A DNA stretch of 62,701 bases, counting the filler. It is 5 parts of 5 records of this genome, joined end to end, with 100 filler letters (N's around TTAATTAATTAA, not from the genome) between each part and the next. Parts side by side here need not be neighbours in the genome. Positions count along the whole stretch, not along the records: positions 16,366 to 33,321 come from SRR20825010_1485; 4 more parts are not named here. The stretch is one strand, 5' to 3'. Below are positions 1 to 62,701 of this stretch, piece after piece (positions within the stretch are counted from its first letter, which is position 1; each line of letters begins with the position of its first letter). The position numbers and the translations under genes are program-made. The notes beneath the pieces were generated by a model. That model made no database searches and was not told the origin of the DNA. It worked only from the letters and a program-made list of their open reading frames with translations.

Positions 1-141
1 ACAAGGTATTCAAAGGAAACAAATTTAATTAATTTCGACGCAGAGGGTCGGGAATCAGACCCTCTATGAGGGATTAAAGGTTTAAGATTTTAGAACAAAA
101 GAAGAACGTATGCTAAATCCGTTAAGAAAACACAATAAAAA

Positions 142-1587
142 ATGAAAAATCTAAACAGAGAAAATACAAATTTGAAAGATACTCCCCCTATAAAAATTAT
201 ACAATTTGGAGAAGGAAACTTTTTAAGAGCTTTTGTAGATTATGCAATCCAAGCGCTTAATAACTCGGCCAATTTTAATGCGGGAGTAGCTGTTGTACAA
301 CCTATAGACAGAGGTTTAATCTCACTTTTAAATGATCAAGATGGTCTTTATACATTATTCATGAAAGGAATATATAAAGGCGAAGAAATACAAGAAAAAG
401 AACTTATTAGCAGTATTGTAAAAGGAATTAATCCTTATTCTGATTATGACCAATACAAAGCATTGGCCAAAGAAGAAGAACTCTCTTTTATTATCTCTAA
501 TACTACAGAAGCTGGAATTTCTTACAACGAGACTGACACGCCAAATATGCAGCCTCCCTCCTCTTTTCCTGCTAAATTAACCGTTCTTTTATATGAAAGA
601 TATAAGCATTTTAATGGTGCTTCTGATAAAGGATTAACAATCATTCCATGTGAATTGATTAATTACAACGCAGATAATTTAAAGAAAATCATCTTAAAGT
701 ATTGTGGTGATTGGAAACTTGAAGACGGCTTTAAAGACTGGTTATTAAACAGTAATAGTTTCCATAACACCTTGGTAGACCGTATCGTTCCTGGTTATCC
801 AAAAGATGAAATTGAAGATTATAACCAACAGCTATCTTACAAAGACAATCTCATTGTTACCGCAGAAAAATTCTTTTTATGGGTTATAGAAGGGAATGAT
901 GAGTTGAGAGCAAAACTTCCATTTGATAAAACAGATTTGAATGTTTTAGTGGTTAAAGATATGCAACCTTATCGTACACGTAAAGTTAGAATTTTAAATG
1001 GTGCACATACGGTTATGGTCCCATTTTCTCTTCTCTACGGAAATGAAACGGTAAAAGAAACTATTGATACAGATTTTACAGGAAACTTTGTTAAAGACAC
1101 TGTTTTTAACGAAATTATTCAAACGCTAGAACTCGACAAACAGGAATTAGAAACTTTTGCAAATGAAGTTTTTGATAGGTTTAGAAATCCGTTTATAAAA
1201 CATCAACTCTCTAGTATTGCTTTAAATTCTGTTTCTAAATTTAAAGTTCGAGTGCTGCCTAGCTTATTAGAATACCAAAAAGGAAATAATACATTACCGT
1301 TACATTTAACTTATGCTTTTGCTTGTTTAATACGGTTTTATAAAGGGAGTTGGAACGGAGTTTCGTTACCTGTTCAAGATGACGAAGCTATTGTTGCTAC
1401 ATTTAAAAAAGCATGGGAATTGAACGATTATACTGAAACAGCAAGTACAATTCTTTCCAATGTATCCTTTTGGGACGAAGACCTTAACCAAATAGAAGGA
1501 CTAACAACAGCTATTACTCTTGCTTTAGAAAAAATTGAAACGAATGGTGTAGAACAAGGGTTCAAAAATTTTAAAGCTGAAATTTAA
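142..1587 (+). CDS. uxaB: Tagaturonate reductase (altronate oxidoreductase)
   Basis: Mannitol dehydrogenase-family motifs IIQFGEGNFLRAF, ISNTTEAGI, VDRIVPG and RILNGAH; lies directly upstream of uxaA. Confidence 0.93.
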   Translation: MKNLNRENTNLKDTPPIKIIQFGEGNFLRAFVDYAIQALNNSANFNAGVAVVQPIDRGLISLLNDQDGLYTLFMKGIYKGEEIQEKELISSIVKGINPYSDYDQYKALAKEEELSFIISNTTEAGISYNETDTPNMQPPSSFPAKLTVLLYERYKHFNGASDKGLTIIPCELINYNADNLKKIILKYCGDWKLEDGFKDWLLNSNSFHNTLVDRIVPGYPKDEIEDYNQQLSYKDNLIVTAEKFFLWVIEGNDELRAKLPFDKTDLNVLVVKDMQPYRTRKVRILNGAHTVMVPFSLLYGNETVKETIDTDFTGNFVKDTVFNEIIQTLELDKQELETFANEVFDRFRNPFIKHQLSSIALNSVSKFKVRVLPSLLEYQKGNNTLPLHLTYAFACLIRFYKGSWNGVSLPVQDDEAIVATFKKAWELNDYTETASTILSNVSFWDEDLNQIEGLTTAITLALEKIETNGVEQGFKNFKAEI

Positions 1588-1622
1588 AACCAATTTCGGT
1601 TTAAAATACTAAATTGTTTATT

Positions 1623-3236
1623 ATGGAAAAAGAATTAATAAAAGTACATCCTGAAGATAATGTTGCGGTTGCTTTAAAAAATTTAAAAAGTAATACTACC
1701 GTTTCATTTGAAGGGGAAAATATTGTTTTAACTACGGATGTAAAAGCCAAACATAAAATTGCACTTACAACACTACATAAAGACGAAAAAATCTATATGT
1801 ATGGAGTTCTTGTAGGAAGCGCAAGCGAAACAATTGAAAAAGGCGCTGTTATTACAACAGAAAATGTAAAACATAAAACAGAAAAAGTTACTGGTAAAAC
1901 AGAAACTGTAAACTGGAATATTCCAGATGTAACTAAATGGAAGGACAGAACTTTTAATGGCTACCACAGAGAAGATGGACAAGTAGGAACCCGTAATGTT
2001 TGGTTATTTTTTCCACTTGTATTCTGTGAAAACAGAAATATTGAAGTTCTAAAAGAAGTTTTCGAAAAGGAACTTTTAAATGAAGATGTAAACAAACATC
2101 GTTTATTATTAAGATCTCTTGTTAATCGGGATGGAACAACCGACAATTCAGATATTACTGGAGATACAGTTCCTGTTTTTGATAATATCGATGTAAAATT
2201 TATAACCCATCAAGGAGGCTGTGGAGGGATTCGTCAAGATTCAGAAAGTTTATCACAACTTTTAGCTGGTTACGTAAATAACCCCAATGTTGCTGGAGCA
2301 ACTGTCTTGAGTTTAGGGTGTCAGAATCTACAAATCCAAATTTTAAAAGACGCTTTAAATAAAGTAGCTCCTAACCTAAATAAGCCTGTTTTAATCTACG
2401 AGCAGCAGAAAATGGGTACAGTTGAAGAAATGCTTAACACAATTATTAAGGACTCTTTTGCTGAAATAAAAAAGGCAAACCAAATAAAAAGAAAGCCTGC
2501 ACCACTTTCAAAATTAAAAATTGGATTAGAATGTGGAGGTTCCGATGGATTTTCAGGAATTTCTGCCAACCCTACTTTAGGACAAGTTTCAGATATTATT
2601 ACTGCATTAAAAGGGACAGCAATCCTTTCTGAATTCCCCGAGTTATGTGGGGTAGAGCAAGAACTTGTTAACCGTTGTGTAGACGAAAAGCAAAGTAGTA
2701 GATTTCTTCAATTAATGCAAGATTTTGAAAAATCTGTAGTAAATGCAGGCTCAGGATTTGATATGAATCCTTCTCCTGGAAATATTAAAGACGGACTTAT
2801 TACCGATGCAATGAAATCTGCTGGGGCAGCAAAAAAAGGAGGCACATCACCTATAGTAGAAATTTTAGATTATGGGGAATATGTAACTAAATCGGGGCTC
2901 AATCTTTTATGTACTCCCGGAAACGACGTGGAGAGCACCACTGCAATGGCTGGTTCTGGTGCCAATATTATATTGTTCACTACTGGTTTAGGTACTCCAA
3001 CTGGAAATCCTATTACCCCAGTTATTAAAGTAGCTTCAAATAGTGAACTAGCTCTAAAAATGCCAGATATTATTGATATTGATACAGGTGCAATTATCCG
3101 CGGAGAAAAATCAATTGAAGAAATGGCCGATGTTCTAATGGAATATATTGTAGATATTGCTAGTGGGAAGAAAACCAAAGCTATGGAATTAAATCAAAAC
3201 GATTTTATTCCTTGGAAACGAGGTGTTTCTCTTTAA
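1623..3236 (+). CDS. uxaA: Altronate dehydratase
   Basis: N-terminal SAF domain (DNVAVAL..HKIAL), GCGG, GLECGGSDGFSG, NPSPGN and FTTGLGTP; ATG 1623 preferred over TTG 1614. Confidence 0.92.
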   Translation: MEKELIKVHPEDNVAVALKNLKSNTTVSFEGENIVLTTDVKAKHKIALTTLHKDEKIYMYGVLVGSASETIEKGAVITTENVKHKTEKVTGKTETVNWNIPDVTKWKDRTFNGYHREDGQVGTRNVWLFFPLVFCENRNIEVLKEVFEKELLNEDVNKHRLLLRSLVNRDGTTDNSDITGDTVPVFDNIDVKFITHQGGCGGIRQDSESLSQLLAGYVNNPNVAGATVLSLGCQNLQIQILKDALNKVAPNLNKPVLIYEQQKMGTVEEMLNTIIKDSFAEIKKANQIKRKPAPLSKLKIGLECGGSDGFSGISANPTLGQVSDIITALKGTAILSEFPELCGVEQELVNRCVDEKQSSRFLQLMQDFEKSVVNAGSGFDMNPSPGNIKDGLITDAMKSAGAAKKGGTSPIVEILDYGEYVTKSGLNLLCTPGNDVESTTAMAGSGANIILFTTGLGTPTGNPITPVIKVASNSELALKMPDIIDIDTGAIIRGEKSIEEMADVLMEYIVDIASGKKTKAMELNQNDFIPWKRGVSL

Positions 3237-3534
3237 TTACAGTAATATTCTAACATTCTTTGTTTTAAGATTTTTTAAATTTTAGCCACAAATTCACGGA
3301 TATATGATGCTTCCCCTCCTTTCAGGAGATTGTTATTAAACGTAGGAAATAAAAAATATATTTGTGAATTTAGTGGTAAACCTACATTAAATCTGTTAGA
3401 AATATCTCTACCCACCTAGAGTGGTTTGGTCAACAACTATGAAGCATTAGAAAACTAAAAATAGGTCGAAACCTATCTTCAGTATATTCAAGATAAACTT
3501 ATGTTTATTATAATCTTGCTGAGTAAATAAAATA

Positions 3535-4551
3535 TTATTTTTTTGTAGAAGTAGCTCTAATTTTTAAATTGGGAGCTAAAACTACCTTCTTTTCAATTTT
3601 AACATTCGATTCTTTTACCTGCTCTAAAAATACCTTTGCCGACATTTTTCCCATTTCAACCGGTAATTGGTCTACAGTACTCATAGAAAGCTCCATAAAC
3701 TTAGTAAAAGGCTCATTACTAAAACCTATCACACAAAAATCGTCCGGGATTTTAACTCCCATTTTTTTTAATTGCTGAATTGCGCCAAGTGCCACATAAT
3801 CACTTGAGGAAAATATTGCATCAGGGGGAGTTTCTAAAGCCATCAATTTCTCAACCGATTTATGCCCTGCTTTAATATCACTCTTCGTTTTAATAACATA
3901 ATCTTTATTAAATGTTATTCCGTTATCCAGCAATGCCTGTTTATATCCTTTATATCTATTTTTATAAATCTCTAAAGCCCAGTCTCCAGAAAGGTGTGCT
4001 ATTTTACTACACCCCTGCTCTATAAGATGTTTAGTAGCATTGTAACCCGCTTGATAATCGTCTATAGTAACCGTACTAACTCCCTTAACATCTTTTTTTC
4101 TATCAAAAAATACTAAAGGAACATTTTTATTTAAAACATGTTCAAAATGAGAGGTTTGTGTAGATAATTTAGAAACCGACATTAATATTCCGTCTACTTG
4201 CGCGTTTAAAAGTGCATTGATATTATCTATCTCGGCACTCTCTTGTTCATGCGTTTGGCAAATAATAACATGATAGCCCAATGGATATAACTCTTCTTCT
4301 ATCCCTCTAATAATAGCAGAAAAGAAATTCCTATCAATATAAGGAACCACAACACCTACATTATTACTCTTCCCACTTTTAAGGGCTAATGCTAATTTAT
4401 TTTGCTTATAATTCATTTTAGCAGCAGTTTCCATTACTAGTTTCCTAGTAGCTGCGCTAATTTTAGGATTATTATTTAATGCTCTTGATACTGTTGCTGC
4501 TGTTACATTTAACGCTTTGGCAATATCATAAATGGTAGTTTTCTCGTTCAT
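3535..4551 (-). CDS. LacI-family transcriptional regulator, probably the hexuronate/pectin repressor
   Basis: HTH TIYDIAKALNVTAATVSRALN followed by a sugar-binding domain; divergent from susC. Confidence 0.93.
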   Translation of the reverse strand: MNEKTTIYDIAKALNVTAATVSRALNNNPKISAATRKLVMETAAKMNYKQNKLALALKSGKSNNVGVVVPYIDRNFFSAIIRGIEEELYPLGYHVIICQTHEQESAEIDNINALLNAQVDGILMSVSKLSTQTSHFEHVLNKNVPLVFFDRKKDVKGVSTVTIDDYQAGYNATKHLIEQGCSKIAHLSGDWALEIYKNRYKGYKQALLDNGITFNKDYVIKTKSDIKAGHKSVEKLMALETPPDAIFSSSDYVALGAIQQLKKMGVKIPDDFCVIGFSNEPFTKFMELSMSTVDQLPVEMGKMSAKVFLEQVKESNVKIEKKVVLAPNLKIRATSTKK

Positions 4552-4617
4552 TAAACTTTTCTTGGCTGTTGAATATTCTACAAATGTAACTAATTTAAAA
4601 AAACCTAAATTTCAAAG

Positions 4618-4631
4618 TGTTATCGATTACA
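4618..4631. promoter_or_regulatory. LacI-type operator 1 (TGTTATCGATTACA)
   Basis: One mismatch from the palindrome TGTAATCGATTACA with central CG; just upstream of the regulator gene; second copy at 4813. Confidence 0.7.
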
Positions 4632-4812
4632 ATAACACTACTTTTCTTCAGATTGAATCCTAAAACCTATTGCAAAATAGTAAAAAATACTATAAACCTA
4701 TTAAAAATTACGGAAAACAGTACTATTATGTTAAAATTCCTACGCTTAAATTGTCAATTTGGTATTTTTTTATATTAAAAATTTGTTTTTTAATAGTTAT
4801 TGTTTAGATTCG

Positions 4813-4826
4813 TGCAATCGATTACA
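4813..4826. promoter_or_regulatory. LacI-type operator 2 (TGCAATCGATTACA) over the predicted susC start site
   Basis: Same palindrome with one mismatch, directly after a Bacteroidota -7-like element TAGATTCG (4805-4812). Confidence 0.7.
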
Positions 4827-4890
4827 AAAATTAATTTTTAATGATTAAAAGTCAACTAACTGTATTTAAGAATTCAATCTAACAATTATT

Positions 4891-7800
4891 ATGAAAACCA
4901 AACTATTGTTTAAAACAAAAAATTATTACTTGCTTTCAGTATTATTTATTTGCTGTTTTGCATTTAGTAACTTTAGTTACGGACAACAAAACACTACAAT
5001 AACAGGTGTTATTACTGAAGCGGAAACTAGCACTCCGCTACCCGGTGTAAATGTTGTTGAAAAAAATACTTCAAACGGAACTACAACCGATTTTGATGGA
5101 AACTTTACTTTAAATGTAGCTTCACCAGATGCTGTATTAGTAATTACTTATATAGGTTTTAAGACTCAAGAGTATAGTCTTAATGGAACTTCCAATATAA
5201 ATATTACTTTAGAACCAGATACGCAATCGTTAGATGAGGTTGTTGTTATTGGTTATGGAACTCAGAAAAAGTCTGATTTAACAGGAGCCGTTGGGAGTTT
5301 AGATTCTGAATCGCTTACCGAGAGAAGCATGAATAATCCATTGGAAGCATTGCAAGGAAATGTTCCTGGGGTACAAATATCTCCATCTACAGGACGTATT
5401 GGAGATGGTTTTGACATTACCATTAGAGGTAAAAACTCTTTAAGCGGAAATACAAATCCGCTATTTGTTGTAGATGGAGTTCCTACAGACAATATAGATT
5501 TCTTAAACCCACAAGATATCCAAAGAATGGATATTTTAAAAGATGCATCTTCTACTGCTATTTATGGTTCTAGAGGATCCAATGGTGTTGTTATTGTAAC
5601 TACAAAAAGTGGTGCAAATGCACCCTCAAATTTTACTGTAACTTTAGATAGTTATATGGGAGTAAAAGATGTTGCAAGACTTCCTGAAATGATGGGTGGG
5701 CAAAAATGGTGGTATTATCATCAATCGGCTTACCTAGCAACTGCAAGTAATGGTCCTAACGGATATGTTACCCCTGAGACATTATATGATGCAGTTATTG
5801 GAGACGCTAATTCTGAATTAGAAAGAAGAGCTTTAAACAATGAAACCTTTGATTGGTATGACGCTGTATTAAAAACAGGAATTCAACAAAACAATTATGT
5901 AAATGTTTCTGGAAGAACAGACGATGGGATGGGATATAACTTAGGAATAGGTGCCCAAAAGGAAACTGGAAATATTCAAAATGAAGAATTAAAAAAGTAT
6001 ACTTTTAAATCTGGATTGGATAAAAAAATAAACGATAAATTTTCAATTGGAGCAAATTTCACTGTCGCTTTAACAGAACAACAAGATGGTAGTGATAATG
6101 CCATGCAACAAGCTTTTAGGTTAAATCCATTCTTAGATCCTTATGGCTTGAACGATAATGAATTATTTCCATTACCAGGGAAACTTACCGATGCAAATGG
6201 AGATTTTGTTATTAACAAAACAAGTACCTATAATCCACTTTTAGAAATTGCAAACACTACTAATGAAACCAGAAGATGGACAGGGGTTGGAAATGTATAC
6301 TTTCAGTATAATATTTTAGATTGGTTATCTTTTAAAACTACCTACTCTGCTGGATATTCTAGCTATAGAAACGGGCAAGCCTGGGGTGCTATGACTAGTG
6401 TTGGTGTAGATAATAATGACCTCCCCTCAGCAGAAATGAGTAAAGGAGAAAACTTTAATGGAACTTGGGATAATCAATTTAATATTGATTACACTTTCAA
6501 TGATGCACATACTTTTAACTTCCTTGCATTACAAAGTTTGTATTACAGTAGAACCGAAACTTCTTTCCAAAGTTCTAGAAATATGCCTTTCGACACTGGT
6601 TTCTACAATATTGGCTCTGGAGAACAGGGTACATTTAACCTAGGTTCTAATTATTCAAAGCAGACACTTAGCTCTTATGCGTTACGTCTAAACTATTCTT
6701 ATAAAGATAAGTATTTACTTACGCTTTCTAACAGATGGGATGGTTCTTCCCTCCTATCTCAAGATAAACAATGGGACACTTTCCCTTCTGCAGCTATTGG
6801 TTGGAGAGTTAGTGAAGAAGGTTTCTTAAAAGAATCTAATACCGTTTCTAATTTAAAATTAAGAGCTAGTTACGGTTATACTGGAAACAATAATGTTTCT
6901 CCTTATTCTACACAAAACAGTTTAGACAGACAATTATACTACGATTTTAACGGAACTTCTGCCAATGGATGGCTTCCTAGCGCTTTAGCTAATAAATCTT
7001 TAGGATGGGAAAAAACACGTGAAATGAACTTTGGTATTGACTACGGATTCTTTAACAACCGATTAAATGGTAGTGTTGATGTTTATGACAGATTATCTGA
7101 TGATTTAATTCTTGAACAAAGACTTCCAATCGAGTCTGGCTGGTCTTCTATCAATGCAAACGTAGCTTCTGTAAAAAATACAGGAGTTGAGGCAAGTTTA
7201 ACAGGAATACTTATTAATAACCAAAAAGTTACTTGGTCTACCACACTTACCTTCACTAAAAACAATAATTCTATTGAAGAATTATATGGACAAGATGAAG
7301 TTGATGATGTTGGAAACGGATGGTTTATTGGGGAAGATATTGATGCTATTTATAATTATGACTTTGACGGGATCTGGCAAGGAGATGAAGTTGCAGAAGC
7401 TACATCGTACAACCAAACAGAAGGTCAGGCTAAAGTTAGAGATATTAATAATGATGGTGTAATTGACCCTGCAGACGACCGTATTATTTTAGGAACTCCT
7501 AATCCTGACTGGTCGGGAAGTTTATTTACCAAATTAACTGTTGGAAATATCGATTTATCTGCTTCGCTTATTACCAACCAAGGAGTGTATGTTTATAGTC
7601 CTTTTCACGCAAATTTTACAAATACAGAAGATCGTGGGCGTCAAAAGTTAGATATCGATTGGTATGTACCAGAAAATCAAGCTGGTGTTCCTGCTCAAGC
7701 TTCAAACAACTATCCTCAACCACGTAATATGGGGACATTTTGGAGAAATGATGGCGTAGGTTATTACAGAGATGCTTCTTTTGTTAAAGTGAAAAACATT

Positions 7801-7995
7801 TCTTTAGGATACACTTTTGGTCAAAATATAATTGAAAAACTAAATATTAAACATTTTAGAATCTACGCAAATGTTTTAAATCCATTTGTATTTACAGATT
7901 ATGATGGATACGATCCTGAATGGGCTGGAGCTGGTTTAGGAGTAGGACGAGTAAGTAATATTACGTATCAATTAGGAATCAATTTAAAATTTTAA
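4891..7995 (+). CDS. susC: SusC/RagA TonB-dependent transporter
   Basis: LDEVVVIGYGTQKK, plug motif LKDASSTAIYGSRGSNGVVIVTTK, C-terminal GINLKF. Confidence 0.96.
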   Translation: MKTKLLFKTKNYYLLSVLFICCFAFSNFSYGQQNTTITGVITEAETSTPLPGVNVVEKNTSNGTTTDFDGNFTLNVASPDAVLVITYIGFKTQEYSLNGTSNINITLEPDTQSLDEVVVIGYGTQKKSDLTGAVGSLDSESLTERSMNNPLEALQGNVPGVQISPSTGRIGDGFDITIRGKNSLSGNTNPLFVVDGVPTDNIDFLNPQDIQRMDILKDASSTAIYGSRGSNGVVIVTTKSGANAPSNFTVTLDSYMGVKDVARLPEMMGGQKWWYYHQSAYLATASNGPNGYVTPETLYDAVIGDANSELERRALNNETFDWYDAVLKTGIQQNNYVNVSGRTDDGMGYNLGIGAQKETGNIQNEELKKYTFKSGLDKKINDKFSIGANFTVALTEQQDGSDNAMQQAFRLNPFLDPYGLNDNELFPLPGKLTDANGDFVINKTSTYNPLLEIANTTNETRRWTGVGNVYFQYNILDWLSFKTTYSAGYSSYRNGQAWGAMTSVGVDNNDLPSAEMSKGENFNGTWDNQFNIDYTFNDAHTFNFLALQSLYYSRTETSFQSSRNMPFDTGFYNIGSGEQGTFNLGSNYSKQTLSSYALRLNYSYKDKYLLTLSNRWDGSSLLSQDKQWDTFPSAAIGWRVSEEGFLKESNTVSNLKLRASYGYTGNNNVSPYSTQNSLDRQLYYDFNGTSANGWLPSALANKSLGWEKTREMNFGIDYGFFNNRLNGSVDVYDRLSDDLILEQRLPIESGWSSINANVASVKNTGVEASLTGILINNQKVTWSTTLTFTKNNNSIEELYGQDEVDDVGNGWFIGEDIDAIYNYDFDGIWQGDEVAEATSYNQTEGQAKVRDINNDGVIDPADDRIILGTPNPDWSGSLFTKLTVGNIDLSASLITNQGVYVYSPFHANFTNTEDRGRQKLDIDWYVPENQAGVPAQASNNYPQPRNMGTFWRNDGVGYYRDASFVKVKNISLGYTFGQNIIEKLNIKHFRIYANVLNPFVFTDYDGYDPEWAGAGLGVGRVSNITYQLGINLKF

Positions 7996-8001
7996 TCAAT
8001 C

Positions 8002-9621
8002 ATGAAAATGAAAAACATATTATTCGGTATAGCTATTCTAAGCATCACATTATTTTCATGTGATGATTACTTAGAAGAAGATAATCTATCAAATGTAACT
8101 GCAGAAAGTTTTTATAATACTGCGGAAGGGTTTGAAACACTTGTAAATGCAAACTATGCACAATTAAAAGATATATATGGTGGTGATGCTTGGTTATTTG
8201 CTGCTGGTACAGATTTATATGCGGAAGGGCGTGACCAAGAACCGCCTGGATTAAGTCAATATACACAACTTACTCCCTCTTCTCAAGGAGTTGGGCAATT
8301 GTATAGCACTTGCTATAAAGCTATCCAAAGTGCAAATATGGCAATTTATTATAGTGATCTAACAGAACAAACTTCAGACCTTAGTAAGAGAATTGGAGAA
8401 GTTAAATATTTAAGAGCCAATGCTTATTTCTTATTAGTTCAAACTTATGGTGGTGTTGGTTTAGTAACAGACTATATTGATAGTCCTGTGCTAACATTCG
8501 ACAGAAATTCTGCTGAAGAAGTGTACGCTTTTATTATTTCAGAACTAGAACAATCTCTATCTCTTGTTGATGGAAGTTCTTACAACGGAAGAGTAAACAA
8601 AAGAGCTGTACAACACTTATTAGCTAAAGTACACTTAACAAGAGCTTATGAAAGTTTTGCCGCTTCAGACGATTTTAGTAAAGCTGCTAGTTATGCAGAT
8701 GATGCTATAAACGGACAAGCATTATCTATTCCTTTTGAAGAATTGTGGAGACCTGGAAATGAAATGAATGCTGAAACTATTTTTTCTGTACAGTTTAGTG
8801 AAGCAGCCAACAGTACTAATCCTACAGGATTAGGAAGTAAGCAACACTACTATTTTAGTTCTTATTTAGGTGGTTCTGAAGTTGCTGGAGACGCTCCATA
8901 CCGCTCTTACACCCTATGCCCTACTGCATTTGCTGTAGGTTTATTTGAAGAAGGAGATGAGCGTTGGGAAGGAACTTTCATGACAGAGGTTTTTAATAGA
9001 TATTATGACTATTTTGATGTTGATGACCATAGTGGCTTAACTGTTGCAGAATATTACGCCCCTAAATGGGCTAGCTCTGATGCAGATTTAGCTGCCTATG
9101 CAGCAGCAAATCCAGAAGCTACTATTCATCCATATGGAGAGTATGTACCTTCTCAAAATAGAAACTTTGATTACGAAACTATCCCAGTTAAAAAGTTTGA
9201 CGATCCTAAAGCTCCATTTAGCAGTAATAGATCTAGTACGAGAGATCTTATTTTATCTAGACTAGCAGACACCTATTTAATTGCTGCGGAAGCTTATTTA
9301 CAATCAAGTCCAGCAACTGCGCTGCAACGTCTTAATGCCGTAAGAGAAAGAGCTAATGCTACTCCTGCAACAGCAGCAGATTTAGATATTGATTATATTT
9401 TAGACGAAAGAGCTCGTGAACTTTTAGGAGAATACCACCGTTGGTTTGATCTTAAACGTACAGGAAAATTAGTAGAAAGAGCTTCTATGTATCATTATTT
9501 AATTAATGAAGGAAATTTTGCTGGCGCAAATGGAGAATTAAAAATATTAAGACCAATACCACAAGATGCTATTGACTTAAATCAAAATAAAGATTTTCCA
9601 CAAAACCCTGCATACAATTAA
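8002..9621 (+). CDS. susD: SusD/RagB glycan-binding lipoprotein
   Basis: Lipobox LFSC, RLADTYLIAAEA and ERARELLGEYHRWFDLKRTG; follows susC. Confidence 0.95.
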   Translation: MKMKNILFGIAILSITLFSCDDYLEEDNLSNVTAESFYNTAEGFETLVNANYAQLKDIYGGDAWLFAAGTDLYAEGRDQEPPGLSQYTQLTPSSQGVGQLYSTCYKAIQSANMAIYYSDLTEQTSDLSKRIGEVKYLRANAYFLLVQTYGGVGLVTDYIDSPVLTFDRNSAEEVYAFIISELEQSLSLVDGSSYNGRVNKRAVQHLLAKVHLTRAYESFAASDDFSKAASYADDAINGQALSIPFEELWRPGNEMNAETIFSVQFSEAANSTNPTGLGSKQHYYFSSYLGGSEVAGDAPYRSYTLCPTAFAVGLFEEGDERWEGTFMTEVFNRYYDYFDVDDHSGLTVAEYYAPKWASSDADLAAYAAANPEATIHPYGEYVPSQNRNFDYETIPVKKFDDPKAPFSSNRSSTRDLILSRLADTYLIAAEAYLQSSPATALQRLNAVRERANATPATAADLDIDYILDERARELLGEYHRWFDLKRTGKLVERASMYHYLINEGNFAGANGELKILRPIPQDAIDLNQNKDFPQNPAYN

Positions 9622-9660
9622 TCCACTTTAATAAAGCAACGAAGGTTGTAGTTAGCAATT

Positions 9661-9701
9661 ATGAACTTGGTATCTTTAACGGTTATCAAGTTCATTTTTT
9701 T
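9661..9701 (+). terminator. Intrinsic terminator or stabilising hairpin after susD
   Basis: ATGAACTTG...CAAGTTCAT stem followed by a T run. Confidence 0.65.
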
Positions 9702-9738
9702 AAAAAATATCACTAATTAATCTTCAGAAAATAAAACT

Positions 9739-10770
9739 ATGAAAGCAACTAAATTTATTATTCCGTTATGCTGTTTAACTCTTACTTTATCATGTAAAAA
9801 AGAAGTAGATAAAGAAAAAACAACCTCAGAAACTGTCATTGAAACATCTAAAGAAGATAAAATTACAGGCACATCTTATGCAGAAATTTCTATTGCTCAA
9901 GGTGGTAAATGGATAGATGGTTCTAGAAACCATAAAGAATATAGTAATGGAACTTCTTTTAAAAATGTTTCTGAACTAACTGTTCCTAAAGAACATACAG
10001 ACCATTCTTGGTATATTAGATATGAAGGCCCAGGATGGGAAAGTAATAAAGTTGGTTATAGACTGTATTTAGATTGGAGAAATGCTATCGATATTTTTGG
10101 AAAAACTACAGAAGAAATTATTTTACCAAAAGTAGGGCAAGACAATTTTGATTCTTATCACGAAATGAACGATTGGGGAATGGATATCCTAAAAGCTGGG
10201 AAATCCATGGGGATTGGTTCTATTGGAAGGTATCTTGATGGAAAGGTTTTGCATTTTGAAAACGTAGATCAAACCAACGCAAAAATTGAGAATACAAATT
10301 CCTCTTCTTCTGTTAACATAGATTACAAAGGATGGAAAACTGGAAATGATAAAATTAACCTTCATTCAAAATTAACTATTACCCCCAACCATAGATATAC
10401 AAAACATGATGTAACTCCCTCTAAAGCAATTGAAGGTATTGCCACAGGAATTGTAAAGTTTGACAACATTGAATTAACTAAAAAGACTTCAGAAAATAAA
10501 AAGTGGGCATATATTTCTACTTATGGGGAACAAACATTAGTTCCAGACAAATTGGGTATGGCTCTTTTTTACAAAACTGATGAGGTAGCACAAGCTGTAG
10601 AAGGAACAGATGATCATTTATTAGTATTTAAACCTACTACCAATACAATATCTTATTACTTTTTAGGTGCTTGGGAAAAAGAAAAAGACGGGATTACTAA
10701 TAAAGAAGATTTTACAAATTATATAAACTCCCTATTAGAGCAGCTTAATAAAAATAACCAGTTAAATTAA
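9739..10770 (+). CDS. DUF4861-type lipoprotein
   Basis: Lipobox TLSC; RYEGPGWESNKVGYRLY..AIDIFGK and YH...WGMDILK resemble DUF4861 proteins of pectin loci. Confidence 0.75.
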   Translation: MKATKFIIPLCCLTLTLSCKKEVDKEKTTSETVIETSKEDKITGTSYAEISIAQGGKWIDGSRNHKEYSNGTSFKNVSELTVPKEHTDHSWYIRYEGPGWESNKVGYRLYLDWRNAIDIFGKTTEEIILPKVGQDNFDSYHEMNDWGMDILKAGKSMGIGSIGRYLDGKVLHFENVDQTNAKIENTNSSSSVNIDYKGWKTGNDKINLHSKLTITPNHRYTKHDVTPSKAIEGIATGIVKFDNIELTKKTSENKKWAYISTYGEQTLVPDKLGMALFYKTDEVAQAVEGTDDHLLVFKPTTNTISYYFLGAWEKEKDGITNKEDFTNYINSLLEQLNKNNQLN

Positions 10771-10797
10771 CTCTACCAAAACTATAATATTTTTAAA

Positions 10798-12027
10798 ATG
10801 AAAATTAATAAAGTAAGTATATACACACTTTTTTTGGCAACAACATTTACGTTTACAACGAGTTGTAAAGAGCAAAAAAAGGAAAACACCAATGAAGAAA
10901 CAACTCAGGAATTAGCTGTAGATAGTACAAAAAAATGGTCGGAACGCATGGCGCTTTCCATTATTCATAGAAATCCTGAAGCTTGGCAAATTGATCATGC
11001 TAAAAGACCAAAATGGGATTATGTGCATGGCTTAGTTTCTCTTTCTATGCAGGCTTTGTATAAAGAAACATCTAATGATATTTATTACGATTATGCCAAG
11101 CAATATGCTGACGAATTAATAGATAGCACTGGAAAAATAATAAACTATGATTTGCAGAAGTATAACATAGACATGATTAATGCAGGAAAAATCTTATTCG
11201 ATTTATATGCTAAAACGGAGGATGAAAGATATCGGATTGCTATGGACACCCTTCGTTTACAACTTAAAGGGCAGCCAAGAACAAAGTCTGGTGGGTTTTG
11301 GCACAAAAAAAGATATCCAAACCAAATGTGGCTAGATGGTTTATATATGGGAGCTCCTTTTTATGCTGAATACACTACTACTTTTGAAGATGGAAAAGCA
11401 TTGGATGATATAGCAAAGCAATTTGAACTCATCCAAAAGAATGCCAAAGACAACGAAACAGGCTTGCTGTACCACGGATGGGATGAAAGTAGGGAAATGG
11501 AATGGGCTAACAAAAAAACGGGTACTTCTCCAAACTTTTGGTCGCGTTCCTTAGGATGGTATGGAATGGCGCTGGTAGATGTTTTAGATTTCTACCCAGA
11601 AGAACATCCAAAGAAAAAAGAACTTATAGAGTACCTAAATGAACTAGCAGTTGCTGTTGTTAAAGTTCAAGATAAAACTGGATTATGGTATCAAGTTACA
11701 AACATGGGAGACCGAGAAGGAAACTACTTAGAAGCTTCTGGTACTGCCATGCTTACCTATATGCTTGCAAAAGGTGTTAATAAAGGGTATTTACCTAAAA
11801 GCTTCCAAAAAAATGCTGATTTAGGGTTTAACGGACTCACAGAAAAACTAATTAAAGTTGATGAGAAAGGTGTTGTTACTATTACAGAAGTTTGTGCTGT
11901 TGCTGGCTTGGGTGGGAACCCGTACAGAGATGGCTCTTATGAATATTATATCAACGAAACAAAAAAAGATAACGACCCTAAAGCCACTGGTCCCTTTATA
12001 TTGGCGGCAATAGAACTAAATAAATAA
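10798..12027 (+). CDS. GH105 (GH88-related) unsaturated rhamnogalacturonyl hydrolase, lipoprotein
   Basis: WDYVHG, GFWHKKRYPNQMWLDGLYM, FWSRSLGW and EASGTAM. Confidence 0.9.
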   Translation: MKINKVSIYTLFLATTFTFTTSCKEQKKENTNEETTQELAVDSTKKWSERMALSIIHRNPEAWQIDHAKRPKWDYVHGLVSLSMQALYKETSNDIYYDYAKQYADELIDSTGKIINYDLQKYNIDMINAGKILFDLYAKTEDERYRIAMDTLRLQLKGQPRTKSGGFWHKKRYPNQMWLDGLYMGAPFYAEYTTTFEDGKALDDIAKQFELIQKNAKDNETGLLYHGWDESREMEWANKKTGTSPNFWSRSLGWYGMALVDVLDFYPEEHPKKKELIEYLNELAVAVVKVQDKTGLWYQVTNMGDREGNYLEASGTAMLTYMLAKGVNKGYLPKSFQKNADLGFNGLTEKLIKVDEKGVVTITEVCAVAGLGGNPYRDGSYEYYINETKKDNDPKATGPFILAAIELNK

Positions 12028-12028
12028 A

Positions 12029-13033
12029 ATGAAACAACAAATTCATTATACAATTTTACTCTCATTGTTTTTTTGTTTACTATTAAAAGCACACGCATTA
12101 CCTAAAAATGATGTGTGCTTTTTTAATGATTTTGATATGATTGTTGCTAAAGATGGGAGCGGAGATTATACTTCCATCCAAGAGGCTATAAACAATACAA
12201 AATCGTATCCTTATGATAAAATAACAATTTTTGTCAAAAAAGGAGTTTATAATGAGAAAGTAAAGATTTATCAATGGAATCCAAAGGTTACCTTAATTGG
12301 AGAAAATAAAGAAAATACCATTATTAGTTTTAACGATTACTTTGACGGAATTAACCTTGGTAGAAATAGTACTTTTCATACTCCTACCCTACAGATTAAT
12401 GGAAACGACTGTACTATAAAGAACTTAACTATTGAAAATACTGCGGGTAAAGTTGGGCAAGCTATTGCATTAACGGTTAACGCAAATCGTGTTCTCATTG
12501 AAAATTGCAATATAAAAGGGAATCAAGATACCGTATTCCTTTCTGGAGAAGGTTTTAAACAATACTTTAAAAACTGTTATATTGAAGGAACCACCGATTT
12601 TATTTTCGGACAAGCAACAGCCGTTTTTGAAGACTGTACTATTCACTCAAAATCCGATTCTTATATTACAGCAGCTTCTACAGACAAAAATACTAAATAC
12701 GGTTTTGTTTTTATTAATTGTAAACTTACTGCAGATAAAGATGTTACTAAGGTTTATCTAGGAAGACCATGGCGAATCTATGCTAAAACTGTTTTTTTAA
12801 ATTGTACTATGGGAAGCCACATTTTACCTATAAGATGGCACGATTGGAATAAAAATGAGAGTCACAAAAATAGTTTTTATGCTGAATACCAAACAAAAGG
12901 AGCTTCGGCTTCCAGTAAAGATCGTGTTAAATGGTCTCATTTATTAACCTCCTCGGAAGCTAAAAACTATACATTAGAAAGCATTTTAAAGGACAGAAAC
13001 AGTATTCAGCCTTGGTACACTACTAATAAATAA
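12029..13033 (+). CDS. Pectin methylesterase (CE8)
   Basis: VAKDGSGDY, GQAIAL, GNQDT, IEGTTDFIFG and YLGRPW. Confidence 0.93.
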   Translation: MKQQIHYTILLSLFFCLLLKAHALPKNDVCFFNDFDMIVAKDGSGDYTSIQEAINNTKSYPYDKITIFVKKGVYNEKVKIYQWNPKVTLIGENKENTIISFNDYFDGINLGRNSTFHTPTLQINGNDCTIKNLTIENTAGKVGQAIALTVNANRVLIENCNIKGNQDTVFLSGEGFKQYFKNCYIEGTTDFIFGQATAVFEDCTIHSKSDSYITAASTDKNTKYGFVFINCKLTADKDVTKVYLGRPWRIYAKTVFLNCTMGSHILPIRWHDWNKNESHKNSFYAEYQTKGASASSKDRVKWSHLLTSSEAKNYTLESILKDRNSIQPWYTTNK

Positions 13034-13140
13034 TAGAAATTATAATATGAAACATCCATCCAAGTCTAATTTATAGATACATAACTAAATAATTATTTGG
13101 ATGTTCCATATGGCTATTAACAAACAATAAAAATAAACAT

Positions 13141-13875
13141 ATGAAACTCAAATTATTCCTCATAGCACTTTCTTTTACCTTTAGTATAAACGCACAAGAT
13201 ATTACAATTTATACCATAGGAGATTCTACTATGGCCGATAAAAAAGACCCAGAAAACAATCCAGAACACGGATGGGCACAAGTATTACCCAATTATTTTA
13301 AAGATAATGTAACCATAATAAATAAAGCAGTTAATGGGAGAAGTTCTCGTAGTTTTATTACTGAAGGAAGATGGGACTCTATTTACAAAAAACTTGAACC
13401 TGGAAACTATGTTTTTATACAATTTGGGCATAACGACCAAAAAGTAAAAGATCCATCTCGTTACACCAATCCACATACAGCTTATAGACATAATTTAATA
13501 AAATTTATTAAAGAAAGTAGAGAGAAAGGCGCTATTCCAATTCTTTTCTCTTCTATTGTAAGACGTAATTTTAATGAAGAAGGAACCTTAGTAGACACTC
13601 ATGGAGAATACCCATTAGAAGCTCGTTTAGTGGCACAGGAGCAAGAAGTTACTTTTATAGACCTTCAGTATTTAACAGAACAATTGGAAGAATCTTATGG
13701 TTTGGAAGAATCAAAGAAACTACATCTGCATTTTGAACCTCGAGAAATTGCTTACTATCCAAAAGGCAAACACGACGATACCCACCTCTCTAATAAAGGT
13801 GCAAATGAAGTATCAAAACTTTTTATAAAAGAGTTACAGAAACAAAATAATGAGTTAGCAACTTATTTAAAGTAA
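13141..13875 (+). CDS. Rhamnogalacturonan/pectin acetylesterase (CE12, SGNH fold)
   Basis: GDST, GRSSRSF, QFGHND and DDTH. Confidence 0.92.
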   Translation: MKLKLFLIALSFTFSINAQDITIYTIGDSTMADKKDPENNPEHGWAQVLPNYFKDNVTIINKAVNGRSSRSFITEGRWDSIYKKLEPGNYVFIQFGHNDQKVKDPSRYTNPHTAYRHNLIKFIKESREKGAIPILFSSIVRRNFNEEGTLVDTHGEYPLEARLVAQEQEVTFIDLQYLTEQLEESYGLEESKKLHLHFEPREIAYYPKGKHDDTHLSNKGANEVSKLFIKELQKQNNELATYLK

Positions 13876-14036
13876 GGAATTTCTATTTTAAAAGGCATAC
13901 AGAAATTGAGTATTTTAACTAAAAGTTTTTAACCACAAATTCAAATACATACCCTTTATTCCATACATAAGATGCTACTAGCGCAGAAAAAAATGAGATT
14001 TATATCTCTAATTTGTGACTAGAATTACTAAACCAT

Positions 14037-14067
14037 AAAAAAAGCACCGTAATTACGGTGCTTTTTT
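14037..14067. terminator. Bidirectional intrinsic terminator
   Basis: A7-GCACCGT-AATT-ACGGTGC-T6 between convergent genes. Confidence 0.85.
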
Positions 14068-14087
14068 ATACAGTATTGAAAGATTTT

Positions 14088-15359
14088 TTATTGCTCTAAA
14101 GTAGCAAGTTTATCTTTCATTGCTTTATATTTTTCTGGCTCTCCAATTGTACCATAGATGTTCATAAGTGTTCTTACAGCATCTATATTATCTGGATTTA
14201 CAGTAAGTAATTTTTCAAGATAAGGAACTGCAGATTTGTATAAACCTTCACGTTGAGCTTTTAACTCATCATAACGTTTGTTATCTGTAGAAGAATTCCC
14301 TAATCCATTCATTTCTTCAACAATTGATTTCTCATCAGAAAGAATTAAAGAAGCCATGTTTAAATAAACATTTTCATTTTCTGGATCCAATTCTAAAGCT
14401 TTTTCATAATATTCTTTAGCTTTTTCTTTATTTCCTTGTTCAGCAAGAATAACTCCTAAGTTGTAGTATAATGTAGGGTTATTAGGATCTTTTTGAATAG
14501 CTTCTTCCATTAAAGATTGGAACTTAGCTTTGTCTCCCATTTTGATATACATATTTGCTTCTGTAAGCAATAAGTTCATATCATCTGGATTAGCAGCACG
14601 CGCTTCTTTAATTGCAGCAGCAGCTTTATCTGTTTCTCCTTTTTCGTTATAAATTAAAGCTATATTTTTAACGATTTCTGGCATTCTAGATTCAGTTTTC
14701 TCCTCCGTAGGGTCTGAATATCCTCCAGTTTTAATCATTAAATCACGGTTTTGTTCAGAACCAAGATTTTCAACTTCTCCTGTTTCTTTATTTACCGCCA
14801 AATAAGAAGTAGATTCTCCTGTATATCCAGAATCTTTTAATTGCTCATAATATGTTAAAGCATTATCAAAATCTCCTCCGTTTACAGCACTAGATGCAGC
14901 AAAATAAAGATAATCTTCATTTCCAGTCATTTCATATGCCATATGCAGTTTATTTGCTGCACCAGCAAAATTCTCATTTTTATTATCTTCAACAGCAGCA
15001 TTAACTACGTCTCCAGATAATTTTTCAAGAATTTCTTTTGCTTCATCGGTATACTTTGTTTTGTACCCTTTTTCAAATTCTATAAGTTCATTTAAAGAAC
15101 TTACAGCCTTCTCATAATCGCTGTCTGCGCCTCCTTTTTTAGCAAGGTCTGCATATGTTTTTCCTGTTAGAAAATAATATTCTGCTTTGTATTTGTCATC
15201 AGCAGATTCTATACTAGATGATAAACTTTCTAAAGTACTCTTTGCTTCTGCAGCACTTCCTTTATCTAAGGCTTTTTCAGCATCTCTAAGTTCGCTTTTC
15301 TGCCCTATAGCAAAAGAAGATACTAATATTGCAGATGCTAATAAAACTTGTTTTTTCAT
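14088..15359 (-). CDS. Secreted tetratricopeptide-repeat protein
   Basis: Signal peptide and TPR units (DPNNPTLYYNLGVILAEQG..KALELDP); downstream of gyrA as is usual in Bacteroidota. Confidence 0.85.
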   Translation of the reverse strand: MKKQVLLASAILVSSFAIGQKSELRDAEKALDKGSAAEAKSTLESLSSSIESADDKYKAEYYFLTGKTYADLAKKGGADSDYEKAVSSLNELIEFEKGYKTKYTDEAKEILEKLSGDVVNAAVEDNKNENFAGAANKLHMAYEMTGNEDYLYFAASSAVNGGDFDNALTYYEQLKDSGYTGESTSYLAVNKETGEVENLGSEQNRDLMIKTGGYSDPTEEKTESRMPEIVKNIALIYNEKGETDKAAAAIKEARAANPDDMNLLLTEANMYIKMGDKAKFQSLMEEAIQKDPNNPTLYYNLGVILAEQGNKEKAKEYYEKALELDPENENVYLNMASLILSDEKSIVEEMNGLGNSSTDNKRYDELKAQREGLYKSAVPYLEKLLTVNPDNIDAVRTLMNIYGTIGEPEKYKAMKDKLATLEQ

Positions 15360-15384
15360 TGTTATAAATAATTTGTGTTAAGTA

Positions 15385-16265
15385 TTATTCGTTATTATTT
15401 GGTTCCGTATCAGAATCGTTTTGTTCAATATCTGTGCCATCTTCAATAACATCGATATTTTCAACATCGTCAATTTCATCTTCTTCCTTCATCACTTTTG
15501 CAACTGCTGCAATAGAATCATTCTTAAGATTTATCAACTTAACTCCTTGTGTAGCTCGTCCCATAACTCTTAAATCCTCAATTGCCATTCGGATAGCAAC
15601 TCCAGATTTAGTAATAATCATTAGGTCGTCTTCATCAGAAACATTTTTAATAGCTACTAATGCACCCGTTTTTTCGGTAATAGACATTGTTTTAACCCCT
15701 TTACCTCCACGGTTTGTAATACGGTAAACTGCTTCTCCATCTTCTGGATCGTCTAGGTAAGTACGTTTTCCATAACCTTTTTCTGAAACCACTAATATGT
15801 TTTCTTCCAAGTTATGAACAGAAACCATTCCTACTACCTCATCATTATCGTCTGCTAAAGTAATCCCTCTAACCCCAGAAGCATTTCTTCCCATTGGGCG
15901 GGTTTTACCTTCTTCAAAACGAATAGCCTTACCAGATTTAACAGCTAATAGTATTTGACTGTTTCCTGTTGTTAATTTAGCCTCTAAAAGCTCATCCCCA
16001 TCTCGAACCGTAATGGCATTAATACCATTTTGACGTGGACGTGAATATTGTTCTAAAGAAGTTTTCTTAACAACACCTTTTTTGGTTGCCATTATGACAA
16101 AATGACTGTTTATGTACTCTTCATCTTTTAAATCTTTTGTGCAAATAAAGGCTTTCACCTTATCGTCTTGCTCTATATTTATTAGATTTTGAATAGCTCT
16201 TCCTTTAGAAGTTTTACTTCCTTCTGGAATTTCATAAACACGCATCCAGAAACATTTTCCTTTTT
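15385..16265 (-). CDS. gyrA: DNA gyrase subunit A, C-terminal part (5' end lost at contig edge)
   Basis: Beta-pinwheel repeats (RPMGRNASGVRGI, NRGGKGVK, MGRATQGVKLI) and an acidic tail; frame open to the gap. Confidence 0.95.
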
Positions 16266-16365
16266 NNNNNNNNNNNNNNNNNNNNNNNNNNNNNNNNNNN
16301 NNNNNNNNNTTAATTAATTAANNNNNNNNNNNNNNNNNNNNNNNNNNNNNNNNNNNNNNNNNNNN
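16266..16365. other. Artificial contig spacer
   Basis: 100-nt N run containing TTAATTAATTAA. Confidence 0.99.
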
Positions 16366-16440
16366 GCGGCAATGGCAAAAAGGTGGAAAGTAAGCGAAAC
16401 CTGTACACGAAGGTATTAAACTCCTTCTTTATAGAACCAA

Positions 16441-16466
16441 GAAGCCCCGACAAATGCCGAGGCTTC
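16441..16466. terminator. Probable terminator hairpin
   Basis: GAAGCCCCG..CGAGGCTTC imperfect stem just beyond the stop of 16490-17929. Confidence 0.5.
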
Positions 16467-16489
16467 ATTTCAATTAATAAAATCAGTGA

Positions 16490-17929
16490 TTACTTTTTCG
16501 TATTTCTCAATTTAACTTGTGTTAGAATAGCATCCACGTGAATTTGTTTCACTTGTTCTTTGCTCAATCCTTTCAGCTTACCAACATATCCATTAAACAC
16601 ATGGCTAATTTGAAGAGGAGAACTACCTGTTGAGGCTTTTGTAGTATGACAAGAGAAGCAATTCGCAAGGTTAGTTACTTTGAGTTCGTGGATCGGAGGA
16701 ACAGGATTAAAGCCTGCCTGAACGTATGTCTCCATCGTAATGTTGTATGCAGCAACAGAACCCCTTGCAAGAGCACCAGGCTGTACGTTCGCAATGCCGT
16801 AACCAAGTGAATCCAACAATTGCGCTTGTGCAGTTGTTCCTTTGTAACCTTCAGTGTCAATCCAAATAGAACCATTGTAAAAATAGTTGTTCCAAATTCC
16901 CGTAAGTTGACTTTTTACGCTCGCATTGATCATGCTAATATTGGTGAAGTTCTGCCAGCCAGTTTGACTTGTTTCCATGTATTTCTGCACATTGAATTTT
17001 CCTTCAGTTTCCTTCTGAACAGGAACCCCGAATTTGTACAAAGAGAAGACATTTGTGTTAATACCATTCTTTGAGGAAATGTTCGTAACTGTTGCACTGT
17101 CATCTTTGCTGAAAAATGGATAGTTTACTGCGCTCTTAACCGTTACATCAGTAGTTGGAGTGGCTTTGCTCCAATCGTAACTCGGGGCCAAATTAGTATG
17201 CTCAAATGTTGCCCAAACAAATTCAGGATGATTTTCAACGATTCCAACAACGTGCATTCCTAAAAGCGCAACTCTGGCTTTTACACCTCTAATCATTCCA
17301 TCAGTTACAAAATACGCCGAAGAATCAGCACCTAATGCAGTCGCATCTAACCATGATGTTTTCAATTCCAATGATCCCACAGGAAACGTTACGTCTTTGA
17401 TACTGGCAGGATTTGCTTTCGCTCTAGGGCCATATTTCAAAATGGTATTGTAAAGAGAATCATTCACAAAGATGGAGTAATAAACCGTATGAGATTTACC
17501 ATTCTTACCTGGAGTCTTTAGAATATCAATTTTACTACTTGCCTGTGCTGTATCAACCAGAATGATTCCTCTGCCAGAAGGAATTGTGTCTCCAAGAGTT
17601 GTAACTTGTTTTAAGGTGTTCATAAACAATGGCTTCCCATTTTCTTGCTCATTCGTTAACCAAAGAAACTTTTGCCAAGACCATTGATGAAAATTACAAT
17701 TAGTGACAGTTTTGTTGTTTGCAAAAGGACTGTCCAAACCTTCTTTTGGAGCTGGTGTTTTACGAGTTCCACCAACCATTGCGAACCATTCAGCTGGAGC
17801 GAGACACTCAGTTGAATCTTGGTCGGTGTATTCTACTTCAGTGACTTCTTCAATGACTTCTCCTTTGTTTTCACATGCGAAGATCGAAGCAAATCCGAGC
17901 AAGATGAGTAGTTGTTTTGTACGTTTCAT
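16490..17929 (-). CDS. Uncharacterised lipoprotein with a C-terminal CxxCH (putative c-type haem protein)
   Basis: Lipobox IFAC; motifs WSWQKF, ELKTSW, LLGMHV, WATFEH, NITMETY and CFSCH. Confidence 0.7.
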   Translation of the reverse strand: MKRTKQLLILLGFASIFACENKGEVIEEVTEVEYTDQDSTECLAPAEWFAMVGGTRKTPAPKEGLDSPFANNKTVTNCNFHQWSWQKFLWLTNEQENGKPLFMNTLKQVTTLGDTIPSGRGIILVDTAQASSKIDILKTPGKNGKSHTVYYSIFVNDSLYNTILKYGPRAKANPASIKDVTFPVGSLELKTSWLDATALGADSSAYFVTDGMIRGVKARVALLGMHVVGIVENHPEFVWATFEHTNLAPSYDWSKATPTTDVTVKSAVNYPFFSKDDSATVTNISSKNGINTNVFSLYKFGVPVQKETEGKFNVQKYMETSQTGWQNFTNISMINASVKSQLTGIWNNYFYNGSIWIDTEGYKGTTAQAQLLDSLGYGIANVQPGALARGSVAAYNITMETYVQAGFNPVPPIHELKVTNLANCFSCHTTKASTGSSPLQISHVFNGYVGKLKGLSKEQVKQIHVDAILTQVKLRNTKK

Positions 17930-18113
17930 AATTTTTGTAGTTAGTTTATCAAAAGACGAAATCGTCCCAGCATGTAGGTTGTTTTCATCAGTAAAGCGAA
18001 TTTCTGTTGTTTTTTTTGGTTTGACAAGGGTGAAAACACCTGAATTCTAGCCGATTGATCGAGCGATAATTGGAGGTTTAAGTCGATTTCAGTATGAATA
18101 ATTATGATTGTTC

Positions 18114-18185
18114 GTGGGTTTCGAGAGCCTCAACCCACTCCCGATTTTATTTAATGTTGATGTTCCCTCGAATTTGTAATCCGAG
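18114..18185. repeat. Two REP-like hairpins
   Basis: GTGGGTT-TCGAGAGCCTC-AACCCAC (18114-18138) and CTCGAATTTGTAATCCGAG (18167-18185) in intergenic DNA. Confidence 0.45.
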
Positions 18186-18234
18186 AATAACATTCCAAGA
18201 ACAAAAACATCTTTAGTTTTATTCCAAACAGAAC

Positions 18235-19788
18235 TTACAACGGAAGACTAATTCTGAAAGTTGTTCCTTTGCCGATATGTGATTCTAAGACATAAACTTC
18301 GCCTTTGTGATATTCTTTGATGATGCGCTTCACTAATGAAAGACCGAGTCCCCAACCGCGTTTTTTTGTTGAAAATCCTGGCTGAAAAATAGTCTTCAAT
18401 TGTTTAGGAGGAATCCCTTTTCCAGTATCGCTAATGTCGATGTGAACCCATTCAGGAACGCTCTTGATCGAAACTTTTAGTTCGCCTTGACCTTCCATTG
18501 CGTCGACCGCATTTTTACAAATGTTTTCAATCACCCATTCAATTAAAGAAGCATTGTGGCGTGTGACAATTTCTTCTGGAGCATCCATCGTAAAGATTAC
18601 TTTGTCCGAAATCCGTGGACGCAAATAAGTCACAACACTTAACACAGTTGCACAAACGTCCGACTTATCTAAAACAATTCCAGAGCCAATTTTTGAAAAA
18701 CGATCCGTCACTTTTTCGAGTCGGTCAACATCTTTTTGCATTTCGATCGTTACCATCGGATCAACTCCTTGAACTTCGAGTAATTGCACCCACGCCATGA
18801 GCGAAGAAAGAGGAGTTCCCAATTGATGCGCCGTTTCCTTTGCCATTCCAGCCCAAACTTGATTTTGCTCGGCTTTTCTGAAGGTGCTGAAGATGAGGTA
18901 ACCGATAATTGCGAAAAGTCCAATAACCAAAAACTGGATGTATGGAAAATACTGGAGTTGTTTTAACTCTGGACTATCATCATAATACAGTACATATTGT
19001 TGATTGCCAAGATACTCGATTGTAATCGGAGTGTTGGTCTGTTTCATTGAGGTCAATGTTTGTGCCAACGCTACATCGGTAGTATCTAAATTGGGAATAT
19101 TTGTTCGTAGAATAGCATTTGTTTTTGCGTCAATGAGAATGAGTGGTGCCGTTCCTTTATTCGAAATTAGATCGTTGTTAAAGGACTGAATCAACGAATC
19201 TCGTTCATATTCAAGTCGAGTAATTTCCTTTGAATCATTGTAAATGTATGTCATGAAGAAATCCTCGAAAATTTCAACGGTGAAAGCAGGATTCTTTTTC
19301 TCCCAAATTTCAGAAAGAGACACAAGCGAATCTTCATAGGTTTTAACAAGCTCTTTTGGTGATAAATCTGGATAAATCAAACGTAAATCTGTTGTGTCGA
19401 AATCAATGTTTCGCGCACTGGAAAAGGCATGTCGATCATCAACTACGATTACAGGAATGTCCTTGTTTGCTTCAATGATCAACAGAGGGAAATCATAATT
19501 GTGCAGCATGGAAAGATTGGCAGACTTTGAAACTTCCTTAGTTGCCTCAATCCAAACTTCCATTTTTTCTCGTTCCTTATCTCTTAACTGAGAAAAAGTC
19601 ATGTCGGTAAGTTGAACTAACTCAATTTTCTTCTTTGTCGCTTCTGCCCACTGCTGTGCTCTTTCACGTTCACGCTCTCCAACGCGACTAACGATGGTAT
19701 TGGAAAAAAACAGCGACGCACCCACGGTAACCAAGGCGAAGACCAAGAGGACAATTTTCCATTTTTGTTTATTCGAGTATAAGTTCAT
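18235..19788 (-). CDS. Membrane sensor histidine kinase
   Basis: Two TM helices, H-box ETAHQLGTP, N-box ENICKNAVDA and G boxes DTGKGI/GWGLGL; no response regulator adjacent. Confidence 0.93.
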   Translation of the reverse strand: MNLYSNKQKWKIVLLVFALVTVGASLFFSNTIVSRVGERERERAQQWAEATKKKIELVQLTDMTFSQLRDKEREKMEVWIEATKEVSKSANLSMLHNYDFPLLIIEANKDIPVIVVDDRHAFSSARNIDFDTTDLRLIYPDLSPKELVKTYEDSLVSLSEIWEKKNPAFTVEIFEDFFMTYIYNDSKEITRLEYERDSLIQSFNNDLISNKGTAPLILIDAKTNAILRTNIPNLDTTDVALAQTLTSMKQTNTPITIEYLGNQQYVLYYDDSPELKQLQYFPYIQFLVIGLFAIIGYLIFSTFRKAEQNQVWAGMAKETAHQLGTPLSSLMAWVQLLEVQGVDPMVTIEMQKDVDRLEKVTDRFSKIGSGIVLDKSDVCATVLSVVTYLRPRISDKVIFTMDAPEEIVTRHNASLIEWVIENICKNAVDAMEGQGELKVSIKSVPEWVHIDISDTGKGIPPKQLKTIFQPGFSTKKRGWGLGLSLVKRIIKEYHKGEVYVLESHIGKGTTFRISLPL

Positions 19789-19837
19789 TTCTCCAACTAA
19801 GTTAACGAGAATATTGAATGAAAAGTATACGGTTGCT

Positions 19838-20938
19838 TTAACCGACTATACCAAGGGATTTCTCCACAGATTCGCACACCAAATGATGATCGAAATGATG
19901 CGCTAATTGTTGTAATGTATCAGATTCAAATTTCTGATTTTTTGAAAGGATCTCGTCGATTTTTCGTGCGAGATCATCTGCATTCATCGATTCGAAGAGC
20001 ACTCCTCCTCTTTCTTCCGATAGAATTTCCGGAGTTCCGCCAGCATTGCTTCCTAATACGGGCGTTCCACTTGCAAGAGACTCAATGGTTACCATTCCAA
20101 CAGTCTCTGCTTTAGTTGCCATTACTATCCAGTCCATTGCACGATAGAAAGTAACAATGTCTGATCGATAAGGACGAATATGGACACGACCTTTCTGCTT
20201 TTCTGCAATAAAGCTCATTTGTGAAAAATAATCTTCTCCTTCGTTTTTAGTGGGTTCACCGAGTAAAACAACCGAAAAATCAGTGCTATTGCATTTTTCA
20301 ATCGCTTGCAAAAGCAGAAGTTGTCCTTTTTGCGGATCAAATCGACCGATAAGTCCAAACAGGATTCCTTCTAGAGGAAGATCAAGTGTTTTTCGAGCAT
20401 CCGACTGGGATAATTCTACCTGAAAATCGGATAAATCGATTCCAGAAGGAATGGTAACGAGTTCATTTTTGAAATGTGTCATGGTTTTCACTTGATCATG
20501 CAGCCAATTCAGCGGACACGACCACAGATCAATATATTTAAAGCGAATGGAATGACTCAGGCCTGTTTTTTTAACACCCAATTGCATTTCCATGAAGTAG
20601 GAAGTATGAATTTTCTCCTTCAGTTTTCGTTTCACGGTGGCAGTAATGCTCATGTCACGAGTAGACCTAATTAACAAGTGACTAATTTCATTTTCCTCTA
20701 GAATCAAGACTAGATTCCGCGCCGCTTTGAAATCGTAGTATTTTTTGTAGACGGGAAAATGCTGAAAAGGGAGTTGCAGCGATTTTGCATAATCATGGTA
20801 AGGACTATTTTCAATCCCGATTACAAGAATCTCATGTCCCCGATCAAGCATCCATTTAGCATTTCGCAAATGATTCATTTCAAGTCCACCCCAACTTGTG
20901 GAACTACACAGATATGCTAATTTTCTTTTCACCTGCAT
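19838..20938 (-). CDS. Glycosyltransferase family 4
   Basis: WGGLE, GRFDPQKG and ETVGMVTIESLASGTPV. Confidence 0.9.
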   Translation of the reverse strand: MQVKRKLAYLCSSTSWGGLEMNHLRNAKWMLDRGHEILVIGIENSPYHDYAKSLQLPFQHFPVYKKYYDFKAARNLVLILEENEISHLLIRSTRDMSITATVKRKLKEKIHTSYFMEMQLGVKKTGLSHSIRFKYIDLWSCPLNWLHDQVKTMTHFKNELVTIPSGIDLSDFQVELSQSDARKTLDLPLEGILFGLIGRFDPQKGQLLLLQAIEKCNSTDFSVVLLGEPTKNEGEDYFSQMSFIAEKQKGRVHIRPYRSDIVTFYRAMDWIVMATKAETVGMVTIESLASGTPVLGSNAGGTPEILSEERGGVLFESMNADDLARKIDEILSKNQKFESDTLQQLAHHFDHHLVCESVEKSLGIVG

Positions 20939-20984
20939 AAAATTAAGACTAACTTCGTGGTGTACAAATTGGAATTGCTCAGTT

Positions 20985-21305
20985 ATGACTGAAATCTTTA
21001 AAAAACCGCTTAATCTTTTCTTGTTGCTTTCGTTCGTGTTAGCTGCTATCTTCTTTCTATTACCGCTTAATTTATTTGATGGTGTAATCGAATATGAAGA
21101 GGGAATGAGATTCTATAAAGAAGAAACTCCACTCAGTCTATCTTACTTTATAGGAATGGGTTATGAAGAATCTGAAATGGAATTTGTGAAGGATTTTTAC
21201 CTCACAACCAAAGGGGTTTTTATGGCTTTTATTTTTATTTTGGGAGTTCCTGGAATCATAACCTATCGTGTTTATTTAAATCGAGAAAGAGAAAAGAAGT
21301 CGTAA
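20985..21305 (+). CDS. Hypothetical two-TM membrane protein
   Basis: Two hydrophobic segments; ATG 20985 preferred because it avoids overlap with the GT4 gene and follows TAACTTCG (20950-20957). Confidence 0.7.
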   Translation: MTEIFKKPLNLFLLLSFVLAAIFFLLPLNLFDGVIEYEEGMRFYKEETPLSLSYFIGMGYEESEMEFVKDFYLTTKGVFMAFIFILGVPGIITYRVYLNREREKKS

Positions 21306-21328
21306 AAACACTATTTGTTGCGACTGGT

Positions 21329-21344
21329 TGTGACCATTGTTACA
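21329..21344. promoter_or_regulatory. Crp/Fnr-like operator TGTGA-N6-TTACA
   Basis: Near-palindrome about 20 nt upstream of the -7 element TAACTTTG (21366-21373) of the rhodanese gene. Confidence 0.5.
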
Positions 21345-21389
21345 TTTCAACCGAGGGAACAGCACTAACTTTGAAGAAAAATTAGAAAT

Positions 21390-21686
21390 ATGTTTGGAAA
21401 ATTATTTAAAAAGACAGATTACAAAGCTTTACTTGACAACGGAGCAATCATTGTAGATGTTCGCGAACCAAGAGAGTATAATGGCGGTGCGATTCCTGGA
21501 TCTCAAAATATTCCACTCGGATCATTAGGCTCTAAAGTAACTGGATTGAAAAGTAAAAACGTTCCAATAATTTGTGTCTGCGCATCAGGTGTGCGTTCTG
21601 GAGCAGCAAAAGCAAAGTTAAAAGCCGCAGGTATCGAAGCCTATAACGGGGGTGGCTGGACCAAGATGATTCCTTATGTGGGATGA
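21390..21686 (+). CDS. Single-domain rhodanese/sulfurtransferase
   Basis: IVDVREPREY..IPGSQNIP and active-site loop CASGVRS. Confidence 0.9.
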   Translation: MFGKLFKKTDYKALLDNGAIIVDVREPREYNGGAIPGSQNIPLGSLGSKVTGLKSKNVPIICVCASGVRSGAAKAKLKAAGIEAYNGGGWTKMIPYVG

Positions 21687-22569
21687 TTATTTGGATATAA
21701 TAATTAAAGCCTACAGTAATACTGCCCACTATTTGTGGAAGATTATTACAACACCTTTTCCCGAAAAAGGAATTAACTCTTTCTATTTTTTAATTCTCAT
21801 ATCGCTTTTTATTTGGGGATTGGAAGTAGTAATTCCTTGGAGAAAAAAACAAGCCGTTTTCAGAAAGGATTTTTGGTTGGATGCATTTTATATGTTTTTC
21901 AATTTTTATCTGTTTAATTTATTGGTGTATGCTGCGCTTTCGAGTGTTTCTGAAAGGGCGCTAATTGATGCACTTTCTCCGTTAGGTTATTCTGGCGAAC
22001 CATTCATTGATTTCTCTGGAATGCCTTGGGGTTGGGAGTTGCTGGTATTCTTTTTAATTGCAGATATTGTGCAGTGGGGAGTTCACAACCTCTTGCATCG
22101 TGTTCCGTTTTTATGGAAATTCCACAAAGTGCATCATTCTGTAAAAGAGATGGGATTCGCAGCGCATCTGCGGTACCATTTTTTGGAAACCTTCGTTTAT
22201 CAAACATTCAAGTATATTTCGCTGTCCATGATCTTTGGATTCTCGTATCAAAACGCATTTATAGTGTATTCTATTACAGTGTTAATTGGACACTTAAATC
22301 ACGCCAATCTTGGTTGGGACTACGGACCTTTGAAATACATCTTGAATAATCCCAAAATGCACATTTGGCATCACGCGAAAGAACTTCCAACCAGTCATCC
22401 AAAAGGAATGAACTTCGGGATTTCATTGAGTTGCTGGGATTACCTTTTTGGAACTTCTTACGTTCCATCCGACGGAAGAGACATTGAGCTTGGATTTGAA
22501 GAAGACGAGCATTATCCAAGTAGTTTTCCTGAACAATTGTTAGATCCATTTAAGTCAAAGAAAACATGA
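21676..22569 (+). CDS. Sterol desaturase/fatty acid hydroxylase family protein
   Basis: His boxes HNLLH, HKVHHS, HLNH and HIWHH; several TM helices. Confidence 0.9.
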   Translation: MWDDYLDIIIKAYSNTAHYLWKIITTPFPEKGINSFYFLILISLFIWGLEVVIPWRKKQAVFRKDFWLDAFYMFFNFYLFNLLVYAALSSVSERALIDALSPLGYSGEPFIDFSGMPWGWELLVFFLIADIVQWGVHNLLHRVPFLWKFHKVHHSVKEMGFAAHLRYHFLETFVYQTFKYISLSMIFGFSYQNAFIVYSITVLIGHLNHANLGWDYGPLKYILNNPKMHIWHHAKELPTSHPKGMNFGISLSCWDYLFGTSYVPSDGRDIELGFEEDEHYPSSFPEQLLDPFKSKKT

Positions 22570-22790
22570 GTCAATTAACACAAATTGCATTAGTAGCTTC
22601 GTTAACATTAGGATTAGCACCTTTTTCACCAGAACCACATATTTGGAAACAAATTTTGAACCTATGGTTGGGACGTCCAATGCCCATGATAGATTGGCTC
22701 GATCTTCTTATGCATGGAGCACCTTGGCTTGCCCTAATTTTCTTTGGGATTCGTGATCTTCGCAAAGCTTCAAAGAAGAGCGCAGAGTAG
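22566..22790 (+). CDS. Small membrane protein (74 aa)
   Basis: ATGA overlap with the desaturase; LTLGLAPF.PEPH and DWLDLLMHG motifs; two hydrophobic segments. Confidence 0.75.
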   Translation: MSQLTQIALVASLTLGLAPFSPEPHIWKQILNLWLGRPMPMIDWLDLLMHGAPWLALIFFGIRDLRKASKKSAE

Positions 22791-22824
22791 AAATCAAATA
22801 AAAAATCAAAAAAAATAATTGTCC

Positions 22825-22852
22825 ATGCAGCGTTTTTTAACGTCGTAGTATC
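22825..22852 (+). promoter_or_regulatory. ECF sigma promoter copy 1 (probably autoregulatory)
   Basis: TGCAGC (22826-22831)-N16-GTATC (22848-22852) upstream of the sigma gene; same design at 24878 and 30653. Confidence 0.78.
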
Positions 22853-22869
22853 ATACGTTATGTATACAC

Positions 22870-23421
22870 GTGAATAATCGCAGCGACAAAGACTTGATAG
22901 AATTGTGCCTGAAAGGAAGGGCACGTGCGCAACATGCGCTATATAATAGGTTTTCCGGTAAGATGTACGCCGTTTGTTTTAGATACGCCAAGAATGCGGA
23001 GGATGCGAAAGATATTTTACAAGAATCCTTTATTCGTGTATTTAACCATTTAGGGGATTTTAAAAATGAAGGCTCCTTCGAAGGCTGGATTCGCAGAATC
23101 ACTGTGAATTGTGCGATTAGACATTATGAGAAAAATCTTAGAAAAGTCGATAAAGAGGATTGGGAGCAATATCCTGAGGCAAGTGTGAATGAAGCGGTTC
23201 TCGACAGCATGAGTGCCGAGGAGATAATTAAAGTAATCAATACTTTACCAGATGGTTATAGAATTGTATTCAACTTATACGCGATAGAAGGCTACAGTCA
23301 TAAAGAAATTGCGACACAGTTGAATATCGGAGAAAGTGCTTCTAGGTCACAGCTCGCTAGAGCTAGGGCGCAATTAGCAGGATTATTGGAACCAAAGAAA
23401 AATGAATCAGTGGCATGTTAG
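22870..23421 (+). CDS. ECF RNA polymerase sigma factor
   Basis: Region 2 DAKDILQESF..SFEGWIRRI and region 4 LPDGYRIVFNLYAIEGYSHKEIA..SRSQLARAR. Confidence 0.95.
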   Translation: MNNRSDKDLIELCLKGRARAQHALYNRFSGKMYAVCFRYAKNAEDAKDILQESFIRVFNHLGDFKNEGSFEGWIRRITVNCAIRHYEKNLRKVDKEDWEQYPEASVNEAVLDSMSAEEIIKVINTLPDGYRIVFNLYAIEGYSHKEIATQLNIGESASRSQLARARAQLAGLLEPKKNESVAC

Positions 23422-24863
23422 ATAATCAAACCCCAATGGATAAGCGACTAAGGGAAAAATTTGAGTCGTTCGAGATGATTCCTCCAGAGACAGTTTGGGA
23501 GGGAATCAAAATGTCCCTAAAAACAAGAGGTGGAATGGCTAGTTGGCTTTATTTCGTTCCAGCTATTCTGTTCTTCACTTTCTTTACTATTCATGCATCT
23601 TTCGGAGACAATAAAATCGCTTACAAGAATCCGAACGCATTAAAGTCAGAGAATAATCTACCATTTATTGATGCTCAAGAACTAACTGGAAAAGAAAATC
23701 TCAATCCGAGTACAGACACGGATAAATATTCAATCGAATCTTCAATTATTGAGTTGGACTCCGAGAAGTACAGTGAGAAATATAGTGCCTTGAGTGCTAT
23801 GAATCATTCAAATTCGACTGGAAAACAAAAGCCGCGTGACATAAGATTTAATGGAGTTGCGAAATCTGGAATGCAATCTCCTGGAAAAGTAAGAGCGAGT
23901 GTTCCAAGTAATGAACCGCGCTCTGGTTCAAGATCGGCAACAACGACTACTGGGACTACCCCAACACCATTTGTTTCTCGTTATTTGAGTGATGAGGAAG
24001 AAAATCGTCCATACAGCAGTTTATTGACTCTTCCTAAAAGAGAATTAAAAGCATATTATTTTATTAATTCGGCAAATCCAACTGAATCAGCAGTAAGTTC
24101 TGTGCGTCCTAAAAAGCAAATGCCTAGTCTTTTTGATCGATTTTCAATTGACGGTGGTGTAGGAGTATCGACCTTCCGAATAACTCCCACGGATAAAAAT
24201 AGCCCTGAATTAAAGTCGATTGTGAGTCAATGGAATTCTGGAGAAATAGGATTTGGAGCTCAACTAGGGATCAATTACGCTTTTCGTGGAAACTATGGAG
24301 TTAGCGCAGGAATTGAAGTGATCTCACAAAAAAACAAATTGGTTGGAGAAATAACAGAGACGCAAACGAGCCAATTTATTGATACGGTTGGCTACGATAC
24401 TGACTCCTTATACAATACGCAAGATTCGATGTGGTATGTAGATACGACTTGGAATGTGAGTATTATTGAAACCACAACATTGTCTACTTCACAAATCAAC
24501 GCAAGAAATAGAAGTACTATGCTGATTATTCCTTTCTCGTTTTCATTTCGTAAAAGCCTCGGAGTTCGTTCCTCTTTAGAATTTAATCTTGGCGGATCTC
24601 TTGGGATTTATCAAGAAGGAAGTGGGCAGGTTGTTACGAATAGTTCGGGACAATTAGTTTCTTTAGAAAATGCCTATCGAAAGAAAGGGCAATTGATGAT
24701 GAATGCATCTGTAAAGTACCTGTATCAGATCAGTCTGAAGCAAGCATTATATGTGGAACCGAGAATAGGTATCGGAACGAACAACTTCTATCAATCTTCT
24801 TTTGAGTATAAATCGCGCATTTCTCAACTTGGAATTAAAGTGGGCTACAGAGTTTATCTCTAG
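23415..24863 (+). CDS. Putative anti-sigma factor with TM helix, long linker and C-terminal outer-membrane beta-barrel
   Basis: Overlaps the sigma stop; N-terminal DKRLREKFESFEMIPPETVWEGI, one TM helix, S/T/P-rich linker, amphipathic strands ending LGIKVGYRVYL. Confidence 0.75.
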   Translation: MLDNQTPMDKRLREKFESFEMIPPETVWEGIKMSLKTRGGMASWLYFVPAILFFTFFTIHASFGDNKIAYKNPNALKSENNLPFIDAQELTGKENLNPSTDTDKYSIESSIIELDSEKYSEKYSALSAMNHSNSTGKQKPRDIRFNGVAKSGMQSPGKVRASVPSNEPRSGSRSATTTTGTTPTPFVSRYLSDEEENRPYSSLLTLPKRELKAYYFINSANPTESAVSSVRPKKQMPSLFDRFSIDGGVGVSTFRITPTDKNSPELKSIVSQWNSGEIGFGAQLGINYAFRGNYGVSAGIEVISQKNKLVGEITETQTSQFIDTVGYDTDSLYNTQDSMWYVDTTWNVSIIETTTLSTSQINARNRSTMLIIPFSFSFRKSLGVRSSLEFNLGGSLGIYQEGSGQVVTNSSGQLVSLENAYRKKGQLMMNASVKYLYQISLKQALYVEPRIGIGTNNFYQSSFEYKSRISQLGIKVGYRVYL

Positions 24864-24876
24864 TTAATATTAATCC

Positions 24877-24904
24877 ATGCAGCGTTTACAATTAGGTAAG
24901 TATC
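24877..24904 (+). promoter_or_regulatory. ECF sigma promoter copy 2
   Basis: TGCAGC (24878-24883)-N16-GTATC (24900-24904), about 30 nt before ATG 24934. Confidence 0.78.
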
Positions 24905-24933
24905 TATTCAGGTATAAACTAATTTGAAAATCT

Positions 24934-25764
24934 ATGAAAAACGCAATTCTTTTGTCTGCACTGATCCTGATAAGCTTCGTCGGGCGAACGCAATGCCAAG
25001 CAAACTTTACTACTTCTATTACTAATGGAACGGTAGATTTTACAAATACATCTACGGGTAATTCGCTAAGTTATTATTGGAACTTTGGGGACGGATTTTC
25101 ATCTACTTCTCAGAATCCAACGCATACGTACACTGCAGTTGGTGGATACACAACTTGTCTAGCGATTTATTCCGACGATAGTTTGTGCCAAGAAGTATTT
25201 TGCGATTCGATAGAAATAATCACTATTGATTCAGTTGGGACTGGGTGTGTGACTTCTGCAGACATCTTTTCTAATGGTTGGAGTATTTTTGGGAACAACA
25301 CTTCTGTGGGAGGAAACTATTATTATTGGACGGTATTCGATTATACAAATACAGCAGTTTTTTCAAGTGGAACAGTAAACTTGAGTTATTTCCCAACCGC
25401 TTCTGGAACCTATAATGTGTGCTTAGATGCTTATGATGCATCAACAAACCCATGTGGAATGGTGTGCGAGCTTATTTACTTTGATATTGACAGTTTAGAT
25501 AGCAACCTTGGTTACTTTCTGGACGTGTTGAGTTTTAAGATTTATCCTAATCCTGTGAAGGAAGAATTGACTGTAAAAATAGATGGAGGAGGAGAATACA
25601 TAGCGAGATTAAGAGACCTTTCTGGGAGAGAAATGGGGACGTTCGAAGTGACGAATGAATTAACGCGAATAGACTTATCGAGTTTTGCATCGGGCTTTTA
25701 TGTTTTAAATGTATCAGATGTGTCTAATAAAACGGTTTATACAGAGAGGATTTTAAAAAATTAG
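24934..25764 (+). CDS. PKD-domain protein with T9SS type A sorting domain
   Basis: Signal peptide; PKD motif YYWNFGDG..NPTHTY; CTD IYPNP..GFYVLNV..RILKN. Confidence 0.85.
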   Translation: MKNAILLSALILISFVGRTQCQANFTTSITNGTVDFTNTSTGNSLSYYWNFGDGFSSTSQNPTHTYTAVGGYTTCLAIYSDDSLCQEVFCDSIEIITIDSVGTGCVTSADIFSNGWSIFGNNTSVGGNYYYWTVFDYTNTAVFSSGTVNLSYFPTASGTYNVCLDAYDASTNPCGMVCELIYFDIDSLDSNLGYFLDVLSFKIYPNPVKEELTVKIDGGGEYIARLRDLSGREMGTFEVTNELTRIDLSSFASGFYVLNVSDVSNKTVYTERILKN

Positions 25765-25800
25765 GTCTCTAAAAGCGAATTTAGACCCAAAAAATGAAAT

Positions 25801-25832
25801 AAAATTGCAGTCCTGTTTGGGGCTGCAATTTT
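25801..25832. terminator. Intrinsic terminator
   Basis: AAAATTGCAGTCC..GGGCTGCAATTTT. Confidence 0.75.
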
Positions 25833-26005
25833 GCGTTTTAGAGGTCTTAAAATCAAAAGTATGAGCAAAATCAAGGCTTTCAACTTAATATTTATTTGTT
25901 AAATAATTTGTTAAAAGGTAATATTAAGTTAATTTATTAACAATCAAATTAATTAACAAAAAGCGTCATTTCTTTCGCATACTTTCGCTGAAAAATTCAA
26001 CATTT

Positions 26006-29000
26006 ATGAAACACTACTACAAGTTAAAAGCGAGTCTGACACTCTCTTGTTTTTTTCTGATACTTTGCTGTCAGTCAATCTCTTTCAGTCAGATTTCGTT
26101 AACGGCCTCGGGAGGAACTCCGGCAGGTACGTTCGCAACAGTCAACGATGCTTTCGTTGCAATCAATGCGGGAACGCATACAGGTAATATCGTCATTTCC
26201 GTCAATGGAAATACCATCGAGCCAGCAACACCTGTTGCCCTTGCCGCGAGTGGTCAGGGATCAACCTCGTATTCAGATGTATTGATTAAGCCAACCGTTG
26301 TTGCAACTATTACTGGTACAACCACTGCTGGATCAGCCGTGATCAACCTTGACGGAGCCGACTTCGTGACGATTGATGGAAGTATCGCAATAGGTGGAAC
26401 AACACGTGATTTAACAATTCAGAACACTGCTGCTAACACAATTGGAAATACGGCAGCAATTCGTATGATTGGTAGAACAACGCTTGGATTGGGAGCTACC
26501 AATAACTCCATTATTAACTGTAACATTATCGGAAATACTCCCGGAAGCAATGGACTTTCAGGTTCTACGGTAACGAATAGTTATGGAATTTATGCAGGTT
26601 CCACTGTAGCGACTACCATGGTAAATGGCACTGGAGGCGCTGATTATGATAACATCACAATTAGCAATAACGCGATCAGTAGTGCGTATGTTGGTATTCA
26701 CGTTGCGGGACTCGTAAGTCCAAACCAAGCGGACAACTTGATCGTTACAGGAAATACCATTGGTAATGCGGTTACTGGTACGAGAATTGGTTTTAAAGGA
26801 TTTATCGGGAATCAACTAGTTGGTGGTAACTTTACCAATAATACTGTTTTTGGAATTCTTTCAACTGCTTCTGTGAATCTTGCAGGAGTTGAAGTAGGAG
26901 GAGCTGCCACTTCAGGTTTCCAAATAAGACGAAATACTATTTATGATATTCAACAAAATAGTACAAACCAATACGGAGCTTATGGTGTGAATGTAGTATT
27001 GGGAACTGGTGTTGTAGTTTCGAACAATGTGATTCATGGAGTTAGTTCGGTAAACTATAGCAGCACATCAACAACATGGCAAGCATACGGAATTCGTTTG
27101 GCTGGAGGAACTGGTCACCAATTATACTACAACAGTGTAAACATGTACGGAAACTATACCAATGTTGCTGGTGGAGCCTTTTCTGCTGCACTTGTAGTAA
27201 CAGGTACTGGTGTTGTTGGTTTAGATATTAGAAATAATATTTTCGCGAATAGAATGACAACTACAGAAACGACTAACGTTGAGTTTTTGGCAATGTCCTT
27301 TCCTACGTCATACAACTTTACAACAACAAACCTTGAGCGAAACGCATACATGGTTACGCCTGATGCACAACATTTCGTAGGAAAAATTGGAGCAACATTT
27401 GGAACAACGAACTACAGTGGATTAGTAGCTTGGAGAGCTATTTCGCAAACGGCTAACGCAGCGAATGATGTGAATTCTCAGCCTGGATCAGGAAACGCGA
27501 ATGCTCCGTTTACTTCTAATACTGACTTGACAATTCCTGCAGCAACTATTACAGTGCTAGAAAGTACAGGTTTGCCAGTTGCATCATTAGGATTACCAAA
27601 CGTGGATAGAAATAGCATTAGCCGTCCTGCTGGAACTGGAACAGATCCAGATTTAGGAGCGTATGAATTCGACGGTTCACAACCAGGCGATCTTGTTTCT
27701 CCAGTGATCTCTGGTGTAACTGCAACTCCTGGAGCATCTTGTACAACAGTTAGTCACGCAGTTACAGCAACTGTAACAGATAACGTAGGTGTAACAGTTG
27801 TAACACTTAATTATAGCTTTGGTGGAGTGGCACAAACTCCGATTACAATGACGCTAGCTTCAGGAACGGCTTCAAATGGAACATACTCAGGTACTATTCC
27901 AGCTGCTCCAAGTGCAAACGTAGCTGTTACGTATTCGATAACCGCACAAGATGCAACGCCTAATTATGCAACACCAGTTGCAGGGACATCTTATACGGAT
28001 CAATACCTTATTGTAACGGCTAGCGCGGACGTAACGATTAACACAGGAGCACCAACAACGATCAATGCTTCTGCAAATACTGCAGCGTTTACTTCGGCTC
28101 TTATTTCAGAGATAGTCCAATATAAAACTGGAACAGGAGACGGAACATATCCAGCTTATATTCCTACAACGGACAACGATTTCATAGAGATTTCTAACAT
28201 TAGAACAACTCCGCTCGACGTTTCAGGTTATACATTAACTATTTACGGTGGAGTAACGGGGTCTTATACAATTCCAGCGGCTACTACAATTCCAGCTGGA
28301 GGTGTACTAACGTTGGCATTCGCAGCAACTACGAACAGTCCTGCAAATAACTACTTTGGAATGGGACTTCTTACAACTTCTTCCAATGTTGCGAACGGAT
28401 ATGTATTGAGAAGCAATTCAGGAAGTATCATAGATGTTGTTGCAACAAACGGTTATACATTCCTTGCTGCAAGTGGCGTTACTTCTGCTCACTGGTCTGG
28501 AAACCTTGCAAGCTCATCTGGTTTAGCTGGAGTTCGACGTACAGCTGCGTTAGACAATAACGTAGCAAGTGATTGGACACTTTCTTCTGCTGCAAACCTT
28601 ACGAATATTGGGGTTTACAACTCTCAAATTACGCAGAGTTCAGTTGCACCAACAATTACGTGGACGAATAACTTCAACGCAGTAGTTACTACGGTGAATC
28701 CACTTACTGTTTCTTTCCCAACAGCAGGAGTTTATACATACACAGCTACTTTTACGGATGGTACATGTACAGCTTCAGATGACGTAGTGATTACAGTAAT
28801 GGATCCAACAATTCCAGTGGCTAACTTTATGGCTACACCAGTAACAGGTTCAGCACCGTTAACAGTTACGTTTACTGATCAGTCTACAAACATTCCTACA
28901 GGATGGTCTTGGGTAGTTACACCGTCTGCTGGAGTTACTTATGTGTCTGCAACGACTAATACATCTCAGAACCCAGTAATGTCATTTGCGAACGCTGGAA

Positions 29001-30544
29001 TGTACACGATTACGTTAGCAGCATCGAATTCTGCAGGTATGGATGATACAACTAGAGTTCAATACATAAATGTGAACATTTGTGCATCTAACGCGACAAA
29101 TCCAGCAGATACAGATATCGGAAACATTACTTTTGGGGCATTGAACAACGGAACAGGTACTCCAACATTCAGTAATCCAACTTCAATTGCAACGTACACG
29201 AATAACACTGCTTTACCTGCGGTTAGTTTTGGTGTAGGAGCAACGTACCCAATTTCAATCACTCAGATTACTGGCGGAACGACGTTCTATAACGCACACG
29301 CTAACGTATTTATCGACTACAATAACGACGGTGGATTTGATCCTATAACCGAGCGTGTTTTCAACGGAGCAACATCTAGTGTTGGACCAGTTGCAGTAGT
29401 ATCTGGTTCGGTAACGATTCCTCTTACAGCAACACTTGGTAACGTAAGAATGCGCGTTATTCTTCAAGAAGGTGGTACAGCTACTTCGCCTCCATGTGGA
29501 ACTTACGGATACGGTGAAACAGAAGATTATATTATTAATCTTGTGTGCAATTCAACGAGCCCAGCGGCAACTCCAGTAACAATTTGTTCGGGAGATGATG
29601 CAATCTTTAACGCTTCAGGAAATAGTGTTCAATGGTACTCAGATAACGTATCTACTACAGTGCTTGCTTCTGGACCGACGTTTAATGCTGGAGCTCTTAC
29701 TTCTGGAACTTCTTATTTCGCTTCCACTACTGATCCTGGATGTGCGGAAAGTGCTCGTACGGAGTTTGTACTTACAGTGAATCAACCATCTTCGTCTTCT
29801 CAAGTAGAATCTGCTTGTGGATCTTATGCTTGGGCAGCAAGTGGAACTACATATTACGCTTCTGGCTTATACGCTGATACACTTGTAAATGCAGCGGGTT
29901 GTGATTCTGTTGTTACACTTGATCTAACAATTTTCCCAATATCAAGTACGGCAGTATCGCAAACAGAATGTGGACAGTACACGTGGCCAGTAAATGGAAC
30001 AACTTACACAGCAAGTGGAACATACTCTGCATTTTTTACAAGTTCAGCTGGTTGTGATTCTACAGTAACTCTTTCTTTAACAGTTGTGAATCCTAACAAC
30101 GCGGTTACAGTATCTGGAGGAACACTTACTTCTTCTCAAGGATCGGCTACTTACCAATGGATTAATTGTGCTGGGAACACACCAATTGCTGGTGCAACTT
30201 CACAGTCATTTACTCCAACAGTGAATGGTAGCTATGCGGTGATTGTTACAGTTGATGGATGTACAATCACAACTGCTTGTACAACAATTAACAACGTTGG
30301 TATGGGTGAGAATGAGTTGTCGAATGTGACGATTGCTCCAAACCCAACTCAAAATTATGTTACAATTACATTTGAAGTTTCTACAGCACAAATCGCTGTG
30401 CTCGATGTAAACGGAAAAATGTTGATGTCAAAGGCAATTGTTTCAGGAGATCAAGTAGATCTTTCAGACTTCGATTATGGTGTGTATTTCTTCACAATTA
30501 CAACTGGAGAATTGACAACTGTAAAGCGAGTTGTGAAACAATAA
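26006..30544 (+). CDS. Large T9SS-secreted surface protein (beta-helix-like, lamin-tail-like, PKD, GEVED and Ig-like domains)
   Basis: Signal peptide; N/I/G-rich beta-helix repeats; DFIEISN..LDVSGYTL; PKD VTFTDQST..W; YGETEDY; GCDS repeats; CTD IAPNP..VKRVVKQ. Confidence 0.85.
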   Translation: MKHYYKLKASLTLSCFFLILCCQSISFSQISLTASGGTPAGTFATVNDAFVAINAGTHTGNIVISVNGNTIEPATPVALAASGQGSTSYSDVLIKPTVVATITGTTTAGSAVINLDGADFVTIDGSIAIGGTTRDLTIQNTAANTIGNTAAIRMIGRTTLGLGATNNSIINCNIIGNTPGSNGLSGSTVTNSYGIYAGSTVATTMVNGTGGADYDNITISNNAISSAYVGIHVAGLVSPNQADNLIVTGNTIGNAVTGTRIGFKGFIGNQLVGGNFTNNTVFGILSTASVNLAGVEVGGAATSGFQIRRNTIYDIQQNSTNQYGAYGVNVVLGTGVVVSNNVIHGVSSVNYSSTSTTWQAYGIRLAGGTGHQLYYNSVNMYGNYTNVAGGAFSAALVVTGTGVVGLDIRNNIFANRMTTTETTNVEFLAMSFPTSYNFTTTNLERNAYMVTPDAQHFVGKIGATFGTTNYSGLVAWRAISQTANAANDVNSQPGSGNANAPFTSNTDLTIPAATITVLESTGLPVASLGLPNVDRNSISRPAGTGTDPDLGAYEFDGSQPGDLVSPVISGVTATPGASCTTVSHAVTATVTDNVGVTVVTLNYSFGGVAQTPITMTLASGTASNGTYSGTIPAAPSANVAVTYSITAQDATPNYATPVAGTSYTDQYLIVTASADVTINTGAPTTINASANTAAFTSALISEIVQYKTGTGDGTYPAYIPTTDNDFIEISNIRTTPLDVSGYTLTIYGGVTGSYTIPAATTIPAGGVLTLAFAATTNSPANNYFGMGLLTTSSNVANGYVLRSNSGSIIDVVATNGYTFLAASGVTSAHWSGNLASSSGLAGVRRTAALDNNVASDWTLSSAANLTNIGVYNSQITQSSVAPTITWTNNFNAVVTTVNPLTVSFPTAGVYTYTATFTDGTCTASDDVVITVMDPTIPVANFMATPVTGSAPLTVTFTDQSTNIPTGWSWVVTPSAGVTYVSATTNTSQNPVMSFANAGMYTITLAASNSAGMDDTTRVQYINVNICASNATNPADTDIGNITFGALNNGTGTPTFSNPTSIATYTNNTALPAVSFGVGATYPISITQITGGTTFYNAHANVFIDYNNDGGFDPITERVFNGATSSVGPVAVVSGSVTIPLTATLGNVRMRVILQEGGTATSPPCGTYGYGETEDYIINLVCNSTSPAATPVTICSGDDAIFNASGNSVQWYSDNVSTTVLASGPTFNAGALTSGTSYFASTTDPGCAESARTEFVLTVNQPSSSSQVESACGSYAWAASGTTYYASGLYADTLVNAAGCDSVVTLDLTIFPISSTAVSQTECGQYTWPVNGTTYTASGTYSAFFTSSAGCDSTVTLSLTVVNPNNAVTVSGGTLTSSQGSATYQWINCAGNTPIAGATSQSFTPTVNGSYAVIVTVDGCTITTACTTINNVGMGENELSNVTIAPNPTQNYVTITFEVSTAQIAVLDVNGKMLMSKAIVSGDQVDLSDFDYGVYFFTITTGELTTVKRVVKQ

Positions 30545-30562
30545 TTGAGATAAATAATAGAG

Positions 30563-30593
30563 AAAAAGACCGTCTGAAAAGGCGGTCTTTTTT
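30563..30593 (+). terminator. Intrinsic terminator of the large T9SS gene
   Basis: AAAAAGACCGTC-TGAAAA-GGCGGTCTTTTT. Confidence 0.85.
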
Positions 30594-30651
30594 GTTTGTA
30601 ATGGCTTTAAAAAATCTGCTAACAAGAGGGATAAAATGTTTCTCTGATTGG

Positions 30652-30679
30652 ATGCAGCGTTTTTCGAACAGAGTGTATC
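30652..30679 (+). promoter_or_regulatory. ECF sigma promoter copy 3 (no downstream ORF)
   Basis: TGCAGC (30653-30658)-N16-GTATC (30675-30679). Confidence 0.72.
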
Positions 30680-30684
30680 TGTAT

Positions 30685-30755
30685 AAGTATTAAAGTTTTG
30701 TATTTGTAGCTTAGTGAAGCAAAAAAGCGATTCTTATAGTAAGAATCGCTTTTTT
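30685..30755 (+). ncRNA. Candidate ECF-dependent small RNA (~70 nt)
   Basis: Lies between promoter copy 3 and a perfect terminator; no ORF; U-rich 5' part; 5' end estimated from promoter spacing. Confidence 0.5.
30721..30755. terminator. Bidirectional terminator (glyQS and candidate sRNA)
   Basis: A6-GCGATTCTTA-TAG-TAAGAATCGC-T6 perfect inverted repeat. Confidence 0.88.
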
Positions 30756-30775
30756 ACGTGTATGTGTAAATGTCG

Positions 30776-32314
30776 TTACGCTTTCAACAATGCTGTGAAG
30801 CTGACCTTCTCCGAGATCATCGCATTTAGTTTGCTAATTTCTACGCGGTCTTGAAGCATAGTATCTCTATCACGAATTGTTACGGTATTGTCTTCCAATG
30901 TTTGATGATCCACCATTATACAAAACGGTGTTCCAATGGCATCCTGACGACGGTAACGTTTTCCTGGCGAATCTTTTTCATCATAAGCACAGTTCATGTC
31001 GAACTTGAGAGCATCCATAATTTCACGCGCTTTCTCTGGGAGACCATCTTTTTTAGTTAACGGCATCACAGCTACTTTGTACGGAGCCAAAGCATGTGGC
31101 AATGAAAGAACAGCTCTTTCTGAACCATCCTCTAATGTTTCTGTTTTGTATGCTGAACTAATTACGGCCAAAAACATTCGATCCAATCCTACGGATGTTT
31201 CTACTACGTAAGGCACATAATTCTGATTCAATTCTGGATCGAAATACTGTAATTTCTTCCCAGAGAATTTTTCGTGTTGTTTTAAGTCGAAATCTGTTCT
31301 TGAGTGAATTCCTTCGAGTTCTTTGAACCCCATTGGGAAGTTAAACTCAATATCAGCGGCAGCATTTGCATAGTGGGCCAATTTAAGATGGTCATGGAAG
31401 CGATAGTTATCGTCACCCAAACCAAGTGCCTTGTGCCATTTGATTCTTGCCGCTTTCCAGTATTCATACCATTGCATTTCTTCTCCTGGTCGAACAAAAA
31501 ATTGCATTTCCATCTGCTCAAATTCACGCATTCTAAAGATGAATTGTCGCGCTACGATCTCATTTCTAAATGCTTTACCAATCTGTGCAATTCCAAACGG
31601 AATTTTCATTCTCCCCGTTTTTTGAACATTGAGGAAATTCACAAAAATTCCTTGTGCCGTTTCAGGACGCAAATAAATCGTAGCCGCGTCTCCAGCAACA
31701 GAACCAAGTTCAGTAGAAAACATTAGGTTGAATTGACGCACTTCAGTCCAATTTGTGGTTCCTGAAATAGGACAAACAATCCCCAAATCCATAATTAAAT
31801 TATAGACTCCCTCAAGATCGTTCACACCCAACGTTTCGCGCATTCTATTTTCAACAGTTGTAATCTTTTCGTTGTTGCGAAGTACATTTGGATTTGTTGC
31901 AATGAATTGAGCTTGATCAAAAGAATCGCCAAATCGCTTTGCAGCTTTATCCACTTCTTTTTGATTTTTCAAGCGAATTTTCTCAATGTATTCTTCAAGA
32001 AGAACATCTGCACGGTATCTTTTCTTAGAATCTTTATTGTCGATCAATGGATCGTTAAACGCATCAACGTGACCCGAGGCTTTCCAAGTTGTTGGGTGCA
32101 TGAAAATTGCAGAATCAATTCCCACAATGTTCTCGTGCATCTGAACCATCGATTTCCACCAATACGCTTTGATGTTGTTTTTTAATTCCGCCCCAAGCTG
32201 ACCGTAGTCATAGGTAGCAGCGAGCCCATCATAAATTTCAGAAGATGGAAAAACAAATCCGTATTCCTTCGCGTGGGAAATAACATCTTTAAGGTTGTCG
32301 TCTTTTTGTTGCAT
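30776..32314 (-). CDS. glyQS: Glycine--tRNA ligase, homodimeric type
   Basis: YLRPETAQGIF, FRNEI..FIFRMREFEQME and GKRYRRQDAIGTP. Confidence 0.96.
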   Translation of the reverse strand: MQQKDDNLKDVISHAKEYGFVFPSSEIYDGLAATYDYGQLGAELKNNIKAYWWKSMVQMHENIVGIDSAIFMHPTTWKASGHVDAFNDPLIDNKDSKKRYRADVLLEEYIEKIRLKNQKEVDKAAKRFGDSFDQAQFIATNPNVLRNNEKITTVENRMRETLGVNDLEGVYNLIMDLGIVCPISGTTNWTEVRQFNLMFSTELGSVAGDAATIYLRPETAQGIFVNFLNVQKTGRMKIPFGIAQIGKAFRNEIVARQFIFRMREFEQMEMQFFVRPGEEMQWYEYWKAARIKWHKALGLGDDNYRFHDHLKLAHYANAAADIEFNFPMGFKELEGIHSRTDFDLKQHEKFSGKKLQYFDPELNQNYVPYVVETSVGLDRMFLAVISSAYKTETLEDGSERAVLSLPHALAPYKVAVMPLTKKDGLPEKAREIMDALKFDMNCAYDEKDSPGKRYRRQDAIGTPFCIMVDHQTLEDNTVTIRDRDTMLQDRVEISKLNAMISEKVSFTALLKA

Positions 32315-32427
32315 GGCGCAAAGATAATGGAAGAAGTCAAAACTTTAGTGCCAGAAGTTGGTGAAATTGCGACACTTAATTCAGTTCTTTTTTCTTTTCA
32401 CCGAAAACACCGTATCTTTGCGCTGCT

Positions 32428-33321
32428 TTGGCAAAGATTAGAGACATAGATTTAGGAGATTTTCCGCTGTTACTCGCTCCCATGGAGGACGTGAGTGATC
32501 CGCCGTTTCGCGCATTGTGCAAGAAGCATGGAGCGGATTTAATGTACACGGAGTTCATTTCTTCAGAAGGTCTCATTCGCGATGCTGCAAAAAGCGTTCA
32601 AAAACTCGATATTTTCGAATATGAACGACCCATTGGAATTCAAATTTTCGGTTACGATATCGAAAGCATGAAACAAGCAACCGAAATCACCGAGCAAACA
32701 AATCCGGATATTATTGACATTAATTACGGATGTCCAGTTAAGAAGGTAGCGTGTAAAGGTGCGGGAGCTGGGATTCTTCAGGACATTCCGAAAATGGTCA
32801 AAATGACTGCGGAAATTGTCAAAAGCACAAAACTTCCAGTGACGGTTAAAACGCGCTTGGGTTGGGATGAAGACACAAAGTTCATTGTAGAAGTTGCTGA
32901 GCGATTGCAAGATGTTGGAATCGAAGGAATTTCCATTCACGGAAGAACGCGAAAGCAGATGTACAAGGGAAGTGCGGATTGGAGTTTAATCGCCGATGTG
33001 AAGAACAACCCACGAATGAAAATTCCAGTGTTCGGAAATGGCGACATTGACACACCTGAGAAAGCACTAGAATACAAAAACACTTATGGCGTTGACGGTG
33101 TAATGATCGGTCGCGCGAGTATCGGTTATCCTTGGATTTTTAACGAGATTAAGCACTTCGTGAAAACAGGACAACATTTGGCAAAACCTTCGGTGTCGGA
33201 TCGCGTTGATGCGGCAATTCAACATTTGGAAATGAGTGTTCAATGGAAGGGTGAAATTTTAGGAATTGCTGAAATGAAACGCCATTACACGAACTATTTC
33301 AAAGGAATTTCCCACTTTAAA
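32428..33321 (+). CDS. dusB: tRNA-dihydrouridine synthase B (3' end truncated by gap)
   Basis: LAPMEDVSD, DINYGCP, HGRT, GNGDI and MIGRA. Confidence 0.92.
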
Positions 33322-33421
33322 NNNNNNNNNNNNNNNNNNNNNNNNNNNNNNNNNNNNNNNNNNNNTTAATTAATTAANNNNNNNNNNNNNNNNNNNNNNN
33401 NNNNNNNNNNNNNNNNNNNNN
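33322..33421. other. Artificial contig spacer
   Basis: N run with TTAATTAATTAA. Confidence 0.99.
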
Positions 33422-34048
33422 AAGTTACTGTTCTTAGGAAGTTCTTGTATTTATCCAAAATTAGCAAATCAACCCATCCATGAGGATAGTTTGTTAAATG
33501 GGCCACTGGAGGAGACAAATGAGCCTTATGCTATTGCTAAAATAGCGGGGATTAAATTGTGTGAGACTTATCGCTATCAATATGGTGTTGATTTTATTAG
33601 TGCAATGCCAACGAATCTCTATGGGCCGAATGATAATTATGATTTGAACAATTCGCACGTTCTTCCAGCATTGATTCGGAAGTTTCACATGGCCAAGTTA
33701 GAAAAAAAAGGTCAAGTAGAAGTTTGGGGGTCTGGAAAGCCATTAAGAGAGTTCTTGCACGTTGACGATTTGGCTGCGGCCTGCTTATTTCTCATGAAAA
33801 ACTACTCTCAAGATCAAATTATCAATGTGGGGTTTGGTGAAGATCTTAGCATTAGAGCTTTGGCTAAGTTGGTTAAAGAAGTTATAGGGTTTGAAGGTGA
33901 AATAGTCTTTAATTCTTCCAAGCCGGATGGTACACCCCGAAAGCTTATGGACAGTTCTAAATTAAGAAAACTGGGTTGGAAACCACAAATCAGTCTGGAA
34001 AATGGGGTCAATTCAGTCTACAAAAATGTCATTAAATCAAATTGGTAA
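33422..34048 (+). CDS. fcl: GDP-L-fucose synthase (5' end truncated)
   Basis: Frame open from the gap: [35 protein letters not shown] and KPDGTPRK. Confidence 0.93.
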
Positions 34049-34360
34049 GCGATTGTAAGCTTCCCCGAATTTTGGCCCATTCAAAACAAGAGTTTCAAAC
34101 CTAGTAAAATTCTTCATAAATCTGTTTAGGAGTTTTGTTCCCTAGTCCTTCGAGAGGTCTATTATAATTGTAACCCTGTTTCCAGTTTTCGGTTAACAAT
34201 CGGACTTGTCTCATATTTTTGAAGACATAAGTATTTTAGGATCTGGTTTTACAGAGTTTTATTAAATAGTATTGAAGTAAATAGCGCCCTCAACGATTAA
34301 AAAGGAGTGTGTATTAAGTATCTCAAAATTAGAGTATACAACAAAAAACACAATCTCCCA

Positions 34361-34480
34361 ATGTCAAATCTGAATTTATTCTCGCAGTTCGTTTCCAGTA
34401 TTGTACCCAATTACAACGACCCGTTTGAAGAGGTCATTTTGGATTGGTTTAAAGACTGGGTCAAAACGGAGCTGAAGTAA
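34361..34480 (+). CDS. Putative 39-aa small protein, absent from the ORF track
   Basis: ATG..TAA, MSNLNLFSQFVSSIVPNYNDPFEEVILDWFKDWVKTELK, after an A-rich leader. Confidence 0.45.
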   Translation: MSNLNLFSQFVSSIVPNYNDPFEEVILDWFKDWVKTELK

Positions 34481-34559
34481 GGACTAAATAAATAGCTCAT
34501 TGGCTTTAGTGAAATAGTTACCTGAAAATCCTTAACTTCGCCATGTAAATGATTAGCAT

Positions 34560-35939
34560 ATGGCGAGTCGAAGATACTCTCAATATTTCACTTTATTCTT
34601 TGTGTTGGCCGATTTGACAGCACTAAACATTGCGTTGCTAGGGGCCAATTACGTCAAGTTTGGTTTTCTTTTTAATGCTAATGAGTCTTATCAATTACTA
34701 CAGGGATTTCTAAACATACTATGGGTTTTGGTGTTTTTCGGTGCAAGACTTCATCAAATAAAAAGGGAAAACCGACTACTGGATCATCTTAATACTGTGT
34801 TAACTGCTTTAGTTGTAAATCTTGCTTTTGTCTTTGCTGTTTGGTTTTTGACTAAGCCCTTCTATTATTCCCGAGAATACCTTTTTTATGTTTATTTAAT
34901 TTTCACAGCTCTAATTGTTTTATGGCGATCTGTTTGGCATTATTTCATCCGTTACTACAGATCCAAAGGTTATAATATAAGGAACGTTATTATTCTTGGT
35001 CACACAACAGTTGCCGAGGATTTGGTCAACCTGTTTGAGGTTGATAAAGGCATAGGTTATAAGTTTTTGGGCTATTTTGATGATGAGGTTCAAGGAGACA
35101 AAATAGTCGGAAAAATTACTGAAGCCGAATCCTTTGCCCTAAAAAGTAAGGTGGATATTATTTTTTGTTATCTCCCAAAAATGGGTGACGAAGGAGTGAC
35201 CAATTTGGTAAATTTTGCGGAAAATAATCTAATAAAAGTAAAAATAATCAGTCAGTTCAGTGCTTTGGGCTTTAGCAATTTGACTATCCAGAATTATGGT
35301 TCCATACCAACGATTAATATCACTGATTTACCCTTGGACAAAAAGTTTAATCAGTACATAAAAAGAATTTTTGATCTTATTTTTTCAACCCTAGTTATTC
35401 TATCGGTTCTTTCCTGGTTGATTCCAATTATTGCAGCTGTAATACGGATAGAATCAAATGGCCCAATATTCTTTAGGCAGGAAAGAAATGGCTTAAAAAA
35501 TAAAAAATTCAAAATATGGAAATTCCGGACCATGTATGTTCATAAGGACAGCAAAGTACTTCAGGCTAGAAAAGATGATAGACGAATAACAAGGGTAGGT
35601 GCTATATTGCGCAAGACGAGTATTGATGAACTTCCCCAATTTATGAACGTATTTGTCGGAGACATGTCGGTTGTTGGCCCACGTCCACATGCTGTTAAAC
35701 ATAACGAAGAATTCAGGAAGAAAATTGATCGATTCATTCAGCGTCATGCTGTTAAACCCGGTATAACTGGTTTGGCGCAAGCAAAAGGATATAGAGGGGA
35801 AACGACGACCTTTAATGATATTCAAGGCAGAGTCAAACTGGATCGGTTTTATGTAAAGAATTGGTCACTAATTCTCGACTTCAAAATTATCATTTTAACC
35901 ATTGTCTCTATTTTGAAAGGAAGTGAGAATGCTTACTAG
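34560..35939 (+). CDS. wcaJ: Undecaprenyl-phosphate sugar phosphotransferase (WcaJ type)
   Basis: Four N-terminal TM helices; KRIFD, KFRTM, RKTSIDELPQF, VGPRPH and KPGITGLAQ. Confidence 0.88.
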   Translation: MASRRYSQYFTLFFVLADLTALNIALLGANYVKFGFLFNANESYQLLQGFLNILWVLVFFGARLHQIKRENRLLDHLNTVLTALVVNLAFVFAVWFLTKPFYYSREYLFYVYLIFTALIVLWRSVWHYFIRYYRSKGYNIRNVIILGHTTVAEDLVNLFEVDKGIGYKFLGYFDDEVQGDKIVGKITEAESFALKSKVDIIFCYLPKMGDEGVTNLVNFAENNLIKVKIISQFSALGFSNLTIQNYGSIPTINITDLPLDKKFNQYIKRIFDLIFSTLVILSVLSWLIPIIAAVIRIESNGPIFFRQERNGLKNKKFKIWKFRTMYVHKDSKVLQARKDDRRITRVGAILRKTSIDELPQFMNVFVGDMSVVGPRPHAVKHNEEFRKKIDRFIQRHAVKPGITGLAQAKGYRGETTTFNDIQGRVKLDRFYVKNWSLILDFKIIILTIVSILKGSENAY

Positions 35940-35961
35940 AATATTGTCTCAGGCACCTCCC

Positions 35962-36453
35962 TTAATTTCGTTCTTTGAAAATGTCATTGTACAAAATCCG
36001 GCCTCCTTCTATAAATAGGAGAATGAAGGGAAGTCCAAACAGCTTCTTAAAAGCATCGTAGCTGATATTGTAAACCACTTCCCATCTGAAATATTTACCG
36101 ACTAGGGCCAGTCCTACAGAAACCATTATGAGTCCTGTAAGTCCTAGTGTTAAATAGTTTCTTGTTCGCTTTTGCTTGTTGAAAAGAATATAAATAAAAG
36201 AAATGTGGAGCAGAAAGTAAGAGGGATAATATAGCAGCCAACCTAATATGTAATCTTGATATGAATCAGATTGCCGAAACTCGATTAAAAGTATTTTGAT
36301 TTTCTGACCATCGATTCCGAACTGAATAAAAAAATCACTAAGTATTTTTGAGAATACTATCGCAACCATGTTCTTAAAAAAACCATAGATCACTATCAGG
36401 ATCAGTACAAGGGTAGAAAGTGTTTTGGAAGAAATATTTCTAAACATTCCCAA
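35962..36453 (-). CDS. Exosortase-associated membrane protein
   Basis: Multi-TM protein overlapping the 3' end of the exosortase gene. Confidence 0.6.
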   Translation of the reverse strand: MGMFRNISSKTLSTLVLILIVIYGFFKNMVAIVFSKILSDFFIQFGIDGQKIKILLIEFRQSDSYQDYILGWLLYYPSYFLLHISFIYILFNKQKRTRNYLTLGLTGLIMVSVGLALVGKYFRWEVVYNISYDAFKKLFGLPFILLFIEGGRILYNDIFKERN

Positions 36454-36967
36454 TAACCGAATAGCGTTTCAACCAGAACCTCCAAATAAGGAAAACAACA
36501 ATATATACTACAAAAACATAAGTGTATTTATGGTTGAATTCGAAGGTTTCCTGAAAGAATTTATAATTTAAAGAGAGGATGATTTCCCTCAATACGTTCA
36601 CTAAAAAGATAATTCCAATTCCCATCGGAATAAAAATGGATTTATAAAGAATCTTACCTGGAAAGCATAACAGGAATCCTGCGTAGAGAGCAAATAGTTC
36701 GAGACCATTACATGCATCTGCGACTAACACCACGGCCTGATTATCAATATAAACAAGGTCACCTTCACCATAGGTTTCATATCCAAAAAGATCCAGGCCA
36801 ATGACCGTTCCTTGTATTACGAGGTTTGTTAGAAAGGCATTGATTCTGCCGTCTGGTTGAATAATGCCATAGTAGGCGATCAGCCAGATCACATAGGCGA
36901 TTCCACATCGGATCAAAAAAACCTTTACCAGTTTTTTTCTGTCGTCGTATTTATTTTCTCCACTCAC
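36440..36967 (-). CDS. Exosortase/archaeosortase family protein (Bacteroidota XrtF/XrtX-like)
   Basis: Catalytic-type Cys (ADACNG), Arg (NVLR) and His (FNHKY); GTG 36967 after TATTTTTG preferred over TTG 37009. Confidence 0.82.
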   Translation of the reverse strand: MSGENKYDDRKKLVKVFLIRCGIAYVIWLIAYYGIIQPDGRINAFLTNLVIQGTVIGLDLFGYETYGEGDLVYIDNQAVVLVADACNGLELFALYAGFLLCFPGKILYKSIFIPMGIGIIFLVNVLREIILSLNYKFFQETFEFNHKYTYVFVVYIVVFLIWRFWLKRYSVIGNV

Positions 36968-37189
36968 AAAAACAAAAATACAACATCTTCTCAATCTGGA
37001 AAGCTTCAATTTGAGGAGAGTTACAAAGACTATTCAGCAACATGGAAATGATAGGCTTACTGAGCTGTAACAAATACATATGTTCTCTATGGCGAGAACA
37101 ATAAACAAGGCAACCAAATCAAACTTAGAATCAAATAACCCTCAAACGTCTTTTTTTGAGTTATTTTGCCTGCTATTGGCAACCACCTT

Positions 37190-38545
37190 ATGATGAACTG
37201 GCTCAACCTTCTTTCTCCCAAACGATTTGGGGATAAATCAGAAATAGAACTTTCACAAGAAACCAGAAGCAGATTCGAGCAGGATTTTGATCGTCTTATT
37301 TTTTCGCATCCCTTCCGAAAGCTTCAGGATAAAACACAGGTTTTCCCACTACCAGAGGATGATTTTGTGCATACAAGACTTACACACAGTCTAGAGGTGT
37401 CCAGCGTGGGACGTTCTCTTGGCAAGGCTGTGGGAGAGAAACTACTTCTCAAATACAATGAATTGGAAAAGGCCGGATATACCTTTCACGACTTTGGCGG
37501 GATCGTTGCTGCGGCGAGTTTGGCGCACGATTTAGGCAATCCACCTTTTGGACATTCCGGGGAGACAGCCATTTCTTCTTTTTTTCTCGACACAGAAAAA
37601 GGCGAGGGTTTTCAAAAGAAAGTAACCAAGCAAGAATGGGCCGATCTCATAGAGTTTGAAGGTAATGCGCAAGGTTTTCGGATATTAAACGACGAGAGCA
37701 ATGGTGGTTTGCGGCTCACTTTTGCCTGCTTGGGCGCGTTTACTAAATATCCTAAAACCGCATCAGCACCATGTGATAAGAAGCGAAAGAGTCAAAAGAA
37801 ATACGGTGTGTATCGAAGTGAGCTTGGCTATTTCAAAAGTCTGGCAGAAACGATGAAGCTCAATAAGCTGGACGAAGAAGCCTGGAACCGCCACCCATTG
37901 GCCTTTTTGGTTGAGGCAGCAGATGATATCTGCTACGGAATTATTGATCTTGAGGATGGATGCCGACTAGGTTTGGTGGATTTTGATGTAACCAAAAGAT
38001 TGCTTGCAGCAATCATTGGAAAAAGCTACTCGGAGGAGAAATTGCAGAAGATACCTGGGCAAAATGAAAAGCTTGGATTGCTACGAGCCATGGCCATTGG
38101 CAAACTGATTCGAGAGACCGTGGATGTTTTCCTAGAGAATGAAGGAGAGATGTTGAACGGATCATTCGATAAAGCATTAACCGATTTGATTCCTTCTTCA
38201 AAGACGCTGGAAGAGATTTCTGATTTATCAGTGAAAAAAATCTACCGATCCAAACATGTGCTGGAGCGCGAGGCAGGTGGTTTTGAAATCATCGGGAAAT
38301 TGATGGAGGCGTTTTGTATGGGAGCCTACAATAAGGTCTTCGACGAAAAAATGTTCACACCGAAGCAAAAGACCATTTTGCGACTGCTCACGGAAAATTA
38401 TGCTTTAAAAATCGAAACTGAAGGTCAAACCGTATACGAATTGCTACTCGTCGTTACTGATTTTATCTCTAGTTTGACCGACAGTCATGCGATCAAATTG
38501 TATAAGACCATTTATGGTTTTTCGCTCCCAAGTTCGAAGGCATAA
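37190..38545 (+). CDS. dgt: Deoxyguanosinetriphosphate triphosphohydrolase (HD domain)
   Basis: FRKLQDKTQVF, HTRLTHSLEV, AHDLGNPPFGHSGE, FEGNAQ and EAADDICY. Confidence 0.93.
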   Translation: MMNWLNLLSPKRFGDKSEIELSQETRSRFEQDFDRLIFSHPFRKLQDKTQVFPLPEDDFVHTRLTHSLEVSSVGRSLGKAVGEKLLLKYNELEKAGYTFHDFGGIVAAASLAHDLGNPPFGHSGETAISSFFLDTEKGEGFQKKVTKQEWADLIEFEGNAQGFRILNDESNGGLRLTFACLGAFTKYPKTASAPCDKKRKSQKKYGVYRSELGYFKSLAETMKLNKLDEEAWNRHPLAFLVEAADDICYGIIDLEDGCRLGLVDFDVTKRLLAAIIGKSYSEEKLQKIPGQNEKLGLLRAMAIGKLIRETVDVFLENEGEMLNGSFDKALTDLIPSSKTLEEISDLSVKKIYRSKHVLEREAGGFEIIGKLMEAFCMGAYNKVFDEKMFTPKQKTILRLLTENYALKIETEGQTVYELLLVVTDFISSLTDSHAIKLYKTIYGFSLPSSKA

Positions 38546-38617
38546 GTCGCCTTAATATCAATTACTTAATGCCTCTCCGAACTTAATAAAATAGTTACCT
38601 TTGCCCTCGTTTTAACG

Positions 38618-40990
38618 ATGTGGACCCACATAGCAAATATCATCCTTCAGTTTAGGATCACCCTCATGGTGATCCTTGGTGTTATTACTGTGTTCATGGG
38701 ATACAAGTCTCAGGATATCCAGTGGTCCTACGACATGGTCAACATCGTGCCGGAAGACGATCCCGATCAGATTTATTTCAGAGATTTCAAAAAACTTTTT
38801 GGTGAAGATGGTAATATCATGGCCATCGGAATAAAGGACAGTGCGCTGTACGAGTATTCCAACTTCCAGAAAATGCGTTTCCTTACCGACGAACTGGAGC
38901 GTATAAATGGAGTGAAAACAGTTTTGGGTCTGGCCAATTTGAAAATGCTGGAGAAGAACGATGTTGAAAAACGCTTCCAGCTCGTTCCATTATTCCCCGA
39001 AATTCCAACTGATCAAACAGTGCTTGACAGCCTTTTGGGTATCGCCAATGACCTTAAGTTCTATTCTGGTCAGCTTATTAACGAGGAGAATGGGGCAACA
39101 CTGATTCTGGTCACTGTTGATCGCGAGATTCTCAACTCTGAAAGTCGTTTCACCATGATCGACGATATCGTTCGTGCCGGTGATCAGTTTTCAGAAAAAT
39201 CCGGGATTGAAACGCATTACGCAGGTTTGCCTTATGTGCGGTCAGTCAACACCATCAAGATCAAACAGGAGCTAAATAAATTCTTGATTTATTCGGTTAT
39301 CGTTACAGGTCTGATCCTGTTTTTCTTCTTCAGATCGATCAAAGCCGTGTTTTTCCCTCTGGTTATCATCGGGGTGATTGTGGTTTGGGTCATGGGTTCA
39401 CTCGCAATTTTGCAATATAAAATCACTCTTCTGACCGGATTGATACCCTCAATTATTGTGGTGATTGGGATACCCAATAGTGTCTACATGCTCAATAAGT
39501 ACCATCATGAGTACTCGGCTCATGGCGATCAAATGAAGGCACTGGCGAAAATCATTCAGAATATTGGTGTGGTTACTTTCATCACCAATTTCACTACGGC
39601 AGTTGGATTTTTCGTGTTGATTTTCACGGAAATACCTATTCTTAAAGAGTTTGGAATCGTAGCTGGAATTAACATCATGTGCACCTTTGTGGTGAGTACC
39701 ATTTTGATTCCATCTGTGTTTTCGATGTTCAAGCCACCGAGCCAGCGACACCTGAAACATCTGGAGTTCAAGACATTGGATGTGGTGTTAAAATTTTTGG
39801 ACGATACAGTTCATGGCTATAGGAAACTGGTTTTTATTATTACTGGGATTCTTGTGATAGCCTCATTCTATGGATTGCTTCAAATAAAAGCCAACTCCTT
39901 TATGGTTGATGATTTGCCTGAGGACAGTCCGTTGAAAAAGGAACTGATGTTTTTCGAAACGAATTTCAGCGGGGTAATGCCTCTTGAGGTAATCGTTGAT
40001 ACTGGAAAGAAAAAAGGTGTTCAGCGGCTGAGCAATTTGCGAAAGATCAATGAGCTTGAAATGTTCCTTGATTCCATGGATCTGATTTCACAACCGGTAT
40101 CGGTAGTGAGCTTTATCAAAGCAGCCAGGCAGTCGTTTTATAAACAAAACCCGGATTTTTATTCTTTGCCTGACAACCGGGAAAGTTCTTTTATTCTGCG
40201 CTACCTTAAAGAAGAAGGAGACGAAGAAGGCATAGCCAAATCATTTGTGGATTCGACTGGTCAATTGATTCGAATATCACTGAAAATGCCAGATATTGGC
40301 TCCATAAAAATGGATTCGCTGGTCAACGACATTATATCTCCTAAAATCGATGAAATTTTTGGGGATACGGACATGAAGGTGAAGATAACTGGTACAGTTC
40401 CTCTGTTCATAAAAGGGAATAAATTCCTGATTGACAATCTCATAACTTCAATGATTTTTGCATTCATTATCATCGCGATCATCATGGCTATTCTGTTCAG
40501 AAACCTGCGGATGATTATCATCTCTTTAATCCCAAACACCATTCCGCTGATTATTACAGCAGGAATTATGGGCTATTTTGGTATTCCGCTCAAGCCAAGT
40601 ACGGCATTGATTTTTAGTATTGCTTTTGGTATTTCCGTGGATGATTCTATCCACTTTTTGGCCAAATACCGTCAGGAGTTGATCCTTCATAATTATTTTG
40701 TGCCTATTGCCGTAAGCAAAAGCCTAAAAGAAACCGGGTCAAGTATGATCTATACATCCATTATTTTGTTTTTTGGTTTTGTGATTTTCACAGCATCAGA
40801 ATTTGGTGGCACCATCGCTTTGGGTAAACTCACCTCAATCACCTTATTAATGGCGATGTTGACCAACTTGATCGTTCTTCCTGCTTTGTTGATGCAATTC
40901 GACACAGGAAAGATTAACAGAAAAGAACACCCGTTGATTGAGGAATACCCCGAGTTTAAGGAGTTGGAAGAGGGAGAAAAAAATTCATAA
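38618..40990 (+). CDS. MMPL/RND-family transporter
   Basis: Two repeats of periplasmic domain plus TM bundle; GISVDDSIHF. Confidence 0.88.
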   Translation: MWTHIANIILQFRITLMVILGVITVFMGYKSQDIQWSYDMVNIVPEDDPDQIYFRDFKKLFGEDGNIMAIGIKDSALYEYSNFQKMRFLTDELERINGVKTVLGLANLKMLEKNDVEKRFQLVPLFPEIPTDQTVLDSLLGIANDLKFYSGQLINEENGATLILVTVDREILNSESRFTMIDDIVRAGDQFSEKSGIETHYAGLPYVRSVNTIKIKQELNKFLIYSVIVTGLILFFFFRSIKAVFFPLVIIGVIVVWVMGSLAILQYKITLLTGLIPSIIVVIGIPNSVYMLNKYHHEYSAHGDQMKALAKIIQNIGVVTFITNFTTAVGFFVLIFTEIPILKEFGIVAGINIMCTFVVSTILIPSVFSMFKPPSQRHLKHLEFKTLDVVLKFLDDTVHGYRKLVFIITGILVIASFYGLLQIKANSFMVDDLPEDSPLKKELMFFETNFSGVMPLEVIVDTGKKKGVQRLSNLRKINELEMFLDSMDLISQPVSVVSFIKAARQSFYKQNPDFYSLPDNRESSFILRYLKEEGDEEGIAKSFVDSTGQLIRISLKMPDIGSIKMDSLVNDIISPKIDEIFGDTDMKVKITGTVPLFIKGNKFLIDNLITSMIFAFIIIAIIMAILFRNLRMIIISLIPNTIPLIITAGIMGYFGIPLKPSTALIFSIAFGISVDDSIHFLAKYRQELILHNYFVPIAVSKSLKETGSSMIYTSIILFFGFVIFTASEFGGTIALGKLTSITLLMAMLTNLIVLPALLMQFDTGKINRKEHPLIEEYPEFKELEEGEKNS

Positions 40991-41012
40991 CAGATTAAGC
41001 GATTACAATAAG

Positions 41013-44000
41013 GTGAAATATCCAGAGTACAAACAGGTCAGTTATCCGGAAATCGCAGAAACCATTCTGAAATTTTGGGAAGAAAATAAGGTTTTTGAAA
41101 AATCGGTGACGGAGCGTGAAGGCGCACCGTCTTTTACCTTTTACGAAGGGCCACCATCTGCTAATGGAACGCCCGGCATTCATCACGTAATGGCACGTGC
41201 AGTGAAAGATATCTTTTGTCGGTACAAAACATTAAAGGGGTTTCAAGTTAAGCGAAAAGGAGGTTGGGATACACACGGCTTGCCTGTTGAGCTTCAGGTG
41301 GAAAAGGAACTTGGTATCAAAAAGGACGATATCGGACAAAGCATTTCTGTTGCGGAGTACAATGAGAAATGCCGTGAGGCGGTGATGAAGTTCAAAGACG
41401 AATGGGACTTGCTCACGCAAAAGATGGGCTATTGGGTTGATCTGGATGATCCTTACATCACCTTTGACAAAAAGTACATGGAGACACTTTGGCACCTGCT
41501 AAAGAAACTCTACGACAAAGGGTTGTTGTACAAAGGGTACACCATTCAGCCTTATTCTCCTGCTGCCGGAACAGGTTTAAGTTCACACGAACTAAACCAG
41601 CCTGGAACTTATCAGGATGTTAAAGACACGACGGTTGTTGCGCAGTTCAAAGTAAAAGATGCTTCCAAACTGAGAGTTTCGGACACAGTGCATATTCTAG
41701 CATGGACAACCACTCCCTGGACGCTTCCATCTAACAGTGCATTGGCCGTAGGAGAAAACATCAATTACGCCCTGGTAAAATCATTCAACCAATACACATT
41801 CGAGCCGATCAAAGTCATACTGGCCAAAGATTTGGTGAAAAAATATTTCTCAGAAAAAGCAAGCGATCTCGCTATTGATGACTATAAAGCGGGTGATAAG
41901 CTCATCCCATGGGAAGTAGTCAAAGAATTTAAGGGGGCAGAAATTGTTGGTCTCGAATACGAGCAGTTGATGCCGTACGTGCAGCCGGAACAAGCTGCGT
42001 TTCGGGTGATCCCGGGAGATTTTGTTAGTACTGAAGATGGTACAGGAATCGTTCACATCGCTCCTACTTTTGGTGCGGATGATAAGCGTGTAGCCGATAA
42101 GGCTGGAATCCCTCCGATCATTGTAAAGGATGAGCAAGGATACGATGCTCCACTGGTAAATAAACAAGGAAAATTTGTTGCTGAGGTAACGGATTATGCT
42201 GGAAGGTTTGTGAAGGAGGAGTATTTCGAGGATGGCATCCGAAACGATCCGGATTTTAAGCCCACGGATGTGCTAATCGCCATCCAACTGAAAGAAGAGA
42301 ACAAGGCTTTCAAAGTAGAAAAATACGAACACAGCTATCCGCATTGCTGGAGAACAGATAAGCCGATTCTTTACTATCCGCTTGACTCGTGGTTTATCAA
42401 AACCACGGCGATGAAGGATCGATTGGTGGAGCTGAACAAAACGATCAACTGGAAGCCGGCATCTACCGGATCGGGTCGATTTGGCAACTGGCTGGAAAAT
42501 TTGGTGGACTGGAACCTGAGCCGATCCCGTTTTTGGGGAACGCCGCTTCCAATTTGGGTGACCAAAGACCGAACCGAAGAAATATGCATTGGTAGTATTG
42601 ATGAGCTGAAAGCTGAGGTGACTAAATCCATTGCAGCTGGCCTTATGACCAAAGAAATTGGCGAGGATTTCGATCTTCACCGTCCGTATGTAGATGACAT
42701 ACTATTGGTAAGTGCTTCCGGACAACCGATGTACCGCGAACCGGACTTGATTGATGTTTGGTTCGATTCAGGAGCCATGCCGTATGCGCAGTGGCATTAT
42801 CCATTTGAGAACAACGAAATTTTTGATGCAAACTTCCCGGCAGATTTTATTGCCGAGGGTGTGGATCAGACGCGAGGATGGTTTTTTACCTTGCACGCCA
42901 TTTCGACGCTCCTTTTTGATAAAGTAGCGTTCAAAAATGTGATCGCGAATGGTTTGGTTCTGGATAAAAATGGCAACAAAATGTCCAAGCGATTGGGTAA
43001 TGCCATCAATCCATTCGAAACGCTGGATAAATACGGCCCAGACGCGACACGTTGGTACATGATTGCCAATGCCAATCCGTGGGACAATCTGAAATTCGAT
43101 TTGGATGGCGTGGTTGAAGTTCAGCGAAAATTCTTCGGAACCTTGACCAATACCTATTCTTTCTTTTCACTTTATGTGAATCTGGACGATTTTCAGGTAG
43201 ATGAAAAAAATACCATTCCTGTTAAGGATCGACCAAGATTTGATCGCTGGATACTTTCCGAACTTCAGGTGTTGATTCGTGACGTGGATGTTTCGTATGG
43301 AAACTACGAGCCAACTCAGGCTGCCCGAGCCATTTCAGATTTTGTAAATAACCAATTGTCCAACTGGTATGTGCGTTTGTCACGGAAACGGTTCTGGATG
43401 AGTGAGCTGAATGCAGATAAGCAGGCAGCCTACGAAACGCTCCATGAATGTTTGCTTACGGTTTCTAAATTGATGAGCCCGATTGCTCCTTTTTATGCAG
43501 AATGGTTGTACAAAAATCTTTCAGGAAAGACAGCCGAGTCCATTCATTTGACACTTTTCCCAAGCTTTGACGAAAGTCTGATTGATGAAAGCCTGAGCAA
43601 GAGCATGCATTTGGCACAAAACATTTCTTCTTTGATTCACTCATTGAGGAAAAAGGAGAAAATCAAAGTGCGTCAGCCGCTACAGAAGATTCTAGTCCCA
43701 GTTTTGAGCAAAGCAGATAAAGAAAGTATTCAAAATGTGGAAGCATTGATTCTATCAGAAATCAATGTGAAATCCATTGAATATGTGGATGATGATTCAG
43801 GGATCCTGGTTAAGAAAATCAAACCAAACTTCCGTAAACTGGGTCAGCATTTTGGAGCAAAAATGAAATTGGTTACTCCGTTGATAAACGCTCTAAATCA
43901 GGACGATATCAAGATTTTTGAGAAAAACGGAACCTATGATTTGAGTCTTGAAGGTGAAGCGATAACGCTTACTCTAGAGGATGTGGAGATCACTTCGGAG

Positions 44001-44342
44001 GATATTCCGGGATGGCTTGTGGCGAGTGAGGATGGGTTGACAGTGGCGCTGGATATTACCATGACAGACGATCTTCGCAAAGAAGGGATTAGCCGCGACG
44101 TGGTAAATCGCCTTCAAAACCTGAGAAAAGATCAGGGCATGGAAGTTCAGGATAAAATCAATGTTCGCTATACTTCGACGGATGAGTTGATGAAAAGCTC
44201 CATACTTATGTTTGCAGATTATATTCAAAAAGAAACCCAGGCGCTTAAATTGGAGTTTGTTGAAGAAGTTTCTGATGGAACTGTAATAGATATTGACGGA
44301 ATCGAACTAACGGTTGCAATAGAAGTAGCGGTAACGAACTGA
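41013..44342 (+). CDS. ileS: Isoleucine--tRNA ligase, type 2
   Basis: FYEGPPSANG.PGIHH, GWDTHGLPVE, WTTTPWTL and KMSKR; GTG 41013 preferred over TTG 40938, which lies inside the MMPL gene. Confidence 0.96.
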   Translation: MKYPEYKQVSYPEIAETILKFWEENKVFEKSVTEREGAPSFTFYEGPPSANGTPGIHHVMARAVKDIFCRYKTLKGFQVKRKGGWDTHGLPVELQVEKELGIKKDDIGQSISVAEYNEKCREAVMKFKDEWDLLTQKMGYWVDLDDPYITFDKKYMETLWHLLKKLYDKGLLYKGYTIQPYSPAAGTGLSSHELNQPGTYQDVKDTTVVAQFKVKDASKLRVSDTVHILAWTTTPWTLPSNSALAVGENINYALVKSFNQYTFEPIKVILAKDLVKKYFSEKASDLAIDDYKAGDKLIPWEVVKEFKGAEIVGLEYEQLMPYVQPEQAAFRVIPGDFVSTEDGTGIVHIAPTFGADDKRVADKAGIPPIIVKDEQGYDAPLVNKQGKFVAEVTDYAGRFVKEEYFEDGIRNDPDFKPTDVLIAIQLKEENKAFKVEKYEHSYPHCWRTDKPILYYPLDSWFIKTTAMKDRLVELNKTINWKPASTGSGRFGNWLENLVDWNLSRSRFWGTPLPIWVTKDRTEEICIGSIDELKAEVTKSIAAGLMTKEIGEDFDLHRPYVDDILLVSASGQPMYREPDLIDVWFDSGAMPYAQWHYPFENNEIFDANFPADFIAEGVDQTRGWFFTLHAISTLLFDKVAFKNVIANGLVLDKNGNKMSKRLGNAINPFETLDKYGPDATRWYMIANANPWDNLKFDLDGVVEVQRKFFGTLTNTYSFFSLYVNLDDFQVDEKNTIPVKDRPRFDRWILSELQVLIRDVDVSYGNYEPTQAARAISDFVNNQLSNWYVRLSRKRFWMSELNADKQAAYETLHECLLTVSKLMSPIAPFYAEWLYKNLSGKTAESIHLTLFPSFDESLIDESLSKSMHLAQNISSLIHSLRKKEKIKVRQPLQKILVPVLSKADKESIQNVEALILSEINVKSIEYVDDDSGILVKKIKPNFRKLGQHFGAKMKLVTPLINALNQDDIKIFEKNGTYDLSLEGEAITLTLEDVEITSEDIPGWLVASEDGLTVALDITMTDDLRKEGISRDVVNRLQNLRKDQGMEVQDKINVRYTSTDELMKSSILMFADYIQKETQALKLEFVEEVSDGTVIDIDGIELTVAIEVAVTN

Positions 44343-44386
44343 AGCATCTGAAAAGAATAGCATTTTAGTAAAAAGCATAGCTAATA

Positions 44387-45037
44387 ATGGAAAGTAAAAA
44401 ACCCAACATCATCATTTTTTATTTGATAAGCCTGTTTGTGATCGTTGTGGATCAAGTGGTGAAAATGATCGTGCATTTCAATATGACACTTGGTGTCAGT
44501 GGGCAGATTAAATTGTTCGGCGATTGGTTCAAACTGCATTACCTGACAAACCCGGGAATGGCGTTTGGTATGGAGATGCCTTTTGAAAACAGCAAAATGG
44601 TGCTCACGTTGTTCCGTTTGGGAGCCATGGTGGCCATTGGGTATTACCTCTTTTTGCTTTACAAAAAAGCTTCACCGAAGGGGCTTTTGATTTGCATTGC
44701 TATGATTTTGGGTGGAGCCATTGGAAACCTGATCGACAGTATTTTTTACGGTGTTTGGCTGGACAATGCAGCTTATGATGCACCCACACCCTGGTTTTAT
44801 GGACAGGTGATCGATATGTTTTATGTCGATATCTGGGAAGGGCGCATTGCGGAGTGGGTTCCGTTAATCGGCGGTGATTACATGGCATTGTGGCCTGTTT
44901 TTAATGTGGCAGATTCATCCATCTTTTTGGGGATCACCTTCATTCTGATTTTTCAGAAGAAATATTTTGCCAATAAAGAAGACGAACAAACTGCCATAAA
45001 CACCGAATCCACTGAAACCAGTAGCATATCAGAGTAA
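44387..45037 (+). CDS. lspA: Lipoprotein signal peptidase II
   Basis: DQVVK, NPGMAFG, GAIGNLID, VIDM and FNVAD. Confidence 0.95.
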   Translation: MESKKPNIIIFYLISLFVIVVDQVVKMIVHFNMTLGVSGQIKLFGDWFKLHYLTNPGMAFGMEMPFENSKMVLTLFRLGAMVAIGYYLFLLYKKASPKGLLICIAMILGGAIGNLIDSIFYGVWLDNAAYDAPTPWFYGQVIDMFYVDIWEGRIAEWVPLIGGDYMALWPVFNVADSSIFLGITFILIFQKKYFANKEDEQTAINTESTETSSISE

Positions 45038-45929
45038 GGGTTTTGCCGTAATCATTGGAATCCTAGGAGTCCTCCTGTTTTCGAGTAAGGCCGTGATGGT
45101 GAAGCTCGCGTATCAGTATGGGGTAGATTCTGTTTCCTTGCTATTGTTGCGCATGGTGTTTGCCCTGCCTTTTTACGTTATTATTTCTTTGTTGCAAAGA
45201 CCAGTCATTGATAGTAGCCTTACCAGAAGAGATTTTTTGTATCTGGCGGGCTTTGGGTTCATTGGATATTATCTGGCCAGTTATTTTGATTTCCTTGGGT
45301 TGAGTTATATCAAGGCCGGATTGGAGCGGCTCATTCTCTTCGTATACCCCACGCTCGTTTTTATCATCTCTTTTGTTTTTCTGAAAAAGCCGATTACAAA
45401 AAATCAGGTTTTCGCTATAGTGATTACCTACATAGGAGTGGCCATTGTATTTTCTTCGGAACTCAATCAGGGCCAGAGTGAAAACGTAATTTTGGGCGCA
45501 ACGCTGATCTTTCTTAGTGCCTTGACCTATGCCGGGTATTTGGTCGGTTCAGGTTGGTTGATCCCTAAGTTTGGTGCGACGCGATTCACCTCCTACGCCA
45601 TGATCATTTCCTGTATCTGCGTGATTGTTCATTATTCTGCTACTACTGACGTTTCCGGTATAGTGACTTTGCAACCGGAAGTTTACTGGATTGGTTTGCT
45701 GATGGCTGTGTTCGCGACAGTGATCCCTTCTTACCTCATCTCCTTTTCCATTAAGACGTTGGGGGCGGGCAATTTCTCCATTATGGGAAGTCTGGGGCCA
45801 ATTTCCACGGTATTGCTCGCATATTTCTTTCTGGATGAAAGGCTCACGCTCGTGCAGCTGTTAGGTGCAGTGGTGGTGATCGCTGGAGTGATGATTGGGG
45901 AGCGGAAAAAAACTAAAACCGCACCCTGA
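45012..45929 (+). CDS. EamA/DMT-family transporter (start uncertain: CTG 45012 or GTG 45093)
   Basis: Multi-TM DMT pattern (GLERLILFVYPTLV, LGPISTV..LDE); an in-frame hydrophobic helix lies upstream of 45093. Confidence 0.85.
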   Translation: MKPVAYQSKGFAVIIGILGVLLFSSKAVMVKLAYQYGVDSVSLLLLRMVFALPFYVIISLLQRPVIDSSLTRRDFLYLAGFGFIGYYLASYFDFLGLSYIKAGLERLILFVYPTLVFIISFVFLKKPITKNQVFAIVITYIGVAIVFSSELNQGQSENVILGATLIFLSALTYAGYLVGSGWLIPKFGATRFTSYAMIISCICVIVHYSATTDVSGIVTLQPEVYWIGLLMAVFATVIPSYLISFSIKTLGAGNFSIMGSLGPISTVLLAYFFLDERLTLVQLLGAVVVIAGVMIGERKKTKTAP

Positions 45930-46517
45930 TCCCTGGCCCGATCAGTGAGAAGAATTTTTCTTCTTTCATAAGGTATCCGAAACCGGCGTAGAGCGGGAAT
46001 GTGAGTTTTCGGTTTGCTCCGGATGATGGGTAGATAGATCCGATTACCACCAGACCAACATCACGATTTTTGGCATTTTCAGAAAAGTTGAAGGCATCAA
46101 TGGCGATGAAACCTGCTCCAATTTTGTAGGGCTGGTACTTGGCTATCTTGCCGGGTTGATAAAAGCTGAATTGTGCTAACATGGCGAAGCTCACACCGGA
46201 AAAGTTGGCAAAATCTCTTTTGCCTTCTGATTCCTTCAAAATCAACAAACCACCCGGAAAAGAAACGTCAATGTCAAAATTGTAATTGCGCTTGAGGTAA
46301 ATGAGGATTTTCTTGCGATCTGTTCGGGTTTTGTATTTTTCTTTTGCATGGCTCACCTCAATCTCTATTCGAGACCATTCGTCCAGATCGTAGGTTTTTT
46401 TCGAGAGGTAGTTGTTCAGGTTCAGTCCGCTTCCCAGGCAGTTGGGGTCCTTGTAATGTGCCGATCGAATAGAGCCGTCGTTTGGGCAGATCACCACCTC
46501 ATCGAACTGATAGAGTT
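45913..46517 (-). CDS. Hypothetical protein, probable outer-membrane beta-barrel C-terminus (5' end truncated)
   Basis: Frame open to the gap; amphipathic strands ending GPGIRVRF. Confidence 0.6.
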
Positions 46518-46617
46518 NNNNNNNNNNNNNNNNNNNNNNNNNNNNNNNNNNNNNNNNNNNNTTAATTAATTAANNNNNNNNNNNNNNNNNNNNNNNNNNN
46601 NNNNNNNNNNNNNNNNN
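46518..46617. other. Artificial contig spacer
   Basis: N run with TTAATTAATTAA. Confidence 0.99.
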
Positions 46618-46662
46618 ACTACTGACTACTGACTACTGACTACTGACCACTGACCACTGACT
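46618..46662. repeat. 7-nt tandem repeat (ACTGACY), at least 6 units, at contig end
   Basis: act-actgact-actgact-actgact-actgacc-actgacc-actgact. Confidence 0.9.
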
Positions 46663-47257
46663 ATCCTTTCCTATATTTATCATGCAGCCCCATACCTTTT
46701 TCCAAGAGGGAAATACATTTCTCCAGTCGGGACTGCTTGGTCTTTTCCTGTTTAGCTTGAGAAATATACTCGCAATATTCCCTTTGTTTATATGGGGTTA
46801 GACTTTCATAATTTGCTTTTAAAGCCTGATTATTGTTAAGTGCTTTTTTTAACAAGGGAGGCATTGAAATTGGTTTGTTTTTTTCAGGGGCAAGGACAAG
46901 TCCTTTCTTTTGGTTGCTGATAGCCTCATGAAAATAGGCTAAAACAGTAGCCTCATCAATATCCTCCATGGTTCTAAATTTCCAGTGCCTCATGGCCTTA
47001 GTTTTACCCTCCTGTGCATTTTCCAGTACTTTTTTCGGGTCACTTAAAAAGACGCCATTATAGAACCAGATGCCGAAATGATGTTTAAAGGCTAAAATAC
47101 CTAGAACATTCTTATTGTCCATGGTGTATACAGGGATACCCCATTTGTACGCTTCAATAAGTCCGGTTTTATGGGCCAATTCCCGCAAAAGGCAAATACC
47201 TTCCCTAAAGGGCTGTTCTTTTTCGAAATATGCTTCTATCTTTTCTTGGGTCTTCAT
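46661..47257 (-). CDS. YdeI/OmpD-associated family protein (DUF1801 plus OmdA-like domain)
   Basis: KWGIPVY, WFYNGVFLSD, LTPYKQREY..AKQEKTKQSR; ATG 47257 preferred. Confidence 0.8.
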   Translation of the reverse strand: MKTQEKIEAYFEKEQPFREGICLLRELAHKTGLIEAYKWGIPVYTMDNKNVLGILAFKHHFGIWFYNGVFLSDPKKVLENAQEGKTKAMRHWKFRTMEDIDEATVLAYFHEAISNQKKGLVLAPEKNKPISMPPLLKKALNNNQALKANYESLTPYKQREYCEYISQAKQEKTKQSRLEKCISLLEKGMGLHDKYRKG

Positions 47258-47315
47258 TTTTCCTGCCAAATGAAATGTATATTGTCGCGCTGTTATGGGC
47301 ACACAAATACTTAAG

Positions 47316-48539
47316 TTATCTTTTAGCTGTAAGTTCGCAAATTTTTACGATAACATCAACCGCTTTCTGCATACTTTCTACAGGGACATACTCATATTTT
47401 CCATGAAAATTATGTCCGCCAGCAAAAATATTGGGGCATGGCAACCCCATAAAACTCAATTGTGAACCATCGGTACCGCCGCGTATTGGTTTTATAATTG
47501 GGGTAATGCCCAAACTTTCCATCGCCTCTTTGGCAATTTCAACAATATGCATCACCGGTTCTATTTTTTCCCGCATATTAAAATATTGATCTTTAATATC
47601 AAGGGATACAAAATCGCCGTATTCTGCATTCAAATTTTCCGTGATATATTGTAATAGTTCTTTGCGCTGCTCGAATTTTTTTGGGTCGTGATCCCGAATG
47701 ATCAATTCAATTTCGGCAAGCTCAATTTCTCCTTTAAGGTGGTGCACGTGAAAGAAACCTTCCCGTCCGGTAGTTTTTTGGGGCACTTCATGGCCGGGTA
47801 ATTGGGAAATAAAATCGTTGGCGATCAAAATGGCATTTACCATTTTTCCTTTGGCATAACCCGGATGTACACTTTTTCCTTTAATGATTATTTTGGCACC
47901 TGCCGCATTGAAGTTTTCATATTCCAATTCCCCAATTTGGCTACCGTCCATAGTATAGGCCCAATCGGCGCCAAATGCCGCAACATCAAAATGGTGTGCC
48001 CCGCGACCAATTTCTTCATCTGGGGTAAAGCCCACCCTGATCTTACCATGTTTAATTTCCGGATGTTGTATTAAATACTCCATGGCGGTAATAATCTCCG
48101 TTATTCCGGCCTTATCATCGGCACCCAACAAGGTGGAGCCATCTGTAGTGATAAGGGTATTGCCCTTGTATTGCAAGAGGTCATCAAAATAACTTGGAGA
48201 GAGTATTATATTTTCCGCTTTGTTCAGAACAATATCCCCGCCATCATAATTTTTTATTATTTGTGGATTTACGTCGGTAGCCGTGAAATCTGGAGAAGTA
48301 TCAAAATGGGAGATAAAGCCAATAGTAGGCACTTCCTTGTCCAAATTGCTGGGTAAAGTAGCCATAATGTAAGCTTTGTCATCTATAACTACATCCTGCA
48401 TTCCTATCTGCTTGAGTTCCTCCACCAATTTATGGGCAAGTGTCCATTGCTTGTCAGTGCTAGGGGTGGTGGCCGAGTGAGGGTCGCTTTGGGTGTCTAT
48501 GGTAATATAACTTATAAACCGGTCTATAATGTGTTGCAT
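47316..48539 (-). CDS. pepT: Peptidase T (tripeptide aminopeptidase)
   Basis: [30 protein letters not shown] and IRGGTDG. Confidence 0.95.
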
Positions 48540-48780
48540 AAAACTAAATTTTAATCAAAAATACAGTTTATTATTTTTTATTTGGGCCTGTTGTGGCAAC
48601 TGTATAGCCTAGGCTTGTCAGCCTTGTCTTGGGGAGTAAGGTGGAGTAGCCCGTGGACCTGAGGTTCAAAGCAAATTCTATTATACTATTAATGGATTAT
48701 TATGGAAAGATAACCTTCGGGGAAGCGCAGCTGGTTGTATTATTACTTTATATTTGTACTTTAAACCAGCACAAAAACCT

Positions 48781-49197
48781 ATGTGTAAGAAAGTTTTTTC
48801 CACCTTGATCCTTATTGTCGGATTTGTGATATCCGTACAAGCTCAACAAGAATGTAGTTTGGGCATTGGTGCGACGGAATCGGATACTATAATACAAATA
48901 TTTCAGCTTAAAGAAGAGCAGATAACCAATTTGGAGGAGTTTAAGGCAGCACTGGAAATTGAAACCCGTTTATTGGATGAAGAGCGGAAAAATCTTTTTG
49001 AAAATCACCCGCAAAGTACCCCTGAGGATTTAACGGCATTGGGGGCGAAGTATAAGGTACTGGAGGAGCGAATGAAACAGGTTTTTAAAAAATACGACCT
49101 TAAACTTTTAGCACTTTTCAATGAAAAGCAATACCAACGGTACGTTACCCTTTGCCAGGAAGTATCACGGCAACCCCTAGTAGTGATACCGGAATAA
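48781..49197 (+). CDS. Hypothetical secreted helical protein
   Basis: Signal peptide ending SVQA-Q, charged helical body; ATG 48781 preferred. Confidence 0.7.
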   Translation: MCKKVFSTLILIVGFVISVQAQQECSLGIGATESDTIIQIFQLKEEQITNLEEFKAALEIETRLLDEERKNLFENHPQSTPEDLTALGAKYKVLEERMKQVFKKYDLKLLALFNEKQYQRYVTLCQEVSRQPLVVIPE

Positions 49198-49278
49198 GTT
49201 GTCGTAAATGTTAATAAAAAGCGTGTGCTTAGGATAGTTTAGCACGGCTAGTTTGTATTTTTGCGGAAAATAATTTAA

Positions 49279-50322
49279 ATGTATAAGCAGCTTATCCGCC
49301 CCATCCTTTTTCAATTTGATCCAGAAAGGGTTCACCATTTCACCTTTAGAACAATTCGTTTGTTGTCCAGTATAGGATTTGCTGGAATATTCAGGACTTT
49401 ATATTCTGTCAACGACCCTCGTCTCGAACGTGAATTGTTCGGTTTGAAATTTAAAAATCCGGTGGGCTTGGCAGCGGGCTTCGACAAGGATGCCAAGTTG
49501 TACAATGAACTATCCGATTTTGGATTTGGATTTATTGAAATAGGGACCTTGACTCCCAAACCTCAGGATGGAAATCCCAAAAAGCGCTTGTTTCGCTTAA
49601 AAGAAGATCAGGCCATCGTCAATAGAATGGGGTTTAATAATAAGGGGGTGTTCGATGCTGTTGAAAATCTAAAAAAAAGTCATAGGGTTTTAATCGGGGG
49701 CAATATCGGGAAGAACAAGGTGACCCCGAACGAACTGGCAGCAAAGGATTATTTGATATGTTTTGATGCCCTGTTCGACCATGTAGATTACTTTGTAGTG
49801 AATGTTAGCTCACCAAATACCCCCGGCCTTAGGGAACTTCAGGATAGGAAACCATTGACAGCCTTGCTTAAGGAATTGAAAAAGGAAAATACCAAATTGG
49901 CAAAATTAAAGGATAGGAAGGAAAAACCTATTCTTTTGAAAATAGCTCCCGACTTAACGGATGAGCAGTTGCTGGATATTATTGGCATAGTAAAGGATAC
50001 GGATATAGATGGGGTAATTGCCACCAATACAACGATATCTCGCGATAATCTGAAATCCGATATTTTGTTAAAAGAAGAAGCAGGTGGTTTAAGCGGTAGA
50101 CCTCTTACCCAAAGAAGTACGGAAGTTATCCGCTTTTTGTCCCAAAAAAGCAATAAGGCGTTTCCCATTATCGGCGTAGGTGGAATTCATTCAGCCGAAG
50201 ATGCCCTTGAAAAATTGGACGCGGGTGCCGATTTGGTACAATTGTATACCGGGTTTATTTATGAAGGCCCGTCACTGATAAAGAGAATCAACAAGGCCAT
50301 TGTTAATAGGCTTAACAGCTGA
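49279..50322 (+). CDS. pyrD: Quinone-dependent dihydroorotate dehydrogenase
   Basis: [31 protein letters not shown] and GGLSG. Confidence 0.96.
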
Positions 50323-50356
50323 AAGGGTAGACAGTATCCCTTATATTTCACGGAAT

Positions 50357-50395
50357 AAAAAAAGGGTTGACCATCATTGGGTCAACCCTTTTTTT
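50357..50395. terminator. Bidirectional terminator
   Basis: A7-GGGTTGACC..GGTCAACCC-T7 between convergent genes. Confidence 0.85.
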
Positions 50396-50431
50396 GGTAG
50401 GACGTTAATTTTTATCCTCAAAATTCTTTAA

Positions 50432-50854
50432 CTATTTGGTCCAATAATCCACCACGGTTACATCTTCCAAATGTGGGGTCAACACCGCCCCAAAAGCCTT
50501 ATGGTCCGGATGTGGAAGATATATGGCACGATCTGCTTCACTGTGGAAGGTAAGGAAAAAACAATGGGTAAATCCTTTGTCCAATCCTTCAGGACTATTG
50601 TTTATTCCCCATTCATAACCCACTATCTGCGGTATTTTGGAAGGTAGGGCGCTAAAAGCGGCCTCTACTTTTGCAATGTCCTCTTTGGAGGTATTTGCTT
50701 TAAACTTAAAAAGTACTACATGGCGCAATACGCTGTCCTGCTTTTTGGAATTTTCCATACTTATATCCTCTTTCAAATTAGTAGTGTTCGGAAGGTTAAA
50801 ACTCATTAATAATATTGCAGCCAATAGGCTAAGGGTGTAAAAAACTGGTTTCAT
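50432..50854 (-). CDS. Dabb-family stress-responsive A/B barrel protein with signal peptide
   Basis: RHVVLFKFK..GFTHCF..YLPHPDH. Confidence 0.88.
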   Translation of the reverse strand: MKPVFYTLSLLAAILLMSFNLPNTTNLKEDISMENSKKQDSVLRHVVLFKFKANTSKEDIAKVEAAFSALPSKIPQIVGYEWGINNSPEGLDKGFTHCFFLTFHSEADRAIYLPHPDHKAFGAVLTPHLEDVTVVDYWTK

Positions 50855-51114
50855 AATTAAATTTTTGTGGAAGATATAAAAAAGATGAATAATGGTCAGT
50901 TTCCTGGTAAGATTTTTATCAAGCTTTATTCATCAATACCATATTTAAAAGCTGTAAGCTGAATACAATGCGATAGTACAATGTACTTGGCCCATAGGGT
51001 CGGACTTTAAAGATGTCCTAGGCCAGCCCTTTGGTTTAATACCATTTATATATAGAAAAAGCGACAAATAATTACTAATTTCCGACCTTTGTTCACTACG
51101 CAAGTTATTGGGAT

Positions 51115-51741
51115 TTGAATTACGATATACTATTGACATTCGTATTGGCCACGGCCGCATTGGCCATTTCTCCTGGACCGGACAATATTTTTGTGCTCAT
51201 CCAGAGTATTGCCAATGGAAAGAAATATGGCATAGCAACCGTCGCGGGATTAATGACCGGCTGTTTGGTACATGCAACCTTACTGGCCTTTGGAGTTTCC
51301 GCCATAATTAAAAGCAATCCCAATTTATTTTTTGTGATAAAGTTGTTTGGGGCGATTTATCTTGTCTATTTGGCTTATAAGGTTTTTAGGAGCAGCGATC
51401 ATTTGGAATTGTCCAATAGGGGGGTAAGTAAGAAGTCATTGGGAGCTCTATATAAACAAGGGTTTATAATGAACGTTCTTAATCCTAAGGTTACGATTTT
51501 TTTCTTGGCCTTCTTTCCGGGGTTTTTGTTCAGTAACGATATAAGCATTGTCGTACAATTTTACATACTTGCGGGGATATTTATATTGGTGTCTTTTGCC
51601 ATTTTTAGTGCCATAGCCATTCTTTCAGGAACTATTTCGAAGTATATAAAGGAGCATGGACAATTGGGAAAAGTCTTGAAATGGCTTCAGATTATCGTTT
51701 TTGTGGGTATTGCTGTTTATCTGTTGATATCTGATAAATAA
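51115..51741 (+). CDS. LysE-family translocator
   Basis: SPGPDN, GAIYLVYLA and NVLNPK; TTG start. Confidence 0.9.
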   Translation: MNYDILLTFVLATAALAISPGPDNIFVLIQSIANGKKYGIATVAGLMTGCLVHATLLAFGVSAIIKSNPNLFFVIKLFGAIYLVYLAYKVFRSSDHLELSNRGVSKKSLGALYKQGFIMNVLNPKVTIFFLAFFPGFLFSNDISIVVQFYILAGIFILVSFAIFSAIAILSGTISKYIKEHGQLGKVLKWLQIIVFVGIAVYLLISDK

Positions 51742-51771
51742 TATTAATTTTGATAAAGCTTAAGCAGGGGA

Positions 51772-52635
51772 ATGTCCAATACCGTTAAAATAATAGAATG
51801 TCCAAGAGATGCCATGCAAGGCATCAAAACTTTTATTCCAACAGAAAAAAAGGTAAAGTACATTCAATCCCTTTTGAATTGTGGTTTTGATACCATAGAC
51901 TTTGGGAGTTTTGTTTCTCCCAGGGCAATTCCTCAAATGGTTGATACGGCTGAGGTCCTTTCCCAATTGGACCTATCCAAGACCACAAGTAAGTTATTGG
52001 CTATTGTCGCAAACGTGAGAGGGGCAATGGATGCCTCCGAACATAATTCCATAGATTATCTGGGATATCCTTTTTCCATTTCGGAGAATTTCCAAATGCG
52101 GAATACCCACAAAACAATTACTGAATCAGTAGCGACACTTGAAGAAATTTTAAGGATTGCAGGAGACTCTGGCAAAGAAGTGGTTACTTATATTTCTATG
52201 GGATTTGGGAACCCATATGGGGATCCTTGGAATGTTGAGATAGTGGGGGAATGGACAACAAGACTGGCCGGGATGGGGGTAAAAATATTATCACTTTCAG
52301 ATACGGTGGGATCTTCGACCCCGGAGGTAATCGACTATTTATTTTCCAACCTGATTCCAAAATTCCCTGAAATCGAATTTGGAGCCCATCTACATACCAC
52401 TCCTTCCAAATGGCACGAAAAAGTTGATGCTGCCTACAAGGCTGGCTGTCGTAGGTTTGATGGGGCAGTGCAGGGTTTTGGAGGGTGTCCAATGGCAAAG
52501 GATGAGCTCACTGGAAATATGCCCACCGAAAAGATGCTTTCCTACTTTACGGCGGTCAAGGCCGATACAAATGTTAATTGGATGGCTTTTGAAGCTGCAT
52601 TCAATAAAGCATCCGACCTGTTTTCCAAGTATTGA
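51772..52635 (+). CDS. Hydroxymethylglutaryl-CoA lyase
   Basis: ECPRDAMQ, SFVSPRAIPQM, LSDTVG, HLH and GGCPMA..GN. Confidence 0.9.
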   Translation: MSNTVKIIECPRDAMQGIKTFIPTEKKVKYIQSLLNCGFDTIDFGSFVSPRAIPQMVDTAEVLSQLDLSKTTSKLLAIVANVRGAMDASEHNSIDYLGYPFSISENFQMRNTHKTITESVATLEEILRIAGDSGKEVVTYISMGFGNPYGDPWNVEIVGEWTTRLAGMGVKILSLSDTVGSSTPEVIDYLFSNLIPKFPEIEFGAHLHTTPSKWHEKVDAAYKAGCRRFDGAVQGFGGCPMAKDELTGNMPTEKMLSYFTAVKADTNVNWMAFEAAFNKASDLFSKY

Positions 52636-52767
52636 TTTAACCGCTTAAAACGGGAAACACCCAAGGAAACCTTAATGGCAATTTTTGTTGTTTAAAGTGT
52701 TGAAATCCTCAGTTTACTGATATTTAAATTCCTATATTGTTATTTAATAAGAACCAAATATCAAAAA

Positions 52768-54348
52768 ATGAAAATTCTTCAGAGGCTAATTACCTGCAGT
52801 AGTTTATATGTGTTGTTTGTTTTTATAGCGGCATGTCCGTCCAGAGGTACTTCTCAAGAGTCGTATACGACAGGGCCTAATTCAGATAGCTATGAAGGGA
52901 TACCTCAAGGGAAGGTGAGCAAGCATCAATGGAAAAGCAAAATTTACCCTAATACCATAAGGGATTATTACCTTTATGTGCCAAGTCAATACAACCCTGC
53001 CGAGGCTAGCGCTTTGATGGTATTTCAGGACGGGCATGCCTATGTTGACGTTCAGGGTCAATTTAAGGTGCCCACCGTTTTTGATAATCTTATAGCACAA
53101 GGAGAAATGCCCGTAACTATTGGCCTGTTTATAAATCCTGGCCATGACTTGGATGCTGCTAAAGTGGATAATCCTTGGAAATCATCAAATAGAAGTCTGG
53201 AGTATGACACCGTCTCGGATACCTATGGGAAATTTCTTCTGGAAGAATTGATACCTGAAATTAAGAAAAGTTATAATATTTCCGAAGATCCAGAACTTAG
53301 GGCAATTGCGGGTATGTCCTCTGGAGGAATATGTGCTTTTTCAGCTGCATGGTTCTACCCTGAGGCGTTTCATAAAGTATTGAGCCATATAGGAAGTTTC
53401 ACGGACATTAGGGGTGGACACAATTATCCTTCTATGATAAGAAAGCAAGACCATAAGGATATTAAGGTTTTTTTGCAGGATGGTAGTGATGATCTCAATA
53501 ATCAATATGGGGATTGGTGGTTGGCGAATTTACAGATGGAATCGGCACTGAAATATAAAGGGTACGACTTTAAGTTCGAAAAAGGTTCGGGTGGCCATAG
53601 CGGAATCCATGGAGGTGCTATTTTGCCTGAATCATTGTCTTGGTTATGGAGCGATGTTGTTCCCAATAGAATTGAATCTAATGTATATCGTTTTCCAAGA
53701 ACTCTGGCCGATTCGGTTATGATCCAAGGTGAAACCATGCATTTTGATAAAATGGAATTCAAAACGGTGCAGCTTTCAAATTCATCGGATGGTCGAAATC
53801 TTTTTAATTCCAATCAGGAACAAATCTTGATCATTAAGGAAGGCGAAGTTCAGGTGAAAGTCAATACTAGAACGGAGACCCTAGGAAAAAACAGTGTAAT
53901 TGTGATTATGCCGGGGGACAAGGCTTTTGTGAAAAGTTTGTCACCGAGTAGTACTTATTACACTATGATCTATAAGTCCAAAGGTAACATGGATGTAAGA
54001 AGAGCTAGGAAGAGCGGTGGGTCTACCCTCATTAATTTTGAGGACTTGGATTTCAAAGAGCATGATAAGGGGGGTATTCGGAATTTCTTCCATCGTTCAA
54101 CGGCCATGTGTCCTTATTATGAGATGCACGTAACTACTTTAAAGTCAGGTATTAAAAGTCATGAACCCCATACCCACTATGCTACGGAGGTAGTTCTGGT
54201 AATCAGTGGACAAACCGAGATGGAAATTGGTAATGGCGTTTTTAGGGCCCAGGAAGGGGATTTATACTTTCTTCCCTCCAATGTTCCCCATGCCATTAAG
54301 AATATAGGTTCCGGACCTTGTGAATACTTTGCATTCCAATGGAATTAG
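52768..54348 (+). CDS. Secreted Fes-like alpha/beta esterase fused to two cupin domains
   Basis: LMVFQDG, nucleophile GMSSGG and GGH; C-terminal cupin HEPHTH..E..PSNVPH. Confidence 0.75.
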   Translation: MKILQRLITCSSLYVLFVFIAACPSRGTSQESYTTGPNSDSYEGIPQGKVSKHQWKSKIYPNTIRDYYLYVPSQYNPAEASALMVFQDGHAYVDVQGQFKVPTVFDNLIAQGEMPVTIGLFINPGHDLDAAKVDNPWKSSNRSLEYDTVSDTYGKFLLEELIPEIKKSYNISEDPELRAIAGMSSGGICAFSAAWFYPEAFHKVLSHIGSFTDIRGGHNYPSMIRKQDHKDIKVFLQDGSDDLNNQYGDWWLANLQMESALKYKGYDFKFEKGSGGHSGIHGGAILPESLSWLWSDVVPNRIESNVYRFPRTLADSVMIQGETMHFDKMEFKTVQLSNSSDGRNLFNSNQEQILIIKEGEVQVKVNTRTETLGKNSVIVIMPGDKAFVKSLSPSSTYYTMIYKSKGNMDVRRARKSGGSTLINFEDLDFKEHDKGGIRNFFHRSTAMCPYYEMHVTTLKSGIKSHEPHTHYATEVVLVISGQTEMEIGNGVFRAQEGDLYFLPSNVPHAIKNIGSGPCEYFAFQWN

Positions 54349-54418
54349 GGAGCTCTTTTTTCTGCTCATAACAATGCTCCTAACACTAGTTTCTGAAATG
54401 TGTTAAAATTCAATATTT

Positions 54419-54437
54419 ATTTAGATTTAGTTTAAAT
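54419..54437. promoter_or_regulatory. Fur-box-like operator
   Basis: ATTTAGATTTAGTTTAAAT, 16/19 match to the palindrome ATTTAGAATTATTCTAAAT; next to -33 TTTG (54442) and -7 TATATTTG (54465-54472). Confidence 0.6.
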
Positions 54438-54518
54438 TATGTTTGTCAGTTTGGTTCTTGCCATTATATTTGCACCCGAAATTTATATTTATCCAATCTA
54501 AATAAGAACAATTTTATA

Positions 54519-55697
54519 ATGAAAAGAATTTCTGTAGTATTCGGATTACTCTTAGCAACTGGAGTATTTGCTCAGACTGCCAATGATTCCATTACCTTGG
54601 ATCCACAAAAACAATTGAATGCGGCCCAACGCTTACTTTCTGGTAATTATGCCTCGGCAGTTACCGTAGGTGCCTATGGGGAAATGCTTTACAATCAGCC
54701 TGAAGGCGACAATGGAGAGATAGATGTTCAAAGGTTGGTACTGCTTTTGGGGTATAGGTTTAACGATAGGGCTCAATTTGTTACTGAGATTGAATTTGAA
54801 CATGTTGAGGAAGTATATGTTGAACAGGCTTTTGTTAACTATAATCTTGGAAATAGCGTTAATCTTAGGGGTGGTTTAATGTTGGTGCCAATGGGTATTG
54901 TCAACGAATTTCATGAACCAACTACTTTCAACGGAACAGAGCGTCCTGCTATGGACAATGTTATAGTTCCTACCACTTGGAGGGAATTGGGAGTTGGTGT
55001 TTTCGGGAGGGTGAACGACCTATCTTTGGGTTACCAAGCTTATATATTCAACGGATTTAAATCTACAGAAGCTGACGGCGAAGGCGGAATCAATGGATTT
55101 TTGCAAGGTTCCAGTGGATTAAGGGGAGGAAGACAAAAAGGAATCAAATCTACCATCGATACTCCAACCCTTTCCGCTAAATTGGATTATTATGGAATCC
55201 CAGGCCTGCGTGTAGGGCTTTCTGGATATTTTGGAAAAACTCAGGCTGCCGATGATGTAGAAGAGCTTACAGGAGCAAACATTGGAATTTCCATGGTTGG
55301 CTTGGATGCAAGATACGCACTAGGTAATTTTACGGCAAGAGGACAATTTATATATGCCTCCCTTTCCGATACCGAAGATTACAACGCTTTAACCGGTAGT
55401 AATTTGGGTAGCGCTCTGCAAGGATGGTATGTGGAAGGTGCCTACAATCTTTTGCCAGCTGGTAATGAGCAAAAACTGTTTGCCTTTGCCAGATACGAAA
55501 AATATGATACCCATGCCGATACAGCGGGTTCTTTGGCAAGGAACGATGCATACAACAAAACGGATGTAACTACAGGCCTTACCTATCATTTAGCACCGGG
55601 AGTTGTGTTGAAAGGGGATTATCAATTTAAATCTAACGCGGTAGACAATAGTTATCTTCAAAATGTATTGAATTTTGGTATAGGAGTTTGGTTCTAA
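54519..55697 (+). CDS. Outer-membrane beta-barrel (porin-like) protein
   Basis: Signal peptide; EIEFEH..VEQA, HEPTTF..RP and PTTWRELG; C-terminal GIGVWF. Confidence 0.75.
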   Translation: MKRISVVFGLLLATGVFAQTANDSITLDPQKQLNAAQRLLSGNYASAVTVGAYGEMLYNQPEGDNGEIDVQRLVLLLGYRFNDRAQFVTEIEFEHVEEVYVEQAFVNYNLGNSVNLRGGLMLVPMGIVNEFHEPTTFNGTERPAMDNVIVPTTWRELGVGVFGRVNDLSLGYQAYIFNGFKSTEADGEGGINGFLQGSSGLRGGRQKGIKSTIDTPTLSAKLDYYGIPGLRVGLSGYFGKTQAADDVEELTGANIGISMVGLDARYALGNFTARGQFIYASLSDTEDYNALTGSNLGSALQGWYVEGAYNLLPAGNEQKLFAFARYEKYDTHADTAGSLARNDAYNKTDVTTGLTYHLAPGVVLKGDYQFKSNAVDNSYLQNVLNFGIGVWF

Positions 55698-55747
55698 TCT
55701 GGAATAAGTAAAATTTCCAATTCATAGCCCTAAATATCTTAATTATT

Positions 55748-55766
55748 ATTAAAAATGATTCTAAAT
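55748..55766. promoter_or_regulatory. Fur-box-like operator
   Basis: ATTAAAAATGATTCTAAAT, 16/19 match to the same palindrome, just upstream of a TATATTTG -7 element. Confidence 0.55.
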
Positions 55767-55781
55767 TAGTATATTTGGGGC

Positions 55782-56318
55782 ATGAATTTTAGAAAACGGA
55801 TAACGGTTATTTTAGCTTTTTTTTCTTTGATGTTTTTTGGGTTTGGAATCCCGAAAAATGTTCAAAAGAAAATGGACAAGGAAGTGGAAAAGATATTTGA
55901 TACCACAAATTACTCCTTGACGTCCTTTGCTGTTTCCAAGACAGTAAACGAACAACTTCCGACCAAGATTACTACTGATAATTTCTTCCATATAAAACAG
56001 GGCAACACCTTGCTGGGATACGCCTTTGTAGATCAGGCACCCAGTAAGACAGCGCAATTCGATTATTTGGTCATCTTCAATCCCAATTTGGAAATCATCC
56101 ACTCAAAGGTCTTGATATATCGTGAAGAGTACGGTGGGGAAATTGGAAGCAAAAGGTGGTTGGAGCAGTTTACCGGAAAAACAGGTAAAGATAGGGTTAG
56201 CCATGAAACCAATATAGACGGTATTTCTGGCGCAACAATTTCGGTACGTTCCATGACTACATCAATGGATAAGCTGTTGCAAACAGTTGGCATTCTTCAA
56301 GAAAAAAACTTGCTTTAA
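55782..56318 (+). CDS. FMN-binding (flavinylated) extracytoplasmic protein
   Basis: N-terminal hydrophobic segment; YRE.YGGEI..WLEQF and flavinylation motif DGISGATIS. Confidence 0.85.
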   Translation: MNFRKRITVILAFFSLMFFGFGIPKNVQKKMDKEVEKIFDTTNYSLTSFAVSKTVNEQLPTKITTDNFFHIKQGNTLLGYAFVDQAPSKTAQFDYLVIFNPNLEIIHSKVLIYREEYGGEIGSKRWLEQFTGKTGKDRVSHETNIDGISGATISVRSMTTSMDKLLQTVGILQEKNLL

Positions 56319-56818
56319 TGGGTTATGACGGTCTCTTATTGACATTGCCCAAGGGAATAAAATGGTTTGTTGCCACCTTTGTTCTTGTACTGAGTATTGG
56401 CTTTTATACTGGCCTTTTATTTGTTTCTGAAACCAGTACCGCCTCTCCCCACGGCATTGTGGAAAATTATTTGGGAAATGAGGAGGATGAGGAGGCAGAG
56501 GTAATGAAGTTCAAAAAAGGGGAACGGGAAATGCTAACCATTATACATACCCATATTCTTTCCATGTCGCTCATTTTTTTTCTACTTGGTGGACTGGTAT
56601 GGCTCGCCAAACTTTCTCACAAGCTTAAAATGTTCCTTACAATAGAACCTTTTTTATCAGTGATTTTAACTTTTGGGGGCATTTATTTAATGTGGTCGGG
56701 GTTACTATGGATGAAATATGTGGTTATCCTTTCAGGTATTTTAATGACCTTGACCTTTAGTGTTGCTGCATTATTGGTGCTTTATCAATTGTGTAAAAAA
56801 ACGGTAACAGTCAATTAA
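56318..56818 (+). CDS. Hypothetical four-TM membrane protein
   Basis: TAATG coupling to the FMN-binding gene; His-containing segment IIHTHILSM. Confidence 0.75.
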   Translation: MGYDGLLLTLPKGIKWFVATFVLVLSIGFYTGLLFVSETSTASPHGIVENYLGNEEDEEAEVMKFKKGEREMLTIIHTHILSMSLIFFLLGGLVWLAKLSHKLKMFLTIEPFLSVILTFGGIYLMWSGLLWMKYVVILSGILMTLTFSVAALLVLYQLCKKTVTVN

Positions 56819-56883
56819 CACAATAACTGTTCATCAGTTCTTTTAAATGTAGTATATTTGCACGCAATTAATCTTTAATTGCT

Positions 56884-57507
56884 ATGCAAGCTCACCTAAA
56901 TAAAATTGTTGGCGAAGGTCTTACGTACGATGACGTACTTTTGGTTCCAGCATTTTCAGAAGTACTTCCCAGGGAAGTCAATATTCAAACAAAATTTACT
57001 AGAAATATTACGATCAATGTTCCCATTGTTTCGGCAGCTATGGATACCGTAACGGAATCCCGTATGGCCATTGCCATTGCCCAGGAAGGTGGAATTGGTG
57101 TTTTGCATAAGAACATGACCATAGAACAGCAAGCGCTGAAAGTACGCAAGGTAAAACGAGCGGAAAGCGGTATGATCATAGATCCCGTTACCCTGCCTTT
57201 AAATTCAAAGGTAAGGGATGCCAAAGCAAATATGAAGGAATTCAGTATTGGCGGGATACCCATTGTAGATGATAAGGGTAAACTTATAGGTATCGTAACC
57301 AACAGGGATCTTCGTTTTGAAAAAAATAATGATCGTCCCATTTCCGAGGTTATGACCTCCAAAAATCTAGTTACTGTAGCCGAAGGAACTTCTTTGGAGC
57401 AGGCTGAGGATATTTTGCAGGTAAACAAAATTGAAAAATTACCCGTTGTTGATAAGGACTACAAGCTTGTTGGGCTTATTACCTTTAGGGATATTACAAA
57501 ACTTACC
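56884..57507 (+). CDS. guaB: IMP dehydrogenase (3' end truncated)
   Basis: [29 protein letters not shown] and a CBS pair. Confidence 0.96.
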
Positions 57508-57607
57508 NNNNNNNNNNNNNNNNNNNNNNNNNNNNNNNNNNNNNNNNNNNNTTAATTAATTAANNNNNNNNNNNNNNNNNNNNNNNNNNNNNNNNNNNNN
57601 NNNNNNN
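57508..57607. other. Artificial contig spacer
   Basis: N run with TTAATTAATTAA. Confidence 0.99.
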
Positions 57608-58438
57608 GATCAGCGCCTGATCGTGATACATGCAGATTGCCGCATCGTAAGTCTTGCGCGCTTCGGCATGAAACATCGTGTCGGCGGATAGCGGGCCGAA
57701 AGCCGCTATGCCTTCCGCTTTCAAAGCTTCCACGGCAGGAGCGACAATGTCGCGGTCTTCTGTCCCAATTGTTCCATCTTCTCCGGCATGAGGGTTAAGC
57801 CCGGCGATGGCCAGCCGGGGAGTTTTGCAGCCAAAGTCCCGCTTCAAAGCTTCGGCGGTGATCCGTGCCCTGGTGACGATCATCCCGGTCGTGAGCGTCT
57901 CGGCAACCCGCGCAAGAGGGATGTGGATCGTGACCGGAACAACGCGGATCTGTGGTGCGGCAAGCATCATGACCGGCGTTACATCGGGGCCGGCCAGTGC
58001 CGCCAAAAATTCTGTATGACCGGGATATTTGAAGCCGGCTTCGTAAAGCACGCTTTTCTGAATTGGATTGGTCACGATCGCGGCGGAACGTCCTGCGCGC
58101 GTGAACTCAACGGCTTGCTCTATTGCCGTAATAACGGCGCCGCCATTCGCCGGGTTCAGCCTTCCGGGGACTGGCGGGACGGGAAAGGTTATGGGCAGAA
58201 CGGGAAGGCCGCGCTCGAAGACGGACGCGGCATCCTCCGGTTTGTCTATGGCTTTGATCGGCACGTCCTCTCCGACCAGACTTGCAAGCCTGGCCAGACG
58301 CTCTGGATCGTCCAGCAGGAAGAACGGAGAGAGGCGGTTACGGGCGGAAGCCCATGCCTTGAGGGTGATCTCGGCTCCCACTCCCGCAGGCTCTCCCGGG
58401 GTGACGGCGAGGGGAGGGATACGGGCTTCTGTTTTCAT
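57608..58438 (-). CDS. pdxA: 4-hydroxythreonine-4-phosphate dehydrogenase (3' end truncated)
   Basis: GEPAGVG, PGHTEFL, GLNPHAGE and MYHDQ. Confidence 0.95.
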
Positions 58439-58446
58439 GGTCTGGC

Positions 58447-59754
58447 CTAGATACGCGTATCTAGGAATGCGTCCCGGCGGATGTCGCGCAGATAGCGTTG
58501 GGCAAAGGTCTCGAACTTGACGGCACGCAGCCTGTCAGCGATTTCATCACGCCCGGGCAGGTCGCTTTCCGGCTCTTCTCGGGCGCATACCATGATGGTG
58601 CTGAAACCGGATGGCAGACGTACGGGATCGGAGAGCTCGCCGGTTTTGAGGTCGATCACGGCATCACGCAGCAGGGGGGACAATTCGCCGATTTCCAATG
58701 TTCCGAGATCAGTCGCCGCCGGTGATTTCAGTTCGGTCGCAAGCGCATCCATATCCTCGCAGCTTTGTGCGGTTTCCGAAACGGCACTGGCGATGCTCTT
58801 CTGACTGGCTTCGGCTTCCGGGCTGGAGTTCGGCGGAACCGGTATAAAGACCTGTTTCAGGGTGACCTTGGCCTTTTCCGGGCTGGGGGCGCTCAGGATG
58901 CGCCGTTCTGTCAGCTGAATAATTTGATATCCGAAGATCGTCTTGATCGGATCGCTGATCTCTCCGGGCGCCAGGCTGTCGACGGCGGCCGCGATCTCAT
59001 CGCCAAGCTGCTCTTTTGTTGTCCAGCCAATATCGCCGCCTGTCGCCGCTGTGGCGCCCTGGGAGAATTCACGCGCAATGGCATCGAACTCGGCACCGGA
59101 GCGCAGTTGATTGACAAGCCGTTCCGCGACCTCTTCCTCATTGACGGACGGATTGTTCGAATCGAGAAGGATTTCGCGGATACGGTATTGCGGCTCACCC
59201 CTATTGCGCTCCAACCGGTTCAGTGCGTCGTCAATTTCATCGATCGTGACTTCGACGGTGCTTTGGAAGCGGCGGCGGACAAGTTTTACCCAGGCAATGT
59301 CGGCCCGCATCTGGTCCAGCACCGTCTGGCTCGAGATGCCCTGGTTGTCGAGAAAACGGTCGAACGATCCGGGGGCCAGCTTATTGCGCTGTTCCATTGA
59401 CCGCTTGGCGCGTTCAAGCTCGTCTGCGCTCACGTCGATTGAAAGTCGTTTGGACTCCTGAAGCTTCAGCTTTTCATCCACCAGACTGCGCAGGACTTGC
59501 GGCCATATGCGCTGAAAGGTCTGGGCGTTGCGCGGCAGGTTCGAAATAATCATGACCATGCGCACACGGGCATCGAGATCCCGGACCGAGATGATGTCGT
59601 CATTTACAATGGCTGCGATCCTCAGCGCATCCTGCGCGAGAGCCTTTGTGCCGCCAAGGCCGGACAGACCTGCCGTTATCAGAAATGCCGTGAGGGCGAT
59701 CCGCAACAGGGCCGGATAATGCCACTTCATGAAACTCAATCCAGGTTTCGCCAT
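58447..59754 (-). CDS. surA: SurA-like periplasmic chaperone/PPIase (start may be 59730)
   Basis: IAAIVNDDIIS N-domain and parvulin GGDIGW; lies between lptD and pdxA. Confidence 0.88.
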   Translation of the reverse strand: MAKPGLSFMKWHYPALLRIALTAFLITAGLSGLGGTKALAQDALRIAAIVNDDIISVRDLDARVRMVMIISNLPRNAQTFQRIWPQVLRSLVDEKLKLQESKRLSIDVSADELERAKRSMEQRNKLAPGSFDRFLDNQGISSQTVLDQMRADIAWVKLVRRRFQSTVEVTIDEIDDALNRLERNRGEPQYRIREILLDSNNPSVNEEEVAERLVNQLRSGAEFDAIAREFSQGATAATGGDIGWTTKEQLGDEIAAAVDSLAPGEISDPIKTIFGYQIIQLTERRILSAPSPEKAKVTLKQVFIPVPPNSSPEAEASQKSIASAVSETAQSCEDMDALATELKSPAATDLGTLEIGELSPLLRDAVIDLKTGELSDPVRLPSGFSTIMVCAREEPESDLPGRDEIADRLRAVKFETFAQRYLRDIRRDAFLDTRI

Positions 59755-59786
59755 TTTGGTTCGATGTCTACCCTTGGTCCGTATCG

Positions 59787-62003
59787 TCAGTTACTGGCAA
59801 AGCTGCCGAGATGCTTGAAGGCAATCTGTAACATGACGGTTTGTTCCGGTTCGATATCGTCGTCTTCCAGCTCGCTTCTTTCATAGACAAGGCCGAATGT
59901 GAAGCACTCATCGGCATAAACCAGTCCTGTCGACGCGATCAGGGTGCGGTTCGCGTCGTCCGAGAAGTCCTGAACGATCCGTCCGTTTGCGCTCCAGAAA
60001 TCGCTCAATCTCACGGACCCGGAGATATCGAGCTGCTCTCTCTCCAGGAAAGTGGTGTCACCGGCGATGTCGTCGGAATTGGTTCCGTCGTCAAGCAGTA
60101 CATAGTCCGCGAGGATGGAGAAACGGGGATGCTGATAGCGCATGCCGATCTCGCTGCGGCGCGGGCTGAAATCATCCTTGTCTAGCCGGAAGCGGAGCAG
60201 GAAGTCGAATTGGTCATTCGGACTGACATGCACGCGGCCGACATAGTCGGAAAGATCGTCTTCCAGGCCGGATCCTACTTCGAAGGGGCCGTGTCCGTAG
60301 AACTGGTAGCTCTGGCCGAACAGCAGGGACGAAGAGCCGCCGCCATTGCCATAAACTCCCGTCTTGAAACCGTAATCGACACGGCTGCCGCTGGTTACCA
60401 GATCACTTCCGGTAAACCTGTTCATGCGAAACAGGTTGGTGTCGTCAAACAGGAAAGACTGGCTGTCTTCGTTTGAGATCTCGTCCGGATTGCCGCCATC
60501 GGGTGCCAGTACGAGATTAACGATCGGCTCGACGGTCTGATGGTAATTCTCACTGGCCCGGGCCAGGGGATAACGCCAGTTCAGCCCCACCTGGGGAAAG
60601 AGCCGTCCGGTTTCCCCTTCTTCACCATTCGCAAGATCGTCAGTCTGGTAAAAGTCGCTGTCGAGCGTGGCGGTGAGGGTATAGATATCGCCGGCCGGAG
60701 CGATATAGGGCAGGGACCAGCCACTGCGTATGGCGATCTTCCTGCTATCCGCGCCGGTCTGGCGGGTGAGTGACATGGCCGTTGCATCCAGTTGGAACCG
60801 CCCGCCCGCTGAATCCGGCTCGCCGACAAAATTATATTCGAAAAGCGGGGCGACCGTCGGGGACCTGTCGCTGGAATCACCCGGGTTGAGGCCTTGGAAT
60901 TTCAGTGCTTCGACAGATGTATAGCTGCGTCCCCTGAAGCCTTCGGTATAGGCCCGGGTGGTCAGGACCTCACGGCTGTCGAGGCGATAGCGCCGCAGAT
61001 AGGTACGTCCGCTGGCTTGTTCGAGATCAAAGCCTCCACGCCATGTCCGGTCAAAATCGAAGCGCCCCTCAAGATCGACGCTGCCTTCGAGTTCCTGTTC
61101 ACCGTTGTCGGCATTGTCGCCCTGCTGGTCGAGATAGCCACCAGTACCCTGAAAGTTGATCATGCCACTGGTGAATCGTTGCCTGTATCTGGCTTTCAGG
61201 ATTCCGCCGTCTTCGGAATAGATGATCGGCATGAGCTCCAGGTCCTTGGACTCGTCAATCACCTGATAATAGGGCTGGCCATAGATGAAGCCGAGCTCGT
61301 TCGAGGTCCCGATCAGTGGGGCGAGGAAGCCGCTGCGCCGGTCCACTGTCGGGTCCGGGTGGGCCAGATAGGGCGTGTAAAGTACCGGAATACCAAACAT
61401 TTCCAGGGTTGCATCATTGTAAATGATGTCCTTGGCGACCTCATCATGCACGATCTTCCGGGCTTTGATCTGCCAGAGAGGAGCCCGTGACGGATCTTCC
61501 TTGCAGCTCTCGCACGGTGTGAAGACAGCGCGGGACAAGACCTTTTGCTGTTCCCTTGTGCGGACGCCCCGGTTTGCTGCAAGACGGGAGCCGTCCGTCA
61601 TGCGCAGACGAAGGTTATCGATGATGCCGGTCTTCAGCTCGTTATGCAGCTCCGCATAGTCGCTGAAGATGACTTCTCCCGTCGGCTCCAGCAGGGAGAT
61701 ATTGCCGGTGGCGATCACGGTGTCTTCGCGCTGGTTGTAGATGACGCTGTCGGCCAGCAGGACGCGATCGTTTTGCGAAAGCTCTACATTGCCGCGCGCA
61801 GTAATGGTGCCGAGCGTTTCGTCATGGACCAACTCGTCAGCGACCATCAGTACGGGCTCTTCGCCGATGTCGCGTTCTTGAGCGTGGGCCTGCCGGGCGT
61901 CTGGTATCTGGGCACTGAAACAGGCTGCGGCGGCCAGGACATGCCAGCAAAATATGCCGAGATGGCGGCGTGTCCGGTTCCACAAACGAAGGCCCAGGAT
62001 CAT
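59787..62003 (-). CDS. lptD: LPS assembly protein LptD
   Basis: OstA-like N-domain (TARGNVEL), FTPCESC..PLWQIKA, RRSGFLAP and a C-terminal barrel. Confidence 0.93.
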   Translation of the reverse strand: MILGLRLWNRTRRHLGIFCWHVLAAAACFSAQIPDARQAHAQERDIGEEPVLMVADELVHDETLGTITARGNVELSQNDRVLLADSVIYNQREDTVIATGNISLLEPTGEVIFSDYAELHNELKTGIIDNLRLRMTDGSRLAANRGVRTREQQKVLSRAVFTPCESCKEDPSRAPLWQIKARKIVHDEVAKDIIYNDATLEMFGIPVLYTPYLAHPDPTVDRRSGFLAPLIGTSNELGFIYGQPYYQVIDESKDLELMPIIYSEDGGILKARYRQRFTSGMINFQGTGGYLDQQGDNADNGEQELEGSVDLEGRFDFDRTWRGGFDLEQASGRTYLRRYRLDSREVLTTRAYTEGFRGRSYTSVEALKFQGLNPGDSSDRSPTVAPLFEYNFVGEPDSAGGRFQLDATAMSLTRQTGADSRKIAIRSGWSLPYIAPAGDIYTLTATLDSDFYQTDDLANGEEGETGRLFPQVGLNWRYPLARASENYHQTVEPIVNLVLAPDGGNPDEISNEDSQSFLFDDTNLFRMNRFTGSDLVTSGSRVDYGFKTGVYGNGGGSSSLLFGQSYQFYGHGPFEVGSGLEDDLSDYVGRVHVSPNDQFDFLLRFRLDKDDFSPRRSEIGMRYQHPRFSILADYVLLDDGTNSDDIAGDTTFLEREQLDISGSVRLSDFWSANGRIVQDFSDDANRTLIASTGLVYADECFTFGLVYERSELEDDDIEPEQTVMLQIAFKHLGSFASN

Positions 62004-62006
62004 TGA

Positions 62007-62701
62007 TCAACCATCCTCAAGATGAAGCAGACTGGCACAACCGAGCAGCGCGGTCACGGTTGCCGGTGTCCAGGCGGCAAGTACTTCCGGAATCCGGGCG
62101 GACAATCCCAGAGCGAAAACGAGATCGGAAGCGAAATAAAGAAAAAATCCGGTAAACAGGCCCGCGCTGACCCAGACCATGGTGCCCCCGCGCCGGGTCA
62201 GGCGGAGAGAGAAGGTGGCCGCAATCAACACCATTGCGCAGAGCAGCAATGGCGAGGCGAGCAGGGCATGCCAGTAGAGCCGGTGCCGGACTGCGGAAAA
62301 GCCGGCACTCTCCAGAATGGAGATGAATTTAGGCAGCTCCCAAAAGGACATGGTCTCCGGCGGTGAGAAGCTGTCCTGAATATTGTCGAGCGTGAGAGCG
62401 GTTGGCAGGCGATAAACGGGACGGGTTTCCGGAACGGCATTCTTGGTGGTCAGAATGACGTTGTTCATCTGCCAGAAACCGGATTGCAGCGTTGCTTCCG
62501 CGGCATCGACCCTGGCGTTGAAATTGTCCTCTCCCAGGAAGAACAGCACGGTCAGGCCGGAGAGGCTGGCTCCGTCCGAGGCAACGCCGGTGGCATGCAG
62601 GACAAAATGCCCTGTGCTGGTCTGTTCCCGGAGCCAGAGGCCGCCATCGGTCAGCGACAGGAAGTTGCCCTTGTCCCGCAGAATTTTGTTTTCGAGAGCC
62701 T
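62007..62701 (-). CDS. lptG: LPS export permease LptG (5' end beyond the window)
   Basis: Frame stays open upstream (..GGLWLREQ..); PETMSFWELP and LAAWTP; upstream of lptD. Confidence 0.88.
   Translation of the reverse strand, partial: ALENKILRDKGNFLSLTDGGLWLREQTSTGHFVLHATGVASDGASLSGLTVLFFLGEDNFNARVDAAEATLQSGFWQMNNVILTTKNAVPETRPVYRLPTALTLDNIQDSFSPPETMSFWELPKFISILESAGFSAVRHRLYWHALLASPLLLCAMVLIAATFSLRLTRRGGTMVWVSAGLFTGFFLYFASDLVFALGLSARIPEVLAAWTPATVTALLGCASLLHLEDG

Follow-up and report, generated by a model that had tools for sequence, protein, structure and literature searches.

The whole stretch of DNA analysed here (62,701 nucleotides, referred to as the window) contains a compact group of genes around an extracytoplasmic function (ECF) sigma factor, and the host is a Crocinitomicaceae or Fluviicola-like member of the Flavobacteriales, with 86% as the best GlyRS identity among species representatives. 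The ECF sigma gene (183 aa, plus strand, 22870–23421) has a GTG start and is followed on the same strand by the gene of a presumed anti-sigma factor (482 aa, 23415–24863), which overlaps the stop of the sigma gene. Further downstream on the plus strand are the gene of a secreted protein of 276 aa that has a PKD domain and a T9SS sorting tail (24934–25764; Pfam PKD_4 and Por_Secre_tail) and a T9SS gene of 1512 aa beginning at 26006. The glycyl-tRNA synthetase gene glyS (30776–32314, minus strand; Pfam tRNA-synt_2b and HGTP_anticodon) is the convergent neighbour of the latter and lies outside the sigma system. A 231-nt gap between the stop of the 1512-aa gene (30544) and that of glyS (30776) contains the third copy of a promoter motif, designated P3, which is the main subject of this work.

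The sigma factor carries the Pfam domains Sigma70_r2 and Sigma70_r4_2 and passes NCBIfam TIGR02937, a model which assigns it at the superfamily level only. It is not an RpoE equivalog, with a score of 78 bits for TIGR02939 against a cut-off of 236, and is best described as a generic ECF sigma. For the presumed anti-sigma factor, no Pfam or NCBIfam family was matched. The protein is unlike RseA and has a short N-terminal part and one transmembrane (TM) helix, which a long linker of low complexity joins to an all-beta domain at the C terminus. One homologue (42%) was present in a set of 5.8 billion proteins, and queries made of the single protein or of a two-sequence alignment gave no tblastn-confirmed locus in the species-representative genomes or the JGI metagenomes. 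A fold model based on four sequences (mean pLDDT 44) consists of N-terminal helices, a TM helix at residues 43–62, a structureless linker of ~180 residues and, in the same model, eight long strands at 242–481. When residues 237–482 were used in a structure search, the top rows were the autotransporter barrels of BrkA and NalP and the porin KdgM (Z 12.0–12.3), and outer-membrane barrel proteins made up nearly all of the best 50 rows. Such a barrel-like domain, taken from a model of low confidence, fits an envelope sensor; an inner-membrane-anchored protein with an outer-membrane-type barrel would represent an unusual sensor design.

The PKD protein is 42% identical (E = 4e-31) to the product of the third gene of the equivalent module in a related genome, G179. 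A hairpin with a T-run is located directly 3′ of the PKD gene (25802–25834), suggesting that this gene is a single-gene unit under its own copy of the motif, P2. The 1512-aa gene would then have its own promoter with no copy of the motif, and may be outside the sigma regulon.

In the gap, an intrinsic terminator of the 1512-aa gene (30562–30593, plus strand; 14 pairs and a T-run in the terminator scan) is followed by ~60 nt, the P3 motif (30653–30679, plus strand), a further ~40 nt and a hairpin with a T6 run at 30720–30755. A preliminary description of this DNA had reported a full copy of the sigma promoter between convergent genes, insulated upstream by a terminator, and both statements agree with the present scans: the match at 30653 is exact, is on the plus strand and is flanked by the 1512-aa gene and glyS, and the terminator at 30562–30593, to judge from its predicted stem and T-run, insulates P3 from upstream transcription. 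The same description had placed ~40 nt and then a perfect terminator downstream of P3, with no open reading frame (ORF). The spacing, the hairpin and the lack of an ORF hold, but the terminator is symmetric and is that of glyS as well. Its 16-bp stem (fold energy −20.7 kcal/mol, z = −4.5) is arranged as A6-stem-loop-stem-T6 and can act on both strands, for the predicted RNA on the plus strand and for glyS on the minus strand. Since it is symmetric and is positioned 20 nt past the glyS stop, it serves as the glyS terminator too, and taken alone is no evidence for a small RNA (sRNA).

What would be transcribed from P3 is a non-coding RNA of ~70 nt (30686–30755, plus strand), as predicted from the fold and the lack of an ORF, with the 5′ end placed by inference. 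Its predicted fold comprises ~23 nt of unpaired U-rich sequence, a small 4-bp hairpin (GCUU/AAGC) and the terminator hairpin. The ORF scan of the gap gave no ORF between the −10 element of P3 and the hairpin; the sole ORF starting in the stretch from P3 to the terminator is a 46-aa GTG frame (30714–30854), which runs through the terminator and is antisense to glyS. The predicted RNA and the glyS 3′ UTR overlap over 30718–30755 (38 nt), where their terminator hairpins are complementary. An Rfam search had been proposed for this locus, and with Rfam 15 no family reached its gathering score, the best being MCS4 with 30.6 bits against a threshold of 56. A contig from a run of another study is identical to the window over 28906–30806, and another run yielded one 211-nt piece (30671–30881) with 6 differences from the window. 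Among the 10 sequencing runs listed for the locus, none is recorded as an RNA run.

Exact matches to the core motif TGCAGC-N16-GTATC stand at 22826, 24878 and 30653 of the window, all three on the plus strand, and there is one further match with a single mismatch. With up to one mismatch allowed, these four matches compare with 0.66 expected, and four or more were obtained in none of 100 dinucleotide-preserving shuffles. The extended form TGCAGCGTTT-N12-GTATC occurs exactly three times, again on the plus strand: before the ECF sigma gene, before the PKD/T9SS gene and at 30653–30679. The left element in its still longer form, ATGCAGCGTTT, is matched exactly at 22825, 24877 and 30652. The first copy, P1 (22826–22852, plus strand), ends 17 nt before the sigma GTG at 22870 and presumably autoregulates the sigma gene. 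The second, P2 (24878–24904, plus strand), precedes the PKD/T9SS gene and has an equivalent site before the G179 homologue. P3 is the orphan, an exact match standing between two terminators with no ORF.

A position weight matrix (57 positions, ~43 bits) was built from 28 sites of other genomes, with the window left out. In the window, P3 scored highest with 36.6 bits, followed by P2 with 24.6, P1 with 15.9 and the next background site with 4.6. The sites of the matrix had been collected by their exact core, so that only the spacer and the flanks provide an independent test of P3; in both of these, P3 agrees with the cross-genome consensus (spacer TTTTTCGAA, then TGTATCT). P3 is thus the best and not the worst match to the consensus in the window, which is unlike a decaying relic.

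The comparison genomes were reached through glyS loci and were centred on G179. Orthologous modules are present in G177 and G179, each with a sigma of 59–61% identity, a distant anti-sigma homologue and a third gene. Upstream of its sigma gene, G177 has TGCAGCGTTT-N12-GTATC; in G179, the corresponding right-hand elements are GCATC before the sigma gene and GTCTC before the PKD gene. A genome-wide search with TGCAGCGTTT-N12-GYMTC gave one match in G177 and three in G179, none in the three genomes whose best sigma match is of 45–49% identity, and none for the reversed control in these five genomes. When 301 Crocinitomicaceae genomes were searched, 30 matches were obtained in 18 genomes, again with none for the reversed control, and 41 genomes centred on another genome, G001, gave one match, with a different spacing. 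The 30 sites fall into four classes: five precede sigma genes (L124, L127, L140, L145, L151); ten precede a PKD-like third gene (L126, L134–L136, L138, L141, L142, L147, L148, L150), a class called by eye from the N-terminal coding sequence with homology confirmed for G179 only; seven (L128–L133, L143) are inside long ORFs, lack the T after GTTT and are probably chance matches; and eight are orphan sites. A collection-wide promoter scan returned at least 124 stretches, and about half of the 80 loci inspected were chance matches by the in-ORF test. By this distribution the motif is a real sigma-linked promoter, and its presence before orthologous sigma genes, an autoregulation-like pattern, suggests that the sigma recognises it.

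All eight orphan sites elsewhere share one organization, in which the promoter is followed by no ORF, then by a hairpin with a T-run within ~80–110 nt, and then by a convergent gene. Because all eight units are followed by a gene transcribed in the opposite direction, they are not leaders; a reading as leader or attenuator was rejected for this reason. The eight sites make up two families. Family A is present in four genomes (L125, L137, L139, L152) and in two genomic contexts, with lengths of 81–110 nt; its members have in common the sequence ..UAGUAGAGUAAAUCAG..AAUGAUUUUUUAGGUAGUAGUAAGCAAAAGAGG, followed by a hairpin that varies in sequence yet always folds and then by a T-run. In three of the genomes family A has a YiaAB-like gene on one side and a convergent mutS2 gene (MutS2) on the other, and in G179 it stands between a histidine kinase gene and an unknown gene. 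Family B (L144, L146, L149, L153, and L215 from the collection-wide scan) is ~84 nt long with a mean column identity of 82%, and all its copies are flanked by the same pair of genes. A conserved GCUUUUAUCA block and the terminator stem CCGGGC..GUCCGG characterize it, and the 15 nt upstream of its promoter are not conserved. The convergent neighbours of these units differ, being glyS in the window, mutS2, an unknown 465-aa gene, and a gene for a 265-aa membrane protein in family B. The RNA bodies are conserved despite the differing neighbours, suggesting that the RNA itself has a function.

Searches of the eight orphan loci against Rfam 15 gave no match at E ≤ 0.1, so families A and B are without an Rfam entry. 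One weak family-B-like match (39.5 bits, E = 3e-4) was found in G179 (L292; C1:1783103–1783176, minus strand); it has a similar 3′ hairpin and no TGCAGCGTTT motif upstream, and tandem GACTTTAGACTTTAG repeats are located directly 5′ of it. Accordingly, not every RNA of this kind need be sigma-driven. The recurrence of an orphan promoter, a short ORF-free RNA and a terminator in other sigma-bearing genomes is the main support for an sRNA at P3, and also the main argument against a relic.

The window RNA was compared with both families. It resembles family A in its promoter motif, in its 5′ start (UAUAAGUA../UAUUAAAGUAGUAG), in the block GUAG..UAGU(G/A)AAGCAAAA directly before the terminator, and in having a terminator in common with the convergent gene. 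It differs from family A in its length (~70 nt vs 81–110 nt), in the lack of the AAUCAG..GAUUUUUUAGG hairpin and in its genomic context. In a MAFFT alignment, two parts of it align with family A, namely the 5′ end (UAUAAGUAUUAAAGU) and the GUAGCUUAGUGAAGCAAAAAAG block. A semi-global alignment of 30680–30727 with the family A bodies scored 49.5, compared with a mean of 35.1 (sd 3.8) for shuffles, 2 of 2000 of which reached 49.5. The family A covariance model R1, made with the window left out, gave the locus 16.0 bits (E = 0.28, rank 2 of the 22 matches listed), below a top window match that is likely false and lies inside an ORF. The likeness in the AAGCAAAA block may be convergent, reflecting just the A-tract that a bidirectional terminator needs. 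Taken together, homology between the window RNA and family A is suggestive. Membership in family B was considered and rejected: the family B model R2 had no significant match in the window, where nothing was better than E = 0.34, and its best overlap with the locus was 10.4 bits (E = 7.8). The promoter combined with AAGCAAAA found five loci in the species-representative genomes, the three real ones all being known long members of family A, and seven in the JGI metagenomes, none of them real.

In four relatives (L035, L036, L067, L070), glyS converges directly, across a short spacer, with a pair made up of a fatty acid (FA) hydroxylase gene and a small conserved ORF. The equivalent pair in the window is found at 21676–22790, with the small ORF (74 aa) at 22566–22790; between it and glyS are ~7.9 kb (22800–30720) containing the sigma, anti-sigma and PKD genes, the 1512-aa T9SS gene and P3. 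Since the pair adjoins glyS in the relatives and is ~7.9 kb away from it in the window, the whole sigma system is read as an inserted island. P3 is the last element of this island, adjoining glyS and 7.8 kb downstream of the sigma gene. In the preliminary description, conservation of promoter, seed and terminator next to glyS in relatives had been proposed as a check. The combination of orphan promoter, RNA and terminator does recur in other contexts; beside glyS, the island is absent in the four relatives. The claim of a ~70-nt sRNA controlled by the neighbouring sigma gains plausibility, as a prediction, from the motif before orthologous sigma genes, the orphan RNAs elsewhere and the top matrix score of P3. 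The segment 30686–30755 is therefore probably an sRNA gene that depends on the sigma and lies where the inserted sigma island of ~8 kb ends.

We propose that P3 is a working ECF-sigma promoter which yields a ~70-nt non-coding RNA as the third unit of a compact regulon, and that this RNA acts in trans; the probability we give to this reading is about 0.6. According to this proposal, the anti-sigma would release the sigma, which would activate its own promoter P1 (autoregulation), P2 of the secreted PKD protein gene, and P3. RNA polymerase would initiate at P3 ~7–9 nt after GTATC, near 30686–30689, and would stop at the hairpin and T6 run at 30720–30755, giving the ~70-nt RNA. The regulon would thus comprise the sigma/anti-sigma operon, the secreted PKD/T9SS protein and the predicted RNA, the last of which would base-pair in trans through its unpaired U-rich 5′ part as a post-transcriptional output of the sigma. 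We infer the recognition of the motif by the sigma, the start site, the accumulation of the RNA, its mode of action and its targets, and the trans-acting base-pairing role is modelled on the enterobacterial sigmaE sRNAs. No candidate target emerged: when duplex energies were calculated for the RNA with 48 start regions in the window, the best value was reached by 84 of 444 shuffles; the U-rich part has no near-complement in the window, and complements of the family A core are no commoner than control in four genomes.

Could P3 bind the sigma and yet give no RNA that matters? P3, at the island's right edge, might be a by-product or a relic, such as the beginning of a transcription unit that lost its gene or arrived without it; alternatively, it might be a decoy site. 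This possibility is unlikely on balance and still deserves serious weight, given that P3 is at the far end of an ~8 kb island absent from the four relatives, that glyS needs the RNA-ending terminator anyway, and that the species-representative genomes and the JGI metagenomes yielded no conserved homologue of the RNA body from any other species. However, decay would not predict that P3 fits the cross-genome consensus better than any other site of the window, and it is conserved RNAs, not gene remnants, that follow the orphan copies elsewhere in eight of eight cases. A protein-coding gene at the equivalent position, which the preliminary description had regarded as the sign of a deletion relic, was seen in none of the relatives examined. 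A chance origin of the motif at 30653 is practically negligible: even though seven of the 30 family-wide matches, and about half of the 80 collection-wide loci, look like chance occurrences in ORFs, P3 is intergenic, fits the consensus in spacer and flanks, and is one of three exact same-strand copies within 8 kb, as compared with 0.66 matches expected with up to one mismatch.

The RNA might instead act in cis on glyS, where sigma-driven convergent transcription or the 38-nt complementarity of the two terminator hairpins would modulate 3′-end formation or stability of the mRNA. The overlap of the predicted RNA with the glyS 3′ UTR across 30718–30755 would suit such a role, as would the family A copies, which are likewise adjacent to a convergent gene, that of MutS2 in three of the genomes. 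Against it, the convergent neighbour varies from glyS to mutS2, the 465-aa gene and the membrane protein gene, and a strong terminator should stop most of the read-through into glyS; we regard an action in cis as quite improbable. It is far less probable still that the 46-aa GTG frame at 30714–30854 encodes a small protein. The frame exists, but it starts in the small hairpin, crosses the terminator hairpin and the T-run and is antisense to the 3′ end of glyS, and the other orphan RNAs have no common ORF. A trans-acting sRNA made from P3 is the reading that we compare with known systems below.

The SigmaE (RpoE)-dependent sRNAs MicA, RybB and MicL of enterobacteria and MicV/VrrA of Vibrio, as far as the accessible text of the reports describes them (PMC4102768, PMC6694218), provide the closest model. 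They and the predicted RNA are short and non-coding, with a promoter of the type by which the sigma is autoregulated and a Rho-independent terminator. Like them, the predicted RNA would be part of a sigma/anti-sigma regulon in which envelope or secreted proteins are controlled as well. Unlike them, the predicted RNA is from another phylum and has no sequence or Rfam relation to them, its sigma is no RpoE equivalog and its anti-sigma is unlike RseA. Repression of outer-membrane protein mRNAs is a feature of the sigmaE sRNAs, whereas for the window RNA a regulatory role is a prediction. ECF-driven sRNAs are familiar from Proteobacteria, and sigma-driven examples are reported, in the accounts available, in Fusobacterium, Caulobacter and Rhodobacter. 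In those cases, as proposed here, a small RNA under the control of an alternative or ECF sigma forms part of a stress regulon; the sequences and sigma groups are unrelated, and these RNAs were shown experimentally whereas that of the window is predicted. The occurrence of sigma-driven sRNAs in several phyla indicates that the design recurs.

Within the Bacteroidota, intergenic sRNAs have been mapped by dRNA-seq in Bacteroides thetaiotaomicron and Flavobacterium psychrophilum (PMC7366714, PMC9723704), and these resemble the window RNA in coming from the same phylum and in having their own promoter and an intrinsic terminator. The accessible text of the two reports ties no sRNA to an ECF promoter, and their supplements could hold such cases (PMC7366714, PMC9723704). 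For B. thetaiotaomicron, the same text gives no ECF motif as known (PMC7366714), and in F. psychrophilum an ECF-like motif, SM6 (CGT at −10), is described for T9SS genes and is different from the motif of the window (PMC9723704). An RNA-guided transcription system of Bacteroidetes, dCas12f-guide RNA-sigmaE, likewise ties a Bacteroidota ECF sigma to small RNAs; as the accessible part of the report has it, the system needs a dCas12f gene and no promoter motifs (PMC13472631). The window, in contrast, has a membrane anti-sigma partner and a strict, conserved promoter motif. A reading of the window RNA as a dCas12f guide RNA was rejected on account of that anti-sigma and that motif, and because no Cas12f-like gene is present among the ORFs or Pfam matches beside the sigma. 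Our search of the literature found no ECF-driven sRNA for Bacteroidota.

Although Bacteroidota encode ECF sigma factors in very large numbers, a promoter or regulon is known for very few of these. To our knowledge, Bacteroidota lack Hfq. The present locus offers a sharply defined promoter, a tiny and clear regulon and candidate sRNAs that should be inducible by sigma expression alone, and this combination would make sRNA biology directly testable in bacteria that are said to be without Hfq. Should the RNA not be made, P3 is an ordinary orphan promoter at the edge of an island. A more ambitious picture, which we put forward tentatively and hold to be possible rather than probable, is that the sigma regulon of a small Crocinitomicaceae clade consists of the sigma system itself, the PKD/T9SS protein and up to two sRNAs (A and B, the window RNA being a short A-like variant), under an anti-sigma that perhaps reaches from the inner membrane to an outer-membrane barrel. 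Such a regulon would contain the first ECF-driven regulatory RNAs in Bacteroidota, and these RNAs would act without Hfq as the post-transcriptional arm of an envelope or secretion stress response.

Two further observations were made outside the island. Positions 1–16265 of the window are 99% identical to G001 (C2:297811–314077); the rest of the window shows 66–73% identity to that genome with no synteny, and the break falls between the ORFs at 15385–16245 and 16490–17929. The G001-like block reflects either a recent horizontal transfer of 16 kb or a chimeric assembly. In one Saprospiraceae metagenome-assembled genome (L163, L164, L167, L225), four copies of TGCAGCGTTTTTTGAAAGTCCGGTATC are each followed by nearly identical downstream sequence, a likeness which suggests that another Bacteroidota family has a repeated unit behind a promoter of similar type.
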